From: Gammaproteobacteria bacterium
Lineage (GTDB): Bacteria; Pseudomonadota; Gammaproteobacteria; Eutrophobiales; Eutrophobiaceae
Reading direction: 5' to 3'
Length of the DNA stretch: 34,215 nt
NCBI GenBank assembly: GCA_035471825.1
Contig: DATIPP010000128.1
Location: 1-34,215, forward strand
Shown here: piece after piece, positions 1-34,215 of the stretch
Layout: each line of letters begins with the position of its first letter
Position numbering within the stretch: position 1 is the first letter of the stretch
Position numbers and translations under genes: made by a program
Notes under the pieces: model-generated
Seen by the model: the letters and a program-made list of their open reading frames with translations, nothing else
Databases searched by the model: none
Told to the model about the DNA's origin: nothing

Positions 1-223
1 TTGCCCGGGGTGATTCGTTGTCAGCTGTTTTCAATGTATCAGGATTGATTTTTTGCTAAACAAACCGGAAATTTCAAACCTGGTATGCAGGGTTTGTAGA
101 AATGAGAAATTATATTTACAGCATAAACTTGAAAATATATATGGATAATGTCGGGCGAATGAAGGTTTGAGCATTAACTGGAATGTATAACCGGCTTCTG
201 ATTTGCATGTTAAGCATTAAAAA

Positions 224-262
224 CCACGCCTGCCGATCTGCACCGGAGGCGTGGCTTTTGTG
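224..262. terminator. Putative bidirectional rho-independent terminator
   Basis: An 8-bp GC-rich stem pairs ccacgcct (224-231) with aggcgtgg (247-254). It is followed by cttttgtg on + and preceded by an A-run, which reads as a T-run on -. It lies 75 nt beyond the stop of the minus-strand gene at 330. Confidence 0.5.
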
Positions 263-329
263 ATCAATCAGCAACAGACCCGCCAGGGAGTGGAAGGCAG
301 TGTCTGGCTTTTGTTTTTCCTGCTCGGGT

Positions 330-830
330 TTACCTGGCTTTTAACGACAGGTATCCGAGGCCGGCAGTAGCGCCAAGACCGGTTCCGCCTTCGAGTGCCA
401 GCGGTACCAGGCCGATACTGTCATTGCCGCCGCCAATCAGCACGGCCGCGCCCACGCCTGCACCAAAAGCGGCAGAAGCCTTGCCACCGGTATAGGTGCC
501 GGTAAGCGCCTCCGACCAGTCCCTGTCCTTGCCCGTCGATGCCATCACGGTGTAGGCCATGGTGGATTGATCAGTCCACTGCAAATCGAGTCCGAGTGCA
601 ATGCCCGCTTCACCGTCATAGTAGTCTTTTTCGCCACCGTGTTCGAAAACACAGTCAAAGGCTGCAGTGGAGTGGATAAGCAGATTGACTTTTGACCCCG
701 GGACATAGTCACAGGTGACAATACCGATTTTTCCCTTCCCGTTGTCGGCGTGTACCACGCTGAACGGGGTAGATGCGAGTACCAGTGTGGCAAGTAAAAA
801 CAGGACTGATTCAAGATTAAATGCTTTCAT
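330..830 (-). CDS. Secreted Gly-rich protein, DUF992-like
   Basis: 166-aa ORF with a strong SD (aaggagat) 7 nt upstream. The N-terminal signal peptide ends VHA/DN. It has two Cys (VTCDY, FDCVF) and a Gly/Ala-rich C-terminus (GAGVGAAVLIGGGNDSIGLVPLALEGG..GLGYLSL), matching my recollection of DUF992 proteins. Confidence 0.65.
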   Translation of the reverse strand: MKAFNLESVLFLLATLVLASTPFSVVHADNGKGKIGIVTCDYVPGSKVNLLIHSTAAFDCVFEHGGEKDYYDGEAGIALGLDLQWTDQSTMAYTVMASTGKDRDWSEALTGTYTGGKASAAFGAGVGAAVLIGGGNDSIGLVPLALEGGTGLGATAGLGYLSLKAR

Positions 831-953
831 TTTGTTTATCTCCTTAATCCTTGATTATCTTGGTAAATCGATTCAGCCAACTCCTCGAAAAATTTTACCG
901 ATAAGCTCATCTCAGCTAATCATAATATGATTCTCTAATCAATTGTACAGGTA

Positions 954-1029
954 TGGTACTCCCTAGGGGACTCGAACCCCTGTTTTCGCCGTGAGAGGGC
1001 GACGTCCTGGGCCACTAGACGAAGGGAGC
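954..1029 (-). tRNA. tRNA-Glu (anticodon CTC)
   Basis: The reverse complement reads GCTCCCTTCGTCTAGTGGCCCAGGACGTCGCCCTCTCACGGCGAAAACAGGGGTTCGAGTCCCCTAGGGAGTACCA (76 nt). It folds as a cloverleaf with a 7-bp acceptor stem, anticodon stem TCGCC/GGCGA, loop CTCTCAC, T-arm AGGGG/TTCGAGT/CCCCT and an encoded CCA. It is close to E. coli tRNA-Glu. Confidence 0.9.
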
Positions 1030-1329
1030 AAATAATTTACGTGGGGAGTATAAAGCAGTTAGGGTTCTCGTCCCAAGGGCTCCGCCGCGTGGTTGACGAA
1101 GGTTGCTGTTAGGAAGGGACCTACATTTCAGAACCTGGATTCCATATATTTGTCATACTGAGTTACCAGGCCAGAAGAGCGCACCCTCGCCATGCAGTCC
1201 GTTGTCCCGGTTTACGGGGAATTGGATAAATTAACGCGATTTGGTGTTACTATACGGGCGCAAAGTGAGTTCACAAGATCATCCCGCCTTTAAACCTTTT
1301 ATATATGCCCGAGTGCGTTTCGCCGCATC

Positions 1330-2643
1330 ATGACTGAAACACAATCCACAGCCACCGTATCCAGGCTCAATGTGAAGCCGCGTATCATCTCGCGCGCGGA
1401 TCATTCGATTTCCCGTGCCGATATCAGTGACAACGCCCTGAAGGTCCTGTACCGGCTGAAAAACGCCGGCTTCAAGTCCTGCCTCGTCGGTGGCTGTGTT
1501 CGCGATATTTTACTGGGAATAAAACCGAAGGATTTCGACGTCGTAACGGACGCCCGTCCGGAGCAGATCCGGGAATTGTTCCGTAATTGCCGGCTTATCG
1601 GCCGGCGATTCCGGCTGGCACATGTCCGTTTCGGTTCCGAAATCATCGAGGTTTCGACCTTCCGGGCGCCGCACCACATGGCGGAAGGTGAAGGCCATAT
1701 CGAGGACGGTCGCATCGTTCGCGATAATGTCTACGGCGGTATTGAGGATGACGTGTGGCGCAGGGATTTCACGGTCAATGCGCTTTTTTATGATATCCGT
1801 GACTTTACCGTGGTGGATTATGTCGGCGGCCTCTATGATATCGAGCATCGCCTGTTACGCCTGATCGGCGAACCCCATGCCCGGTTCCGCGAAGACCCCG
1901 TGCGAATGCTGCGGGCGGTGCGGTTTGCGGTAAAGCTGGGATTTCGAATCGACGAATCGGCACTGGCTGCCATCCACGACCTGCATCATTTACTGGACGG
2001 TATGCCGCCCGGTCGCATGTTCGAGGAATTCATCAAGTTGTTCATGAACGGGCATGCAACCGAAACATACCGGCTGCTCCGGCAACACCGGCTGTTTGAA
2101 CACCTGTTCCCGGATACAAGTTATGTTCTGGAGGAAAATGATGATCGGGGTTTCACCGACCGGTTGCTGGTGCATGTATTCGATAATACGGACAACCGGA
2201 TCAGGGAAAATAAACCGGTAACACCGGCCTTTATCCTGGCGGCATTGCTCTGGACACCGCTCCGCAATCAGACCGAAGATTTCATCAGCAACGGGGTTTC
2301 CGAACACGAGGCCACATTGCTCGCCTGTGACGCGGTCATATCCCGGCAAGTCAGCAACATCTCCATGCCACGGCGGTTTTCCCGTATTGCGCGCGAAATC
2401 TGGAGCCTGCAACACCGGTTCAAAAACCGGCGCGGCAAGCGACCCTTGCGCCTTCTGTCGCATCCGCGTTACCGGGCCGCCTATGATTTCCTGCTGTTGC
2501 GCCGGGATGCCGGTGATGACGTGGACGAACTGGTGGAATGGTGGACGGCGTTTATGCGGGACAATGAGGACGTTGTCGCCTCTTCAAAGCCACACAAGGT
2601 TATTCGTAAACGCCCGCGTCCACGGCGGAGGAAACATCACTAG
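1330..2643 (+). CDS. pcnB: Poly(A) polymerase I
   Basis: 437 aa with the nucleotidyltransferase signature LVGGCVRDILLG..KDFDV and RFRLAHV, plus a basic C-terminal tail. It shows the conserved pcnB-folK synteny. Confidence 0.9.
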   Translation: MTETQSTATVSRLNVKPRIISRADHSISRADISDNALKVLYRLKNAGFKSCLVGGCVRDILLGIKPKDFDVVTDARPEQIRELFRNCRLIGRRFRLAHVRFGSEIIEVSTFRAPHHMAEGEGHIEDGRIVRDNVYGGIEDDVWRRDFTVNALFYDIRDFTVVDYVGGLYDIEHRLLRLIGEPHARFREDPVRMLRAVRFAVKLGFRIDESALAAIHDLHHLLDGMPPGRMFEEFIKLFMNGHATETYRLLRQHRLFEHLFPDTSYVLEENDDRGFTDRLLVHVFDNTDNRIRENKPVTPAFILAALLWTPLRNQTEDFISNGVSEHEATLLACDAVISRQVSNISMPRRFSRIAREIWSLQHRFKNRRGKRPLRLLSHPRYRAAYDFLLLRRDAGDDVDELVEWWTAFMRDNEDVVASSKPHKVIRKRPRPRRRKHH

Positions 2644-2912
2644 AACCTATCTAAAAATTCCGCACGGCCGCGACGGCGGCGGTTGCAGTGCCGGGCAAGG
2701 AGCGAGGAACGCGATTGGTTTGTTCCCAATGAGCGACAAGCGACGCGGCGATGTGCTGCAAACGCCCTGTCCCTCCGGGTTGCGCGCCAACTACCCCCGC
2801 TCTGCGTTAATCGGCTTGGCGATAGCTACGGCTATCACCCGCGCCTCGCGCCTTGACCGGGAGCGGTTGGTGCAGCAACGCGGCTCGCGGGGAATTTTAA
2901 GATAGGTTCTAG
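2640..2912. mobile_element. MITE-like element, copy A (273 bp), no coding capacity
   Basis: The terminal inverted repeats are CTAGAACCTATCTAAAAATTCC (2640-2661) and its near-perfect complement ggaattttaagataggttctag (2891-2912), matching 21/22. The arms extend inward as an imperfect ~55-bp inverted repeat. The interior is much more GC-rich than the flanks. A second copy lies at 29439-29535. Confidence 0.55.
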
Positions 2913-2920
2913 GCACTTCC

Positions 2921-3403
2921 ATGCGTGTGTATATCGGCCTCGGCAGCAATCTGGATGGACCCAGGGAGCGATTGATATTCGCTGTGGAATCGTTACGCGG
3001 GATACCGGATACCAGCGTAACCAGTGTCTCCTCTTTCTACCGCAGCAAGCCGGTCGGCCCGCAGGATCAGCCTGATTTTGTCAATGCAGTTGCTGCACTG
3101 GATACATCCCTGGGTGCGCACGAACTGTTGGGCGAACTGCAGGCGATTGAGAACAGCCAGGATCGTGATCGTGACGGGCAGCGCTGGGGACCAAGAACGC
3201 TGGATCTCGATATCCTGTTGTACGGGGACCAACATATTGTAAGCGATGATCTGAAAGTCCCGCATCCCGAGATGCACAAGCGGGGATTTGTTTTGTTACC
3301 CTTGTCCGATGTTGCGCCACAATTGACAATCCCGGGCAAAGGTCCGGTTGCTGAGCTGCTTTCCAGGGTCGATACCACTGACTTGCAAAAGATCACTGAC
3401 TGA
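2921..3403 (+). CDS. folK: 2-amino-4-hydroxy-6-hydroxymethyldihydropteridine pyrophosphokinase (HPPK)
   Basis: 160 aa with typical HPPK motifs (IGLGSNL, RWGPRTLDLDILLY, PHP.MH.R.FVL.PL). It sits downstream of pcnB. Confidence 0.9.
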   Translation: MRVYIGLGSNLDGPRERLIFAVESLRGIPDTSVTSVSSFYRSKPVGPQDQPDFVNAVAALDTSLGAHELLGELQAIENSQDRDRDGQRWGPRTLDLDILLYGDQHIVSDDLKVPHPEMHKRGFVLLPLSDVAPQLTIPGKGPVAELLSRVDTTDLQKITD

Positions 3404-4047
3404 TGAAAAAAGTGTTTCCCGACTATATTGTTGTCGAGGGGCCAATCGGCGTGGGCAAGACTTCGCTCGCAAAGCGTCTCGCCGATACTTTTAATACCGA
3501 TTTGATACTGGAAGAGGCGGGGGATAATCCTTTTCTCCAGGCATTTTATGAAAACCCCCGGTTATCGGCACTGCCGGTCCAGCTGCATTTCCTGTTTCAA
3601 CGGGTCAAGCAGATCGAGTCCCTGCTGCAGACCGACCTTTTCAGGCCGGTACACATTGCCGATTTCCTGCTGGACAAGGACAGGCTGTTCGCCCGGGCCA
3701 CACTGAACGATGACGAGTTCGAGCTGTATAACGAAGTCTATAACCGGATAACCGTCCAGTCTCCGGTACCCGACCTGGTGATCTACCTGCAGGCACAGCC
3801 GGAAGTGTTGCTGGGACGAATACTGGAACGCGGAATTCCCTATGAGAAGGGAATTGACGAGACCTACCTCAAAAAAATCTCGGATGCCTATGTGGATTTT
3901 TTCTATCATTACAATGCATCACCATTATTGATCGTCAATACCACGGATTTCGATCTGGTCAATGGCGAGGAAAACTATCAGTTGCTGCTGGATTATATTC
4001 ATCGATTGCCACCCGGCCGGCATTATTTCAATCCGAAACAGTTATGA
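3403..4047 (+). CDS. Deoxynucleoside kinase family protein
   Basis: 214 aa with the P-loop EGPIGVGKTSLA. Length and layout fit the dNK/dCK family. Its start overlaps the folK stop and its end overlaps the panB start. Confidence 0.75.
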   Translation: MKKVFPDYIVVEGPIGVGKTSLAKRLADTFNTDLILEEAGDNPFLQAFYENPRLSALPVQLHFLFQRVKQIESLLQTDLFRPVHIADFLLDKDRLFARATLNDDEFELYNEVYNRITVQSPVPDLVIYLQAQPEVLLGRILERGIPYEKGIDETYLKKISDAYVDFFYHYNASPLLIVNTTDFDLVNGEENYQLLLDYIHRLPPGRHYFNPKQL

Positions 4048-4841
4048 GCCGACAAATTACACTGGCAACACTCGCGGCAATGAAACAAAAGGGCGAGAAG
4101 ATCGTGTCACTGACGGCCTACGACGCTGCCTTCGCGACGATACTCGAGCAGGCGGGTGTCGATGTGATACTTGTAGGCGATTCACTCGGCATGGTGTTGC
4201 ATGGCCGTGACGATACGCTCGGGGTAAGTATGACAGACATGGTATATCACACACGCCTGGTCAGCGACGGCTGCAAGTTTCCGCTGATAGTGAGTGACAT
4301 GCCCTACAAAAGTTACACCACCCGGGACCAGGCACTGGAGAATGCCGAACGGCTCGTCAATGAGGGTGGCGCAGAAGTCGTCAAGCTCGAAGGCGGCGGG
4401 CCGATTGCCGGAATAGTTCAATATTTGCGGGAGCGGGATATTCCCGTATGCGGGCATCTGGGACTGACACCGCAGTCCGTCCGTGAACTGGGCGGCTACC
4501 GCGTCCAGGGCCGGGAAAAAAAAGATGCCGAGATAATCCTGGCCGATGCCAGGTTGTTGCAGGAAGCGGGTGCAGAAATGCTGGTGCTCGAGTGTATTCC
4601 CCACACGCTCGCCGAACAAATCACAGGTGAGTTGACCATACCCGTTATTGGTATCGGCGCCGGCCGCAATTGTGACGGGCAGGTGCTGGTGCTCTACGAT
4701 GTGCTGGGTATCACCCGCAGGCGACTGAAGTTCTCCAGAGACTATCTTGCAACCTCGCAGTCCGTGCTGGAAGCAATCGAAAAATACGTGCAAGAGGTTC
4801 GATCGGAAAAGTTTCCTGCAACGGAGCATCAGTTTGAATAA
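4044..4841 (+). CDS. panB: 3-methyl-2-oxobutanoate hydroxymethyltransferase
   Basis: 265 aa with characteristic VGDSLGMV, VV.DMPF/Y..Y, KLEGG and GH.GLTPQ motifs. Confidence 0.95.
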   Translation: MSRQITLATLAAMKQKGEKIVSLTAYDAAFATILEQAGVDVILVGDSLGMVLHGRDDTLGVSMTDMVYHTRLVSDGCKFPLIVSDMPYKSYTTRDQALENAERLVNEGGAEVVKLEGGGPIAGIVQYLRERDIPVCGHLGLTPQSVRELGGYRVQGREKKDAEIILADARLLQEAGAEMLVLECIPHTLAEQITGELTIPVIGIGAGRNCDGQVLVLYDVLGITRRRLKFSRDYLATSQSVLEAIEKYVQEVRSEKFPATEHQFE

Positions 4842-5683
4842 TGCGTACCGTTGAAACAGTACTGGACCTGCGTGAACAGGTCAGGGCGTGGCGGATGTCG
4901 GAACAGAAGATTGCCCTGGTACCAACCATGGGCAACCTGCATGCAGGCCACCTGGCCCTGGTCAAGCGGGCAAGGGAACTGGCCGACAAGACCATCGTTT
5001 CTATTTTTGTTAATCCAACCCAGTTTGTCGAAGGGGAAGATTTCGGCAGTTACCCGCGTACGCCGGAAAGGGATTATGAACATTTGTTGGAATTAAAAAC
5101 GGATCTGGTCTTTGCGCCACCTACTGAAGAGATGTATCCGGGTGGTGAAAATGACGAAACCATCGTCACGGTACCCGCACTTGATCGTATTTTCTGCGGC
5201 AAGTTCAGGCCCGGTCATTTTACCGGTGTCGCAACCATCGTCACCAAGTTACTGAACATGGTACAACCTGACCTGGCCATGTTCGGTGAAAAGGATTATC
5301 AGCAGTTACTGGTTATCCGGTCACTGGTGAAAGATCTCTGCCTGCCGGTCGAGATCGTCGACGTCGAAACCGTGCGGGAACCGGACGGTCTCGCACTCAG
5401 TTCGCGCAATGCCTACCTTTCGAAAGAGGAAAGAAAAACGGCCGTCGTTTTATATCGCCAGCTCGCGGAGACGGCCGATAAAATCAGGGAGGGAGAAAAG
5501 GATTACCCTGCACTGGAAATCGCCGGCCTGGAACGTCTGAATGCCGAAGGATTTCAAATGGATTATTTTAATATCCGTAACGCGGGAGACCTGGGGCCAC
5601 CGGGCGATGGCGATCTGGTGGTACTTGCCGCGGGTTATCTTGGCCAAGCGCGGCTTATAGATAATATGATTATCAGGCGTTGA
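4841..5683 (+). CDS. panC: Pantoate-beta-alanine ligase
   Basis: 280 aa with PTMGNLHAGHL (HIGH-type), SIFVNPTQF and FGEKDYQQ motifs. Confidence 0.95.
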   Translation: MRTVETVLDLREQVRAWRMSEQKIALVPTMGNLHAGHLALVKRARELADKTIVSIFVNPTQFVEGEDFGSYPRTPERDYEHLLELKTDLVFAPPTEEMYPGGENDETIVTVPALDRIFCGKFRPGHFTGVATIVTKLLNMVQPDLAMFGEKDYQQLLVIRSLVKDLCLPVEIVDVETVREPDGLALSSRNAYLSKEERKTAVVLYRQLAETADKIREGEKDYPALEIAGLERLNAEGFQMDYFNIRNAGDLGPPGDGDLVVLAAGYLGQARLIDNMIIRR

Positions 5684-5740
5684 ACCCGGCAGAATTTTGC
5701 GCCATACTTCATTTTCCCGAATGAATTTTCCCCGTAAAGC

Positions 5741-6121
5741 ATGCAACTTACTGTTCTGAAAGCAAAACTCCATTCAGCGCGCGTCACGCATTCCGAGCTC
5801 GAATACGAGGGTTCCTGTGCCATTGACGGTGATATACTCGACAAGGCCGGTATCCACGAGTACGAACAGATCCAGATCTACAATATCAATAATGGCGAAC
5901 GATTCACGACTTACGCTATCCGCGCGGAAAACCATTCACGCATAATCTCGGTTAATGGCGCCGCCGCCCATAAGGCGAGTCCTGGTGACCGCGTGATTAT
6001 CTGCAGTTACGCCAGGATCGACGAAAAGGAAATCCGGGCATATAAGCCGACGCTGATCTACCTTGACGAAGACAATCACATTATCCGGATCAAGGATCAC
6101 ATACCGGTCCAGGCCGCTTGA
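5741..6121 (+). CDS. panD: Aspartate 1-decarboxylase proenzyme
   Basis: 126 aa starting M..T.LK.KLH.A.VT with the self-processing site YEGS|CAID. Confidence 0.95.
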
Positions 6122-6217
6122 TTAGTAAAAAAACCGGTAATATCATCCCGGATTTTTTATCACCTTTTTTATACTGGTGCACCATTTGATCCTGTAACCC
6201 TCTTACCGGGCTGAAAG

Positions 6218-6970
6218 ATGCCGGCAAATCTGACTGCTGCAGTCGTCATCATTGGTAATGAAATCCTGTCCGGCCGGACACAGGACAGCAACCTGACATT
6301 CCTTGGAAAGCGACTCGATGAACTGGGGATCCCGCTTCTCGAGGCGCGGGTGATACCTGACGATGAAAAGGTAATCGTTGAGACTGTGAATGCCTGTCGC
6401 AGGATTTTCTCTTATGTTTTTACTACCGGCGGTATCGGACCGACACATGATGACATTACCTCGGCATCGATAGCCACTGCCTTCGGCGTGGATTTGGAAA
6501 GAAACAATGAAGCACTCGCCTGTCTCGAGGCCTATTACGATTCCGGCAACATCAATGATGCACGGATGAAGATGGCCAATATCCCTAAAGGCGCTTCGTT
6601 GATAAAAAACCCGGTGAGCGGTGCGCCGGGATTTCAACTGGGAAATGTTTTTGTCCTCCCCGGCGTGCCAATGATTTTGCAGGCCATGTTCGATAGCATG
6701 ACATACCGGTTGATCGGGGGCGATCCGATTTTAACAAACAGTCTCGCCACCAATCTGCGCGAAGGCGAGATCGCCGGGGGGCTCGGCCGTTTACAGGAAA
6801 AATACACCGATGTCAGTATCGGCAGTTACCCCTATTTCCGGCATGGAAGGCTGGGTGTGAACATCGTTTCGCGCTCGACCAGCCGTGGCAGTCTGGAGGC
6901 TTTGCAATCTGAACTGCGGGCAGTGATCGAGGAATGCGGCGGCAAGATCATCGCCAGTCCGGATAGCTGA
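6218..6970 (+). CDS. Molybdopterin-binding (MoCF/CinA N-terminal domain) protein
   Basis: 250 aa with IIGNEILSGRTQDSN and TTGGIGPTHDDIT, typical of the MoaB/MogA/CinA-N fold. It converges on ectB. Confidence 0.75.
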   Translation: MPANLTAAVVIIGNEILSGRTQDSNLTFLGKRLDELGIPLLEARVIPDDEKVIVETVNACRRIFSYVFTTGGIGPTHDDITSASIATAFGVDLERNNEALACLEAYYDSGNINDARMKMANIPKGASLIKNPVSGAPGFQLGNVFVLPGVPMILQAMFDSMTYRLIGGDPILTNSLATNLREGEIAGGLGRLQEKYTDVSIGSYPYFRHGRLGVNIVSRSTSRGSLEALQSELRAVIEECGGKIIASPDS

Positions 6971-6990
6971 TCCATGCTGGCGGAATAATA

Positions 6991-8268
6991 CTACGCCACA
7001 TCGGTGTGTAGTGACTCCTCCCGGCGTTCCATGACCTTGTCGACACCCTTCTCGATGATCTTCAGCCCTTCCTTGAGAATCTCCTCTTCTATGACAAGCG
7101 GGGGCAGTATCTTTAACACTTCGTCGTCTGCGCCGGACGTTTCAATGACCAGTCCTTCCTCGAAGACTGCCGTCGTGAGGTGATCGGTAAAGCCAAGTTG
7201 CGGGATATCCAGGCCATAGATCATGCCGCGTCCGCGGACTTCGGCCTGCAGTTCCGGGTATTTCTTGACAATGCCCTCTAGGGTTTCCCTGATAATCTCA
7301 CCTTTATATTCAACGGCATTGGAAAGGTTGTCGTCCTCCCAGTAAGAAAACGATTCAGTTGCCGCGACAAACGCCAGGTTGTTACCGCGGAATGTACCGG
7401 TGTGTTCACCCGGTTTCCACTGGTCCAGTTCCGGTCGCATCAACAGAAGTGCCAGCGGCAGGCCGCCACCGATAGACTTGGAAAGGGTTATCATGTCCGG
7501 GCTGATGCCCGCTTCTTCAAAGCTGAAGAACGTGCCGGTACGCCCGTTACCCACCTGGATATCATCAATAATGAGAAGAATATCGAACTCGCGGCAGAGA
7601 TGTTCCAGTTCCCGGAGCCATTTGACCGAGGCAACGTTGACACCTCCCTCGGCCTGTATGGTTTCGAGGATGATCGCTGCCGGCAGATCGATACCACTGC
7701 TTTTGTCTTCGAGATACCTGCGCAGGTATTCAACGGTATTGACTTCCGGTCCGAAATAACCGTCATAGGGCATGTGATCGACATTGCCACGCATACCGTA
7801 GGATTCATCCTTGTAGAAATTATTGCCGGTAACGGCCAGCGAACCCATGGTCAGGCCGTGAAAACCGTTGGTAAAAGCAATGACGTTGGAACGGCCCTTT
7901 ACCATGCGGGCGAGCTTCAGGGCGGTTTCCACCGCATTGGTGCCGGTGGGCCCGGTGAACTGGATCTTGTAATTCATGTTACGGGGTTCGAGGATGGTAT
8001 CCCAAAAACCCTGCAGGAACCGCTTCTTGGCGCTGGTTGCCTTGTCCAGTCCGTGAATAATGCCCTTGTTCTGCAGGTACTCGATGAGTGCCGCGTTGAC
8101 CTTGGGATTGTTGTGGCCGTAATTCAGGGTGCCGGCGCCGGCGAAGAAATCGATGTACTTGTTACCTTGTTCATCATAGAGAAAGCTCCCCTCGGATGTT
8201 TCAAAGATAACGGGAAATGACCGCACATAGCTCCTGACCTCGGATTCCAGTTGTTCAAAAATACGCAT
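6991..8268 (-). CDS. ectB: Diaminobutyrate-2-oxoglutarate transaminase
   Basis: 425 aa, a class III aminotransferase. The N-terminus is EctB-like (FE..ESEVRSY.RSFP..F....G..L.DE.G..YIDFF.GAG.LNYGHNNP), and the LSKSIGG motif carries the PLP lysine. It lies immediately downstream of ectA. Confidence 0.9.
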   Translation of the reverse strand: MRIFEQLESEVRSYVRSFPVIFETSEGSFLYDEQGNKYIDFFAGAGTLNYGHNNPKVNAALIEYLQNKGIIHGLDKATSAKKRFLQGFWDTILEPRNMNYKIQFTGPTGTNAVETALKLARMVKGRSNVIAFTNGFHGLTMGSLAVTGNNFYKDESYGMRGNVDHMPYDGYFGPEVNTVEYLRRYLEDKSSGIDLPAAIILETIQAEGGVNVASVKWLRELEHLCREFDILLIIDDIQVGNGRTGTFFSFEEAGISPDMITLSKSIGGGLPLALLLMRPELDQWKPGEHTGTFRGNNLAFVAATESFSYWEDDNLSNAVEYKGEIIRETLEGIVKKYPELQAEVRGRGMIYGLDIPQLGFTDHLTTAVFEEGLVIETSGADDEVLKILPPLVIEEEILKEGLKIIEKGVDKVMERREESLHTDVA

Positions 8269-8298
8269 TGTTATGTAACCTCGCTGATAATAATAATT

Positions 8299-8868
8299 TT
8301 AGCCATCATGGCTGTAGTTTTTCAGTGCTGCGGACACGCCGTTTTCAAACGGCCCGATTCGCAATAATCTTTCGTCTTCATGTCCCGGCCTGGGAAACAT
8401 ATCGCTGTTGATGTATTCGGAAAATACAGCGTCGACACCCAGCCTTTTTGCAAGATGGGTAAAAAGGGTTTCCGAGGCAACATTTGAAGGAGAGATTGTT
8501 GCTTCAATGTACCTGGTATCAGCCAGTGATTCCCTGTTAAGCAATTCCAGCAGCAGGTTCGTCGCGATTCCCCGGCCACGCATGGATGCATCCGTGCCTA
8601 TCTGCCAGACAAACAGGCGCGAAGGATCATCCGGTAACAGGTAGGCAGTGACGAAGCCAACGACCTTGTTGTCGCATTCAGCTATGCCGCAGGTCCCGGA
8701 AAAATGGGCACACAGTATGAGATACAGATAGGCGGAATTGAGATCCAGTACGCCACTCTCATTGACGAGTTCCCACATTGCCGCTCCGTGGAGAATGTCC
8801 GGGCGCTGGTAAGTGATAGCGCCACTGGCCGGGCCATCATTCATGGTTTTTTCATCCGTTAAAGTCAT
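8299..8868 (-). CDS. ectA: L-2,4-diaminobutyrate acetyltransferase
   Basis: 189 aa GNAT protein with the EctA-like motif LDLNSAYLYLILC.HF..TC..AE and the acetyl-CoA site R.RGIA..LL. Confidence 0.85.
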   Translation of the reverse strand: MTLTDEKTMNDGPASGAITYQRPDILHGAAMWELVNESGVLDLNSAYLYLILCAHFSGTCGIAECDNKVVGFVTAYLLPDDPSRLFVWQIGTDASMRGRGIATNLLLELLNRESLADTRYIEATISPSNVASETLFTHLAKRLGVDAVFSEYINSDMFPRPGHEDERLLRIGPFENGVSAALKNYSHDG

Positions 8869-8888
8869 TCTGGTTATTTTGAAATAAA

Positions 8889-9458
8889 TTATCTGTTTTT
8901 CGATACCAGCTTGCCAGTGTTACCGGCTAATGAATCATTTTTTTCTTCCGCTTCTGTCCTGATTTGCGATATTCCGGACGGGGCCGACAATGGGCCGCCG
9001 GATAGATACGGCGAAGCCTCGAGTTCGCGAACATGCAGCATTTCCGCAACCCGGTTCAGGCACCCCAGCAATTGAAACTGTTCCCATTTTTCCAGGTTGC
9101 TGAATTGCCGGGTAAATTCTTCCTGCAATAAAGGCGGTGCATCGGCCAGTTTTTTCCGTGCCAGGGGGGTGACCCTGACCTTGATACAGCGTTTATCCTT
9201 GTCCGAACGTGTCCGCGTTACCAGCCCACGTCTTTCCAGCCGATTCAAAATATCGGTTACGGTCGGCTTGCTGAGACTGACATTATCGGCAAGTTGTCCG
9301 ACGGTAGCCTCCTCGATCTGCATCAACTCCTTGAGAATCAATGTCTGGGGACTGGTCAGGCCGTGGCTGCGGACCAGTTGCCGGGACTGGTAATCAACGG
9401 CCCTGACAATACGGCGGAGAGAAATCAGGACCTCATCGCAAAGGTCGTTAGAATTCAT
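8889..9458 (-). CDS. ectR: MarR-family regulator, EctR-like
   Basis: It has a MarR winged-helix core (GLTSPQTLILKEL....ATVGQLADNVSLSKPTVTDILNRLERRGLV.R..S..DKR). I prefer the ATG at 9458 (MNSND...). The track's longer ORF to 9515 starts at GTG and runs through a tataat-like sequence. It is co-directional with ectAB. Confidence 0.7.
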   Translation of the reverse strand: MNSNDLCDEVLISLRRIVRAVDYQSRQLVRSHGLTSPQTLILKELMQIEEATVGQLADNVSLSKPTVTDILNRLERRGLVTRTRSDKDKRCIKVRVTPLARKKLADAPPLLQEEFTRQFSNLEKWEQFQLLGCLNRVAEMLHVRELEASPYLSGGPLSAPSGISQIRTEAEEKNDSLAGNTGKLVSKNR

Positions 9459-9829
9459 TTTTATCTGGAATTTGGCCGGAAAATTACACTCAAGCCCTAC
9501 AATTATAACGTACACGAAATAAAAATCCAGCTTTGGTGTTTACTTAACTAACTGATATAAATGATTATTTATTGAAATTACCCACTTAGGCCGAGATTTT
9601 AATATTTCGGGTTAGAAATATTCAATAATATTCATGGTCAGGAAATGCGATCGGCCCCGGTTTGATCGCATTTAGGCCAAAGTGTTATACCTAGAAAAAT
9701 AATTCAGGCCGGAGTGGATGATTAACCTCGTTTTTTTCCATCCGTCCCGGATACCGCCTTGATAAATATACGGCGGCCGAAGGGCTTTACCTGGATAAAA
9801 CCGAACTCAGTTCCCCGGGCACCGGTAAA

Positions 9830-9997
9830 ATGCTTAACTGGCTATCACAAAACAAGAACGAACTGGCGGATGTCGAAAAACACTGGCAGAAAAACGGCCT
9901 GTTCAGAAAGAAAAAGGAAATGAATAAAACATTGCTGCTGTTTGGCCTGTTTATTGGTAATCTGGCATTACTCGGTATGCTGTTTATCGTTGCCTGA
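9830..9997 (+). CDS. Possible 55-aa tail-anchored membrane protein (below the track cutoff)
   Basis: ATG 9830 to TGA 9997 encodes MLNWLSQNKNELADVEKHWQKNGLFRKKKEMNKTLLLFGLFIGNLALLGMLFIVA. The frame stays open upstream to 9722 without an ATG, and no clear SD is present. Confidence 0.25.
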   Translation: MLNWLSQNKNELADVEKHWQKNGLFRKKKEMNKTLLLFGLFIGNLALLGMLFIVA

Positions 9998-10057
9998 ATT
10001 AACTGTTACCTGCCGAATTACAGTGACGAAACAATGGATATATAAGGAGAGAGCAAG

Positions 10058-10351
10058 ATGAGATTATTTTTAGTGCTAATGGCGAGTATTCTGATAAGTG
10101 CCTGTGGTGATGATGGAGATACCTCCAAAATGGAAGGAACAAAAGCCGAGTCCATGGCTGAAACGGCAAAATCGGAAATGCAGGAAAGCATGAAGGTTGT
10201 CGACCACACCATGGATGAAATGGAGTTCAAACTGAAACGATCCATCAATGGCCTTGAAAGGATGATCGAACAATACAAGGAAGAAGGATTTGATTTTTCC
10301 GAGATGGAAAAGAAAAAGAAGGAACTGGAAAAGGAACTCGAAAACCTCTGA
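10058..10351 (+). CDS. Small lipoprotein, Glu/Lys-rich
   Basis: 97 aa with the SD aaggagag upstream and the lipobox LISA|C. A strong terminator follows. Confidence 0.6.
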   Translation: MRLFLVLMASILISACGDDGDTSKMEGTKAESMAETAKSEMQESMKVVDHTMDEMEFKLKRSINGLERMIEQYKEEGFDFSEMEKKKKELEKELENL

Positions 10352-10368
10352 ACATCCCTCCGTAACAA

Positions 10369-10406
10369 TCCCCGGTTACCGGAAACGGTGCCGGGGAATA
10401 TTTTTC
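10369..10406 (+). terminator. Rho-independent terminator
   Basis: The stem pairs tccccgg (10369-10375) with ccgggga (10391-10397) and is followed by atattttt. Confidence 0.6.
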
Positions 10407-10704
10407 ATATCACAATTTATCCGGATCTGGAATGTGTAAATCACAGCATTTTTGCTTTGATTAACCAGGTGATTTCATATCCGTTGTATTGTTTGTTTCT
10501 TGATAATAATGGAAGAAATATGAAAACAAGTAACATCAAGCTTTCATGTCTGGTAATAAAATATTCAAACTTTTAACAATATTGGAGATGGTTCATTCAG
10601 TAACGGTGGACTGAATTTTCTTCACACCTGAGTTGCATAAAGATATCAGGATTATCAAGGCAGAAAGTCAGCAACATGAATTTCATCAGGTTTTTCGATA
10701 AGGC

Positions 10705-10718
10705 TTGATCTGGATCAT
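10705..10718 (+). promoter_or_regulatory. FNR/ANR/DNR-type box upstream of hemN
   Basis: TTGATctggATCAT matches the TTGAT-N4-ATCAA consensus at 9/10. TATAAG (10741-10746) lies exactly 22 nt downstream, and the ATG is at 10778. Confidence 0.65.
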
Positions 10719-10777
10719 GTGACAATCAGCCATTGGATGCTATAAGAACACCATCAGTCGGCATCAGGCATCATGAA

Positions 10778-12160
10778 ATGGCGTATTTTGACAAATCACT
10801 GATTGAAAAATACCAGGTCTCCTGCCCCCGGTATACTTCGTACCCGACTGCAAATCATTTTCATGAAAATTTTTCTGAAAATGATTATATAAGAATTGCC
10901 AGGCGTACGAATCAAGATTCGAATCCTTCGCCGTTGTCCCTGTATTTCCATATACCTTTTTGCAGACATATCTGTTTTTATTGTGCCTGCAATAAAATCG
11001 TAACCAATAATCACAAGAAGACGTTTCCTTACCTGTCTGCCATCCACCGTGAAATCGGGTTAAAGGCAAAACTCTTCGAAAAGGACAGGCAGGTAGACCA
11101 ACTGCACTGGGGAGGTGGCACTCCCACATATATTGATCACATACAAATGCGGGAATTAATGAAATGCACGAAAAAGCATTTCCAGTTACGTACTGATGAC
11201 AAAGGCGACTATTCACTGGAGATTGATCCACGTGAAGCAGGGGAAGGTACAATTGCATTGCTGCGCGGTCTCGGTTTCAACCGGTTAAGTCTGGGTGTAC
11301 AGGATTTCAATCCCACTGTCCAGAAAGCAATAAACAGAATACAAACTGTGGAAGAAACACATGACCTGGTCAAAGAAGCTGAAAGCGAAGGGTATCATTC
11401 GATCAACATCGACCTGATTTATGGCCTGCCGAACCAGACGATTGAAAGTTTTAAAGATACCCTGAATATTATAAAGGAAATGGATCCAGACAGGATTGCT
11501 GTCTACAACTATGCACATTTACCTGGATTTTTCAAATCACAACGCATGATCAGGGAAGATGATTTGCCTGGTTTTGAAGAAAAGATGGATATATTGCGTT
11601 TTACAATTAATTATCTGACAAATCACGGTTACATATATATTGGCATGGATCATTTTGCAAAACCAGATGATGAACTTTCAATTGCACAAAACAACAATAC
11701 CCTGCACAGGAACTTCCAGGGTTATTCAACTCATGTTGATTGCGATATTATCGGAATGGGAGTTTCTGCAATCAGCTGCGTGGGTAATTGCTACGCACAA
11801 AATACCTGCAAGCTGGATGATTATGTAAGGAATATCAGTATCGGTAAAATACCGGTTGTCCGTGGTGTTGAACTGAATATGGATGATCTCCTGCGCAGAG
11901 ACGTCATTTCAAAACTGATGTGTCATTATTATGTTAATTATTCGGAGATAAACGCAACCCACGGCATTGAATTCTGTGAATACTTCCAGGTTGAAATAAT
12001 GTCACTGGCGAAGATGGAACGGGACGGTCTTGTAGCTATTGGAGCCGACGAAATTAGAGTTACATCCAGGGGCAGGCTTTTGATCAGGAATATCTGCATG
12101 ATATTCGATAAATATCTTTGCCCTATGAACACTAACGGAAGGTTTTCCAGGGCAATATGA
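10778..12160 (+). CDS. hemN: Oxygen-independent coproporphyrinogen III dehydrogenase (radical SAM)
   Basis: The N-terminus (L..KY....PRYTSYPTA) aligns with the E. coli HemN start when the ATG at 10778 is used. The radical SAM cluster motif is CRHICFYC, followed by the GGGTP motif. The track ORF begins at an upstream TTG (10733). Confidence 0.9.
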   Translation: MAYFDKSLIEKYQVSCPRYTSYPTANHFHENFSENDYIRIARRTNQDSNPSPLSLYFHIPFCRHICFYCACNKIVTNNHKKTFPYLSAIHREIGLKAKLFEKDRQVDQLHWGGGTPTYIDHIQMRELMKCTKKHFQLRTDDKGDYSLEIDPREAGEGTIALLRGLGFNRLSLGVQDFNPTVQKAINRIQTVEETHDLVKEAESEGYHSINIDLIYGLPNQTIESFKDTLNIIKEMDPDRIAVYNYAHLPGFFKSQRMIREDDLPGFEEKMDILRFTINYLTNHGYIYIGMDHFAKPDDELSIAQNNNTLHRNFQGYSTHVDCDIIGMGVSAISCVGNCYAQNTCKLDDYVRNISIGKIPVVRGVELNMDDLLRRDVISKLMCHYYVNYSEINATHGIEFCEYFQVEIMSLAKMERDGLVAIGADEIRVTSRGRLLIRNICMIFDKYLCPMNTNGRFSRAI

Positions 12161-12226
12161 TTTATGGAAACTTTTTATAATCAGCTGGATAAATCATCTG
12201 ATAACCGCATTTTAAATGCGACATAT

Positions 12227-12240
12227 TTGACATAGATCAA
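12227..12240 (+). promoter_or_regulatory. FNR/DNR-type box of the nirS promoter
   Basis: TTGACatagATCAA matches at 9/10. TACACT (12263-12268) lies exactly 22 nt downstream, which is class II geometry. The nirS ATG is at 12302 with the SD gggag. Confidence 0.8.
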
Positions 12241-12277
12241 TGTCATAAACTGCCCGGGTCCATACACTTTTCAATGA

Positions 12278-14047
<1,770 letters not shown>

Positions 14048-14068
14048 TTTATACAATGCATAAGGCAT

Positions 14069-14422
14069 ATGCAGGTGCCAGTCGTTACCGGGGTATCCAA
14101 ACAGGGATTTTTTCCAGGAGCAATAGTTATGCTGGTGCTGGCGTTAATCAGCAGTTTTCCTGCCATGGCAGATATTACATTAATGAGACGGAATGAACTC
14201 CGTCACATGGTTGAACACGATTGCGGCTCCTGCCACGGACTGACCCGTAGAGGTGGCCTGGGACCACCACTTACCGAAAAGGTACTCGAAAACAGATCGC
14301 CTGAAGTTTTATTCAAAATTATACGGAACGGTGTTGAAGGCACCCCCATGCCGCCATGGAAAGGAATTTTAAATGATGAAGAAATCCGCTGGATAGTGAG
14401 CCTGCTTAAAGGCGGCATTTAA
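14069..14422 (+). CDS. nirC: Monohaem cytochrome c55X-like
   Basis: 117 aa with a signal peptide ending AMA/D, the haem site CGSCHG, and a downstream Met ligand (GTPMPPW). It sits between nirS and nirF as in Pseudomonas. The start could be 14069 or 14129. Confidence 0.75.
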   Translation: MQVPVVTGVSKQGFFPGAIVMLVLALISSFPAMADITLMRRNELRHMVEHDCGSCHGLTRRGGLGPPLTEKVLENRSPEVLFKIIRNGVEGTPMPPWKGILNDEEIRWIVSLLKGGI

Positions 14423-14434
14423 AGGGAATTTTGA

Positions 14435-15616
14435 ATGAAAAATATCCCGATCAAGATACTCATTTCCCTTTCCGTGTTTACGGTTGTTTCAGCATATCCC
14501 GTTACTCCAACAACAAATCGTGGAATCATCATAGAACGGGCAACCGGCAGCATTAAACTGGTTGACACTGCCAGACGTATACACCTGGCTGATGTTGATG
14601 GCATGGGTGATCTTTCCCATGCCTCGGCTGTTTTTTCCCGAGATGAACAACACGCATATGTTTTCGGGCGCGATGGCGGCTTGACCAAGATTGATTTACA
14701 TACCTGCAAAATCGAGAAACGTATCAGGCAGGCCGGCAACAGTATTGGTGGCGCCATATCCCGTGACGGCAAGTTCGTTGCCGCATCCAATTATGAGCCT
14801 GGTGGCATCAGGATATTCAAAGCAGATACGCTGGAACCGGTTGTAGATATTCCGGCCGTTTATGGTGATGAAGAAAACCCTGAATATTCAAGAGTAGTCG
14901 GGCTAGTTGACGCACCGGGTCAGCGTTTCATTGCCAGCCTGTATGATGCCGGTGAAATCTGGGTCATTGATCTTGATGATACGTGGCAACCGGAAATACG
15001 AAAATTCACAAATGTTGGCTTGCAACCCTATGATGCATTGATAACTCCTGATGGCCGCTATTACATAGCCGGACTGTATGGTGAAAACGGACTTGCTGTT
15101 CTTGATTTATACTACCTGGACCGCGGGGTCAGACGTGTACTTCAACATTATGGCAGGGATGAAGAGGAATTGCCGGTATACAAGATGCCGCATCTGGAAG
15201 GTTGGGCTGTTGCCGGTAATTATCTGTTTATACCCGCCGTTGGCCATCATGCCATACATGTCATCAATAAGAATAACTGGGAGGAGGTAACGCGTATATC
15301 AACCCATGGCCAGCCGGTTTTTGCAATTGCACGACCCGACGGCAGGCAGGTTTGGGTAAATTTTGCATTTCCTGACAACAACTATGTTGAAATTATCGAT
15401 GTAGAGAAACTTGCCGTTGTAAAGAAACTGGAACCAGGTAAAGCGGTATTACACATGGAATTCACCAAAGAAGGAGATGAAGTATGGATATCAGTTCGGG
15501 ATGAAGATCGTGTAAATATCTATAACACGATGACATTTGACAATATTGGTCTGGTGGAAGCTGACAAGCCTAGCGGTATATTTTTTTCCAGCAGGGCACA
15601 CAAGATCGGTCTGTAG
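14435..15616 (+). CDS. nirF: Haem d1 biosynthesis protein NirF (cd1-like propeller without haem c)
   Basis: 393 aa with a signal peptide and a beta-propeller similar to the NirS/NirN C-terminal domains. It has no CXXCH motif, and its position is conserved. Confidence 0.85.
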   Translation: MKNIPIKILISLSVFTVVSAYPVTPTTNRGIIIERATGSIKLVDTARRIHLADVDGMGDLSHASAVFSRDEQHAYVFGRDGGLTKIDLHTCKIEKRIRQAGNSIGGAISRDGKFVAASNYEPGGIRIFKADTLEPVVDIPAVYGDEENPEYSRVVGLVDAPGQRFIASLYDAGEIWVIDLDDTWQPEIRKFTNVGLQPYDALITPDGRYYIAGLYGENGLAVLDLYYLDRGVRRVLQHYGRDEEELPVYKMPHLEGWAVAGNYLFIPAVGHHAIHVINKNNWEEVTRISTHGQPVFAIARPDGRQVWVNFAFPDNNYVEIIDVEKLAVVKKLEPGKAVLHMEFTKEGDEVWISVRDEDRVNIYNTMTFDNIGLVEADKPSGIFFSSRAHKIGL

Positions 15617-15627
15617 AAACCCTGTAA

Positions 15628-16134
15628 ATGGACAGAAAATCACAGAATAAGTTTCCAGATTCCAAGGCGCAGGATGATGAAGTCATATATCCATACCTGG
15701 AAGAATGCCTGTTAAATAATTACCAGAGAAATTTTCCGCTGGATAAAAGGCCGTTTGATAAAATCGCCAGTGATTTAAGTTGCGATCCGGTTCAATTGCT
15801 GAGTACATTGAAAAAGCTTCAGGAGGAGGGGACAGTCAGCCGTATAGGCCCGGTATTCAGGCCTAACACGATTAACAAAAGTTTGCTTGCTGCTATGAAA
15901 GTTCCTGAAGGCAAGCTTCTTGAAATTGCAGAAATAATCAATGGATATGAAGAGGTGAATCATAATTATGAGAGGGAACATCATTTCAATTTATGGTTTG
16001 TTGTTCATGGACCGGATGAAAATCATATAAATAATGTGCTTGACGAAATAGAGGAACGCACAGGAATAATGTTGATCAGGTTGCCGATTCTGGATGCCTA
16101 TCATATTGACCTGGGGTTTGATTTACGATGCTGA
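15628..16134 (+). CDS. nirD: Sirohaem decarboxylase subunit (AsnC/Lrp-like)
   Basis: 168 aa and the first of four paralogous AsnC-like ORFs, with the motif HNYER.H.FN.WFV. Name assigned by order (D-L-G-H). Confidence 0.8.
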   Translation: MDRKSQNKFPDSKAQDDEVIYPYLEECLLNNYQRNFPLDKRPFDKIASDLSCDPVQLLSTLKKLQEEGTVSRIGPVFRPNTINKSLLAAMKVPEGKLLEIAEIINGYEEVNHNYEREHHFNLWFVVHGPDENHINNVLDEIEERTGIMLIRLPILDAYHIDLGFDLRC

Positions 16135-16664
16135 CGATTATTGATCATTCCAGCGCCAAAATGGCTCCTGAAAAGAGGGTTTTTTCAGACAGTCATCTTA
16201 TTTCATTAATTCAGCTGGGATTGCCATTAACAGAAAGACCTTACCTGGAAATTGCCAGGAAACTTGGTGTCAGTGAACATCAGGTCATAACACGTATCAG
16301 CAATATGATAGAAACGGGATTGATTAAAAGATTAGGAATAATAGTGAGGCACCATGAACTGGGTTACAGGGCCAATGCCATGATCGTATGGAATATTCCT
16401 GATGACAGCGTCCATAAAGTTGCCGATCTCATGAAAGAATATCCGTTTGTAACCCTTTGTTACCGCAGGCCCAGGAGACTGCCGGATTGGCCATATAATC
16501 TGTTTTGCATGATCCATGGCAGGGACAGGGAGGGTGTAATAAGTCTTCTTGAGGATATGATAGCGGTAAATAACTGGCAGGATTATCCATATGATGTTTT
16601 GTTCAGTAAACGCCGGTTCAAACAACGTGGCGCCAGTGTTCGAAAAGTCCGGGTAGTGTTTTGA
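16128..16664 (+). CDS. nirL: Sirohaem decarboxylase subunit
   Basis: 178 aa paralogue with the motifs G.I.R.G..V.H..LGY.AN.M.VW and CY.R.R..P.WPYNLF.M.HG. It overlaps its neighbours. Confidence 0.8.
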   Translation: MLTIIDHSSAKMAPEKRVFSDSHLISLIQLGLPLTERPYLEIARKLGVSEHQVITRISNMIETGLIKRLGIIVRHHELGYRANAMIVWNIPDDSVHKVADLMKEYPFVTLCYRRPRRLPDWPYNLFCMIHGRDREGVISLLEDMIAVNNWQDYPYDVLFSKRRFKQRGASVRKVRVVF

Positions 16665-17110
16665 TCATGAATATCACGGATAAACAGATAATCAATTATC
16701 TTCAGTCCGGCTTTCCGGTTTGTGAACATCCTTTCGCGGTCATTTCTGAAAAGCTCGGTTTGACGGAGTCGGAATTGATAAGCCGTATACAGTTATTGCT
16801 CGACAAAGGTATATTGAGCAGGTTTGGCCCCATGTTTAATGTTGAAAAGATTGGTGGTATGTACAGTCTGGTTGCAATGCAGGTTCCTGTTGCCGATATG
16901 GAGCGAGTAACAGCAATAATCAATCAGCATCCCCAGGTTGCACATAATTATGAACGCGACCACAAATTCAATATATGGTTCGTTGTTGCCCTTGAAGCCG
17001 GTAAAAAATTGTCAACACTGCTGGAAACGATTGAAGATCAAACCGGGTATTTAACCTATAACATGCCCAAACTTGATGAATATTATGTGGGATTGAAATT
17101 CAATGCCTGA
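16661..17110 (+). CDS. nirG: Sirohaem decarboxylase subunit
   Basis: 149 aa NirD-like paralogue with HNYERDHKFNIWFVV. Confidence 0.8.
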   Translation: MIMNITDKQIINYLQSGFPVCEHPFAVISEKLGLTESELISRIQLLLDKGILSRFGPMFNVEKIGGMYSLVAMQVPVADMERVTAIINQHPQVAHNYERDHKFNIWFVVALEAGKKLSTLLETIEDQTGYLTYNMPKLDEYYVGLKFNA

Positions 17111-17588
17111 AATTCTGAAGAATGACGGTATCGACAGGTTGATTATAAAGTCCACGCAGGAAGGTCTGCCGGTTACTGCACGTCCGTACCACGTTATAGC
17201 GGAACGGATCGGAGTTGATGTTTGCACAGTAATGCAGCGGATAAATACAATGCAGGAAGCCGGAATAATTCGCCGAATCGGTGTCGTGCCCAATCATTAC
17301 AAGTTGGGGTACCGTGCAAACGGCATGACAGTCTGGGATATTGTGGATGAACGAATCTCGGAACTGGGACAGGAAGTTGGTGAGCTGGATTTTGTCAGCC
17401 ATTGCTACCGGAGGCCAAGACACCTGCCGGAATGGCCTTACAATCTGTTTGCCATGGTCCACGGGTACAACAGGAATACAACTGAACAATATATCGATTA
17501 TATCAGGGAAATTCTGGGGGATGCGGTCCGGAGTTATGATGTATTGTACAGCACGCGATTGCTCAAAAAATCCGGTTTGAGAATTTAA
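17103..17588 (+). CDS. nirH: Sirohaem decarboxylase subunit
   Basis: 161 aa NirL-like paralogue with HCYRRPRHLPEWPYNLFAMVHG. Confidence 0.8.
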   Translation: MPEILKNDGIDRLIIKSTQEGLPVTARPYHVIAERIGVDVCTVMQRINTMQEAGIIRRIGVVPNHYKLGYRANGMTVWDIVDERISELGQEVGELDFVSHCYRRPRHLPEWPYNLFAMVHGYNRNTTEQYIDYIREILGDAVRSYDVLYSTRLLKKSGLRI

Positions 17589-17622
17589 GTTGATCGTTAA
17601 TTAAAAAAAGAAAACAGGCAAG

Positions 17623-18813
17623 ATGTTCAGAATTTCACAATACATGAAGGAAATAAAAAATCCCCTATCGCCACGGGATGCATCAAGGTCTTCCGGGCCT
17701 GTTGTAATATGGAATTTAATTCGTCGCTGTAATCTTGCCTGCAAGCATTGTTATTCCATTTCGGCAGATCATGATTTTCCTGGAGAATTGTCCCTCGCGG
17801 AAATCCATACAGTCCTGGATGATTTGAAAACTTTTGGTGTCCCGGTACTCATCCTGTCAGGTGGTGAACCGCTTCTGCATCCCCATATTTTCGATATTAC
17901 GAGAAGGGCGAAGAAGATGGGTTTTTATGTCGGCTTGTCTACCAACGGGACAATGATAAGTGAGGACAATATCGGGGAGATCGCCGATATTGATTTTGAC
18001 TATGTCGGAATCAGTATCGACGGTCTGATGGAAACACATGACCATTTCCGGAGGAAGGCGGGTGCATTCGATGCATCAATAAAAGCGGTTCATTTGTGCA
18101 GGAATAACGGCATAAAGGTGGGGTTGAGGTTTACAATGACCCTGGATAATTACAATGAATTACCCGATCTTCTTGCCCTTATGGACACGGAGGACGTTAA
18201 TAAATTTTATTTGTCACATCTGAATTATGCAGGGCGCGGTAACCGTAATCGCAAGGACGATGTTACCCATATAATCACAAGAAAATCACTTGATATATTA
18301 TTCGAAAAATGCTGGCAGGATATAAATGAAGGAAGAAATCGTGAATATGTATCGGGTAACAATGACGCGGATGGCGTTTATTTCCTGCACTGGGTAAGAA
18401 AATACTTTCCCGAGAGGGAGGATTATTTCCGGGAGAGGCTGGAGCAATGGGGTGGTAACAGTTCAGGAGTGAATATTGCAAACATTGATAATCTGGGGAA
18501 TGTTCACCCGGATACTTTCTGGTGGCACTATAACCTGGGTAATGTGAAGGATCGTCCATTCTCTGAAATATGGAAGGATACCAGCGATCCGATTATGGCC
18601 GGTCTGAAACGCAGACCAAGAAAAATAGGCGGTCGATGCGGGAAGTGTTGCTTTTTTAATATCTGCGGAGGAAATACAAGGATCAGGGCATTACAGATGA
18701 CCGGAGATCCATGGGCGGAAGATCCGGCCTGTTATCTTACAGATAGTGAAATTGGCATAGATGACAGTAAAATCAGCTATGCCGCTCGCGGTGTTAATGC
18801 AGCAATTGTTTAG
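17623..18813 (+). CDS. nirJ: Radical SAM haem d1 biosynthesis enzyme
   Basis: 396 aa with the radical SAM motif CNLACKHC and GGEPLL. A C-terminal auxiliary Cys cluster (CGKCCFFNICGG) indicates a SPASM-type domain. Confidence 0.9.
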   Translation: MFRISQYMKEIKNPLSPRDASRSSGPVVIWNLIRRCNLACKHCYSISADHDFPGELSLAEIHTVLDDLKTFGVPVLILSGGEPLLHPHIFDITRRAKKMGFYVGLSTNGTMISEDNIGEIADIDFDYVGISIDGLMETHDHFRRKAGAFDASIKAVHLCRNNGIKVGLRFTMTLDNYNELPDLLALMDTEDVNKFYLSHLNYAGRGNRNRKDDVTHIITRKSLDILFEKCWQDINEGRNREYVSGNNDADGVYFLHWVRKYFPEREDYFRERLEQWGGNSSGVNIANIDNLGNVHPDTFWWHYNLGNVKDRPFSEIWKDTSDPIMAGLKRRPRKIGGRCGKCCFFNICGGNTRIRALQMTGDPWAEDPACYLTDSEIGIDDSKISYAARGVNAAIV

Positions 18814-20368
18814 AAATATATCACCCCTGGTCCTTTTTCTGATCCTGACAGCAGTTAGCAGGATTTGTCTTGCCGAACCGAAAACACAGGCAGACAGTTT
18901 GTATCAACAGCACTGCGCTGCCTGTCATGGTAGGGATCGCCTTGGCGGAACAGGGCCTGCATTATTGCCGGAGAATCTCGCCCGCCTGAAAAAAGCAGCG
19001 GCCCATGATTCCATCAGTAATGGACTGGCTGCGACACAGATGCCGGCTTTCCAGGATCAGCTCAATGATAAACAAATCGGATTGCTGGTTGACTATATTT
19101 ATACACCACTGACCAATGCGCCAGCCTGGTATATAGAGGAAATAGAAAACACACATATTGTCAAATACTGGGACGATTTATCCAGTGATAAACCGCTGTT
19201 TGATGCCGATCCGTTGAACCTGTTTATTGTTGTTGAGAAAGGTGACCACCATGTATCAATACTGGACGGGGATCGACTCGAACCAATACACAGGTTCAAG
19301 ACACGACGGGCATTACATGGTGGTCCGAAGTATTCACCTGACGGACGGTATGTTTATTTTGCTTCCAGAGACGGGTGGGTATCAAAGTATGATCTGTATA
19401 ACCTGAAATATATTGCTGAAATCAGGGTCGGTATAAATACCCGCAATATTGCTGTTTCGAATGATGGCAAATATGTACTTGCCGGTAATTATCTCCCGCA
19501 TACACTTGTAATCCTTGATGCAGGGAAACTGTCACCGATAAAAGTCATTCCGGTTGAAGACGAATCAGGCAAAAGCTCGCGTGTCAGTGCAGTTTATGAT
19601 GCTCCCCCGAGAGGGAGTTTTATCATTGCATTGAAGGATATTCCCGAAATATGGGAAATTTATTATGATGAAAATCAGGAACCTCTCTATACCGGCATGG
19701 TGCATGATTACCGTTACCAGGAAGGAATAGCAACAGATACACCGTTTCCGGTCCGTCGTATACGTCTTGATGATTACCTGGACGATTTCTTCTTTGATGC
19801 AGGATACAACAATCTTGTCGGAGCGGCACGAAACGCGAAAAACGGCCAGGTTGTCAGTCTGATCGTCGGCAGAAAGATTGCCGAGCTTGAACTTTCGGGA
19901 CTGCCTCATCTCGGTTCAGGTATTACCTGGGAATACCAGGGTAAAACAATACTGGCAACTCCAAATATCAAGAAGGGCCTGATAAGCATCATCGATCAAT
20001 CAAACTGGAAAGTCATCAAGGAGATTAAAACATTGGGACCGGGATTTTTCATGCGTTCGCATGAAAATTCACCTTATGGATGGGTTGATGTATTTTTTGG
20101 CCCGGATAAGGATGCTGTTCATGTTATTGATAAAGCCACGCTGGAAATAGTTGCGACACTAAGGCCCGCACCGGGAAAGACATCGGGTCATGTTGAATTC
20201 ACAAGGGATGGAAAATATGCCTTGCTGAGCATCTGGGAGAATGATGGTGCACTCGTTGTTTATGATTCCAGTACCCTGGACGAGGTGAAAAGGATTTCCA
20301 TGAACAAGCCTTCCGGTAAATATAACGTCTATAACAAGATCCATGGATCAAGTGGCACCAGTCACTGA
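18761..20368 (+). CDS. nirN: Dihydro-haem d1 dehydrogenase, cd1-like cytochrome
   Basis: It has a signal peptide, the haem c site CAACHG and a cd1-type propeller, and it is the last gene of the cluster. The start is ambiguous between ATG at 18761, 18779 and 18800, all of which overlap the nirJ 3' end. Confidence 0.85.
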   Translation: MTVKSAMPLAVLMQQLFRNISPLVLFLILTAVSRICLAEPKTQADSLYQQHCAACHGRDRLGGTGPALLPENLARLKKAAAHDSISNGLAATQMPAFQDQLNDKQIGLLVDYIYTPLTNAPAWYIEEIENTHIVKYWDDLSSDKPLFDADPLNLFIVVEKGDHHVSILDGDRLEPIHRFKTRRALHGGPKYSPDGRYVYFASRDGWVSKYDLYNLKYIAEIRVGINTRNIAVSNDGKYVLAGNYLPHTLVILDAGKLSPIKVIPVEDESGKSSRVSAVYDAPPRGSFIIALKDIPEIWEIYYDENQEPLYTGMVHDYRYQEGIATDTPFPVRRIRLDDYLDDFFFDAGYNNLVGAARNAKNGQVVSLIVGRKIAELELSGLPHLGSGITWEYQGKTILATPNIKKGLISIIDQSNWKVIKEIKTLGPGFFMRSHENSPYGWVDVFFGPDKDAVHVIDKATLEIVATLRPAPGKTSGHVEFTRDGKYALLSIWENDGALVVYDSSTLDEVKRISMNKPSGKYNVYNKIHGSSGTSH

Positions 20369-20457
20369 TCCCCCCGCTGCTTGAATATGTCCCAACTCCC
20401 GTGCGGTAATCAGTGATCCTGCCAGGATAAAAGGCCTGTTTTCTGAATAAATCCTGT

Positions 20458-20763
20458 CTACAGGCTGCTGAAATATGCTGCCAGATCGTTGATATCTTCA
20501 TCCGTGAGATTTGCCGCCATGGGCGACATCATTGGGTCAGATCGTGACCCTTCCCGAAAGGCCTTGAGTTGCTTGACGAGATAACCGAATTTCTGGCCCG
20601 CCAGGTTCGGCCACAAGTCATTCGGGCTGATCCCGTCCGCCCCGTGGCAGGCTGCGCAGTTTGACGATTTTTCCTTGCCGGCTGCCGCATCTCCCTCCGC
20701 AAACGCCATGGACAGGAATCCCGATAAAATGACTGTTAATAATATTTTATGCATATTTTTCAT
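20458..20763 (-). CDS. Periplasmic class I monohaem cytochrome c
   Basis: 101 aa with a signal peptide ending AFA/E, the haem site CAACHG and the Met-ligand region MMSPM. It is the last gene of the oxidase-like operon. Confidence 0.8.
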   Translation of the reverse strand: MKNMHKILLTVILSGFLSMAFAEGDAAAGKEKSSNCAACHGADGISPNDLWPNLAGQKFGYLVKQLKAFREGSRSDPMMSPMAANLTDEDINDLAAYFSSL

Positions 20764-20835
20764 TGTGCTTTCCTCCTCCTGGTGTTTATTTCGAACAAAA
20801 AAAACATCTGATGTAATGAAAATTCAATAGCCAGA

Positions 20836-21231
20836 CTACATATCCAGATATCTGTGTAATCTCGCATCCTTGGTGCTGAAATGATCGGTAAACCAGTGGT
20901 TAAGTTCATCGACAAATTTGTCAGTATCAATCTCCATCATATCACTGTAATGTTCCATGATATCCCGTATTTCATCAAGCAATTTATCATGATCAGCCTT
21001 GTGATCTGCCAGTTGATCATAATTCTTTTCCCGCATTATCTTTTCTTCCAGCGCAAAATGTAGTGCGATGCGCGCATATATTTCGCCAAGGTAATCTGAT
21101 GTATTATCTTCCCTGTCTGTTTCATATATTTTGACAAGCATTTCGTTAATCAATTGAATCAATTTACGATGTTCATAATCAATTTCCGGAATTCCGAGTG
21201 AAAACTCGTCTTTCCATTCCAATAGTTGCAT
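20836..21231 (-). CDS. Bacteriohemerythrin
   Basis: 131 aa with the W.DEFS.GI.EID.EH..L opening. All seven di-iron ligand positions are present: H (EHRKL), H and E (LHFALEE), H-x3-H (DHKADH), and H-x4-D (DHFSTKD). Confidence 0.85.
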   Translation of the reverse strand: MQLLEWKDEFSLGIPEIDYEHRKLIQLINEMLVKIYETDREDNTSDYLGEIYARIALHFALEEKIMREKNYDQLADHKADHDKLLDEIRDIMEHYSDMMEIDTDKFVDELNHWFTDHFSTKDARLHRYLDM

Positions 21232-21267
21232 ATCAGATCACCTGCCTGTCATTTAACGCATGAGCAG

Positions 21268-21771
21268 TTATAAAAATACAAACCCCCCGGCTTCCTTGTT
21301 AAAATCTATTACGAAATTTTGTCCGGGTTTCAACTCGATATCAGTTGAACGCTCATGGTCAAATCCTTCATTTTCACGACTATCGCGCATTCGCGTAACC
21401 AATTTGTGTTTTCCGGGTGTTACCCTGAAGTACTCATATACAGTCGAGGCACCATCATGAGACAGTCCTGAAGCAGGAACCTGCTCTTTGTACAGGATAT
21501 TTCCATCCAGTATTATTTCAACGAGTATTGGAACCCGTTCTCGACTGCATTCGAGAGGTCTTCGCATATTCGGTGCCATTGCTTCAAGCTCCTCCTGTGT
21601 CAATCGCCGGCATTCTTCCTTTTTTTCACCGGCATGACTGAAACTTATTTTGAGTAATGCCATCCCGGGATCAAGATGTTCGTATTCAGGTCTGGATGAG
21701 AAATACCCGACAATCACTGCAAAAACAAGATAGGTAGTTATCTGAATAACAATGTTTCTTGGTGTGTACAT
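21268..21771 (-). CDS. Membrane-anchored protein of unknown function
   Basis: 167 aa with one N-terminal TM helix (IVIQITTYLVFAVIVGYF) followed by a soluble domain carrying two Cys. I recognise no family. It is packed tightly within the operon. Confidence 0.55.
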   Translation of the reverse strand: MYTPRNIVIQITTYLVFAVIVGYFSSRPEYEHLDPGMALLKISFSHAGEKKEECRRLTQEELEAMAPNMRRPLECSRERVPILVEIILDGNILYKEQVPASGLSHDGASTVYEYFRVTPGKHKLVTRMRDSRENEGFDHERSTDIELKPGQNFVIDFNKEAGGFVFL

Positions 21772-21792
21772 ATCAAATCATTAATTTGCCTG

Positions 21793-23325
21793 TCAGTTAT
21801 TAAATCCTGTGACTTCGTTGTTCAGTGAAGCCAGTTTTTCCTTAAAACGTATGATTTTCTGTATCAGCTTTTTTCTATTGACAGATCCGGTCCAGTACTG
21901 ACTGATTCTTTCCCGGGAGACACGTTCTCGGAGGAATGGATCACGCTCCCCGGTAATACGCTGTTTTGTCCAGTTAATACCGAATCGGTTATAACAGTTG
22001 CCTACCTTGCAACCGGTCAGAAATACACCATCAGCAATATTTTGACTGAGAATAAAATCAATAAATGAGGGTGGCAACATCCCGACACATGGAAGTGAAA
22101 CGGTCGTTGTATTGTTAATGTTGATGTTGCATGCAACTGGCCCATGATCACAACTGAAAATAAAAACCCTGTCCCTGCCCTGCATTATTTCCGCGGTATC
22201 AATTACATATTGCCTGAGCTGATTGATAGAGAAATCGGGTAATTCAATTCCCGGGACCAGTTTACTTTTCCGCCTGAAAGGCATTGCCGTAGGACATGCC
22301 CCGGCACATATTCCGCAACTGACACATAAATCAGGATTGACCACGGCCTGGCTGGTATAGGGCAGTTCGTCGGTGCGTGCCTGCAGACTTACGGCATTGT
22401 AGGGACAGTCAGAAACACAGCGTCCGCAACCATTGCAATTGTCCAGATCAATCTTTGCAATTGATAATGATTTTTTTCTGGTGATCCAGGGCATGCACAA
22501 TAAAATTGATACTAGCAGAAAGATTGCAATCCACAAGTAGAGCCCCGGAAATTCATCCAGTAACGGATAAAAAAACATGTAATACCAGTCCAGCCCGACA
22601 GTTGTTACTGCCTTGTCCAGTTCTGCTGGTCCCTGGCTGGTAGCAGGATAAAAAAGCGACAAGGCCAGTAACATGAGCAAGATACCGGTTGCCAGGTACC
22701 TGGGCAGCATGACTTTTGGCATGGTTATGCGCTGAATATGCATCCACATGAATAACAGCAGGATCAGGGGGGCCGCAATATGAATAAATACGAACAATGT
22801 AAAAAAGCGGCCACTCAGTGTTGTGTCATGTAGAAAATTTCTTGCAATGGATTCGCCAAATAAGGGAAGAGTGTCAAGCCATTCTGATGTGGAAATTGCG
22901 ATATACTGGGCCAGCTTGTCCCACACAATCCAGTAACCTGTTATTCCACTTGCATATATGAATAACAGGCTCATTACACCAATGATCCATGTAAATGCCC
23001 GGGGGCCATGAAATCGATCCAGTGAATACTCACGAAGCATATGAAGAAAAATGACGATTACCAGGGCATCTGATGCATATCGGTGAAAGCTTCGCATTAC
23101 ACCACCGGCATACCACTGGGTATTAGTCAGATATTCGATGGATTCATAGGCTTCTGTTACACCTGTATCAAAAAAGATATATAGATATATACCACTGGCA
23201 ACAACTATCCAGTAAAAAAACCATCCCATTGTCCCCAGAAAAAGCATTGGATTGCAGGCAGGGGTAAAACCGGCACTAAAAATATCATCCGTTTTTTCAA
23301 ATAATTGTCGCAGGTATTTTTTCAT
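21793..23325 (-). CDS. Fusion protein: dihaem cytochrome b (bc-type) + 2x[4Fe-4S] ferredoxin + MvhD/FlpD-like domain
   Basis: There are two His-x13-His pairs on TM helices (FHRYASDALVIVIFLH and IHIAAPLILLLFMWMH) and a PEWY-like loop (LDWYYMFFYPLL). These are followed by CNGCGRCVSDCP and CVSCGICAGACP. The MvhD-like tail reads FSCDHG...CVGMLPPSFIDFIL..ADGVFLTGCKVGNCYNRFGN. I prefer the ATG at 23325; the track ORF to 23412 starts at GTG and overlaps senC. Confidence 0.8.
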   Translation of the reverse strand: MKKYLRQLFEKTDDIFSAGFTPACNPMLFLGTMGWFFYWIVVASGIYLYIFFDTGVTEAYESIEYLTNTQWYAGGVMRSFHRYASDALVIVIFLHMLREYSLDRFHGPRAFTWIIGVMSLLFIYASGITGYWIVWDKLAQYIAISTSEWLDTLPLFGESIARNFLHDTTLSGRFFTLFVFIHIAAPLILLLFMWMHIQRITMPKVMLPRYLATGILLMLLALSLFYPATSQGPAELDKAVTTVGLDWYYMFFYPLLDEFPGLYLWIAIFLLVSILLCMPWITRKKSLSIAKIDLDNCNGCGRCVSDCPYNAVSLQARTDELPYTSQAVVNPDLCVSCGICAGACPTAMPFRRKSKLVPGIELPDFSINQLRQYVIDTAEIMQGRDRVFIFSCDHGPVACNININNTTTVSLPCVGMLPPSFIDFILSQNIADGVFLTGCKVGNCYNRFGINWTKQRITGERDPFLRERVSRERISQYWTGSVNRKKLIQKIIRFKEKLASLNNEVTGFNN

Positions 23326-23359
23326 CTTGGTAAAGGAAGGAATTATGCCGGCCTGGAAT

Positions 23360-24250
23360 TTATGAAGTACTGTTCGTGCGCCAGAGATGAAAAAGGAAAA
23401 CAAGCAGGCCACCCAGCGAAATTAATCCGGTCAAAAAAGCAATGACTATTGAATAATCAAAGGTATATCTTCCAGTTGAAGGATCGTAAATCGTACAGAA
23501 TAACCTGATGTTATTTACCCATTCGGATATATTTGATGGTAAAAAACTGCCATCCCCAAACACTAGTTCTTTTAATGGTTCAATCAGTACGGGAGGAGAG
23601 AATGTTGCCCCGTAAATCTGCCTGTAAACACGACCATGGCTGTCAATAATTGTGGTTTGAGCCAGGTGATCAAAACCTTTTGCAGAAGGAAAAAATATAA
23701 ATCCCAGATCACTGGCAAGATTCTCTATTGTTTCAGTGTCTGCGCTCAGAAAGTGCCAGTTTCTATCATTGATACCTCTTTCAGATGCAAATAATTTCAT
23801 TCGTTCTGGCGTGTCGACGCCAGTATCAAATCCTATTGTTATAATGGTGAAACTGTTATCTCCAAGTGTCTCTTGTGCGATTTGAACGGTTTTGTGAAGA
23901 TTCGTGGTTAAAACAGGACAGGTATGGTGGCAGCTTGTATATATAAAACTGACAATAGCGGGTTTGTCAGTATAATATTTGGCAATATTTACCGTACCAC
24001 CATTTTGATCGGTCAACCTGTAATCACCAATAGCGCTGCCTACTACAGACTGACTGTAAACCAGAGCCTTTTCGTTACTGAAACCTGTGGTACTGGTCAG
24101 ATTTTCCTGGGGTGAGTTATTGTTCCCTGTTACGGTGGATGGTAAGAAAACTGTAAGGTATATCAAATATCCGGCAAAATGGCCGACAGAAATAAATGAT
24201 TCTAAGCCTATAATCCCTTTGTAATAATTACCTTTTGAAATAAACCGCAT
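23360..24250 (-). CDS. senC: SCO1/SenC-family copper chaperone with an extra C-terminal membrane segment
   Basis: 296 aa with an N-terminal TM helix, a thioredoxin-fold CxxxCP motif (SCHHTCP) and the conserved distal His (DHLAQTTIIDSHG). The C-terminus has FCTIYDPSTGRY followed by a TM helix. Confidence 0.8.
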   Translation of the reverse strand: MRFISKGNYYKGIIGLESFISVGHFAGYLIYLTVFLPSTVTGNNNSPQENLTSTTGFSNEKALVYSQSVVGSAIGDYRLTDQNGGTVNIAKYYTDKPAIVSFIYTSCHHTCPVLTTNLHKTVQIAQETLGDNSFTIITIGFDTGVDTPERMKLFASERGINDRNWHFLSADTETIENLASDLGFIFFPSAKGFDHLAQTTIIDSHGRVYRQIYGATFSPPVLIEPLKELVFGDGSFLPSNISEWVNNIRLFCTIYDPSTGRYTFDYSIVIAFLTGLISLGGLLVFLFHLWRTNSTS

Positions 24251-24275
24251 CAGGCTGTGTCATGAATATAAACGG

Positions 24276-25958
24276 CTATCTGAGCGGCCAGACTTCTGCA
24301 AGATATTTCCAGTTTACGAAGTAATAAAGCACAAAAGTTGTAAAGAAAACGGCCACAAGGACTACTGTCCCGGGTATAGCCAGTGTGCCGGCGCTTCCAT
24401 ATTTTCCAACAACTGATGATGCTGGCTTGCCTTTCATGATACTTTGGTCAACTTTTTTACCAAAAAGTATTGAGCCAACTACTATCAAGATGTAGAGAAT
24501 CCCGCCCAGCGCTGCCAGAATGGCACTGATCCCGTTTAATCCCATCATGAGAAATGCTGCCCCGGGATAGTCGAATTTCAATGCAGCATCTGTAAAGGTA
24601 ATATCCCAGTGTCTCCTGGCCACACCGAGCGTTCCTGCGCCCATCATGAATAACGAAATACCGGCAGCGCCAATGCCAAAAAGATAAGGCTGTAACCTTG
24701 CCAGTTTTGGCCAGATAAGTTCACGCTGGAAGATAAGGGGAATCAGCAGGTAAGTAATGGCCATGAATGCCAGCGTTGTTCCGGCTACTACTGTACCGTG
24801 AAAATGGCCCGGAACATATAATGTATTATGCATGATAATGTTAAGTTGTTCGGTACCCAGAATTACGCCCGTGATTCCACCTATAAATCCGAACATTATT
24901 AACGACAGAAACATGCCTGAAAATGCCGGATTACCCCACGGTGCTTTTTTGAGCCATTCAAAAATACCGTTGGTATATCCCTTTGCTCTTTGTGCCACTT
25001 CAATTGAGCCTGGAACCGTCATACCGTGAATCATGCTTCCGAGTACAGCAAGATACATAGCATAACTTGTATTGAATATTTTCCATTCAGAACTTATTCC
25101 GGGCTCAACCAGTAAATGATGAGCGCTTGCAAGCTGCAGGAAAAGAATGTACATCAGAAAAGCCAGTCTGCTCACCTTCTCTGAAATAGGCTTGGCGCCA
25201 AGCACAATAGCAGCTATGGCGTACCAGACAGCAACGTGCGCGGAAACATTTATTTGCTGTGACGAATGCCCCATTGCCCACCAGACTGCCTTGTACATCA
25301 ATGGATCAATATTACTGACTAAATCCATAGACCACAAAAATGTAGGAATCAATATAATTGCTCCGGAGGCAATGGTAAATACAGCGATAATTGCTGCGGT
25401 AAGGGCACCAAATGTGACAAGTGGAATTGAACCTTCATAGGTCTTTTCTTCCTTGGCAATAACGAGAGTACCAAAGAAAACACAACAGCCTAGCAGGGCC
25501 CCGACTGCAAAAAGGACGATACCGAGATAAAAATGCGGATCTGCCTGCATGGGGACATAGGACGTGAACATAACACTGGATTTACCTTGTAAAACCGCGA
25601 TATTTGTTATCACAGCACCAATCAGCATCATCCAGAAGCCCGTCCAGCCAACCCTGGGGGCAGCGATCCTCGAGTTCAGCAGAATGGCGGAAGCAAAATA
25701 AAGTATGGCCATCTCGAAAAAAATAATCCATACCAGCAATACATCAAGCCCGTGTGCCGTTAATGCCAGGTAGAACCAGTCCGCCGGCAGCAAGTGTACT
25801 GCAGGCCAGCGTGTTAGTGCGACTGACAGTCCGAACAGACCACCAATAGCTAGGAATACGACAGCAGCGACAGCATTCGCCTTGATCAGTTTTTCCGCTG
25901 GCAGGTGTATCTGCAGGCCTGTTGTCGGGCAGGTTCGAAACTGGGTATCTGAGGCCAT
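24276..25958 (-). CDS. Haem-copper oxidoreductase subunit I, ba3-like (B-family) but lacking the cross-linked Tyr; candidate NO reductase (sNOR/NorS-like)
   Basis: 560 aa with about 13 TM helices and the SD ggag. All six canonical His are present (LTAHG, AMGHSS, SAHH, PGHFHG). The protein is collinear with Thermus ba3 CbaA motifs (DPL..WW.GH, RLAFL, PW.NPAF, HNT..VPGHFH). Helix VI reads GHSSQQ instead of GHPIVY. Confidence 0.85.
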   Translation of the reverse strand: MASDTQFRTCPTTGLQIHLPAEKLIKANAVAAVVFLAIGGLFGLSVALTRWPAVHLLPADWFYLALTAHGLDVLLVWIIFFEMAILYFASAILLNSRIAAPRVGWTGFWMMLIGAVITNIAVLQGKSSVMFTSYVPMQADPHFYLGIVLFAVGALLGCCVFFGTLVIAKEEKTYEGSIPLVTFGALTAAIIAVFTIASGAIILIPTFLWSMDLVSNIDPLMYKAVWWAMGHSSQQINVSAHVAVWYAIAAIVLGAKPISEKVSRLAFLMYILFLQLASAHHLLVEPGISSEWKIFNTSYAMYLAVLGSMIHGMTVPGSIEVAQRAKGYTNGIFEWLKKAPWGNPAFSGMFLSLIMFGFIGGITGVILGTEQLNIIMHNTLYVPGHFHGTVVAGTTLAFMAITYLLIPLIFQRELIWPKLARLQPYLFGIGAAGISLFMMGAGTLGVARRHWDITFTDAALKFDYPGAAFLMMGLNGISAILAALGGILYILIVVGSILFGKKVDQSIMKGKPASSVVGKYGSAGTLAIPGTVVLVAVFFTTFVLYYFVNWKYLAEVWPLR

Positions 25959-25974
25959 GGCTTACTCCGGTTTA

Positions 25975-26508
25975 TTATTCGGTAACATATATTTTTCCGA
26001 TCATGGTATGGTGACCGATACCACAAAATTCATTGCAAATAATGCTGTATTCTCCGGCCTGGTCCGGAGTGACTGTAATTACCATTTCATAACCCGGATG
26101 TATTTGCAGATTGATGTTGGTTGGTTGAAGTGAAAATCCATGTTGCCAGTCCAGCGAGGAAATATGCAGGCGGTAACTCTGGTCTTTTTCAAATTCCAGT
26201 ATAGGCCACCACTGCCAAAGACGACCTATTAGATATACATCGCTGCCCGGTGGTGGGTGCACAACAGGAAAATTTGATTCTTCCCGCACCTTGTATTTAT
26301 CAACCATTTCGGTTGTTTTTGCGGAAAACGTCTCCGGCGTAATACGGTATGCTTCGTTGGAAAGGTTCTGTTCGCCGGCGCCATGCCAGTAAATCATCAT
26401 GAAAAACATGAAGAGACCCCACATGAATCCAACGATAATCCATATCAGTTCAGTTCTGGCAACGGGCTCGTTCCACCATATCCGTTCTTCAGGAGGTGTG
26501 ATGGCCAT
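25975..26508 (-). CDS. Haem-copper oxidoreductase subunit II with an intact CuA site
   Basis: 177 aa with one TM helix and a cupredoxin domain. The CuA ligand pattern is H(GF)...CNEFCGIGHHTM (H, C-x-E-x-C-G-x2-H-x2-M). It is collinear with ba3 CbaB, and the SD is aggag. Confidence 0.9.
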   Translation of the reverse strand: MAITPPEERIWWNEPVARTELIWIIVGFMWGLFMFFMMIYWHGAGEQNLSNEAYRITPETFSAKTTEMVDKYKVREESNFPVVHPPPGSDVYLIGRLWQWWPILEFEKDQSYRLHISSLDWQHGFSLQPTNINLQIHPGYEMVITVTPDQAGEYSIICNEFCGIGHHTMIGKIYVTE

Positions 26509-26520
26509 TATTTTCTCCTG

Positions 26521-26694
26521 TTATTTTGCGATTGGTATCTGAACGATTTCCATGATTCCCCATATCACGTAGAAAACAGTCGGTATAGTGACACCGAGGA
26601 ACAATAACAGAAAAGGGTTATCAAGGATTTTTTGCATGAACGGGATTTGTTCATCTTCGTTGTTATGTTGCACTGCAGATTCTTCTTTTGCCAT
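26521..26694 (-). CDS. 57-aa single-TM protein, possible small oxidase subunit (IIa-like); not in the ORF track
   Basis: ATG at 26694 to TAA at 26521 encodes MAKEESAVQHNNEDEQIPFMQKILDNPFLLLFLGVTIPTVFYVIWGIMEIVQIPIAK. It lies 12 nt upstream of subunit II and downstream of the FNR-box promoter. Confidence 0.5.
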   Translation of the reverse strand: MAKEESAVQHNNEDEQIPFMQKILDNPFLLLFLGVTIPTVFYVIWGIMEIVQIPIAK

Positions 26695-26755
26695 ACCCCA
26701 TTCCCCTTACAGTCAGACATTAAAGATAATGTAATTGTAGGTTAAAAATCACTCC

Positions 26756-26769
26756 TTGATCTATATCAA
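26756..26769 (-). promoter_or_regulatory. Perfect FNR/DNR box of the oxidase-like operon promoter
   Basis: TTGATctatATCAA matches the consensus at 10/10. On the minus strand, TACAAT lies 16 nt downstream and TACATT (26728-26733) lies exactly 22 nt downstream. Confidence 0.8.
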
Positions 26770-26815
26770 GTAAAAACCGCAAATATATCGAATTAACTTT
26801 AGTGCTCATGGTAAC

Positions 26816-27004
26816 TTATTGAATTTCAATAATATATCTTATGAGGGCGAAACTCGAAACTGCCAGGAAAGAAAGGATGAAAAAGAAAATCAGGCTGCGA
26901 TATTCAAAACGTCGGCCGGCAATCAATTCCAGGCGCTCCAATAGCCGGTCTGAGACTGTATAGAGAATAATTGCCGCGATTGTGTAGGATAGAATTTCCA
27001 ACAT
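26816..27004 (-). CDS. Possible 62-aa two-TM membrane protein
   Basis: The ORF has two hydrophobic segments. I recognise no family, and it lies upstream of the FNR box, so it would be a separate transcript. Confidence 0.3.
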   Translation of the reverse strand: MLEILSYTIAAIILYTVSDRLLERLELIAGRRFEYRSLIFFFILSFLAVSSFALIRYIIEIQ

Positions 27005-27075
27005 TGGAAGTACCTTTTAATAATTTATTGCAGGAATATCCGATCCCCGTTTTATATTGTCTGGATTATTTGTCA

Positions 27076-27447
27076 ATGCATATTATCAAGTACCTTCATG
27101 TAATATGTGCAATTCTTACGATAATTTCTTTTTCCATCCGGGGAATCTGGATGGTGCAAGGCTCTTCATTACTTACCAGGAAAGTAACACGCATATTGCC
27201 ACATTTTATCGATGCCATTTTGCTCTTCAGTGGTATTGTTTTACTGATACAGTATTACAGGCAGTTTTACTATTTTGACTGGTTAATGATAAAGCTTGTT
27301 GTAATTATCCTGTACATTTTTTCCGGAGCAATCGCACTGAGGCGCGGACGTACGCGGGCCATAAGGGTAACGGCACTCTTTATATCCTGGGGATTTCTGG
27401 CAATAATCGTAACGCTTGCAATATCACGACCGGCATCAATATTCTGA
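27076..27447 (+). CDS. SirB2-family inner membrane protein
   Basis: 123 aa from the ATG at 27076 (MHIIKYLHV...), with four TM helices and a K.LH......S...R pattern like SirB/YchQ proteins. The track ORF starts earlier at 26971. Confidence 0.6.
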   Translation: MHIIKYLHVICAILTIISFSIRGIWMVQGSSLLTRKVTRILPHFIDAILLFSGIVLLIQYYRQFYYFDWLMIKLVVIILYIFSGAIALRRGRTRAIRVTALFISWGFLAIIVTLAISRPASIF

Positions 27448-27470
27448 GCCAGCTTCTTTATTTTGAAATA

Positions 27471-27779
27471 TCACACGACCGGTGAACCATAACCCTGGCT
27501 GTAGGGAACAGGACCAGACAAGGCGATGATCTCGCCGTTTTTGAGGCGGTCATTTACCGGAAACAGCTTGATATTTCTTCCGTTCCGAAAAGCGAGGAAA
27601 ACTTCTTTCTCGGGTATTCTCAGCATTTCAAGAAGTTCCGAAAAGGTGATACCCTTTGGCACAACCAGTTCAAACCGGTCGCCGTTATTGGTGGCATATG
27701 TATTTAATTTGTTAAATAATCTGATTTTCAGTGTAATCAAATCGAAGCTCTTTTTTTTAAAATCATGGTAGTTAACCAT
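27471..27779 (-). CDS. Possible ThiS/MoaD-like beta-grasp protein without a C-terminal GG
   Basis: 102 aa following the pattern ...ELVVPKGITFSELLEML.IPEKEVFLAFRNGRNI...NDRLKNGEIIALSGPV, which fits the MoaD/ThiS consensus. It ends ...YSQGYGSPVV. Confidence 0.4.
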   Translation of the reverse strand: MVNYHDFKKKSFDLITLKIRLFNKLNTYATNNGDRFELVVPKGITFSELLEMLRIPEKEVFLAFRNGRNIKLFPVNDRLKNGEIIALSGPVPYSQGYGSPVV

Positions 27780-27805
27780 TTAACTCCTTCAACCGTACTG
27801 TTGCC

Positions 27806-27819
27806 TTGATCTCGGTCAA
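27806..27819. promoter_or_regulatory. FNR/DNR-type box in the 61-bp divergent intergenic region
   Basis: TTGATctcgGTCAA matches at 9/10. It lies 22 nt from the dnr ATG (27841) and 27 nt from the minus-strand ATG (27779). Confidence 0.6.
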
Positions 27820-27840
27820 ATCAGATCTCGTCACTGCAAG

Positions 27841-28539
27841 ATGAAATTGTTTGGCGAAAACAAAAGGGACATACCGGGGTTGACTGACAATCCTGTTTTT
27901 TCAGCACTTCGGGAAGACCAGCTTGACAGTGTCATATCGACGGCGGAACAAAAGGATCTGGCAGCAGGTAACATACTTTTTGAGCAGGGCGAGGCAGCCT
28001 CAAGGTTCTACATGGTAAAAAAAGGACAAATACGGCTGTTTCGCCTGTCCGACGATGGGGACGAAAAAGTCATAGATATCGTTCACCCGGGCCAGATTTT
28101 TGCCGAGGCGGTCATGTTTATGGAAAACAGGCGTTATCCCGTAAACGCCATGGCAATAACTGAAAGCCAGGTGATTGCTTTTGATATGGAAACCTTCAGA
28201 AATGTATTGAGGGAATCAGTCGATACCTGTTTCCGCATGATGGCCAAAATGAGCAAACGGCTGCATATCCAGTTGAACGAGATTGACAGCCTCAGCCTGC
28301 ATAATGCGACATACCGCCTGGTTCACTATTTGCTCAAGTCGATACCTGCCAATACATCCAGGCATACCGAGATAACCCTGAATTATCCGAAAAATATACT
28401 GGCATCCCGTCTTTCGATTAAGCCCGAGACGTTTTCAAGGATCATATCGCGTCTCAAGAAGGAAAATATCATAGAGGTAAGCGGAAACCAGATTATTATC
28501 AGTGATATATCGGCATTACGGGAAATTGCTGGTGAATGA
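27841..28539 (+). CDS. dnr: Crp/Fnr-family regulator, Dnr type
   Basis: 232 aa with no N-terminal Cys cluster. It is strongly collinear with P. aeruginosa Dnr as I recall it (FAEA.MFM, IDE/SLSL.NAT.R.V.YLL, LSI.PETFSRI..RL). The recognition helix has the E--SR motif that reads TTGAT half-sites. Confidence 0.85.
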   Translation: MKLFGENKRDIPGLTDNPVFSALREDQLDSVISTAEQKDLAAGNILFEQGEAASRFYMVKKGQIRLFRLSDDGDEKVIDIVHPGQIFAEAVMFMENRRYPVNAMAITESQVIAFDMETFRNVLRESVDTCFRMMAKMSKRLHIQLNEIDSLSLHNATYRLVHYLLKSIPANTSRHTEITLNYPKNILASRLSIKPETFSRIISRLKKENIIEVSGNQIIISDISALREIAGE

Positions 28540-28580
28540 AATCTGTTTGGTTTGTTAAATTTAATTTCAAAGTTGCGCGT

Positions 28581-29432
28581 TTATACATTGACCCTGACGG
28601 GCAACCCTGTCTCTTCTATTTTTTCTGCATAACGGGCAAGCCATTCATCAGGTAATCGGCCCAGGCGGGGAGCTTCTTCCTGCATGGAAGGCCGTGCAAT
28701 ACCGTAAAGGTATATCCCGCTTAATGGCACACCCTCCGCCTGCAGAGCGGAAATATATTTTATGTAGTCCCGTTGCTCTTCCAGGGAGGGTGGTTTCCCG
28801 TCAACCGTGAAAACACATGTCTGGATCCAGGTTGTACACAGTCTTGCCGCAGTCTCCAGGTTCTGCATCAAACTGTTTTTCGGTATTCGGGCATGATTAA
28901 TAGTTCTGATCCCGCTTGTGGTTACGCTGTCCAGTTTAAACCAGATTTCACCCTTCATTTCCCCGAGCAGCCTTATACCCTTTTGTACGAGGGGAAGATG
29001 CATAAGACTTCCGTTTGTGATCAGGGTCACCCTGGTGGTCTTCGGCAAGTCGGATTCATCGATAACCCGGCCGACAAGTTCAATAACCTGATTAAACTGC
29101 CGACATGTTGTCGGTTCTCCATTACCGGAAATGGCAATATCCCGGATAACACGGGAGCCAGAAGGAGCCCCGTAGCGTGAAAAGAAGTCACCATGAAGAA
29201 TTTTATTGATGACGGAATGAAGTTCTGATTCGAGTTGAACCATGTCTGCATCCGGTGCACCACCGGGTTTCAAACCAGGCACCTGGCAATAGATACATCG
29301 CCAGTTGCAGGAATTGTTTGTATTCAGGTTGACTCCTATTGACAGGCCACCTGTGCGACGCGAATTAACAGCGTAAATATACTTCCTGTCAAGGATGTCA
29401 CGACGGTGGTCAGAGGTTTCCAGTAATAACAT
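28581..29432 (-). CDS. Radical SAM protein of unknown function
   Basis: 283 aa with the cluster motif CNWRCIYC at residues ~41-48 and the SAM-binding motif SGNGEPT. I recognise no auxiliary cluster or B12 domain. It is co-directional with and immediately downstream of nrdJb. Confidence 0.8.
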   Translation of the reverse strand: MLLLETSDHRRDILDRKYIYAVNSRRTGGLSIGVNLNTNNSCNWRCIYCQVPGLKPGGAPDADMVQLESELHSVINKILHGDFFSRYGAPSGSRVIRDIAISGNGEPTTCRQFNQVIELVGRVIDESDLPKTTRVTLITNGSLMHLPLVQKGIRLLGEMKGEIWFKLDSVTTSGIRTINHARIPKNSLMQNLETAARLCTTWIQTCVFTVDGKPPSLEEQRDYIKYISALQAEGVPLSGIYLYGIARPSMQEEAPRLGRLPDEWLARYAEKIEETGLPVRVNV

Positions 29433-29438
29433 GTGATA

Positions 29439-29535
29439 CTAGAAGCTGTCTCAAAATTACATCCTCAGCTCCGTAAACGTTGCATTCATGCCCGCTCCTC
29501 ACGAACCACGTTGCGGAATTTGAGACAGGTTCTAG
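29439..29535. mobile_element. MITE-like element, copy B (97 bp)
   Basis: CTAGAAGCTGTCTCAAAATTAC (29439-29460) and ggaatttgagacaggttctag (29515-29535) form inverted repeats. The termini belong to the same family as copy A, with consensus CTAGAACCTRTCTMAAAATTCC. Confidence 0.55.
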
Positions 29536-30200
29536 CCGCATTTGGATTCGCCACAGTTCAGACATGTCAGGCAATTATCAAGATATATCATTGCTTTTGT
29601 CAGACATTTTTTACATAGAGTTGCGTTAGCTGGAAAATCATCTGTTGCCTGTGAGCCAGGCTCAGGATTTTTTTTCAGGTATTCAGTACGTTTTTCCTCA
29701 ATCATTTTTTTCTGATGCTCGTCCAGAAGATCATCTTTCAAAAGGCCAATCATTTTCAGGTGACTCTCAAGGACATCGCCGATTTCAGCAACGAGTGATG
29801 GCATGAATTTACCGCCTTTCTTGAAGTACCCTCCGTGCGGATCGAATACCGAACGAAGTTCCCCAACCAAAAATGTAATATCACCTCCTTTACGGAAAAC
29901 GGCCGAGATGATTCTGGTTAATGCAACAATCCACTGGAAATGATCCATGTTCTTTGAATTAATAAACAACTCGAAAGGGCGGCGGGATTCGTGTTTGGTA
30001 CCCGGATTCAGAACAATATCATTAATAGTAACGTACAGGGCATGTTCAGAAAGAGGTGTGGTAATCTTGTAGGTTGATCCGTGCAGGGCTTGAGGCCGTT
30101 CAAGTTTTTCATGCATATGAACAACGTTATCAACATCGATCTGGCCTTTATTTTTGATAACACGAGAATCAACTATTTTATGATCTATTTTTACCGACAT
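29532..30200 (-). CDS. nrdJb: Class II ribonucleotide reductase, C-terminal fragment (NrdJb) with a Cys-rich tail
   Basis: 222 aa with G.TYK..TP...LYVTIN...PFE.FINSKN and GG....V.EL..V.DP.GG, typical of the NrdJ C-terminal region. The tail reads CKKCLTKAMIYLDNCLTCLNCGESKCG. Its start abuts the nrdJa stop. Confidence 0.8.
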   Translation of the reverse strand: MSVKIDHKIVDSRVIKNKGQIDVDNVVHMHEKLERPQALHGSTYKITTPLSEHALYVTINDIVLNPGTKHESRRPFELFINSKNMDHFQWIVALTRIISAVFRKGGDITFLVGELRSVFDPHGGYFKKGGKFMPSLVAEIGDVLESHLKMIGLLKDDLLDEHQKKMIEEKRTEYLKKNPEPGSQATDDFPANATLCKKCLTKAMIYLDNCLTCLNCGESKCG

Positions 30201-30201
30201 A

Positions 30202-32352
30202 TCAATATTTACCGTAATAACCTTCTTTCAATGCATCATGCAGGTTTGCAGCAGTATGTTGCTCACCGTCATATTCAATCATCTCGTTACCCTTTACCGT
30301 AACAATGTCGCCGTTTTCCAGCGTAAACCGGTACATCGTGTTTTCCAGGTTTTTTTCACTGACAAGCACACCCTGGAATACTTCAGGGTTGAAGCGGAAT
30401 GTCGTACATCCTTTTAATCCCTGTTCACAGGCATACCAGTAAATATCCTTGAAATTCTCAAACGGGTAATCCGCCGGTATGTTGGCTGTCTTGGAAATGG
30501 ATGAATCAATCCATTTCTGTGCCGCGGCCTGAATATCAATATGTTGTTGTGGAGTAATATCCTCGGAAGTCACAAAATAATCAGGAAGCCCGGAATTCGA
30601 ATCTTCTGCATCAGGGCGTGCATCCGTTTTGATCAGGCATCGATACGCCAGCAATTCAAATGAAAAAACATCCCTTTTTTCCTTGGTTTTCTTCCCCGAA
30701 CGTATAACATTCCTGGCGTAATGATGGGAGAAGCTTGGTTCTATGCCGTTACTGGCATTATTACCCAGTGAAAGTGATATGGTGCCTGTCGGGGCAATTG
30801 AGCTGTGGTGTGTAAACCGGGCACCGGTTTTTTCAAGCTCCCTGGCCAGGCCTGGATCAATTTCTGCAATTTTTTGCATATAGCGACTGTAGCGGGCATG
30901 TAATACCTTTCCCTTGATTGTGTCACCTTCACGATAACCGTCACGCTGCATTTCCGGTCGTTTTTGTAACATGTTTTTATCAACGGAAAATGTTTTATTC
31001 ATGATCGGAGCCGCACCTTTTTCCCGGGCGAGTTCCAGCCCCGTCTGCCACCCGATCAACGCGAGTTCCCTGCTGATATTTTCAGTAAATTGCAATGATT
31101 CAGTGCTCCCGTATTTCAGGCACAACATGGCAAGAGTGGATCCAAGGCCGAGAAATCCCATGCCATGACGGCGTTTTTCCAGTATCTCGTTTTGTTGCTT
31201 ACCAAGAGGCAGCCCATTGATATCAACAACATTGTCCAGCATGCGCGTGAAAATTTTCACCAGCCTCCGGAAGGACTCCCAGTCAAATGATGCGTTTGAT
31301 GTGAAGGGTTCCAGAACAAACAGGGACAGGTTGATTGAACCCAGCAGGCATGCGCCATAAGGGGGCAGTGGTTGTTCACCGCACGGATTGGTGGCACGTA
31401 TATCTTCACAGAACCAGTTGTTATTGAGTTCATTTACCCTGTCAATCAGGATGAAACCGGGTTCTGCATAATCATAGGTGGTCTGCATTATTTCATCCCA
31501 CAGCCCCCGTGCAGATACGGTCTTGTAAATCCTGCACGCAACCTCACCATTTTCATTTATGATGTAATTATCCTGTAATGGCCAGTTCCGCCAGATAAAC
31601 TCTGATGAATCATTCAGGTCATACTGCCGGGATTCCAGTTCTTCACGCATGACTGGAAACGCAAGCGGCCAGTCTGCATCATCACGGACGGACCGGATAA
31701 AAGATTCCGTGATCAACAGCGAAAGATTGAATTGACGTAACCGACCCGGCTCCCTTTTTGATCGGATGAAATCAAGCACATCCGGATGACCGATATCAAA
31801 GGTGGCCATTTGCGCTCCCCGCCTGCCACCGGCGGATGAAACCGTGAAACACATCCTGTCATAGATATCCATGAAGGAAAGTGGACCTGAAGTTTGCGCG
31901 CCGGCCCCTGTTACGTACGCTCCCCTGGGCCGCAGCGTGGAAAATTCATAACCGATACCACACCCGCATTTCAACGTCAGGCCGGATTCACGCACCTTGG
32001 TGAGTATGTCATCCATGGAATCATGGATAGTGCCGGAAACAGTACAATTGATGGTGGACGTGGCCGGCTTGTAAGCGTTTGCGCCGGCGTTCGAGATTAT
32101 ACGGCCTGCAGGTATGGCACCATGCTGGAGGGCCCAGAAAAATTCCCTGTTCCAGTAACGTCTTTTCTCATCTGTTTGTTCAATATCAGAAAGAACGCGG
32201 GCGACACGCCGGTACGTATCGTTGAGATTCTGGTCGAGCGGTTCTCCGTTCCTGTCTTTCAGGCGGTATTTCTGGTCCCAGATGTCCAGGGAGGTTGATT
32301 GTAATGGTATATCTTCAAAGACGTTCCCGGCATCTGCACTGACCGTATTCAA
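30202..32352 (-). CDS. nrdJa: Adenosylcobalamin-dependent (class II) ribonucleotide reductase, large fragment (NrdJa)
   Basis: 716 aa with the RNR barrel motifs NCTVSG, GGIGY.FS.LRP.G, SAGGRRGA, TNPCGEQPL and SIAPTG. The split a/b architecture matches Pseudomonas aeruginosa. Confidence 0.9.
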   Translation of the reverse strand: MNTVSADAGNVFEDIPLQSTSLDIWDQKYRLKDRNGEPLDQNLNDTYRRVARVLSDIEQTDEKRRYWNREFFWALQHGAIPAGRIISNAGANAYKPATSTINCTVSGTIHDSMDDILTKVRESGLTLKCGCGIGYEFSTLRPRGAYVTGAGAQTSGPLSFMDIYDRMCFTVSSAGGRRGAQMATFDIGHPDVLDFIRSKREPGRLRQFNLSLLITESFIRSVRDDADWPLAFPVMREELESRQYDLNDSSEFIWRNWPLQDNYIINENGEVACRIYKTVSARGLWDEIMQTTYDYAEPGFILIDRVNELNNNWFCEDIRATNPCGEQPLPPYGACLLGSINLSLFVLEPFTSNASFDWESFRRLVKIFTRMLDNVVDINGLPLGKQQNEILEKRRHGMGFLGLGSTLAMLCLKYGSTESLQFTENISRELALIGWQTGLELAREKGAAPIMNKTFSVDKNMLQKRPEMQRDGYREGDTIKGKVLHARYSRYMQKIAEIDPGLARELEKTGARFTHHSSIAPTGTISLSLGNNASNGIEPSFSHHYARNVIRSGKKTKEKRDVFSFELLAYRCLIKTDARPDAEDSNSGLPDYFVTSEDITPQQHIDIQAAAQKWIDSSISKTANIPADYPFENFKDIYWYACEQGLKGCTTFRFNPEVFQGVLVSEKNLENTMYRFTLENGDIVTVKGNEMIEYDGEQHTAANLHDALKEGYYGKY

Positions 32353-32444
32353 TCCACAATCCCCCGAAAGACTGCATTAAGAAAAACCAGAGTATGGTTT
32401 TTAGTCCTGTATTCATATTACAACCCAGGTAGTTTCAGGTTGAC

Positions 32445-32458
32445 TTGATTTAGGTCAA
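32445..32458 (-). promoter_or_regulatory. FNR/DNR-type box upstream of nrdJab
   Basis: TTGATttagGTCAA matches at 9/10. On the minus strand, TGTAAT (32417-32422) lies exactly 22 nt downstream, and the ATG is at 32352. Confidence 0.65.
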
Positions 32459-32762
32459 ATCCGGTACATTTTTACTGTCATTGCTTCCCTTTATTTAGGG
32501 GTTTACAAATGGTATTCGAGAAACGGATTAACATCCTCTCCATAATTCCGGGAAACCTTTGCTACCGGTTTTCGATCAACCAATACACCGCGTTTATCAG
32601 TTTCAACGTACGTGCCGGTATTTTCTGTGGTATTGATTATTTGTTACAAGATCCTGAATACAGGGATAATTTATAATTGCTGCATTGCAGCAAGTTCCTG
32701 TATCATGGTTCAGGGCTGATGTTTAGAGCGTGAACTTCCCCGTACGGTCTGGTAACAAGTGA

Positions 32763-34215
32763 ATGAGCGTAATCAACCTGAACAAGATGTTTCATCCGGA
32801 ATCGGTGGCGTTGATTGGCGCTTCCGCGACCAAAGGGACGGTCGGGTATGTGGTCATGAAAAACCTCATGAATGCCGGATTTTCAGGCCCGGTATATCCT
32901 GTCAATCCCAAATACAGAACTGTCCACAGTGTACGGACTTACCCGGATGTTACTTCACTTCCGGAAACACCGGACCTGGCGGTCATCTGCACACCCGCAA
33001 GGACGGTCCCGGAAATCATCAGCGAACTGGGTGAGCGCGGAACCCGCGCGGCCGTGATACTAAGTGCCGGATTTCAGGATGACGTTGACGGAAAATCCCT
33101 GCAACAACTACTCCTGGATGCCTCGAAGCCCTACGACCTGCGAATACTCGGACCAAACTGTGTCGGGCTTCTGATTCCCTCGATCGGACTCAACGCCAGC
33201 TTCGCCCACACGGATTCACTGGAGGGGAATCTCGCGCTTGTATCGCAATCAGGCGCCCTGTGTACGACGATCCTGGACTGGGCAAAATCCAGGGGTATCG
33301 GTTTTTCGTATTTCATTTCACTGGGAAACAGCGCCGATATCGATTTCGGCGACCTGCTGGATTTCCTGGGAAGTGATCGCGCAACACGGGGCATCCTGTT
33401 ATACGTGGAGTCCATCAAGGAAGCACGCAAGTTCATGTCCGCTGCACGTGCGACCTCCCGGAACAAGTTCGTTATCGTCATCAAGTCCGGGCGTGTTGAA
33501 GAAGGTGCGAAGGCCGCGGCTTCCCACACCGGTGCGCTGGCCGGCAGTGATGATGTTTTCGATGCAGCCATATCCCGCGCCGGTATGCTCCGGGTCTTTA
33601 CCATAAAACACCTGTTTGACGCGGTAGAGACACTCGCCCGGTCGCGCACCGTGAAAGGCAATCGCTTGATTATATTAACCAATGGTGGCGGTCCCGGCGT
33701 CCTGGCCACGGACTGCCTGATAGCTAACGGCGGTGAACTGGCAAAGCTTTCCGAAGATACAGGTCGTGAACTCGATAAAATACTGCCGCCTGCCTGGTCC
33801 GGTGGCAACCCGGTCGACATCATCGGTGACGGTGATGCCACACGCTATGTCAATGCACTGGGAATCCTGCTGAAAGACCCGGGTTATGATGCGATCCTCG
33901 TCATGCTCGTTCCCGCCGCCGTGATCGATAACAGGGAAGTGGCCATCGCGGTTACGGAAGAGATTAAAAAAACCCGGAAGCCGGTGTTGACCTGCTGGAT
34001 GGGCGAGGACGGTGTTGCGGCGGCAAGGACCATTTTCGAAAAAGCCGGTATTCCATCCTACGAAACACCCGATTCTGCCATCTGGGCATTCCTGGAACTG
34101 GTGAAATACGGACGCAACCGGGAAAACCTGATGGAAACCCCGCAGTCCATACCCGGTGAATTCTCGCCCGACAGAAAAGCAGCACGTGTGATCATTGACG
34201 GCGTACTCGGCGAAA
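32763..34215 (+). CDS. ADP-forming acyl/acetyl-CoA synthetase family protein (PatZ/YfiQ-like N-terminal region), 5' partial, runs off the window
   Basis: I translated the frame by hand from ATG 32763 and found 484 codons with no stop up to the window end. The N-terminus is MSVINLNKMFHPESVALIGAS..GTVGY.V..NL...F.G.VYPVNPKY. Further motifs are ILGPNC.GL, ALVSQSGAL, YVESI and AASHTGALAG, typical of CoA-binding and succinyl-CoA-synthetase-like domains. It is missing from the ORF track because it has no stop codon. Confidence 0.85.
   Translation, partial: MSVINLNKMFHPESVALIGASATKGTVGYVVMKNLMNAGFSGPVYPVNPKYRTVHSVRTYPDVTSLPETPDLAVICTPARTVPEIISELGERGTRAAVILSAGFQDDVDGKSLQQLLLDASKPYDLRILGPNCVGLLIPSIGLNASFAHTDSLEGNLALVSQSGALCTTILDWAKSRGIGFSYFISLGNSADIDFGDLLDFLGSDRATRGILLYVESIKEARKFMSAARATSRNKFVIVIKSGRVEEGAKAAASHTGALAGSDDVFDAAISRAGMLRVFTIKHLFDAVETLARSRTVKGNRLIILTNGGGPGVLATDCLIANGGELAKLSEDTGRELDKILPPAWSGGNPVDIIGDGDATRYVNALGILLKDPGYDAILVMLVPAAVIDNREVAIAVTEEIKKTRKPVLTCWMGEDGVAAARTIFEKAGIPSYETPDSAIWAFLELVKYGRNRENLMETPQSIPGEFSPDRKAARVIIDGVLGE

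Follow-up and report, generated by a model that had tools for sequence, protein, structure and literature searches.

The eNOR-type nitric oxide reductases are reportedly a common and environmentally widespread source of N2O (PMC11214002), and they are recognised by a Gln in place of the cross-linked Tyr (PMC8756737). The sNOR enzymes have an Asn at this position (PMC3475470, and also Table A4 of PMC8756737), together with a cbaD-type fourth gene in their cluster (PMC3475470); cbaD, the Bacillus counterpart of orf1, encodes about 190 aa with six transmembrane helices, and nitrifiers have been reported with the same cluster organisation (PMC3475470, PMC8756737). Since a five-cofactor protein accompanies eNOR in almost every locus that we sampled, this protein, a fusion of cytochrome b with ferredoxin and MvhD-like domains, is an obvious candidate for a role in the natural electron supply or the assembly of eNOR.

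Related genes have already been noticed in one organism by one 2026 preprint (10.64898/2026.01.22.701106). In its account, cytochrome b proteins and eNOR are both present in the proteome of Ferrigenium straubiae under denitrifying conditions, the genes are treated as an oddity of one genus, and quinol:NAD+ oxidoreduction is proposed for them.

Gene and Domain Architecture

The window, i.e., the whole stretch of DNA analysed here (34,215 nucleotides of contig DATIPP010000128.1 of a Gammaproteobacteria bacterium), contains on the reverse strand an ORF (21793..23412) whose maximal form begins at a GTG at 23412 and would share 53 nt with the SenC gene upstream. In the homologue alignment, as in the deposited record (HSR62713.1, 510 aa), the protein starts from an ATG at 23325; therefore, the gene most likely spans 21793..23325 (-), and the start taken by an earlier, sequence-only reading of this DNA (23412) lies approximately 29 codons too far upstream. 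Residue numbers of the fusion protein are those of the 510-aa version, for which the deposited label is only "4Fe-4S binding protein". Profiles, alignments and solved structures divide it into a cytochrome b6-type domain (residues 1-288, 22462..23325), a dicluster ferredoxin domain (residues 289-352, 22270..22461) and an MvhD/FlpD-like domain (residues 353-510, 21793..22269), all on the reverse strand. These are the three modules which the sequence-only reading had recognised in a single ORF, and Pfam and structure searches upheld each of the assignments. The architecture is far beyond chance; full-length relatives number in the thousands, and the cofactor ligands of all modules (four haem His and twelve Cys) are invariant in close homologues (19-homologue alignment).

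The membrane domain, with six long helices, scores 73.1 bits with Pfam Cytochrome_B (PF00033, cut-off 27.2), matches solved cytochrome b6 with an E-value of 1e-21, and is alignable with mitochondrial cytochrome b to about residue 290. The dihaem core with His-x13-His pairs on helices B and D, as first read, corresponds to H81/H95 and H182/H196, all of them invariant among the 19 homologues; across 150 cluster representatives their conservation is 90% or higher. The P-side loop at residues 245-257 (LDWYY...YPLLD) had been likened to the PEWY quinol-site motif, and in an alignment with mitochondrial cytochrome b the candidate motif L245-D246-W247-Y248-Y249 falls on PEWY, with Leu in place of Pro; searched alone, the segment gave an E-value of only about 0.2, yet all matches were cytochrome b at the right position, and L245, D246, W247 and Y249 are invariant in the 19-homologue alignment. 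Loop A-B and loop C-D are both similar to those of b6. The Cys of haem ci is absent, with Phe at the position of b6 Cys35 in the alignment to solved b6, and so is the Qi His: the position five residues past H196, which we take via bovine numbering to be its equivalent, is variable among the 19 homologues. No c-type haem motifs were found in the family members beyond the ferredoxin motifs.

The predicted topology is N-in and C-in, because positive charges lie at the N-terminus, in the B-C and D-E loops and past helix F; helix count and charge distribution thus agree in placing the Fe-S domains in the cytoplasm, as had been suggested from the helix count. Helix F and the first Fe-S cluster lie only about 15 residues apart; therefore, the ferredoxin must sit by the haem of the cytoplasmic side. 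The AlphaFold model of the fusion protein, built from 19 sequences, is poor in the membrane part (pLDDT 63 overall), and no cofactor distances were derived from it.

Both CxxCxxCxxxCP ferredoxin motifs of the first reading were recovered, with C297, C300, C303, C307 and P308 of one and C334, C337, C340, C344 and P345 of the other invariant in the 19-homologue alignment, and with several Fer4 families, including Fer4 and Fer4_7, over cut-off in this domain. The MvhD/FlpD assignment held equally: Pfam FlpD (PF02662) scores 42.7 bits (cut-off 22.3), the solved MvhD structure 5odc_D is matched in sequence (E-value 3.5e-5, three Cys aligned), and C392, C413, C439 and C444 are invariant among the same 19 homologues. 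Foldseek superposes the modelled MvhD part on 5odc_D (TM 0.70, probability 1.00), which makes it the only portion of the fusion model with a meaningful fold match. Neither a hydrogenase nor an HdrA-type flavoprotein is present among the window ORFs or conserved in related neighbourhoods, and no flavoprotein partner of any kind is conserved across the related operons. Pfam found no output or DNA-binding domain in the fusion protein.

The eNOR Operon and Its Conservation

Upstream of the fusion gene lie, on the same strand, a SenC/SCO1 copper chaperone with a CHHTCP motif and a transmembrane helix at each end (23360..24250 (-)), haem-copper subunit I (24276..25958 (-)) and subunit II (25975..26508 (-)). 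Subunit I keeps the HH and HxH ligands, i.e., the CuB/FeB and haem His, and in the alignment reads GHSSQQ where ba3 has GHPIVY. The enzyme is an eNOR and not an sNOR, because a Gln occupies the position of the cross-linked Tyr. Such a Gln-type motif is found in 61 of 62 neighbouring haem-copper enzymes and, as GH..QQ upstream of the gene, in 31 of 35 among the distant metagenome loci described below. Subunit II has the CuA motif H...CNEFCGIGHHTM that characterises the CuA-type subunit II of eNOR, with weak COX2 and CoxB matches. The description of the operon as NOR-like with a Tyr-less haem-copper enzyme was thus right about the missing Tyr, and the Gln narrows the type specifically to eNOR; in the deposited record, subunit I is called a cbb3-type oxidase. 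As a candidate, the ammonia-oxidiser cluster norSY-senC-orf1 (sNOR) was dropped, since the active site has Gln, not Asn, and since published descriptions point to a six-helix protein of about 190 aa as the product of its fourth gene.

Directly downstream of the fusion gene is a 167-aa protein of no known family (21268..21771 (-)), with an N-terminal transmembrane helix and a beta-sandwich that is probably periplasmic. Its model is good (pLDDT 91.5), but the fold search returned no significant PDB neighbour, and neither Pfam nor NCBIfam gave a match; a signature of metal binding is not evident in the domain, where M69 and H122 are about 85% conserved and a Cys pair only 59%. This protein and the SenC/Sco directly upstream are two constant partners which the sequence-only reading had overlooked. 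The strand continues with a bacteriohaemerythrin lacking a signal sequence (20836..21231 (-)) and ends with a small monohaem cytochrome c (20458..20763 (-)), the latter found in 8 of the 80 close loci. A convergent nirS cluster (10733..20368 (+); HemN-like, NirS, cytochrome c, NirF, NirD/L/G/H-like, NirJ-like and NirN-like) gives the operon its denitrification context, and a Crp/Fnr-family regulator adjoins it (27841..28539 (+)). The genes of the operon are probably co-transcribed, to judge from intergenic gaps of 16-72 nt; a promoter scan of the operon gave no more matches than chance would, and the sites resembling terminators were weak. The first reading had reported no Rieske protein or cytochrome c1 nearby. 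We likewise found no Rieske protein and no cytochrome c1/f among the window ORFs scanned, and a regular-expression scan met no Rieske cluster motif in any ORF of the related loci.

These related loci number 160, made up of 80 genome loci (close) and 80 distant metagenome loci. The conserved order, CuA subunit, eNOR subunit I, (haem O synthase/UbiA), SenC/Sco, cytochrome b protein and 167-aa protein, holds in 160/160 wherever the contig extends far enough, so that the gene is not only embedded in the Tyr-less haem-copper operon, as had been noted, but is also conserved together with it. Of the 80 genome loci, all have SenC, 78 have the 167-aa protein, 72 the haem-copper subunit and 67 the CuA subunit, with the gaps falling where contigs end, and in the distant loci SenC lies directly upstream in 45 of 53. 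Only the close proteobacterial clade retains the haemerythrin downstream: it follows the operon in 75/80 close loci as opposed to 6/59 distant ones, which still retain ferredoxin-MvhD. Being absent from most distant loci, it was demoted as a general partner of the MvhD domain. In some other loci NnrS adjoins.

The domain content of the 150 cluster representatives was assigned with custom HMMs. A single chain of cytochrome b, ferredoxin, MvhD and the 167-aa domain is formed by 68 of them, and one representative (P0220) is a SenC-cytochrome b-ferredoxin chain with SenC at the N-terminus. These fusions fit the two transmembrane helices of SenC and the one of the 167-aa protein if the SenC and 167-aa domains lie in the periplasm, as we infer. 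In other sister proteins the ferredoxin-MvhD part is replaced, by a flavodoxin-FAD-NAD module in P0162, which in locus L081 sits after PCuAC, CtaG and SCO1 genes, and by a Fer2-FAD-NAD module in P0180, L167 and L168, while L169 and L170 hold cytochrome b-167aa forms with no cytoplasmic module and L083 has a NuoF-like gene between two copies. Because the sister proteins vary in the cytoplasmic part while the SenC/167-aa context stays, the predicted constant core is SenC, cytochrome b and the beta-sandwich, with the cytoplasmic module swappable.

Discussion

We tentatively suggest, with a confidence well short of even, that the fusion protein is a conserved accessory redox component of eNOR operons and serves as a cytoplasm-to-periplasm conduit for the maturation and maintenance of the eNOR metals. 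The direction of flow, the cytoplasmic donor and the periplasmic acceptor in this scheme are what we propose on top of the findings above. A Rieske-less dihaem b6-type protein, with two [4Fe-4S] clusters and an MvhD-type [2Fe-2S] cluster at its cytoplasmic C-terminus, would act as one unit with SenC/Sco and the beta-sandwich protein, both of them presumably facing the periplasm. Electrons of a cytoplasmic donor would enter the Fe-S chain, pass to haem bH on the cytoplasmic side and then to haem bL on the periplasmic side, and may exit at the conserved Qo-like pocket or surface of the periplasmic face, where they would keep the Sco copper and the CuA and active-site metals of eNOR reduced. In the sister proteins that carry NAD(P)H-flavin modules, only outward flow would be energetically easy. 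The sequence-only reading had argued that a CuA enzyme fed from the periplasm needs no link to cytoplasmic Fe-S clusters, but this premise is unsafe: NosZ depends for support on NosR, and cbb3 oxidase on CcoG, two membrane proteins whose [4Fe-4S] clusters are cytoplasmic. Against a conduit for maturation it can be said that the b6-like P-side loops may mean that a real quinol site survives, that the module-less forms must use quinone or quinol, and that 510-720 aa with five cofactors are heavy equipment for an assembly factor.

The same strict co-conservation with the eNOR structural genes would also be expected if the fusion protein were the physiological donor of the enzyme, a dedicated, Rieske-less substitute for complex III. 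It would draw on quinol, on a cytoplasmic donor or on both, and deliver the electrons on the periplasmic face to the CuA of subunit II, perhaps in a supercomplex, with SenC and the beta-sandwich as dock or relay. This we consider unlikely, but it agrees with several observations: cytochrome c is not conserved in the operon (8/80 loci), the turnover of purified R. marinus eNOR on artificial donors is slow (0.68 NO per second; PMC11214002), which is compatible with an absent natural partner, and eNOR and the cytochrome b proteins occur together in the F. straubiae proteome (10.64898/2026.01.22.701106). The cytochrome b-167aa forms would in such a case need quinol as their source. The tightest linkage of the family, by fusion and by the PCuAC and CtaG neighbours, is however with the copper chaperone and not with subunit II. 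To our knowledge, there is no bc-type complex in which haem bL donates to a periplasmic copper protein, and the lithoautotrophs with such operons would pay a high price for respiring NO with NAD(P)H or ferredoxin.

Flow in the opposite direction, as in the sequence-only reading, would have quinol oxidised at the Qo-like site with protons released outside and electrons passed from bL over bH and the Fe-S clusters to a cytoplasmic acceptor, in a loop like that of NarI/NarH; the acceptor could be the haemerythrin, re-reduced after binding of O2 or NO, or NAD+ in the flavin variants. The conserved Qo-like loop with its invariant Asp and the b6-like A-B and C-D loops are in favour of this, as are the haemerythrin gene that follows the operon in most close loci and the published proposal of a quinol:NAD+ oxidoreductase driven by NO reduction (10.64898/2026.01.22.701106). 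Still, we regard it as improbable, because ferredoxin-MvhD is kept where the haemerythrin is missing (present in only 6/59 distant loci), the transfer from quinol to NAD+ would run uphill in potential and, with the predicted topology, against the membrane potential, bifurcation needs a Rieske-like high-potential acceptor of which no motif occurs in the 160 loci, and the Qi His and haem ci Cys of bc and b6f are absent. It is very improbable that the protein plays no part in electron transfer towards eNOR and is a redox or NO sensor, its Fe-S clusters being the targets of NO, or a scaffold that travels with the operon. Fe-S clusters are classic NO sensors, and a Crp/Fnr regulator is nearby here, as is NnrS in other loci, but the protein lacks an output or DNA-binding domain, four haem ligands and twelve Cys are invariant across a membrane-spanning chain, and in sister proteins NAD(P)H-flavin reductase modules take the place of the Fe-S part, which points to catalysis and away from sensing.

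Beyond the outward conduit for maturation and maintenance, which we prefer, a broader claim is possible but doubtful: the family may be an unrecognised class of bacterial transmembrane reductases on a b6 scaffold, with interchangeable inputs (ferredoxin-MvhD, Fer2-FNR, diflavin or none) and a fixed Sco and beta-sandwich output, exporting electrons that mature, repair or power eNOR. If true, this would be a NOX/FRE-like system for a Cu/Fe NO reductase and the missing piece of eNOR supply in vivo. A bc/b6-type cytochrome b that lacks a Rieske protein and is hard-wired to cytoplasmic Fe-S or flavin domains is also rare in itself, and bears on the reuse of Qo-type sites and haem pairs. For annotation, the triad of SenC, cytochrome b and the 167-aa protein offers a handle by which mislabelled eNOR operons can be marked, such as the one in the window with its "cbb3-type" subunit I.

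Comparison with Known Systems

With cytochrome b of the b6f and bc1 complexes the fusion protein has in common the fold family, a His-x13-His pair on each of helices B and D, and the presence of helices E and F, with LDWYY as a possible counterpart of PEWY; unlike in these complexes, there is no Rieske protein and no cytochrome c1/f in the operon, neither a Qi His nor a haem ci Cys is present, and the membrane part ends after helix F and is followed by the cytoplasmic Fe-S domains. With MvhD and the C-terminus of HdrA2 it shares the FlpD match, the fold of 5odc_D (TM 0.70) and the aligned Cys ligands, and its C-terminus resembles the ferredoxin-MvhD arrangement of HdrA2, to which NCBIfam aligned residues 318-532, far under the model cut-off (66 bits vs 1100). 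In contrast to the methanogen systems, no hydrogenase, HdrA flavoprotein or HdrBC is nearby, and a membrane cytochrome of aerobic or denitrifying Proteobacteria carries the domain.

NosR, an accessory Fe-S flavoprotein of nitrous-oxide reductase, and CcoG, a cupric reductase for cbb3 assembly, offer a working analogy: each is a membrane protein that backs a copper enzyme of the N or O2 respiratory chains and has two [4Fe-4S] clusters in the cytoplasm. Their membrane parts are unrelated and contain no b-type haem; in NosR an FMN domain faces the periplasm, and the action of CcoG is cytoplasmic. The likeness is one of function, as homology to NosR, NapH or CcoG was not detected, the sole match of this kind being a sub-threshold NapH/MauN ferredoxin motif (26.4 bits vs 213). 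A dihaem b anchor wired to cytoplasmic Fe-S clusters is likewise found in NarI-NarH, HdrE-HdrD, DsrMK and QmoC-type systems, and QmoB carries an MvhD-like domain; however, cytochromes b of the NarI/HdrE family differ from the bc/b6 family of the fusion protein, and their catalytic partner subunits are absent here. The sister variants are analogous to the NOX/FRE ferric-cupric reductases and to MsrQ-Fre, with NAD(P)H and flavin at the entrance, two b haems and an outside acceptor, but NOX/FRE have the ferric reductase membrane fold instead of that of cytochrome b6, and the window protein has Fe-S clusters, not flavin. There is also a likeness to the genes of the F. straubiae eNOR operon. The available part of the preprint (10.64898/2026.01.22.701106) makes no mention of MvhD, the 167-aa fusion, the tie to SenC or the family-wide distribution, but by its description the cytochrome b-[Fe-S](-FAD-NADH) genes are of the same kind, and the layout of our Fer2-FAD-NAD loci L167 and L168 is, as far as described there, the same as that of the F. 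straubiae operon.

The Fusion Protein and Its Ligands

The open reading frame at 21793..23412 (minus strand), in which the sequence-only reading had seen cytochrome b, ferredoxin and MvhD-like modules combined, is indeed present in the window. Read from its GTG start it runs into the upstream SenC gene, and the likely start lies further in, at the ATG at 23325, which is the one used in the deposited annotation (HSR62713.1, 510 aa, "4Fe-4S binding protein") and indicated by homologue alignments; residue numbers refer to this 510-aa form. All three modules were recovered by Pfam, with Cytochrome_B at 73.1 bits (cut-off 27.2), several Fer4 families, and FlpD at 42.7 bits (cut-off 22.3). Residues 12-201 match solved cytochrome b6 chains (E 1e-21), the alignment to mitochondrial cytochromes b extends to approximately residue 290, and the last domain matches solved MvhD both by sequence (5odc_D, E 3.5e-5, with the Cys aligned) and by fold (TM 0.70, probability 1.00).

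Over 19 aligned homologues (53-77% identity), the haem ligands H81/H95 and H182/H196, both CxxCxxCxxxCP motifs, Cys 392, 413, 439 and 444 of the last domain, and L245, D246, W247 and Y249 are invariant. The segment LDWYY...YPLLD aligns with PEWYFLFAYAIL of mitochondrial cytochrome b; the segment alone is not significant, and every match is a cytochrome b at the right position. From its six long helices and the placement of positive charges, the protein has both its N- and C-terminus on the inside, so the Fe-S domains are cytoplasmic, as had been supposed, with only about 15 residues between helix F and the first cluster. One [2Fe-2S] cluster, two [4Fe-4S] clusters and two b haems make up a membrane-spanning chain with all ligands conserved. 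Unlike cytochrome b6, which has the haem ci Cys, the fusion protein carries Phe at the same position, and no conserved Qi-type His was found in alignments with homologues and solved cytochromes b.

The eNOR Operon and Its Surroundings

The operon lies on the minus strand and encodes, in order, a CuA subunit II (25975-26508), a haem-copper subunit I (24276-25958), SenC/SCO1 (23360-24250), the fusion protein (21793..23325 by the ATG start), a 167-aa protein without a family match (21268-21771), a bacteriohaemerythrin (20836-21231) and a small cytochrome c, with intergenic gaps of 16-72 nt. Neither a Rieske protein nor a cytochrome c1 was found among the window ORFs scanned, in agreement with the earlier claim. 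In its C-terminal ~60 residues, after the thioredoxin-like domain, SenC has an extension, LFCTIYDPSTGRYTFDYS, that is near-identical in locus L005, and then a second TM helix; this is not a known trait of ordinary Sco proteins. The nearest match of subunit I is Thermus ba3 (E 1e-44); the metal and haem His ligands are kept, and Gln stands at the position of ba3's cross-linked Tyr (GHSSQQ vs GHPIVY). Gln at this site is diagnostic of eNOR (PMC8756737) and Asn is found there in sNOR (PMC8756737; PMC3475470), and the deposited annotation of subunit I as a cbb3-type oxidase is probably a misannotation. The purified R. marinus eNOR is an NO reductase with haem As, and the main text of that study mentions no cytochrome b or Fe-S partner (PMC11214002).

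Convergent with the operon, a plus-strand nirS cluster (10733-20368) is complete for cytochrome cd1 nitrite reductase, with genes for a HemN-like radical SAM protein, NirS, a small cytochrome c, a NirF-like protein, four NirD/L/G/H-like proteins, a NirJ-like radical SAM protein and a NirN-like protein. The nir/eNOR region is a compact island producing and consuming NO, beyond which a Crp/Fnr regulator is encoded. G+C falls from ~0.51-0.56 over 1-9000 (housekeeping genes pcnB, folK, panBCD) to ~0.40-0.48 over the nir/eNOR region (9500-31000) and rises again near the end, which could reflect horizontal acquisition of an island or chimerism of the MAG contig. Next to the eNOR operon is a gene for a SirB-family membrane protein (26971-27447, plus strand); with another near an NnrS gene in locus L081 (12341-12727), it is a neighbour that recurs. 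The minus-strand stretch 28581-32352, encoding a ribonucleotide reductase large-chain homologue, a TSCPD-domain protein and a weak radical-SAM-like ORF, is unrelated to the fusion protein finding.

Conservation of the Neighbourhood

A word-indexed search gave thousands of relatives, of which the best 120 all extend over the full length and share the three modules; an exhaustive profile search of 50%-identity cluster representatives gave 665 clusters at E<=1e-30, and a scan of one genome per species gave at least 596 matches. The best 80 of these at least 596 matches come from MAGs of Gamma- and Alphaproteobacteria. Their loci repeat the gene order of the window on a single strand, with SenC present in 80/80, the 167-aa protein in 78/80, haemerythrin in 75/80, the haem-copper subunit (HCO) in 72/80 and the CuA subunit in 67/80; where genes are missing, the gaps fall at contig ends. 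In approximately 50 of these loci, subunit I and SenC are separated by a haem O synthase (UbiA/CtaB-like) gene (e.g., L005 8035-8898), which is absent from the window's operon. A second sample of 80 metagenome loci, from a clade only ~30% identical to the fusion protein, shares the operon core, with SenC directly upstream in 45/53 and an HCO with the GH..QQ motif upstream in 31/35; haemerythrin is found in only 6/59, and no conserved cytoplasmic flavoprotein was found in the 80 loci. The co-occurrence with Tyr-less HCO operons, for which the sequence-only reading had suggested a survey, is thus borne out in both samples, and SenC and the 167-aa protein are partners that it overlooked.

A second COX1-like gene of ~460-500 aa, absent from the window, often lies beside these operons (L081 4020-5516, L083 10824-12254, L167 9359-10732, and upstream of subunit II in many of the metagenome loci); in L081 and L083 it has GGGH(V/I)LQ(Y/F) and is without the HH metal-ligand pair.

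Fusions and Exchangeable Modules

Among the 150 best cluster representatives, 68 carry the 167-aa protein as a fourth, C-terminal module behind cytochrome b, ferredoxin and MvhD on one chain, 43 have the window's three-module form, two have only cytochrome b and the 167-aa module, and in one (P0220) a SenC domain is fused N-terminal to cytochrome b. The family is associated with eNOR and Sco at nearly every sampled locus, and fusion to a periplasmic domain occurs within it. The 167-aa protein is confidently modelled as one TM helix and a beta-sandwich (pLDDT 91.5), for which neither a significant structural match in the PDB nor a Pfam family was found; since its TM helix comes after the cytoplasmic MvhD domain in the fused chains, the sandwich must lie on the periplasmic side. 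A TM helix stands at each end of SenC, which fits a fusion ahead of a cytochrome b with a cytoplasmic N-terminus. These fusions lead us to propose that SenC and the beta-sandwich would act together with the cytochrome b protein as a single physical unit, in which the transmembrane haem pair has a periplasmic domain on either side.

In close relatives, the cytochrome b part is joined to other cytoplasmic modules: to flavodoxin, FAD and NAD(P) domains in representative P0162, and to Fer2, FAD and NAD domains in P0180 and the 657-aa proteins of loci L167 and L168; relatives in L169 and L170 are without any cytoplasmic module. Such variant loci still have SenC upstream, and a 167-aa-type protein follows or is fused, so the side facing the periplasm stays the same and the redox module on the cytoplasmic side can be exchanged. 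In L081, genes for the copper-insertion factors PCuAC, CtaG and SCO1 come before a diflavin variant, and NnrS comes after it. Two four-module cytochrome b genes in L083 have a NuoF-like flavoprotein gene (6724-8019; Complex1_51K, SLBB, NADH_4Fe-4S) between them, and its product is a candidate cytoplasmic donor to the MvhD domain in that lineage.

Proposed Function

In variants with NAD(P)H-flavin modules, outward electron transfer from NAD(P)H would be downhill and aided by the membrane potential, whereas the reverse, from quinol at the outer face to NAD+ inside, would be uphill and against the membrane potential, and would need a bifurcating high-potential branch; the Rieske cluster motif occurs in no ORF of the 160 loci (80 genome and 80 metagenome). 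For these reasons, we tentatively favour a reading in which electrons would be exported via the fusion protein to the periplasmic face. The steady Sco linkage, and locally PCuAC and CtaG, suggest that the most likely task would be to reduce or maintain the copper (or FeB) centres that eNOR needs.

The main rival, that the fusion protein would be eNOR's physiological donor and feed CuA directly, appears to us somewhat less likely. The inward quinol-to-cytoplasm path of the sequence-only reading is ranked lower and is doubtful on the same energetic grounds and the missing Rieske motif, but it is kept alive by the b6-like P-side loops; it would include haemerythrin re-reduction and the quinol:NAD+ oxidoreductase role proposed for Ferrigenium straubiae (10.64898/2026.01.22.701106).

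Comparison with Known Systems

That 2026 preprint describes a pair of cytochrome b-[Fe-S](-FAD-NADH) genes, called "rather unusual", in the F. straubiae eNOR operon, with both products in the proteome (10.64898/2026.01.22.701106), and an appendix table elsewhere lists, without comment, one protein with cytochrome b6, DMSOR-beta-like and FlpD domains (PMC8756737). In the limited literature searched, we found no description of a family-wide link to eNOR, an MvhD module in an eNOR-linked cytochrome b, the fusions to the 167-aa protein and SenC, or the swapping of cytoplasmic modules. The parts of the fusion protein are all of known kinds, and the same literature gave no characterisation of their combination or its role. 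For the copper-centre upkeep role that we tentatively prefer, NosR and CcoG serve as working analogies.

Follow-up and report, generated by a model that had tools for sequence, protein, structure and literature searches.

The gene at positions 24276 to 25958 on the minus strand very probably encodes, judging from its sequence, subunit I of an eNOR-family NO reductase, a member of a haem-copper lineage derived from the B-type oxygen reductases. It was analysed within a window of 34,215 nucleotides, the whole stretch of DNA under study. Our assignment follows from diagnostic residues published for the family, together with the taxonomic range of the closest relatives and the content of the operon. 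The family itself is already known (Hemp & Gennis 2008; Murali et al. 2024, PMC11214002), while the conserved accessory genes that accompany it here, which include a cytochrome b/Fe-S fusion and a hemerythrin, are still uncharacterised.

The product has 560 amino acids, starts with ATG, and contains 13 predicted transmembrane helices. Pfam COX1 matches residues 24-457 (E 1.6e-67), and the best solved relatives are the subunit I chains of Thermus ba3 oxidase, which align over residues 31-498 (E ~1e-44). An AF2 model, also with 13 helices (pLDDT 87.7, pTM 0.90), placed B-family oxidases at the top of a fold search (TM-score 0.80-0.82). These three lines of evidence agree with the initial annotation, which had read the open reading frame as a B-family, Thermus ba3-like subunit I. 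They also bear out its description of the metal site. All six canonical haem-copper His ligands are present and align with those of ba3, namely H69 of LTAHG with H72, H231 of AMGHSSQQ with H233, H280 and H281 of SAHH with H282 and H283, and H385 and H387 of PGHFHG with H384 and H386. As had been noted, helix VI departs from the oxidases by a change of Tyr to Gln at His+4 and of Pro to Ser at His+1. In our alignment, Q235 occupies the position of the cross-linked Y237 and S232 that of P234, so that the His-Tyr pair motif GHP(L/I/V)VY is replaced by GHSSQQ; the Tyr is found in all 14 B-family comparators. Furthermore, Q234, Q235, and N237 are invariant among the 264 members of the clade to which the protein belongs, and GHSSQQ is therefore not a chance feature.

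The residue at this position distinguishes the NO-reducing families. Gln in place of the cross-linked Tyr defines eNOR (PMC8756737 Table A4, Figure 6 legend); Asn is found in sNOR and bNOR, and Glu in cNOR and qNOR (PMC8756737). We rejected a cNOR or qNOR identity on the Gln, rather than Glu, at His+4 and on the partner subunit, which is a CuA cupredoxin. Relatives were gathered by a genome scan (the best 80 loci, all from proteobacterial MAGs), by plasmid searches, and from a representative library with cluster look-ups, along with a profile search seeded with the Thermus, Thermomicrobium, and haloarchaeon sequences. A phylogenetic placement had been proposed in the initial annotation, and in our neighbour-joining distance tree, which carries no support values, the query falls in a single clade with the motif H-x-x-Q-Q-(I/V)-N. 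Its co-members include a Defluviimonas plasmid gene (NZ_CP156080; 70.5% identity), genes from Thermus denitrification plasmids (49%), and sequences from Thermomicrobium, Chloroflexi/Anaerolineae, and one haloarchaeon (41%). The sister of this Gln clade is a partly archaeal group that keeps the Tyr (H-x-x-Q-Y-(V/I)-N), and B-family oxidases form the outgroup. Among the plasmid matches, the closer one from Thermomicrobium, which adjoins a CtaA-CtaB fusion gene, is a member of the Gln clade; the weaker ones, from Deinococcus, Janthinobacterium, Geobacillus, Methylobacterium, Variovorax, and Ralstonia, are B-family oxidases of the ordinary kind that have the Tyr. Neither the eNOR of Rhodothermus marinus nor the sNOR of ammonia oxidisers (NorSY, NE0683-NE0684) was among the named matches listed by the genome, plasmid, library, and profile searches, and the accessions listed for the Thermus cluster did not include WP_015717644.1, a Thermus sequence that appears in the published eNOR tree. 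The taxonomic range of the Gln clade agrees with that published for eNOR (PMC8756737 section 3.3). In addition, position 387, which holds the second His of the low-spin haem, is Lys in 27 of 141 non-proteobacterial clade members, and a His/Lys variant of this haem is known for some eNORs (PMC11214002).

Two further genes of the operon lie upstream of subunit I on the same strand. Subunit II (25975 to 26508, minus strand) consists of one transmembrane helix and a cupredoxin domain with a complete CuA site. The CuA ligands (H123, C158, C162, H166, and M169) align with the ba3 CuA domain (E 2e-14) and are kept in every one of the best 80 related loci; Glu20, at the cytoplasmic start of the helix, is kept in 79 of them. 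Directly upstream of subunit II lies a gene for a small membrane protein of 57 amino acids with a single helix (26521 to 26694, minus strand). An open reading frame of this kind occurs on the same strand in 79/80 of the best related loci, and the Defluviimonas, Thermus, and Thermomicrobium loci have small hypothetical open reading frames in the corresponding place. By analogy with subunit IIa of ba3, the protein is probably a third, small subunit. Residues of the K-channel are likewise retained. Across the clade, Tyr246 and His311 of subunit I are invariant and positions 259 (Ser/Asn) and 314 (Thr/Ser) stay polar, and the equivalent of ba3 Ser309, Ser308, is invariant too. This last residue is kept in eNOR and bNOR and absent from sNOR (PMC11214002). 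K-channel residues like those of the B family, the Ser309 equivalent included, are a published mark of eNOR (PMC11214002) and are found here.

The operon lies next to genes for nitrite reduction. A nirS-nirN cluster on the plus strand (12302 to 20368) comprises nirS (12302-14047), a cytochrome c gene, nirF, four genes of the nirD/L/G/H type, nirJ, and nirN. It encodes the cd1 nitrite reductase and haem d1 synthesis, and is thus the source of the NO substrate. The end of nirN at 20368 lies 90 bp from the operon's last gene, in convergent orientation, and 3.9 kb from the subunit I gene, matching the distance of about 4 kb given previously. This convergent layout recurs in relatives that are 92% identical, and nirS occurs within the flanks of 20 of the best 80 related loci. 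Within the 34-kb window we found no NorB- or NorC-like open reading frame, as the initial annotation had stated for norCB: the eight open reading frames longer than 400 amino acids encode PcnB, EctB, HemN, NirS, NirN, the cytochrome b/Fe-S fusion, subunit I, and NrdJ, none of them NorB-like.

Regulatory signals connect the operon to these neighbours. The perfect FNR/DNR box that had been reported at the operon was located at 26756-26769 (TTGATCTATATCAA), with its centre ~68 bp upstream of the ATG of the small open reading frame. For a palindrome with 10 specified bases, we estimate a chance expectation of ~0.03 perfect boxes in 34 kb. Boxes with at most one mismatch occur no more than 300 nt upstream in 35 of 76 related loci, compared with 0 of 76 in a coding-sequence control. 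Within the window, boxes with one mismatch lie upstream of nirS (12227-12240) and of hemN (10705-10718). A scan of the operon region for sigma-70 promoters and terminators yielded 19 promoter-like sites where 18.3 were expected. A Crp/Fnr-family regulator is encoded nearby on the plus strand (27841 to 28539; Pfam cNMP_binding and HTH_Crp_2), and homologues are present in the flanks of 19/80 of the best related loci. The protein has no N-terminal Cys cluster and carries the recognition motif E-x-x-S-R (ETFSR), features that make it DNR/NnrR-like. Low O2 or NO would probably act through this adjacent regulator on the FNR-type boxes to switch on the operon together with hemN and nirS. The literature presents the hosts of eNOR as obligately aerobic denitrifiers in which haem A depends on O2. 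In the organism studied here, by contrast, the FNR/DNR box and hemN suggest that expression is anoxic or microoxic.

The initial annotation had taken the enzyme to be the NO-reductase partner of the nirS system and had pointed to sNOR as its family. The core of that reading is supported, both by the adjacent nirS-nirN cluster with the FNR/DNR-type boxes common to the operon, hemN, and nirS, and by the behaviour of the purified member of the family. The eNOR of R. marinus reduces NO at 0.68 per second (PMC11214002 section 6). The family pointer was wrong, and we consider it very improbable that the enzyme is an sNOR of the norSY-senC-orf1 type found in ammonia oxidisers. The order of subunit II, subunit I, SCO/SenC, and a further open reading frame does recall the norSY-senC-orf1 clusters of Nitrosomonas and Nitrosospira (PMC4940428), and sNOR is likewise related to the B family and has a CuA subunit (PMC11214002). 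Yet eNOR operons, too, usually have an SCO gene behind subunit I (Ferrigenium preprint), and the two families cannot be told apart by gene order. Diagnostic residues do separate them. The residue typical of sNOR is Asn and that of eNOR is Gln (PMC8756737 Table A4), and Gln235 is invariant in 264 relatives; sNOR lacks the equivalent of ba3 Ser309 (PMC11214002), and Ser308 is invariant here. On this combination, measured against the published sNOR residues, we rejected an sNOR identity; Gln235 and Ser308 fit eNOR instead of the proposed kinship. The range of taxa in the clade and the His/Lys variant also fit eNOR. The active site of sNOR is the same as that of bNOR (PMC11214002). The remark that such clusters had not been characterised biochemically holds for sNOR, whose function is disputed (PMC6967387), but not for eNOR, given the purification of the R. 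marinus enzyme in 2024.

Alternatively, the eNOR-like subunit I could belong to a high-affinity terminal O2 reductase that works with another Tyr, such as Tyr270 in the manner of cbb3, or without the cofactor, and for which NO reduction is only a side reaction. Its B-family relatives are high-affinity oxidases, FNR-type control is typical of microoxic oxidases too, and a case for O2 reduction has been made for the sNOR of N. europaea (Sedlacek et al., PMC6967387). The Tyr of FLMYILF, Tyr270, is moreover kept in 263 of 264 members of the Gln clade. Its position and distribution argue against a role as substitute. In the structure of cbb3 oxidase (P. stutzeri CcoN), Tyr251 stands six residues before the pair formed by His257 and His258. 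Here the residue at -6 from the His pair is Leu274 and that at -5 is Gln275, and the nearest Tyr is Tyr270, ten residues before H280. In the AF2 model, helix VII is continuous over residues 260-282; at -10 rather than -6, Tyr270 would lie about one helical turn farther from the metal site. It is also present in 4/4 members of the sister clade, where the canonical Tyr at His+4 is retained, and is thus a feature of the lineage, not a replacement. On this spacing and sister-clade presence we rejected Tyr270 as a cbb3-style cofactor. The substitute Tyr that the initial annotation had named as the obvious candidate for overturning its reading therefore came out negative, a result that favours NO reduction. 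Purified R. marinus eNOR also shows no O2 reduction with several donors (PMC11214002). We judge an O2 reductase to be improbable. Some other nitrogen-oxide reaction, for example NO dismutation or N2O reduction, is extremely improbable. NO dismutase or N2O reductase functions have been proposed for divergent branches of the haem-copper superfamily (PMC11214002), and nosZ is missing from the window, but the branches in question are related to qNOR and cNOR and are not derivatives of the B family (PMC11214002), and the only eNOR member tested turns NO into N2O.

Accepting that the enzyme is an eNOR, the operon holds more than its catalytic genes. The order of small open reading frame, subunit II, subunit I, (haem O synthase), SCO, cytochrome b/Fe-S protein, 167-amino-acid protein, and hemerythrin is kept in 66-80 of the best 80 genomes, and agrees with the eNOR operon of Ferrigenium (preprint 10.64898/2026.01.22.701106). 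Following subunit I on the minus strand is a gene for an SCO1/SenC-family copper chaperone (23360 to 24250; Pfam SCO1-SenC, E 6.8e-12), found in 78 of the best 80 loci and presumably serving CuA assembly. Next is a fusion of a cytochrome b6-like di-haem protein with two [4Fe-4S] motifs and an FlpD/MvhD-like domain (21793 to 23412, minus strand; Pfam, NCBIfam), which matches cytochrome b6 in the PDB (E 2.6e-21). Its start is uncertain, with ATG at 23325 more likely than GTG at 23412, a start that lies inside the SCO gene. The fusion gene is present in 71 of the best 80 loci, and 69-71 of those 71 retain the four His of the haems, a DW(F/Y)Y..P motif, and 12 Cys. The 167-amino-acid protein (21268 to 21771, minus strand), a membrane-anchored beta-sandwich protein (AF2 pLDDT 91.6), is encoded in 68/80 loci. 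It has no Pfam or NCBIfam match, and a PDB fold search gave nothing below E 0.016; lacking a significant fold match, we propose no function for it. A bacteriohemerythrin gene (20836 to 21231, minus strand; NCBIfam NF033749, 91.4 bits against a cut-off of 84) is found in 66/80. The last gene on this strand (20458 to 20763) encodes a monohaem cytochrome c with a signal-like N-terminus (Pfam Cytochrom_C, E 8.7e-11), a candidate electron donor to CuA. It is kept in the 92%-identical relatives, but in only 2 of the best 80 wider loci. No gene for haem O or haem A synthase was found in the window. The haem O synthase gene lies within the operon in 52-55 of the best 80 relatives, and haem O/A synthase genes are frequent in eNOR operons without defining them. 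A modified haem A at both haem sites is counted among the traits of the family.

These observations suggest a sequence of events, drawn from family membership, for how the enzyme might work. Electrons from a periplasmic cytochrome c, possibly the product of 20458-20763, would be taken up at the CuA centre of subunit II, move on to the low-spin haem ligated by H69 and H387, and then reach a binuclear site formed by the high-spin haem (H385) and a metal held by H231, H280, and H281. There, two molecules of NO from the neighbouring cd1 nitrite reductase NirS would be converted to N2O. Only two electrons are needed for this reaction, which makes the redox-active His-Tyr cofactor dispensable; in eNOR it would be replaced by Gln235 and a clade-specific amide residue at 275. 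A retained ba3-like K-channel, running from Glu20 of subunit II through Ser259, Tyr246, Ser308, His311, and Thr314 of subunit I, could allow proton uptake from the cytoplasm, in which case the reaction would be electrogenic. More speculatively, and in our estimation unlikely, the eNOR core in Proteobacteria is part of a larger, uncharacterised respiratory module that includes the accessory genes, which lie downstream of eNOR in 66-71 of the best 80 genomes. Such a module would add a Rieske-less di-haem cytochrome b with a Qo-like DW(F/Y)Y..P motif and a fused cytoplasmic domain (two [4Fe-4S], MvhD-like), as well as the membrane-anchored beta-sandwich protein and the hemerythrin. These additions could couple the oxidation of quinol both to NO reduction and to a low-potential acceptor in the cytoplasm. 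If so, NO respiration would conserve energy and, with haem O instead of haem A, would be independent of O2.

A standard pipeline would score this nirS-carrying gammaproteobacterium as lacking an NO reductase. Recognition of the eNOR closes the step from nitrite through NO to N2O for the organism, and the same point of annotation extends to hundreds of related lineages from sediment and groundwater, including Woeseiaceae, Steroidobacteraceae, and Sulfurifustaceae. In estuarine metagenomes, eNOR has recently been reported to be the most abundant and most transcribed nor type (PMC13592168). As a published, biochemically tested, and environmentally very common family, it makes our finding real but ordinary. 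The gap in annotation has already been raised in the literature, and the value here is that of a correct annotation rather than a discovery.

The enzyme can also be set beside the closest known systems. With the ba3 oxidase of Thermus thermophilus (PDB 1EHK, 1XME, 3S8F) it shares a 13-helix subunit I (~27% identity, TM-score ~0.8), the six His ligands, a subunit II that carries CuA and spans the membrane once, a probable additional small subunit of one helix, and the K-channel residues Ser261, Tyr248, Ser309, and Thr315 (ba3 numbering). It differs in Tyr237 to Gln, Val236 to Gln, Trp239 to Asn, and Pro234 to Ser, in Thr312 to His, Tyr244 to Val, and Phe272 to Tyr, and in an invariant Glu82 in helix II of subunit I. 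With cNOR and qNOR (NorB) it has in common the superfamily, the reaction, and a polar residue at His+4 in place of Tyr; those enzymes, however, use Glu ligands for FeB, have CuA replaced by a haem c subunit (NorC) or a quinol site, and lack a cytoplasmic proton channel. The sNOR of ammonia oxidisers is similar in its relationship to the B family, the loss of the active-site Tyr, the CuA subunit, and a SenC/SCO gene after the catalytic genes, but according to the literature has Asn at the Tyr position and is missing the Ser309 equivalent. The likeness is closest to the eNOR family: a B-family-derived subunit I with Gln at the Tyr position, a CuA-bearing subunit II, ba3-like K-channel residues that include the Ser309 equivalent, clade-mates in Thermus, Chloroflexi, haloarchaea, and Proteobacteria, association with nirS, and an operon that includes an SCO gene and, in most relatives, a gene for haem O synthase. 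Unlike that family's described members, the operon stands in a window without a haem O or haem A synthase gene, and its FNR/DNR box and O2-independent neighbours (hemN, NrdJ) contrast with the aerobic-denitrifier hosts published so far. Compared with the characterised two-subunit eNOR, the proteobacterial operon adds the cytochrome b/Fe-S fusion, the beta-sandwich membrane protein, and the hemerythrin.

The subunit I gene (positions 24276 to 25958, minus strand) opens with an ATG codon, and its 560-residue product matches the Pfam COX1 family (E = 1.6e-67). Its closest solved structures are the subunit I chains of Thermus thermophilus ba3 oxidase, to which it aligns over residues 31 to 498 (E about 1e-44), in agreement with the collinearity proposed in the initial annotation. 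In this alignment, WWAMGHSSQQ stands opposite WWTGHPIVYF of ba3, which places His231 at the CuB ligand His233 and Gln235 at the cross-linked Tyr237. The remaining five metal ligands (H69, H280, H281, H385, and H387) are kept. Thus, all six metal-ligand histidines are present and the cross-linked tyrosine is lost, as had been read from the sequence. An AlphaFold2 model built from an alignment of 130 relatives was confident (pLDDT 87.7, pTM 0.90), with 13 transmembrane helices. Its top structural matches were the B-family oxidases 7DEG and ba3 (TM-score 0.80 to 0.82), and nothing closer was found in the copy of the PDB that we searched. The public annotation of the protein as a cbb3-type oxidase subunit is misleading.

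Relatives of subunit I are numerous. More than 8000 database candidates fell below an E value of 1e-10, the best 120 being at least 79% identical, and a scan of a one-genome-per-species collection found that at least 594 stretches, among the 600 listed, encode a relative. The best 80 of these came mostly from gammaproteobacterial (Woeseiaceae, Steroidobacteraceae, Sulfurifustaceae) and alphaproteobacterial metagenome-assembled genomes. More distant relatives include genes from a Defluviimonas plasmid (70.5% identity), Thermus thermophilus megaplasmids (49%), Thermomicrobium roseum, Chloroflexi and Anaerolineae, and the haloarchaeon Natrarchaeobius (41%). In a neighbor-joining tree of 88 sequences, the query grouped with all of these distant relatives in a single clade, hereafter the Gln clade, whose helix VI motif is H-x-x-Q-Q-(I/V)-N. 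Its sister group retains the tyrosine (H-x-x-Q-Y-(V/I)-N), and two of the four sister representatives carry archaeal names (Thermoproteota, Hodarchaeales). Ordinary B-family oxidases with the motif HP(L/I/V)VYFW fell outside both clades.

The residue at the tyrosine position distinguishes families in this superfamily: Y in oxygen reductases, E in cNOR and qNOR, N in sNOR and CuANOR/bNOR, Q in eNOR, and D in gNOR (PMC8756737, adapted from Hemp and Gennis 2008). The same source treats Gln as the marker of eNOR, a family found in Halobacteria, Anaerolineales, Thermus, Rhodothermus, and four proteobacterial classes. Furthermore, Ser308 is invariant in the Gln clade, and its ba3 equivalent, Ser309, is retained by eNOR and bNOR and absent from sNOR (Murali et al., PMC11214002). 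Lysine replaces the second low-spin-heme histidine in 27 of 141 non-proteobacterial Gln-clade members, Thermus included, a variant known for some eNORs (Murali et al., PMC11214002). Finally, a Ferrigenium preprint lists eNOR II, eNOR I, heme O synthase, sco1, and a scaffold protein as the eNOR operon and places cytochrome b/Fe-S proteins in its neighborhood, an arrangement that is also seen in the window and on the Defluviimonas plasmid. The invariant serine, the lysine variant, and the operon arrangement therefore fit eNOR and not sNOR. The initial annotation had drawn an analogy with sNOR clusters and regarded the relevant family as uncharacterized. The analogy fails on Gln235, which is not Asn, and on the retention of Ser308, while eNOR has already been described and biochemically tested (PMC11214002). 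Judged by these published criteria, subunit I is a typical eNOR.

An argument can be made that Tyr270, in the helix VII motif RLAFLMYILF, substitutes for the missing cofactor tyrosine, an objection that the initial annotation raised against its own NO-reductase hypothesis. Tyr270 is conserved in 263 of 264 Gln-clade members. Yet the four sister-clade sequences that retain the canonical tyrosine at His+4 all have it too, so Tyr270 is older than the loss of the cofactor and does not replace it. Tyr270 lies ten residues ahead of the helix VII His pair; in the Pseudomonas stutzeri cbb3 structure, the cofactor tyrosine lies six residues ahead. Since helix VII is continuous over residues 260 to 282 in our model, Tyr270 is expected about one helical turn closer to the cytoplasm, roughly level with ba3 Tyr244, whose matching residue in subunit I is Val. 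A substitute cofactor of this kind is thus unlikely, which supports the NO-reductase hypothesis; a role for Tyr270 in a proton channel is a reasonable guess. The helix VII change that is peculiar to the Gln clade lies at position 275, five residues ahead of the His pair, where 262 of 264 members have Gln or Asn, the sister clade has Val, and ba3 has Thr.

Other residues also set these proteins apart. Glu82, in the helix II motif WIxFFE, is a buried glutamate that is invariant across the 264 Gln-clade members and shared by the sister clade, at a position held by Ile or Ala in B-family oxidases, and His311 replaces ba3 Thr312. Both may be parts of a modified proton pathway. In Thermus thermophilus TTHNAR1 plasmid 4 (NZ_LR027520; locus L082, 8983 to 10668), the eNOR-like gene has nirS and a nirK-like multicopper-oxidase gene within a few kilobases. 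Its GHFKG, in place of the GHFHG of other members, implies a predicted His/Lys ligation of the low-spin heme. The nirS and nirK-like neighborhood is followed there by genes for an Rrf2 regulator and a ScdA_N/DUF542 protein.

The subunit I gene belongs to a minus-strand operon headed by a 57-aa one-helix ORF (26521 to 26694) directly 5' of subunit II (25975 to 26508), which has a complete CuA site when aligned to ba3 subunit II. Subunit I is followed by SCO1/SenC, a cytochrome b/Fe-S fusion, a 167-aa protein, a bacteriohemerythrin, and a small cytochrome c gene, whose end converges on nirN at a distance of 90 bp. On the plus strand, nirN is preceded by hemN, nirS, a cytochrome c gene, nirF, four nirD/L/G/H-type genes, and nirJ. 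No NorB or NorC gene occurs in the 34,215-nt window, and a perfect FNR-type box lies upstream of the operon (26756 to 26769); both claims had been made previously and both stand. Boxes with one mismatch are found ahead of hemN, nirS, the regulator region, and nrdJ. The encoded Crp/Fnr-family regulator (27841 to 28539) has no N-terminal Cys cluster and carries the recognition motif ETFSR. Among related loci, the upstream region contained a perfect box in 16 of 76 and a box with at most one mismatch in 35 of 76, compared to 0 of 76 in the coding control. From the perfect box, the Cys-less E-x-x-S-R regulator, and the recurrence of boxes in relatives, we infer that a DNR/NnrR-like factor regulates the operon. 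The nir/eNOR layout is identical in close relatives encoding a 92%-identical protein, and 20 of the 80 wider related loci carry nirS within their flanks.

Several neighboring genes bear on lifestyle. NrdJ, a B12-dependent ribonucleotide reductase, is followed by separate TSCPD-domain and radical-SAM ORFs (28581 to 32352, minus strand) and preceded by its one-mismatch box at 32445 to 32458, which suggests that these genes share the low-oxygen regulon of the operon. Beyond the regulator, the close relatives (contigs L090 to L092, about 1 to 6600) encode UbiD, an SCP2 protein, and two peptidase-U32 proteins, a set resembling the ubiT, ubiU, and ubiV genes of O2-independent ubiquinone synthesis, along with two radical-SAM genes; this complement fits an anaerobic lifestyle. 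Genes for ectoine synthesis (ectB, ectA) and a MarR-type regulator (6991 to 9515, minus strand) suggest that the organism is adapted to salt. A possible extra two-helix ORF of about 62 aa (26816 to 27003, minus strand) lies upstream of the FNR box and overlaps the 5' end of an opposite-strand SirB-like ORF; close relatives have a predicted 62-aa gene in the matching position (L090, 8935 to 9123).

Conservation was counted on the same strand across 80 related loci. Subunit II was present in 80, the 57-aa ORF in 79, SCO in 78, the cytochrome b/Fe-S fusion in 71, the 167-aa protein in 68, and the hemerythrin in 66, the lower counts being minima because the downstream sequence extends for at least 6 kb in only 60 of the loci. 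Heme O synthase lies between subunit I and SCO in 52 to 55 of the 80 loci and is absent from the window; a CtaA-like gene was detected in only one of the 80. The 57-aa ORF probably corresponds to ba3 subunit IIa. ORFs annotated as hypothetical occupy the same position in ordinary B-family operons and in the loci of Thermus, Thermomicrobium, and Defluviimonas. The fusion protein (21793 to 23412, minus strand) combines a Rieske-less, cytochrome b6-like di-heme domain with two [4Fe-4S] motifs and an MvhD/FlpD-like domain. Its four heme histidines, eight ferredoxin cysteines, four MvhD-like domain cysteines, and DW(F/Y)Y..P motif, which resembles the PEWY loop of a quinol-oxidation site, are conserved in 69 to 71 of 71 loci. 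The fusion may connect the quinone pool with a redox partner in the cytoplasm. The 167-aa protein (21268 to 21771, minus strand), with two invariant cysteines, is confidently modeled as a membrane-anchored beta-sandwich (pLDDT 91.6) and matched no Pfam or NCBIfam family and, at a significant level, no fold in the PDB. The "eNOR scaffold protein" of the Ferrigenium preprint may be this protein. Possible roles for the bacteriohemerythrin (20836 to 21231, minus strand) include O2 or NO binding, sensing, or buffering.

The fold, metal ligands, tyrosine loss, complete CuA site, kept channel residues, and genomic and regulatory link to nirS are established for this locus; the ligands, tyrosine loss, and nirS link, together with eNOR membership, support the predicted NO-reductase function. 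The purified eNOR of Rhodothermus marinus reduced NO at 0.68 per second, made N2O, and did not reduce O2 (PMC11214002). By analogy, subunit I would reduce NO made by the adjacent NirS, with electrons passing from cytochrome c via CuA to the low-spin heme. Protons would be drawn from the cytoplasm through a ba3-like channel, which would make the NO-reducing step electrogenic.

The gene adds a typical member to a family that was already described and tested, and that was recently reported to be the nor type of highest abundance in estuarine metagenomes (PMC13592168). Its residual interest lies in regulation that appears to be anoxic, in a family that has been linked to aerobic denitrification, and in the conserved accessory module, the only part of the locus that published work leaves unexplained. 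The Ferrigenium preprint mentions similar accessory genes and calls them unusual, whereas across the related loci they are the rule.
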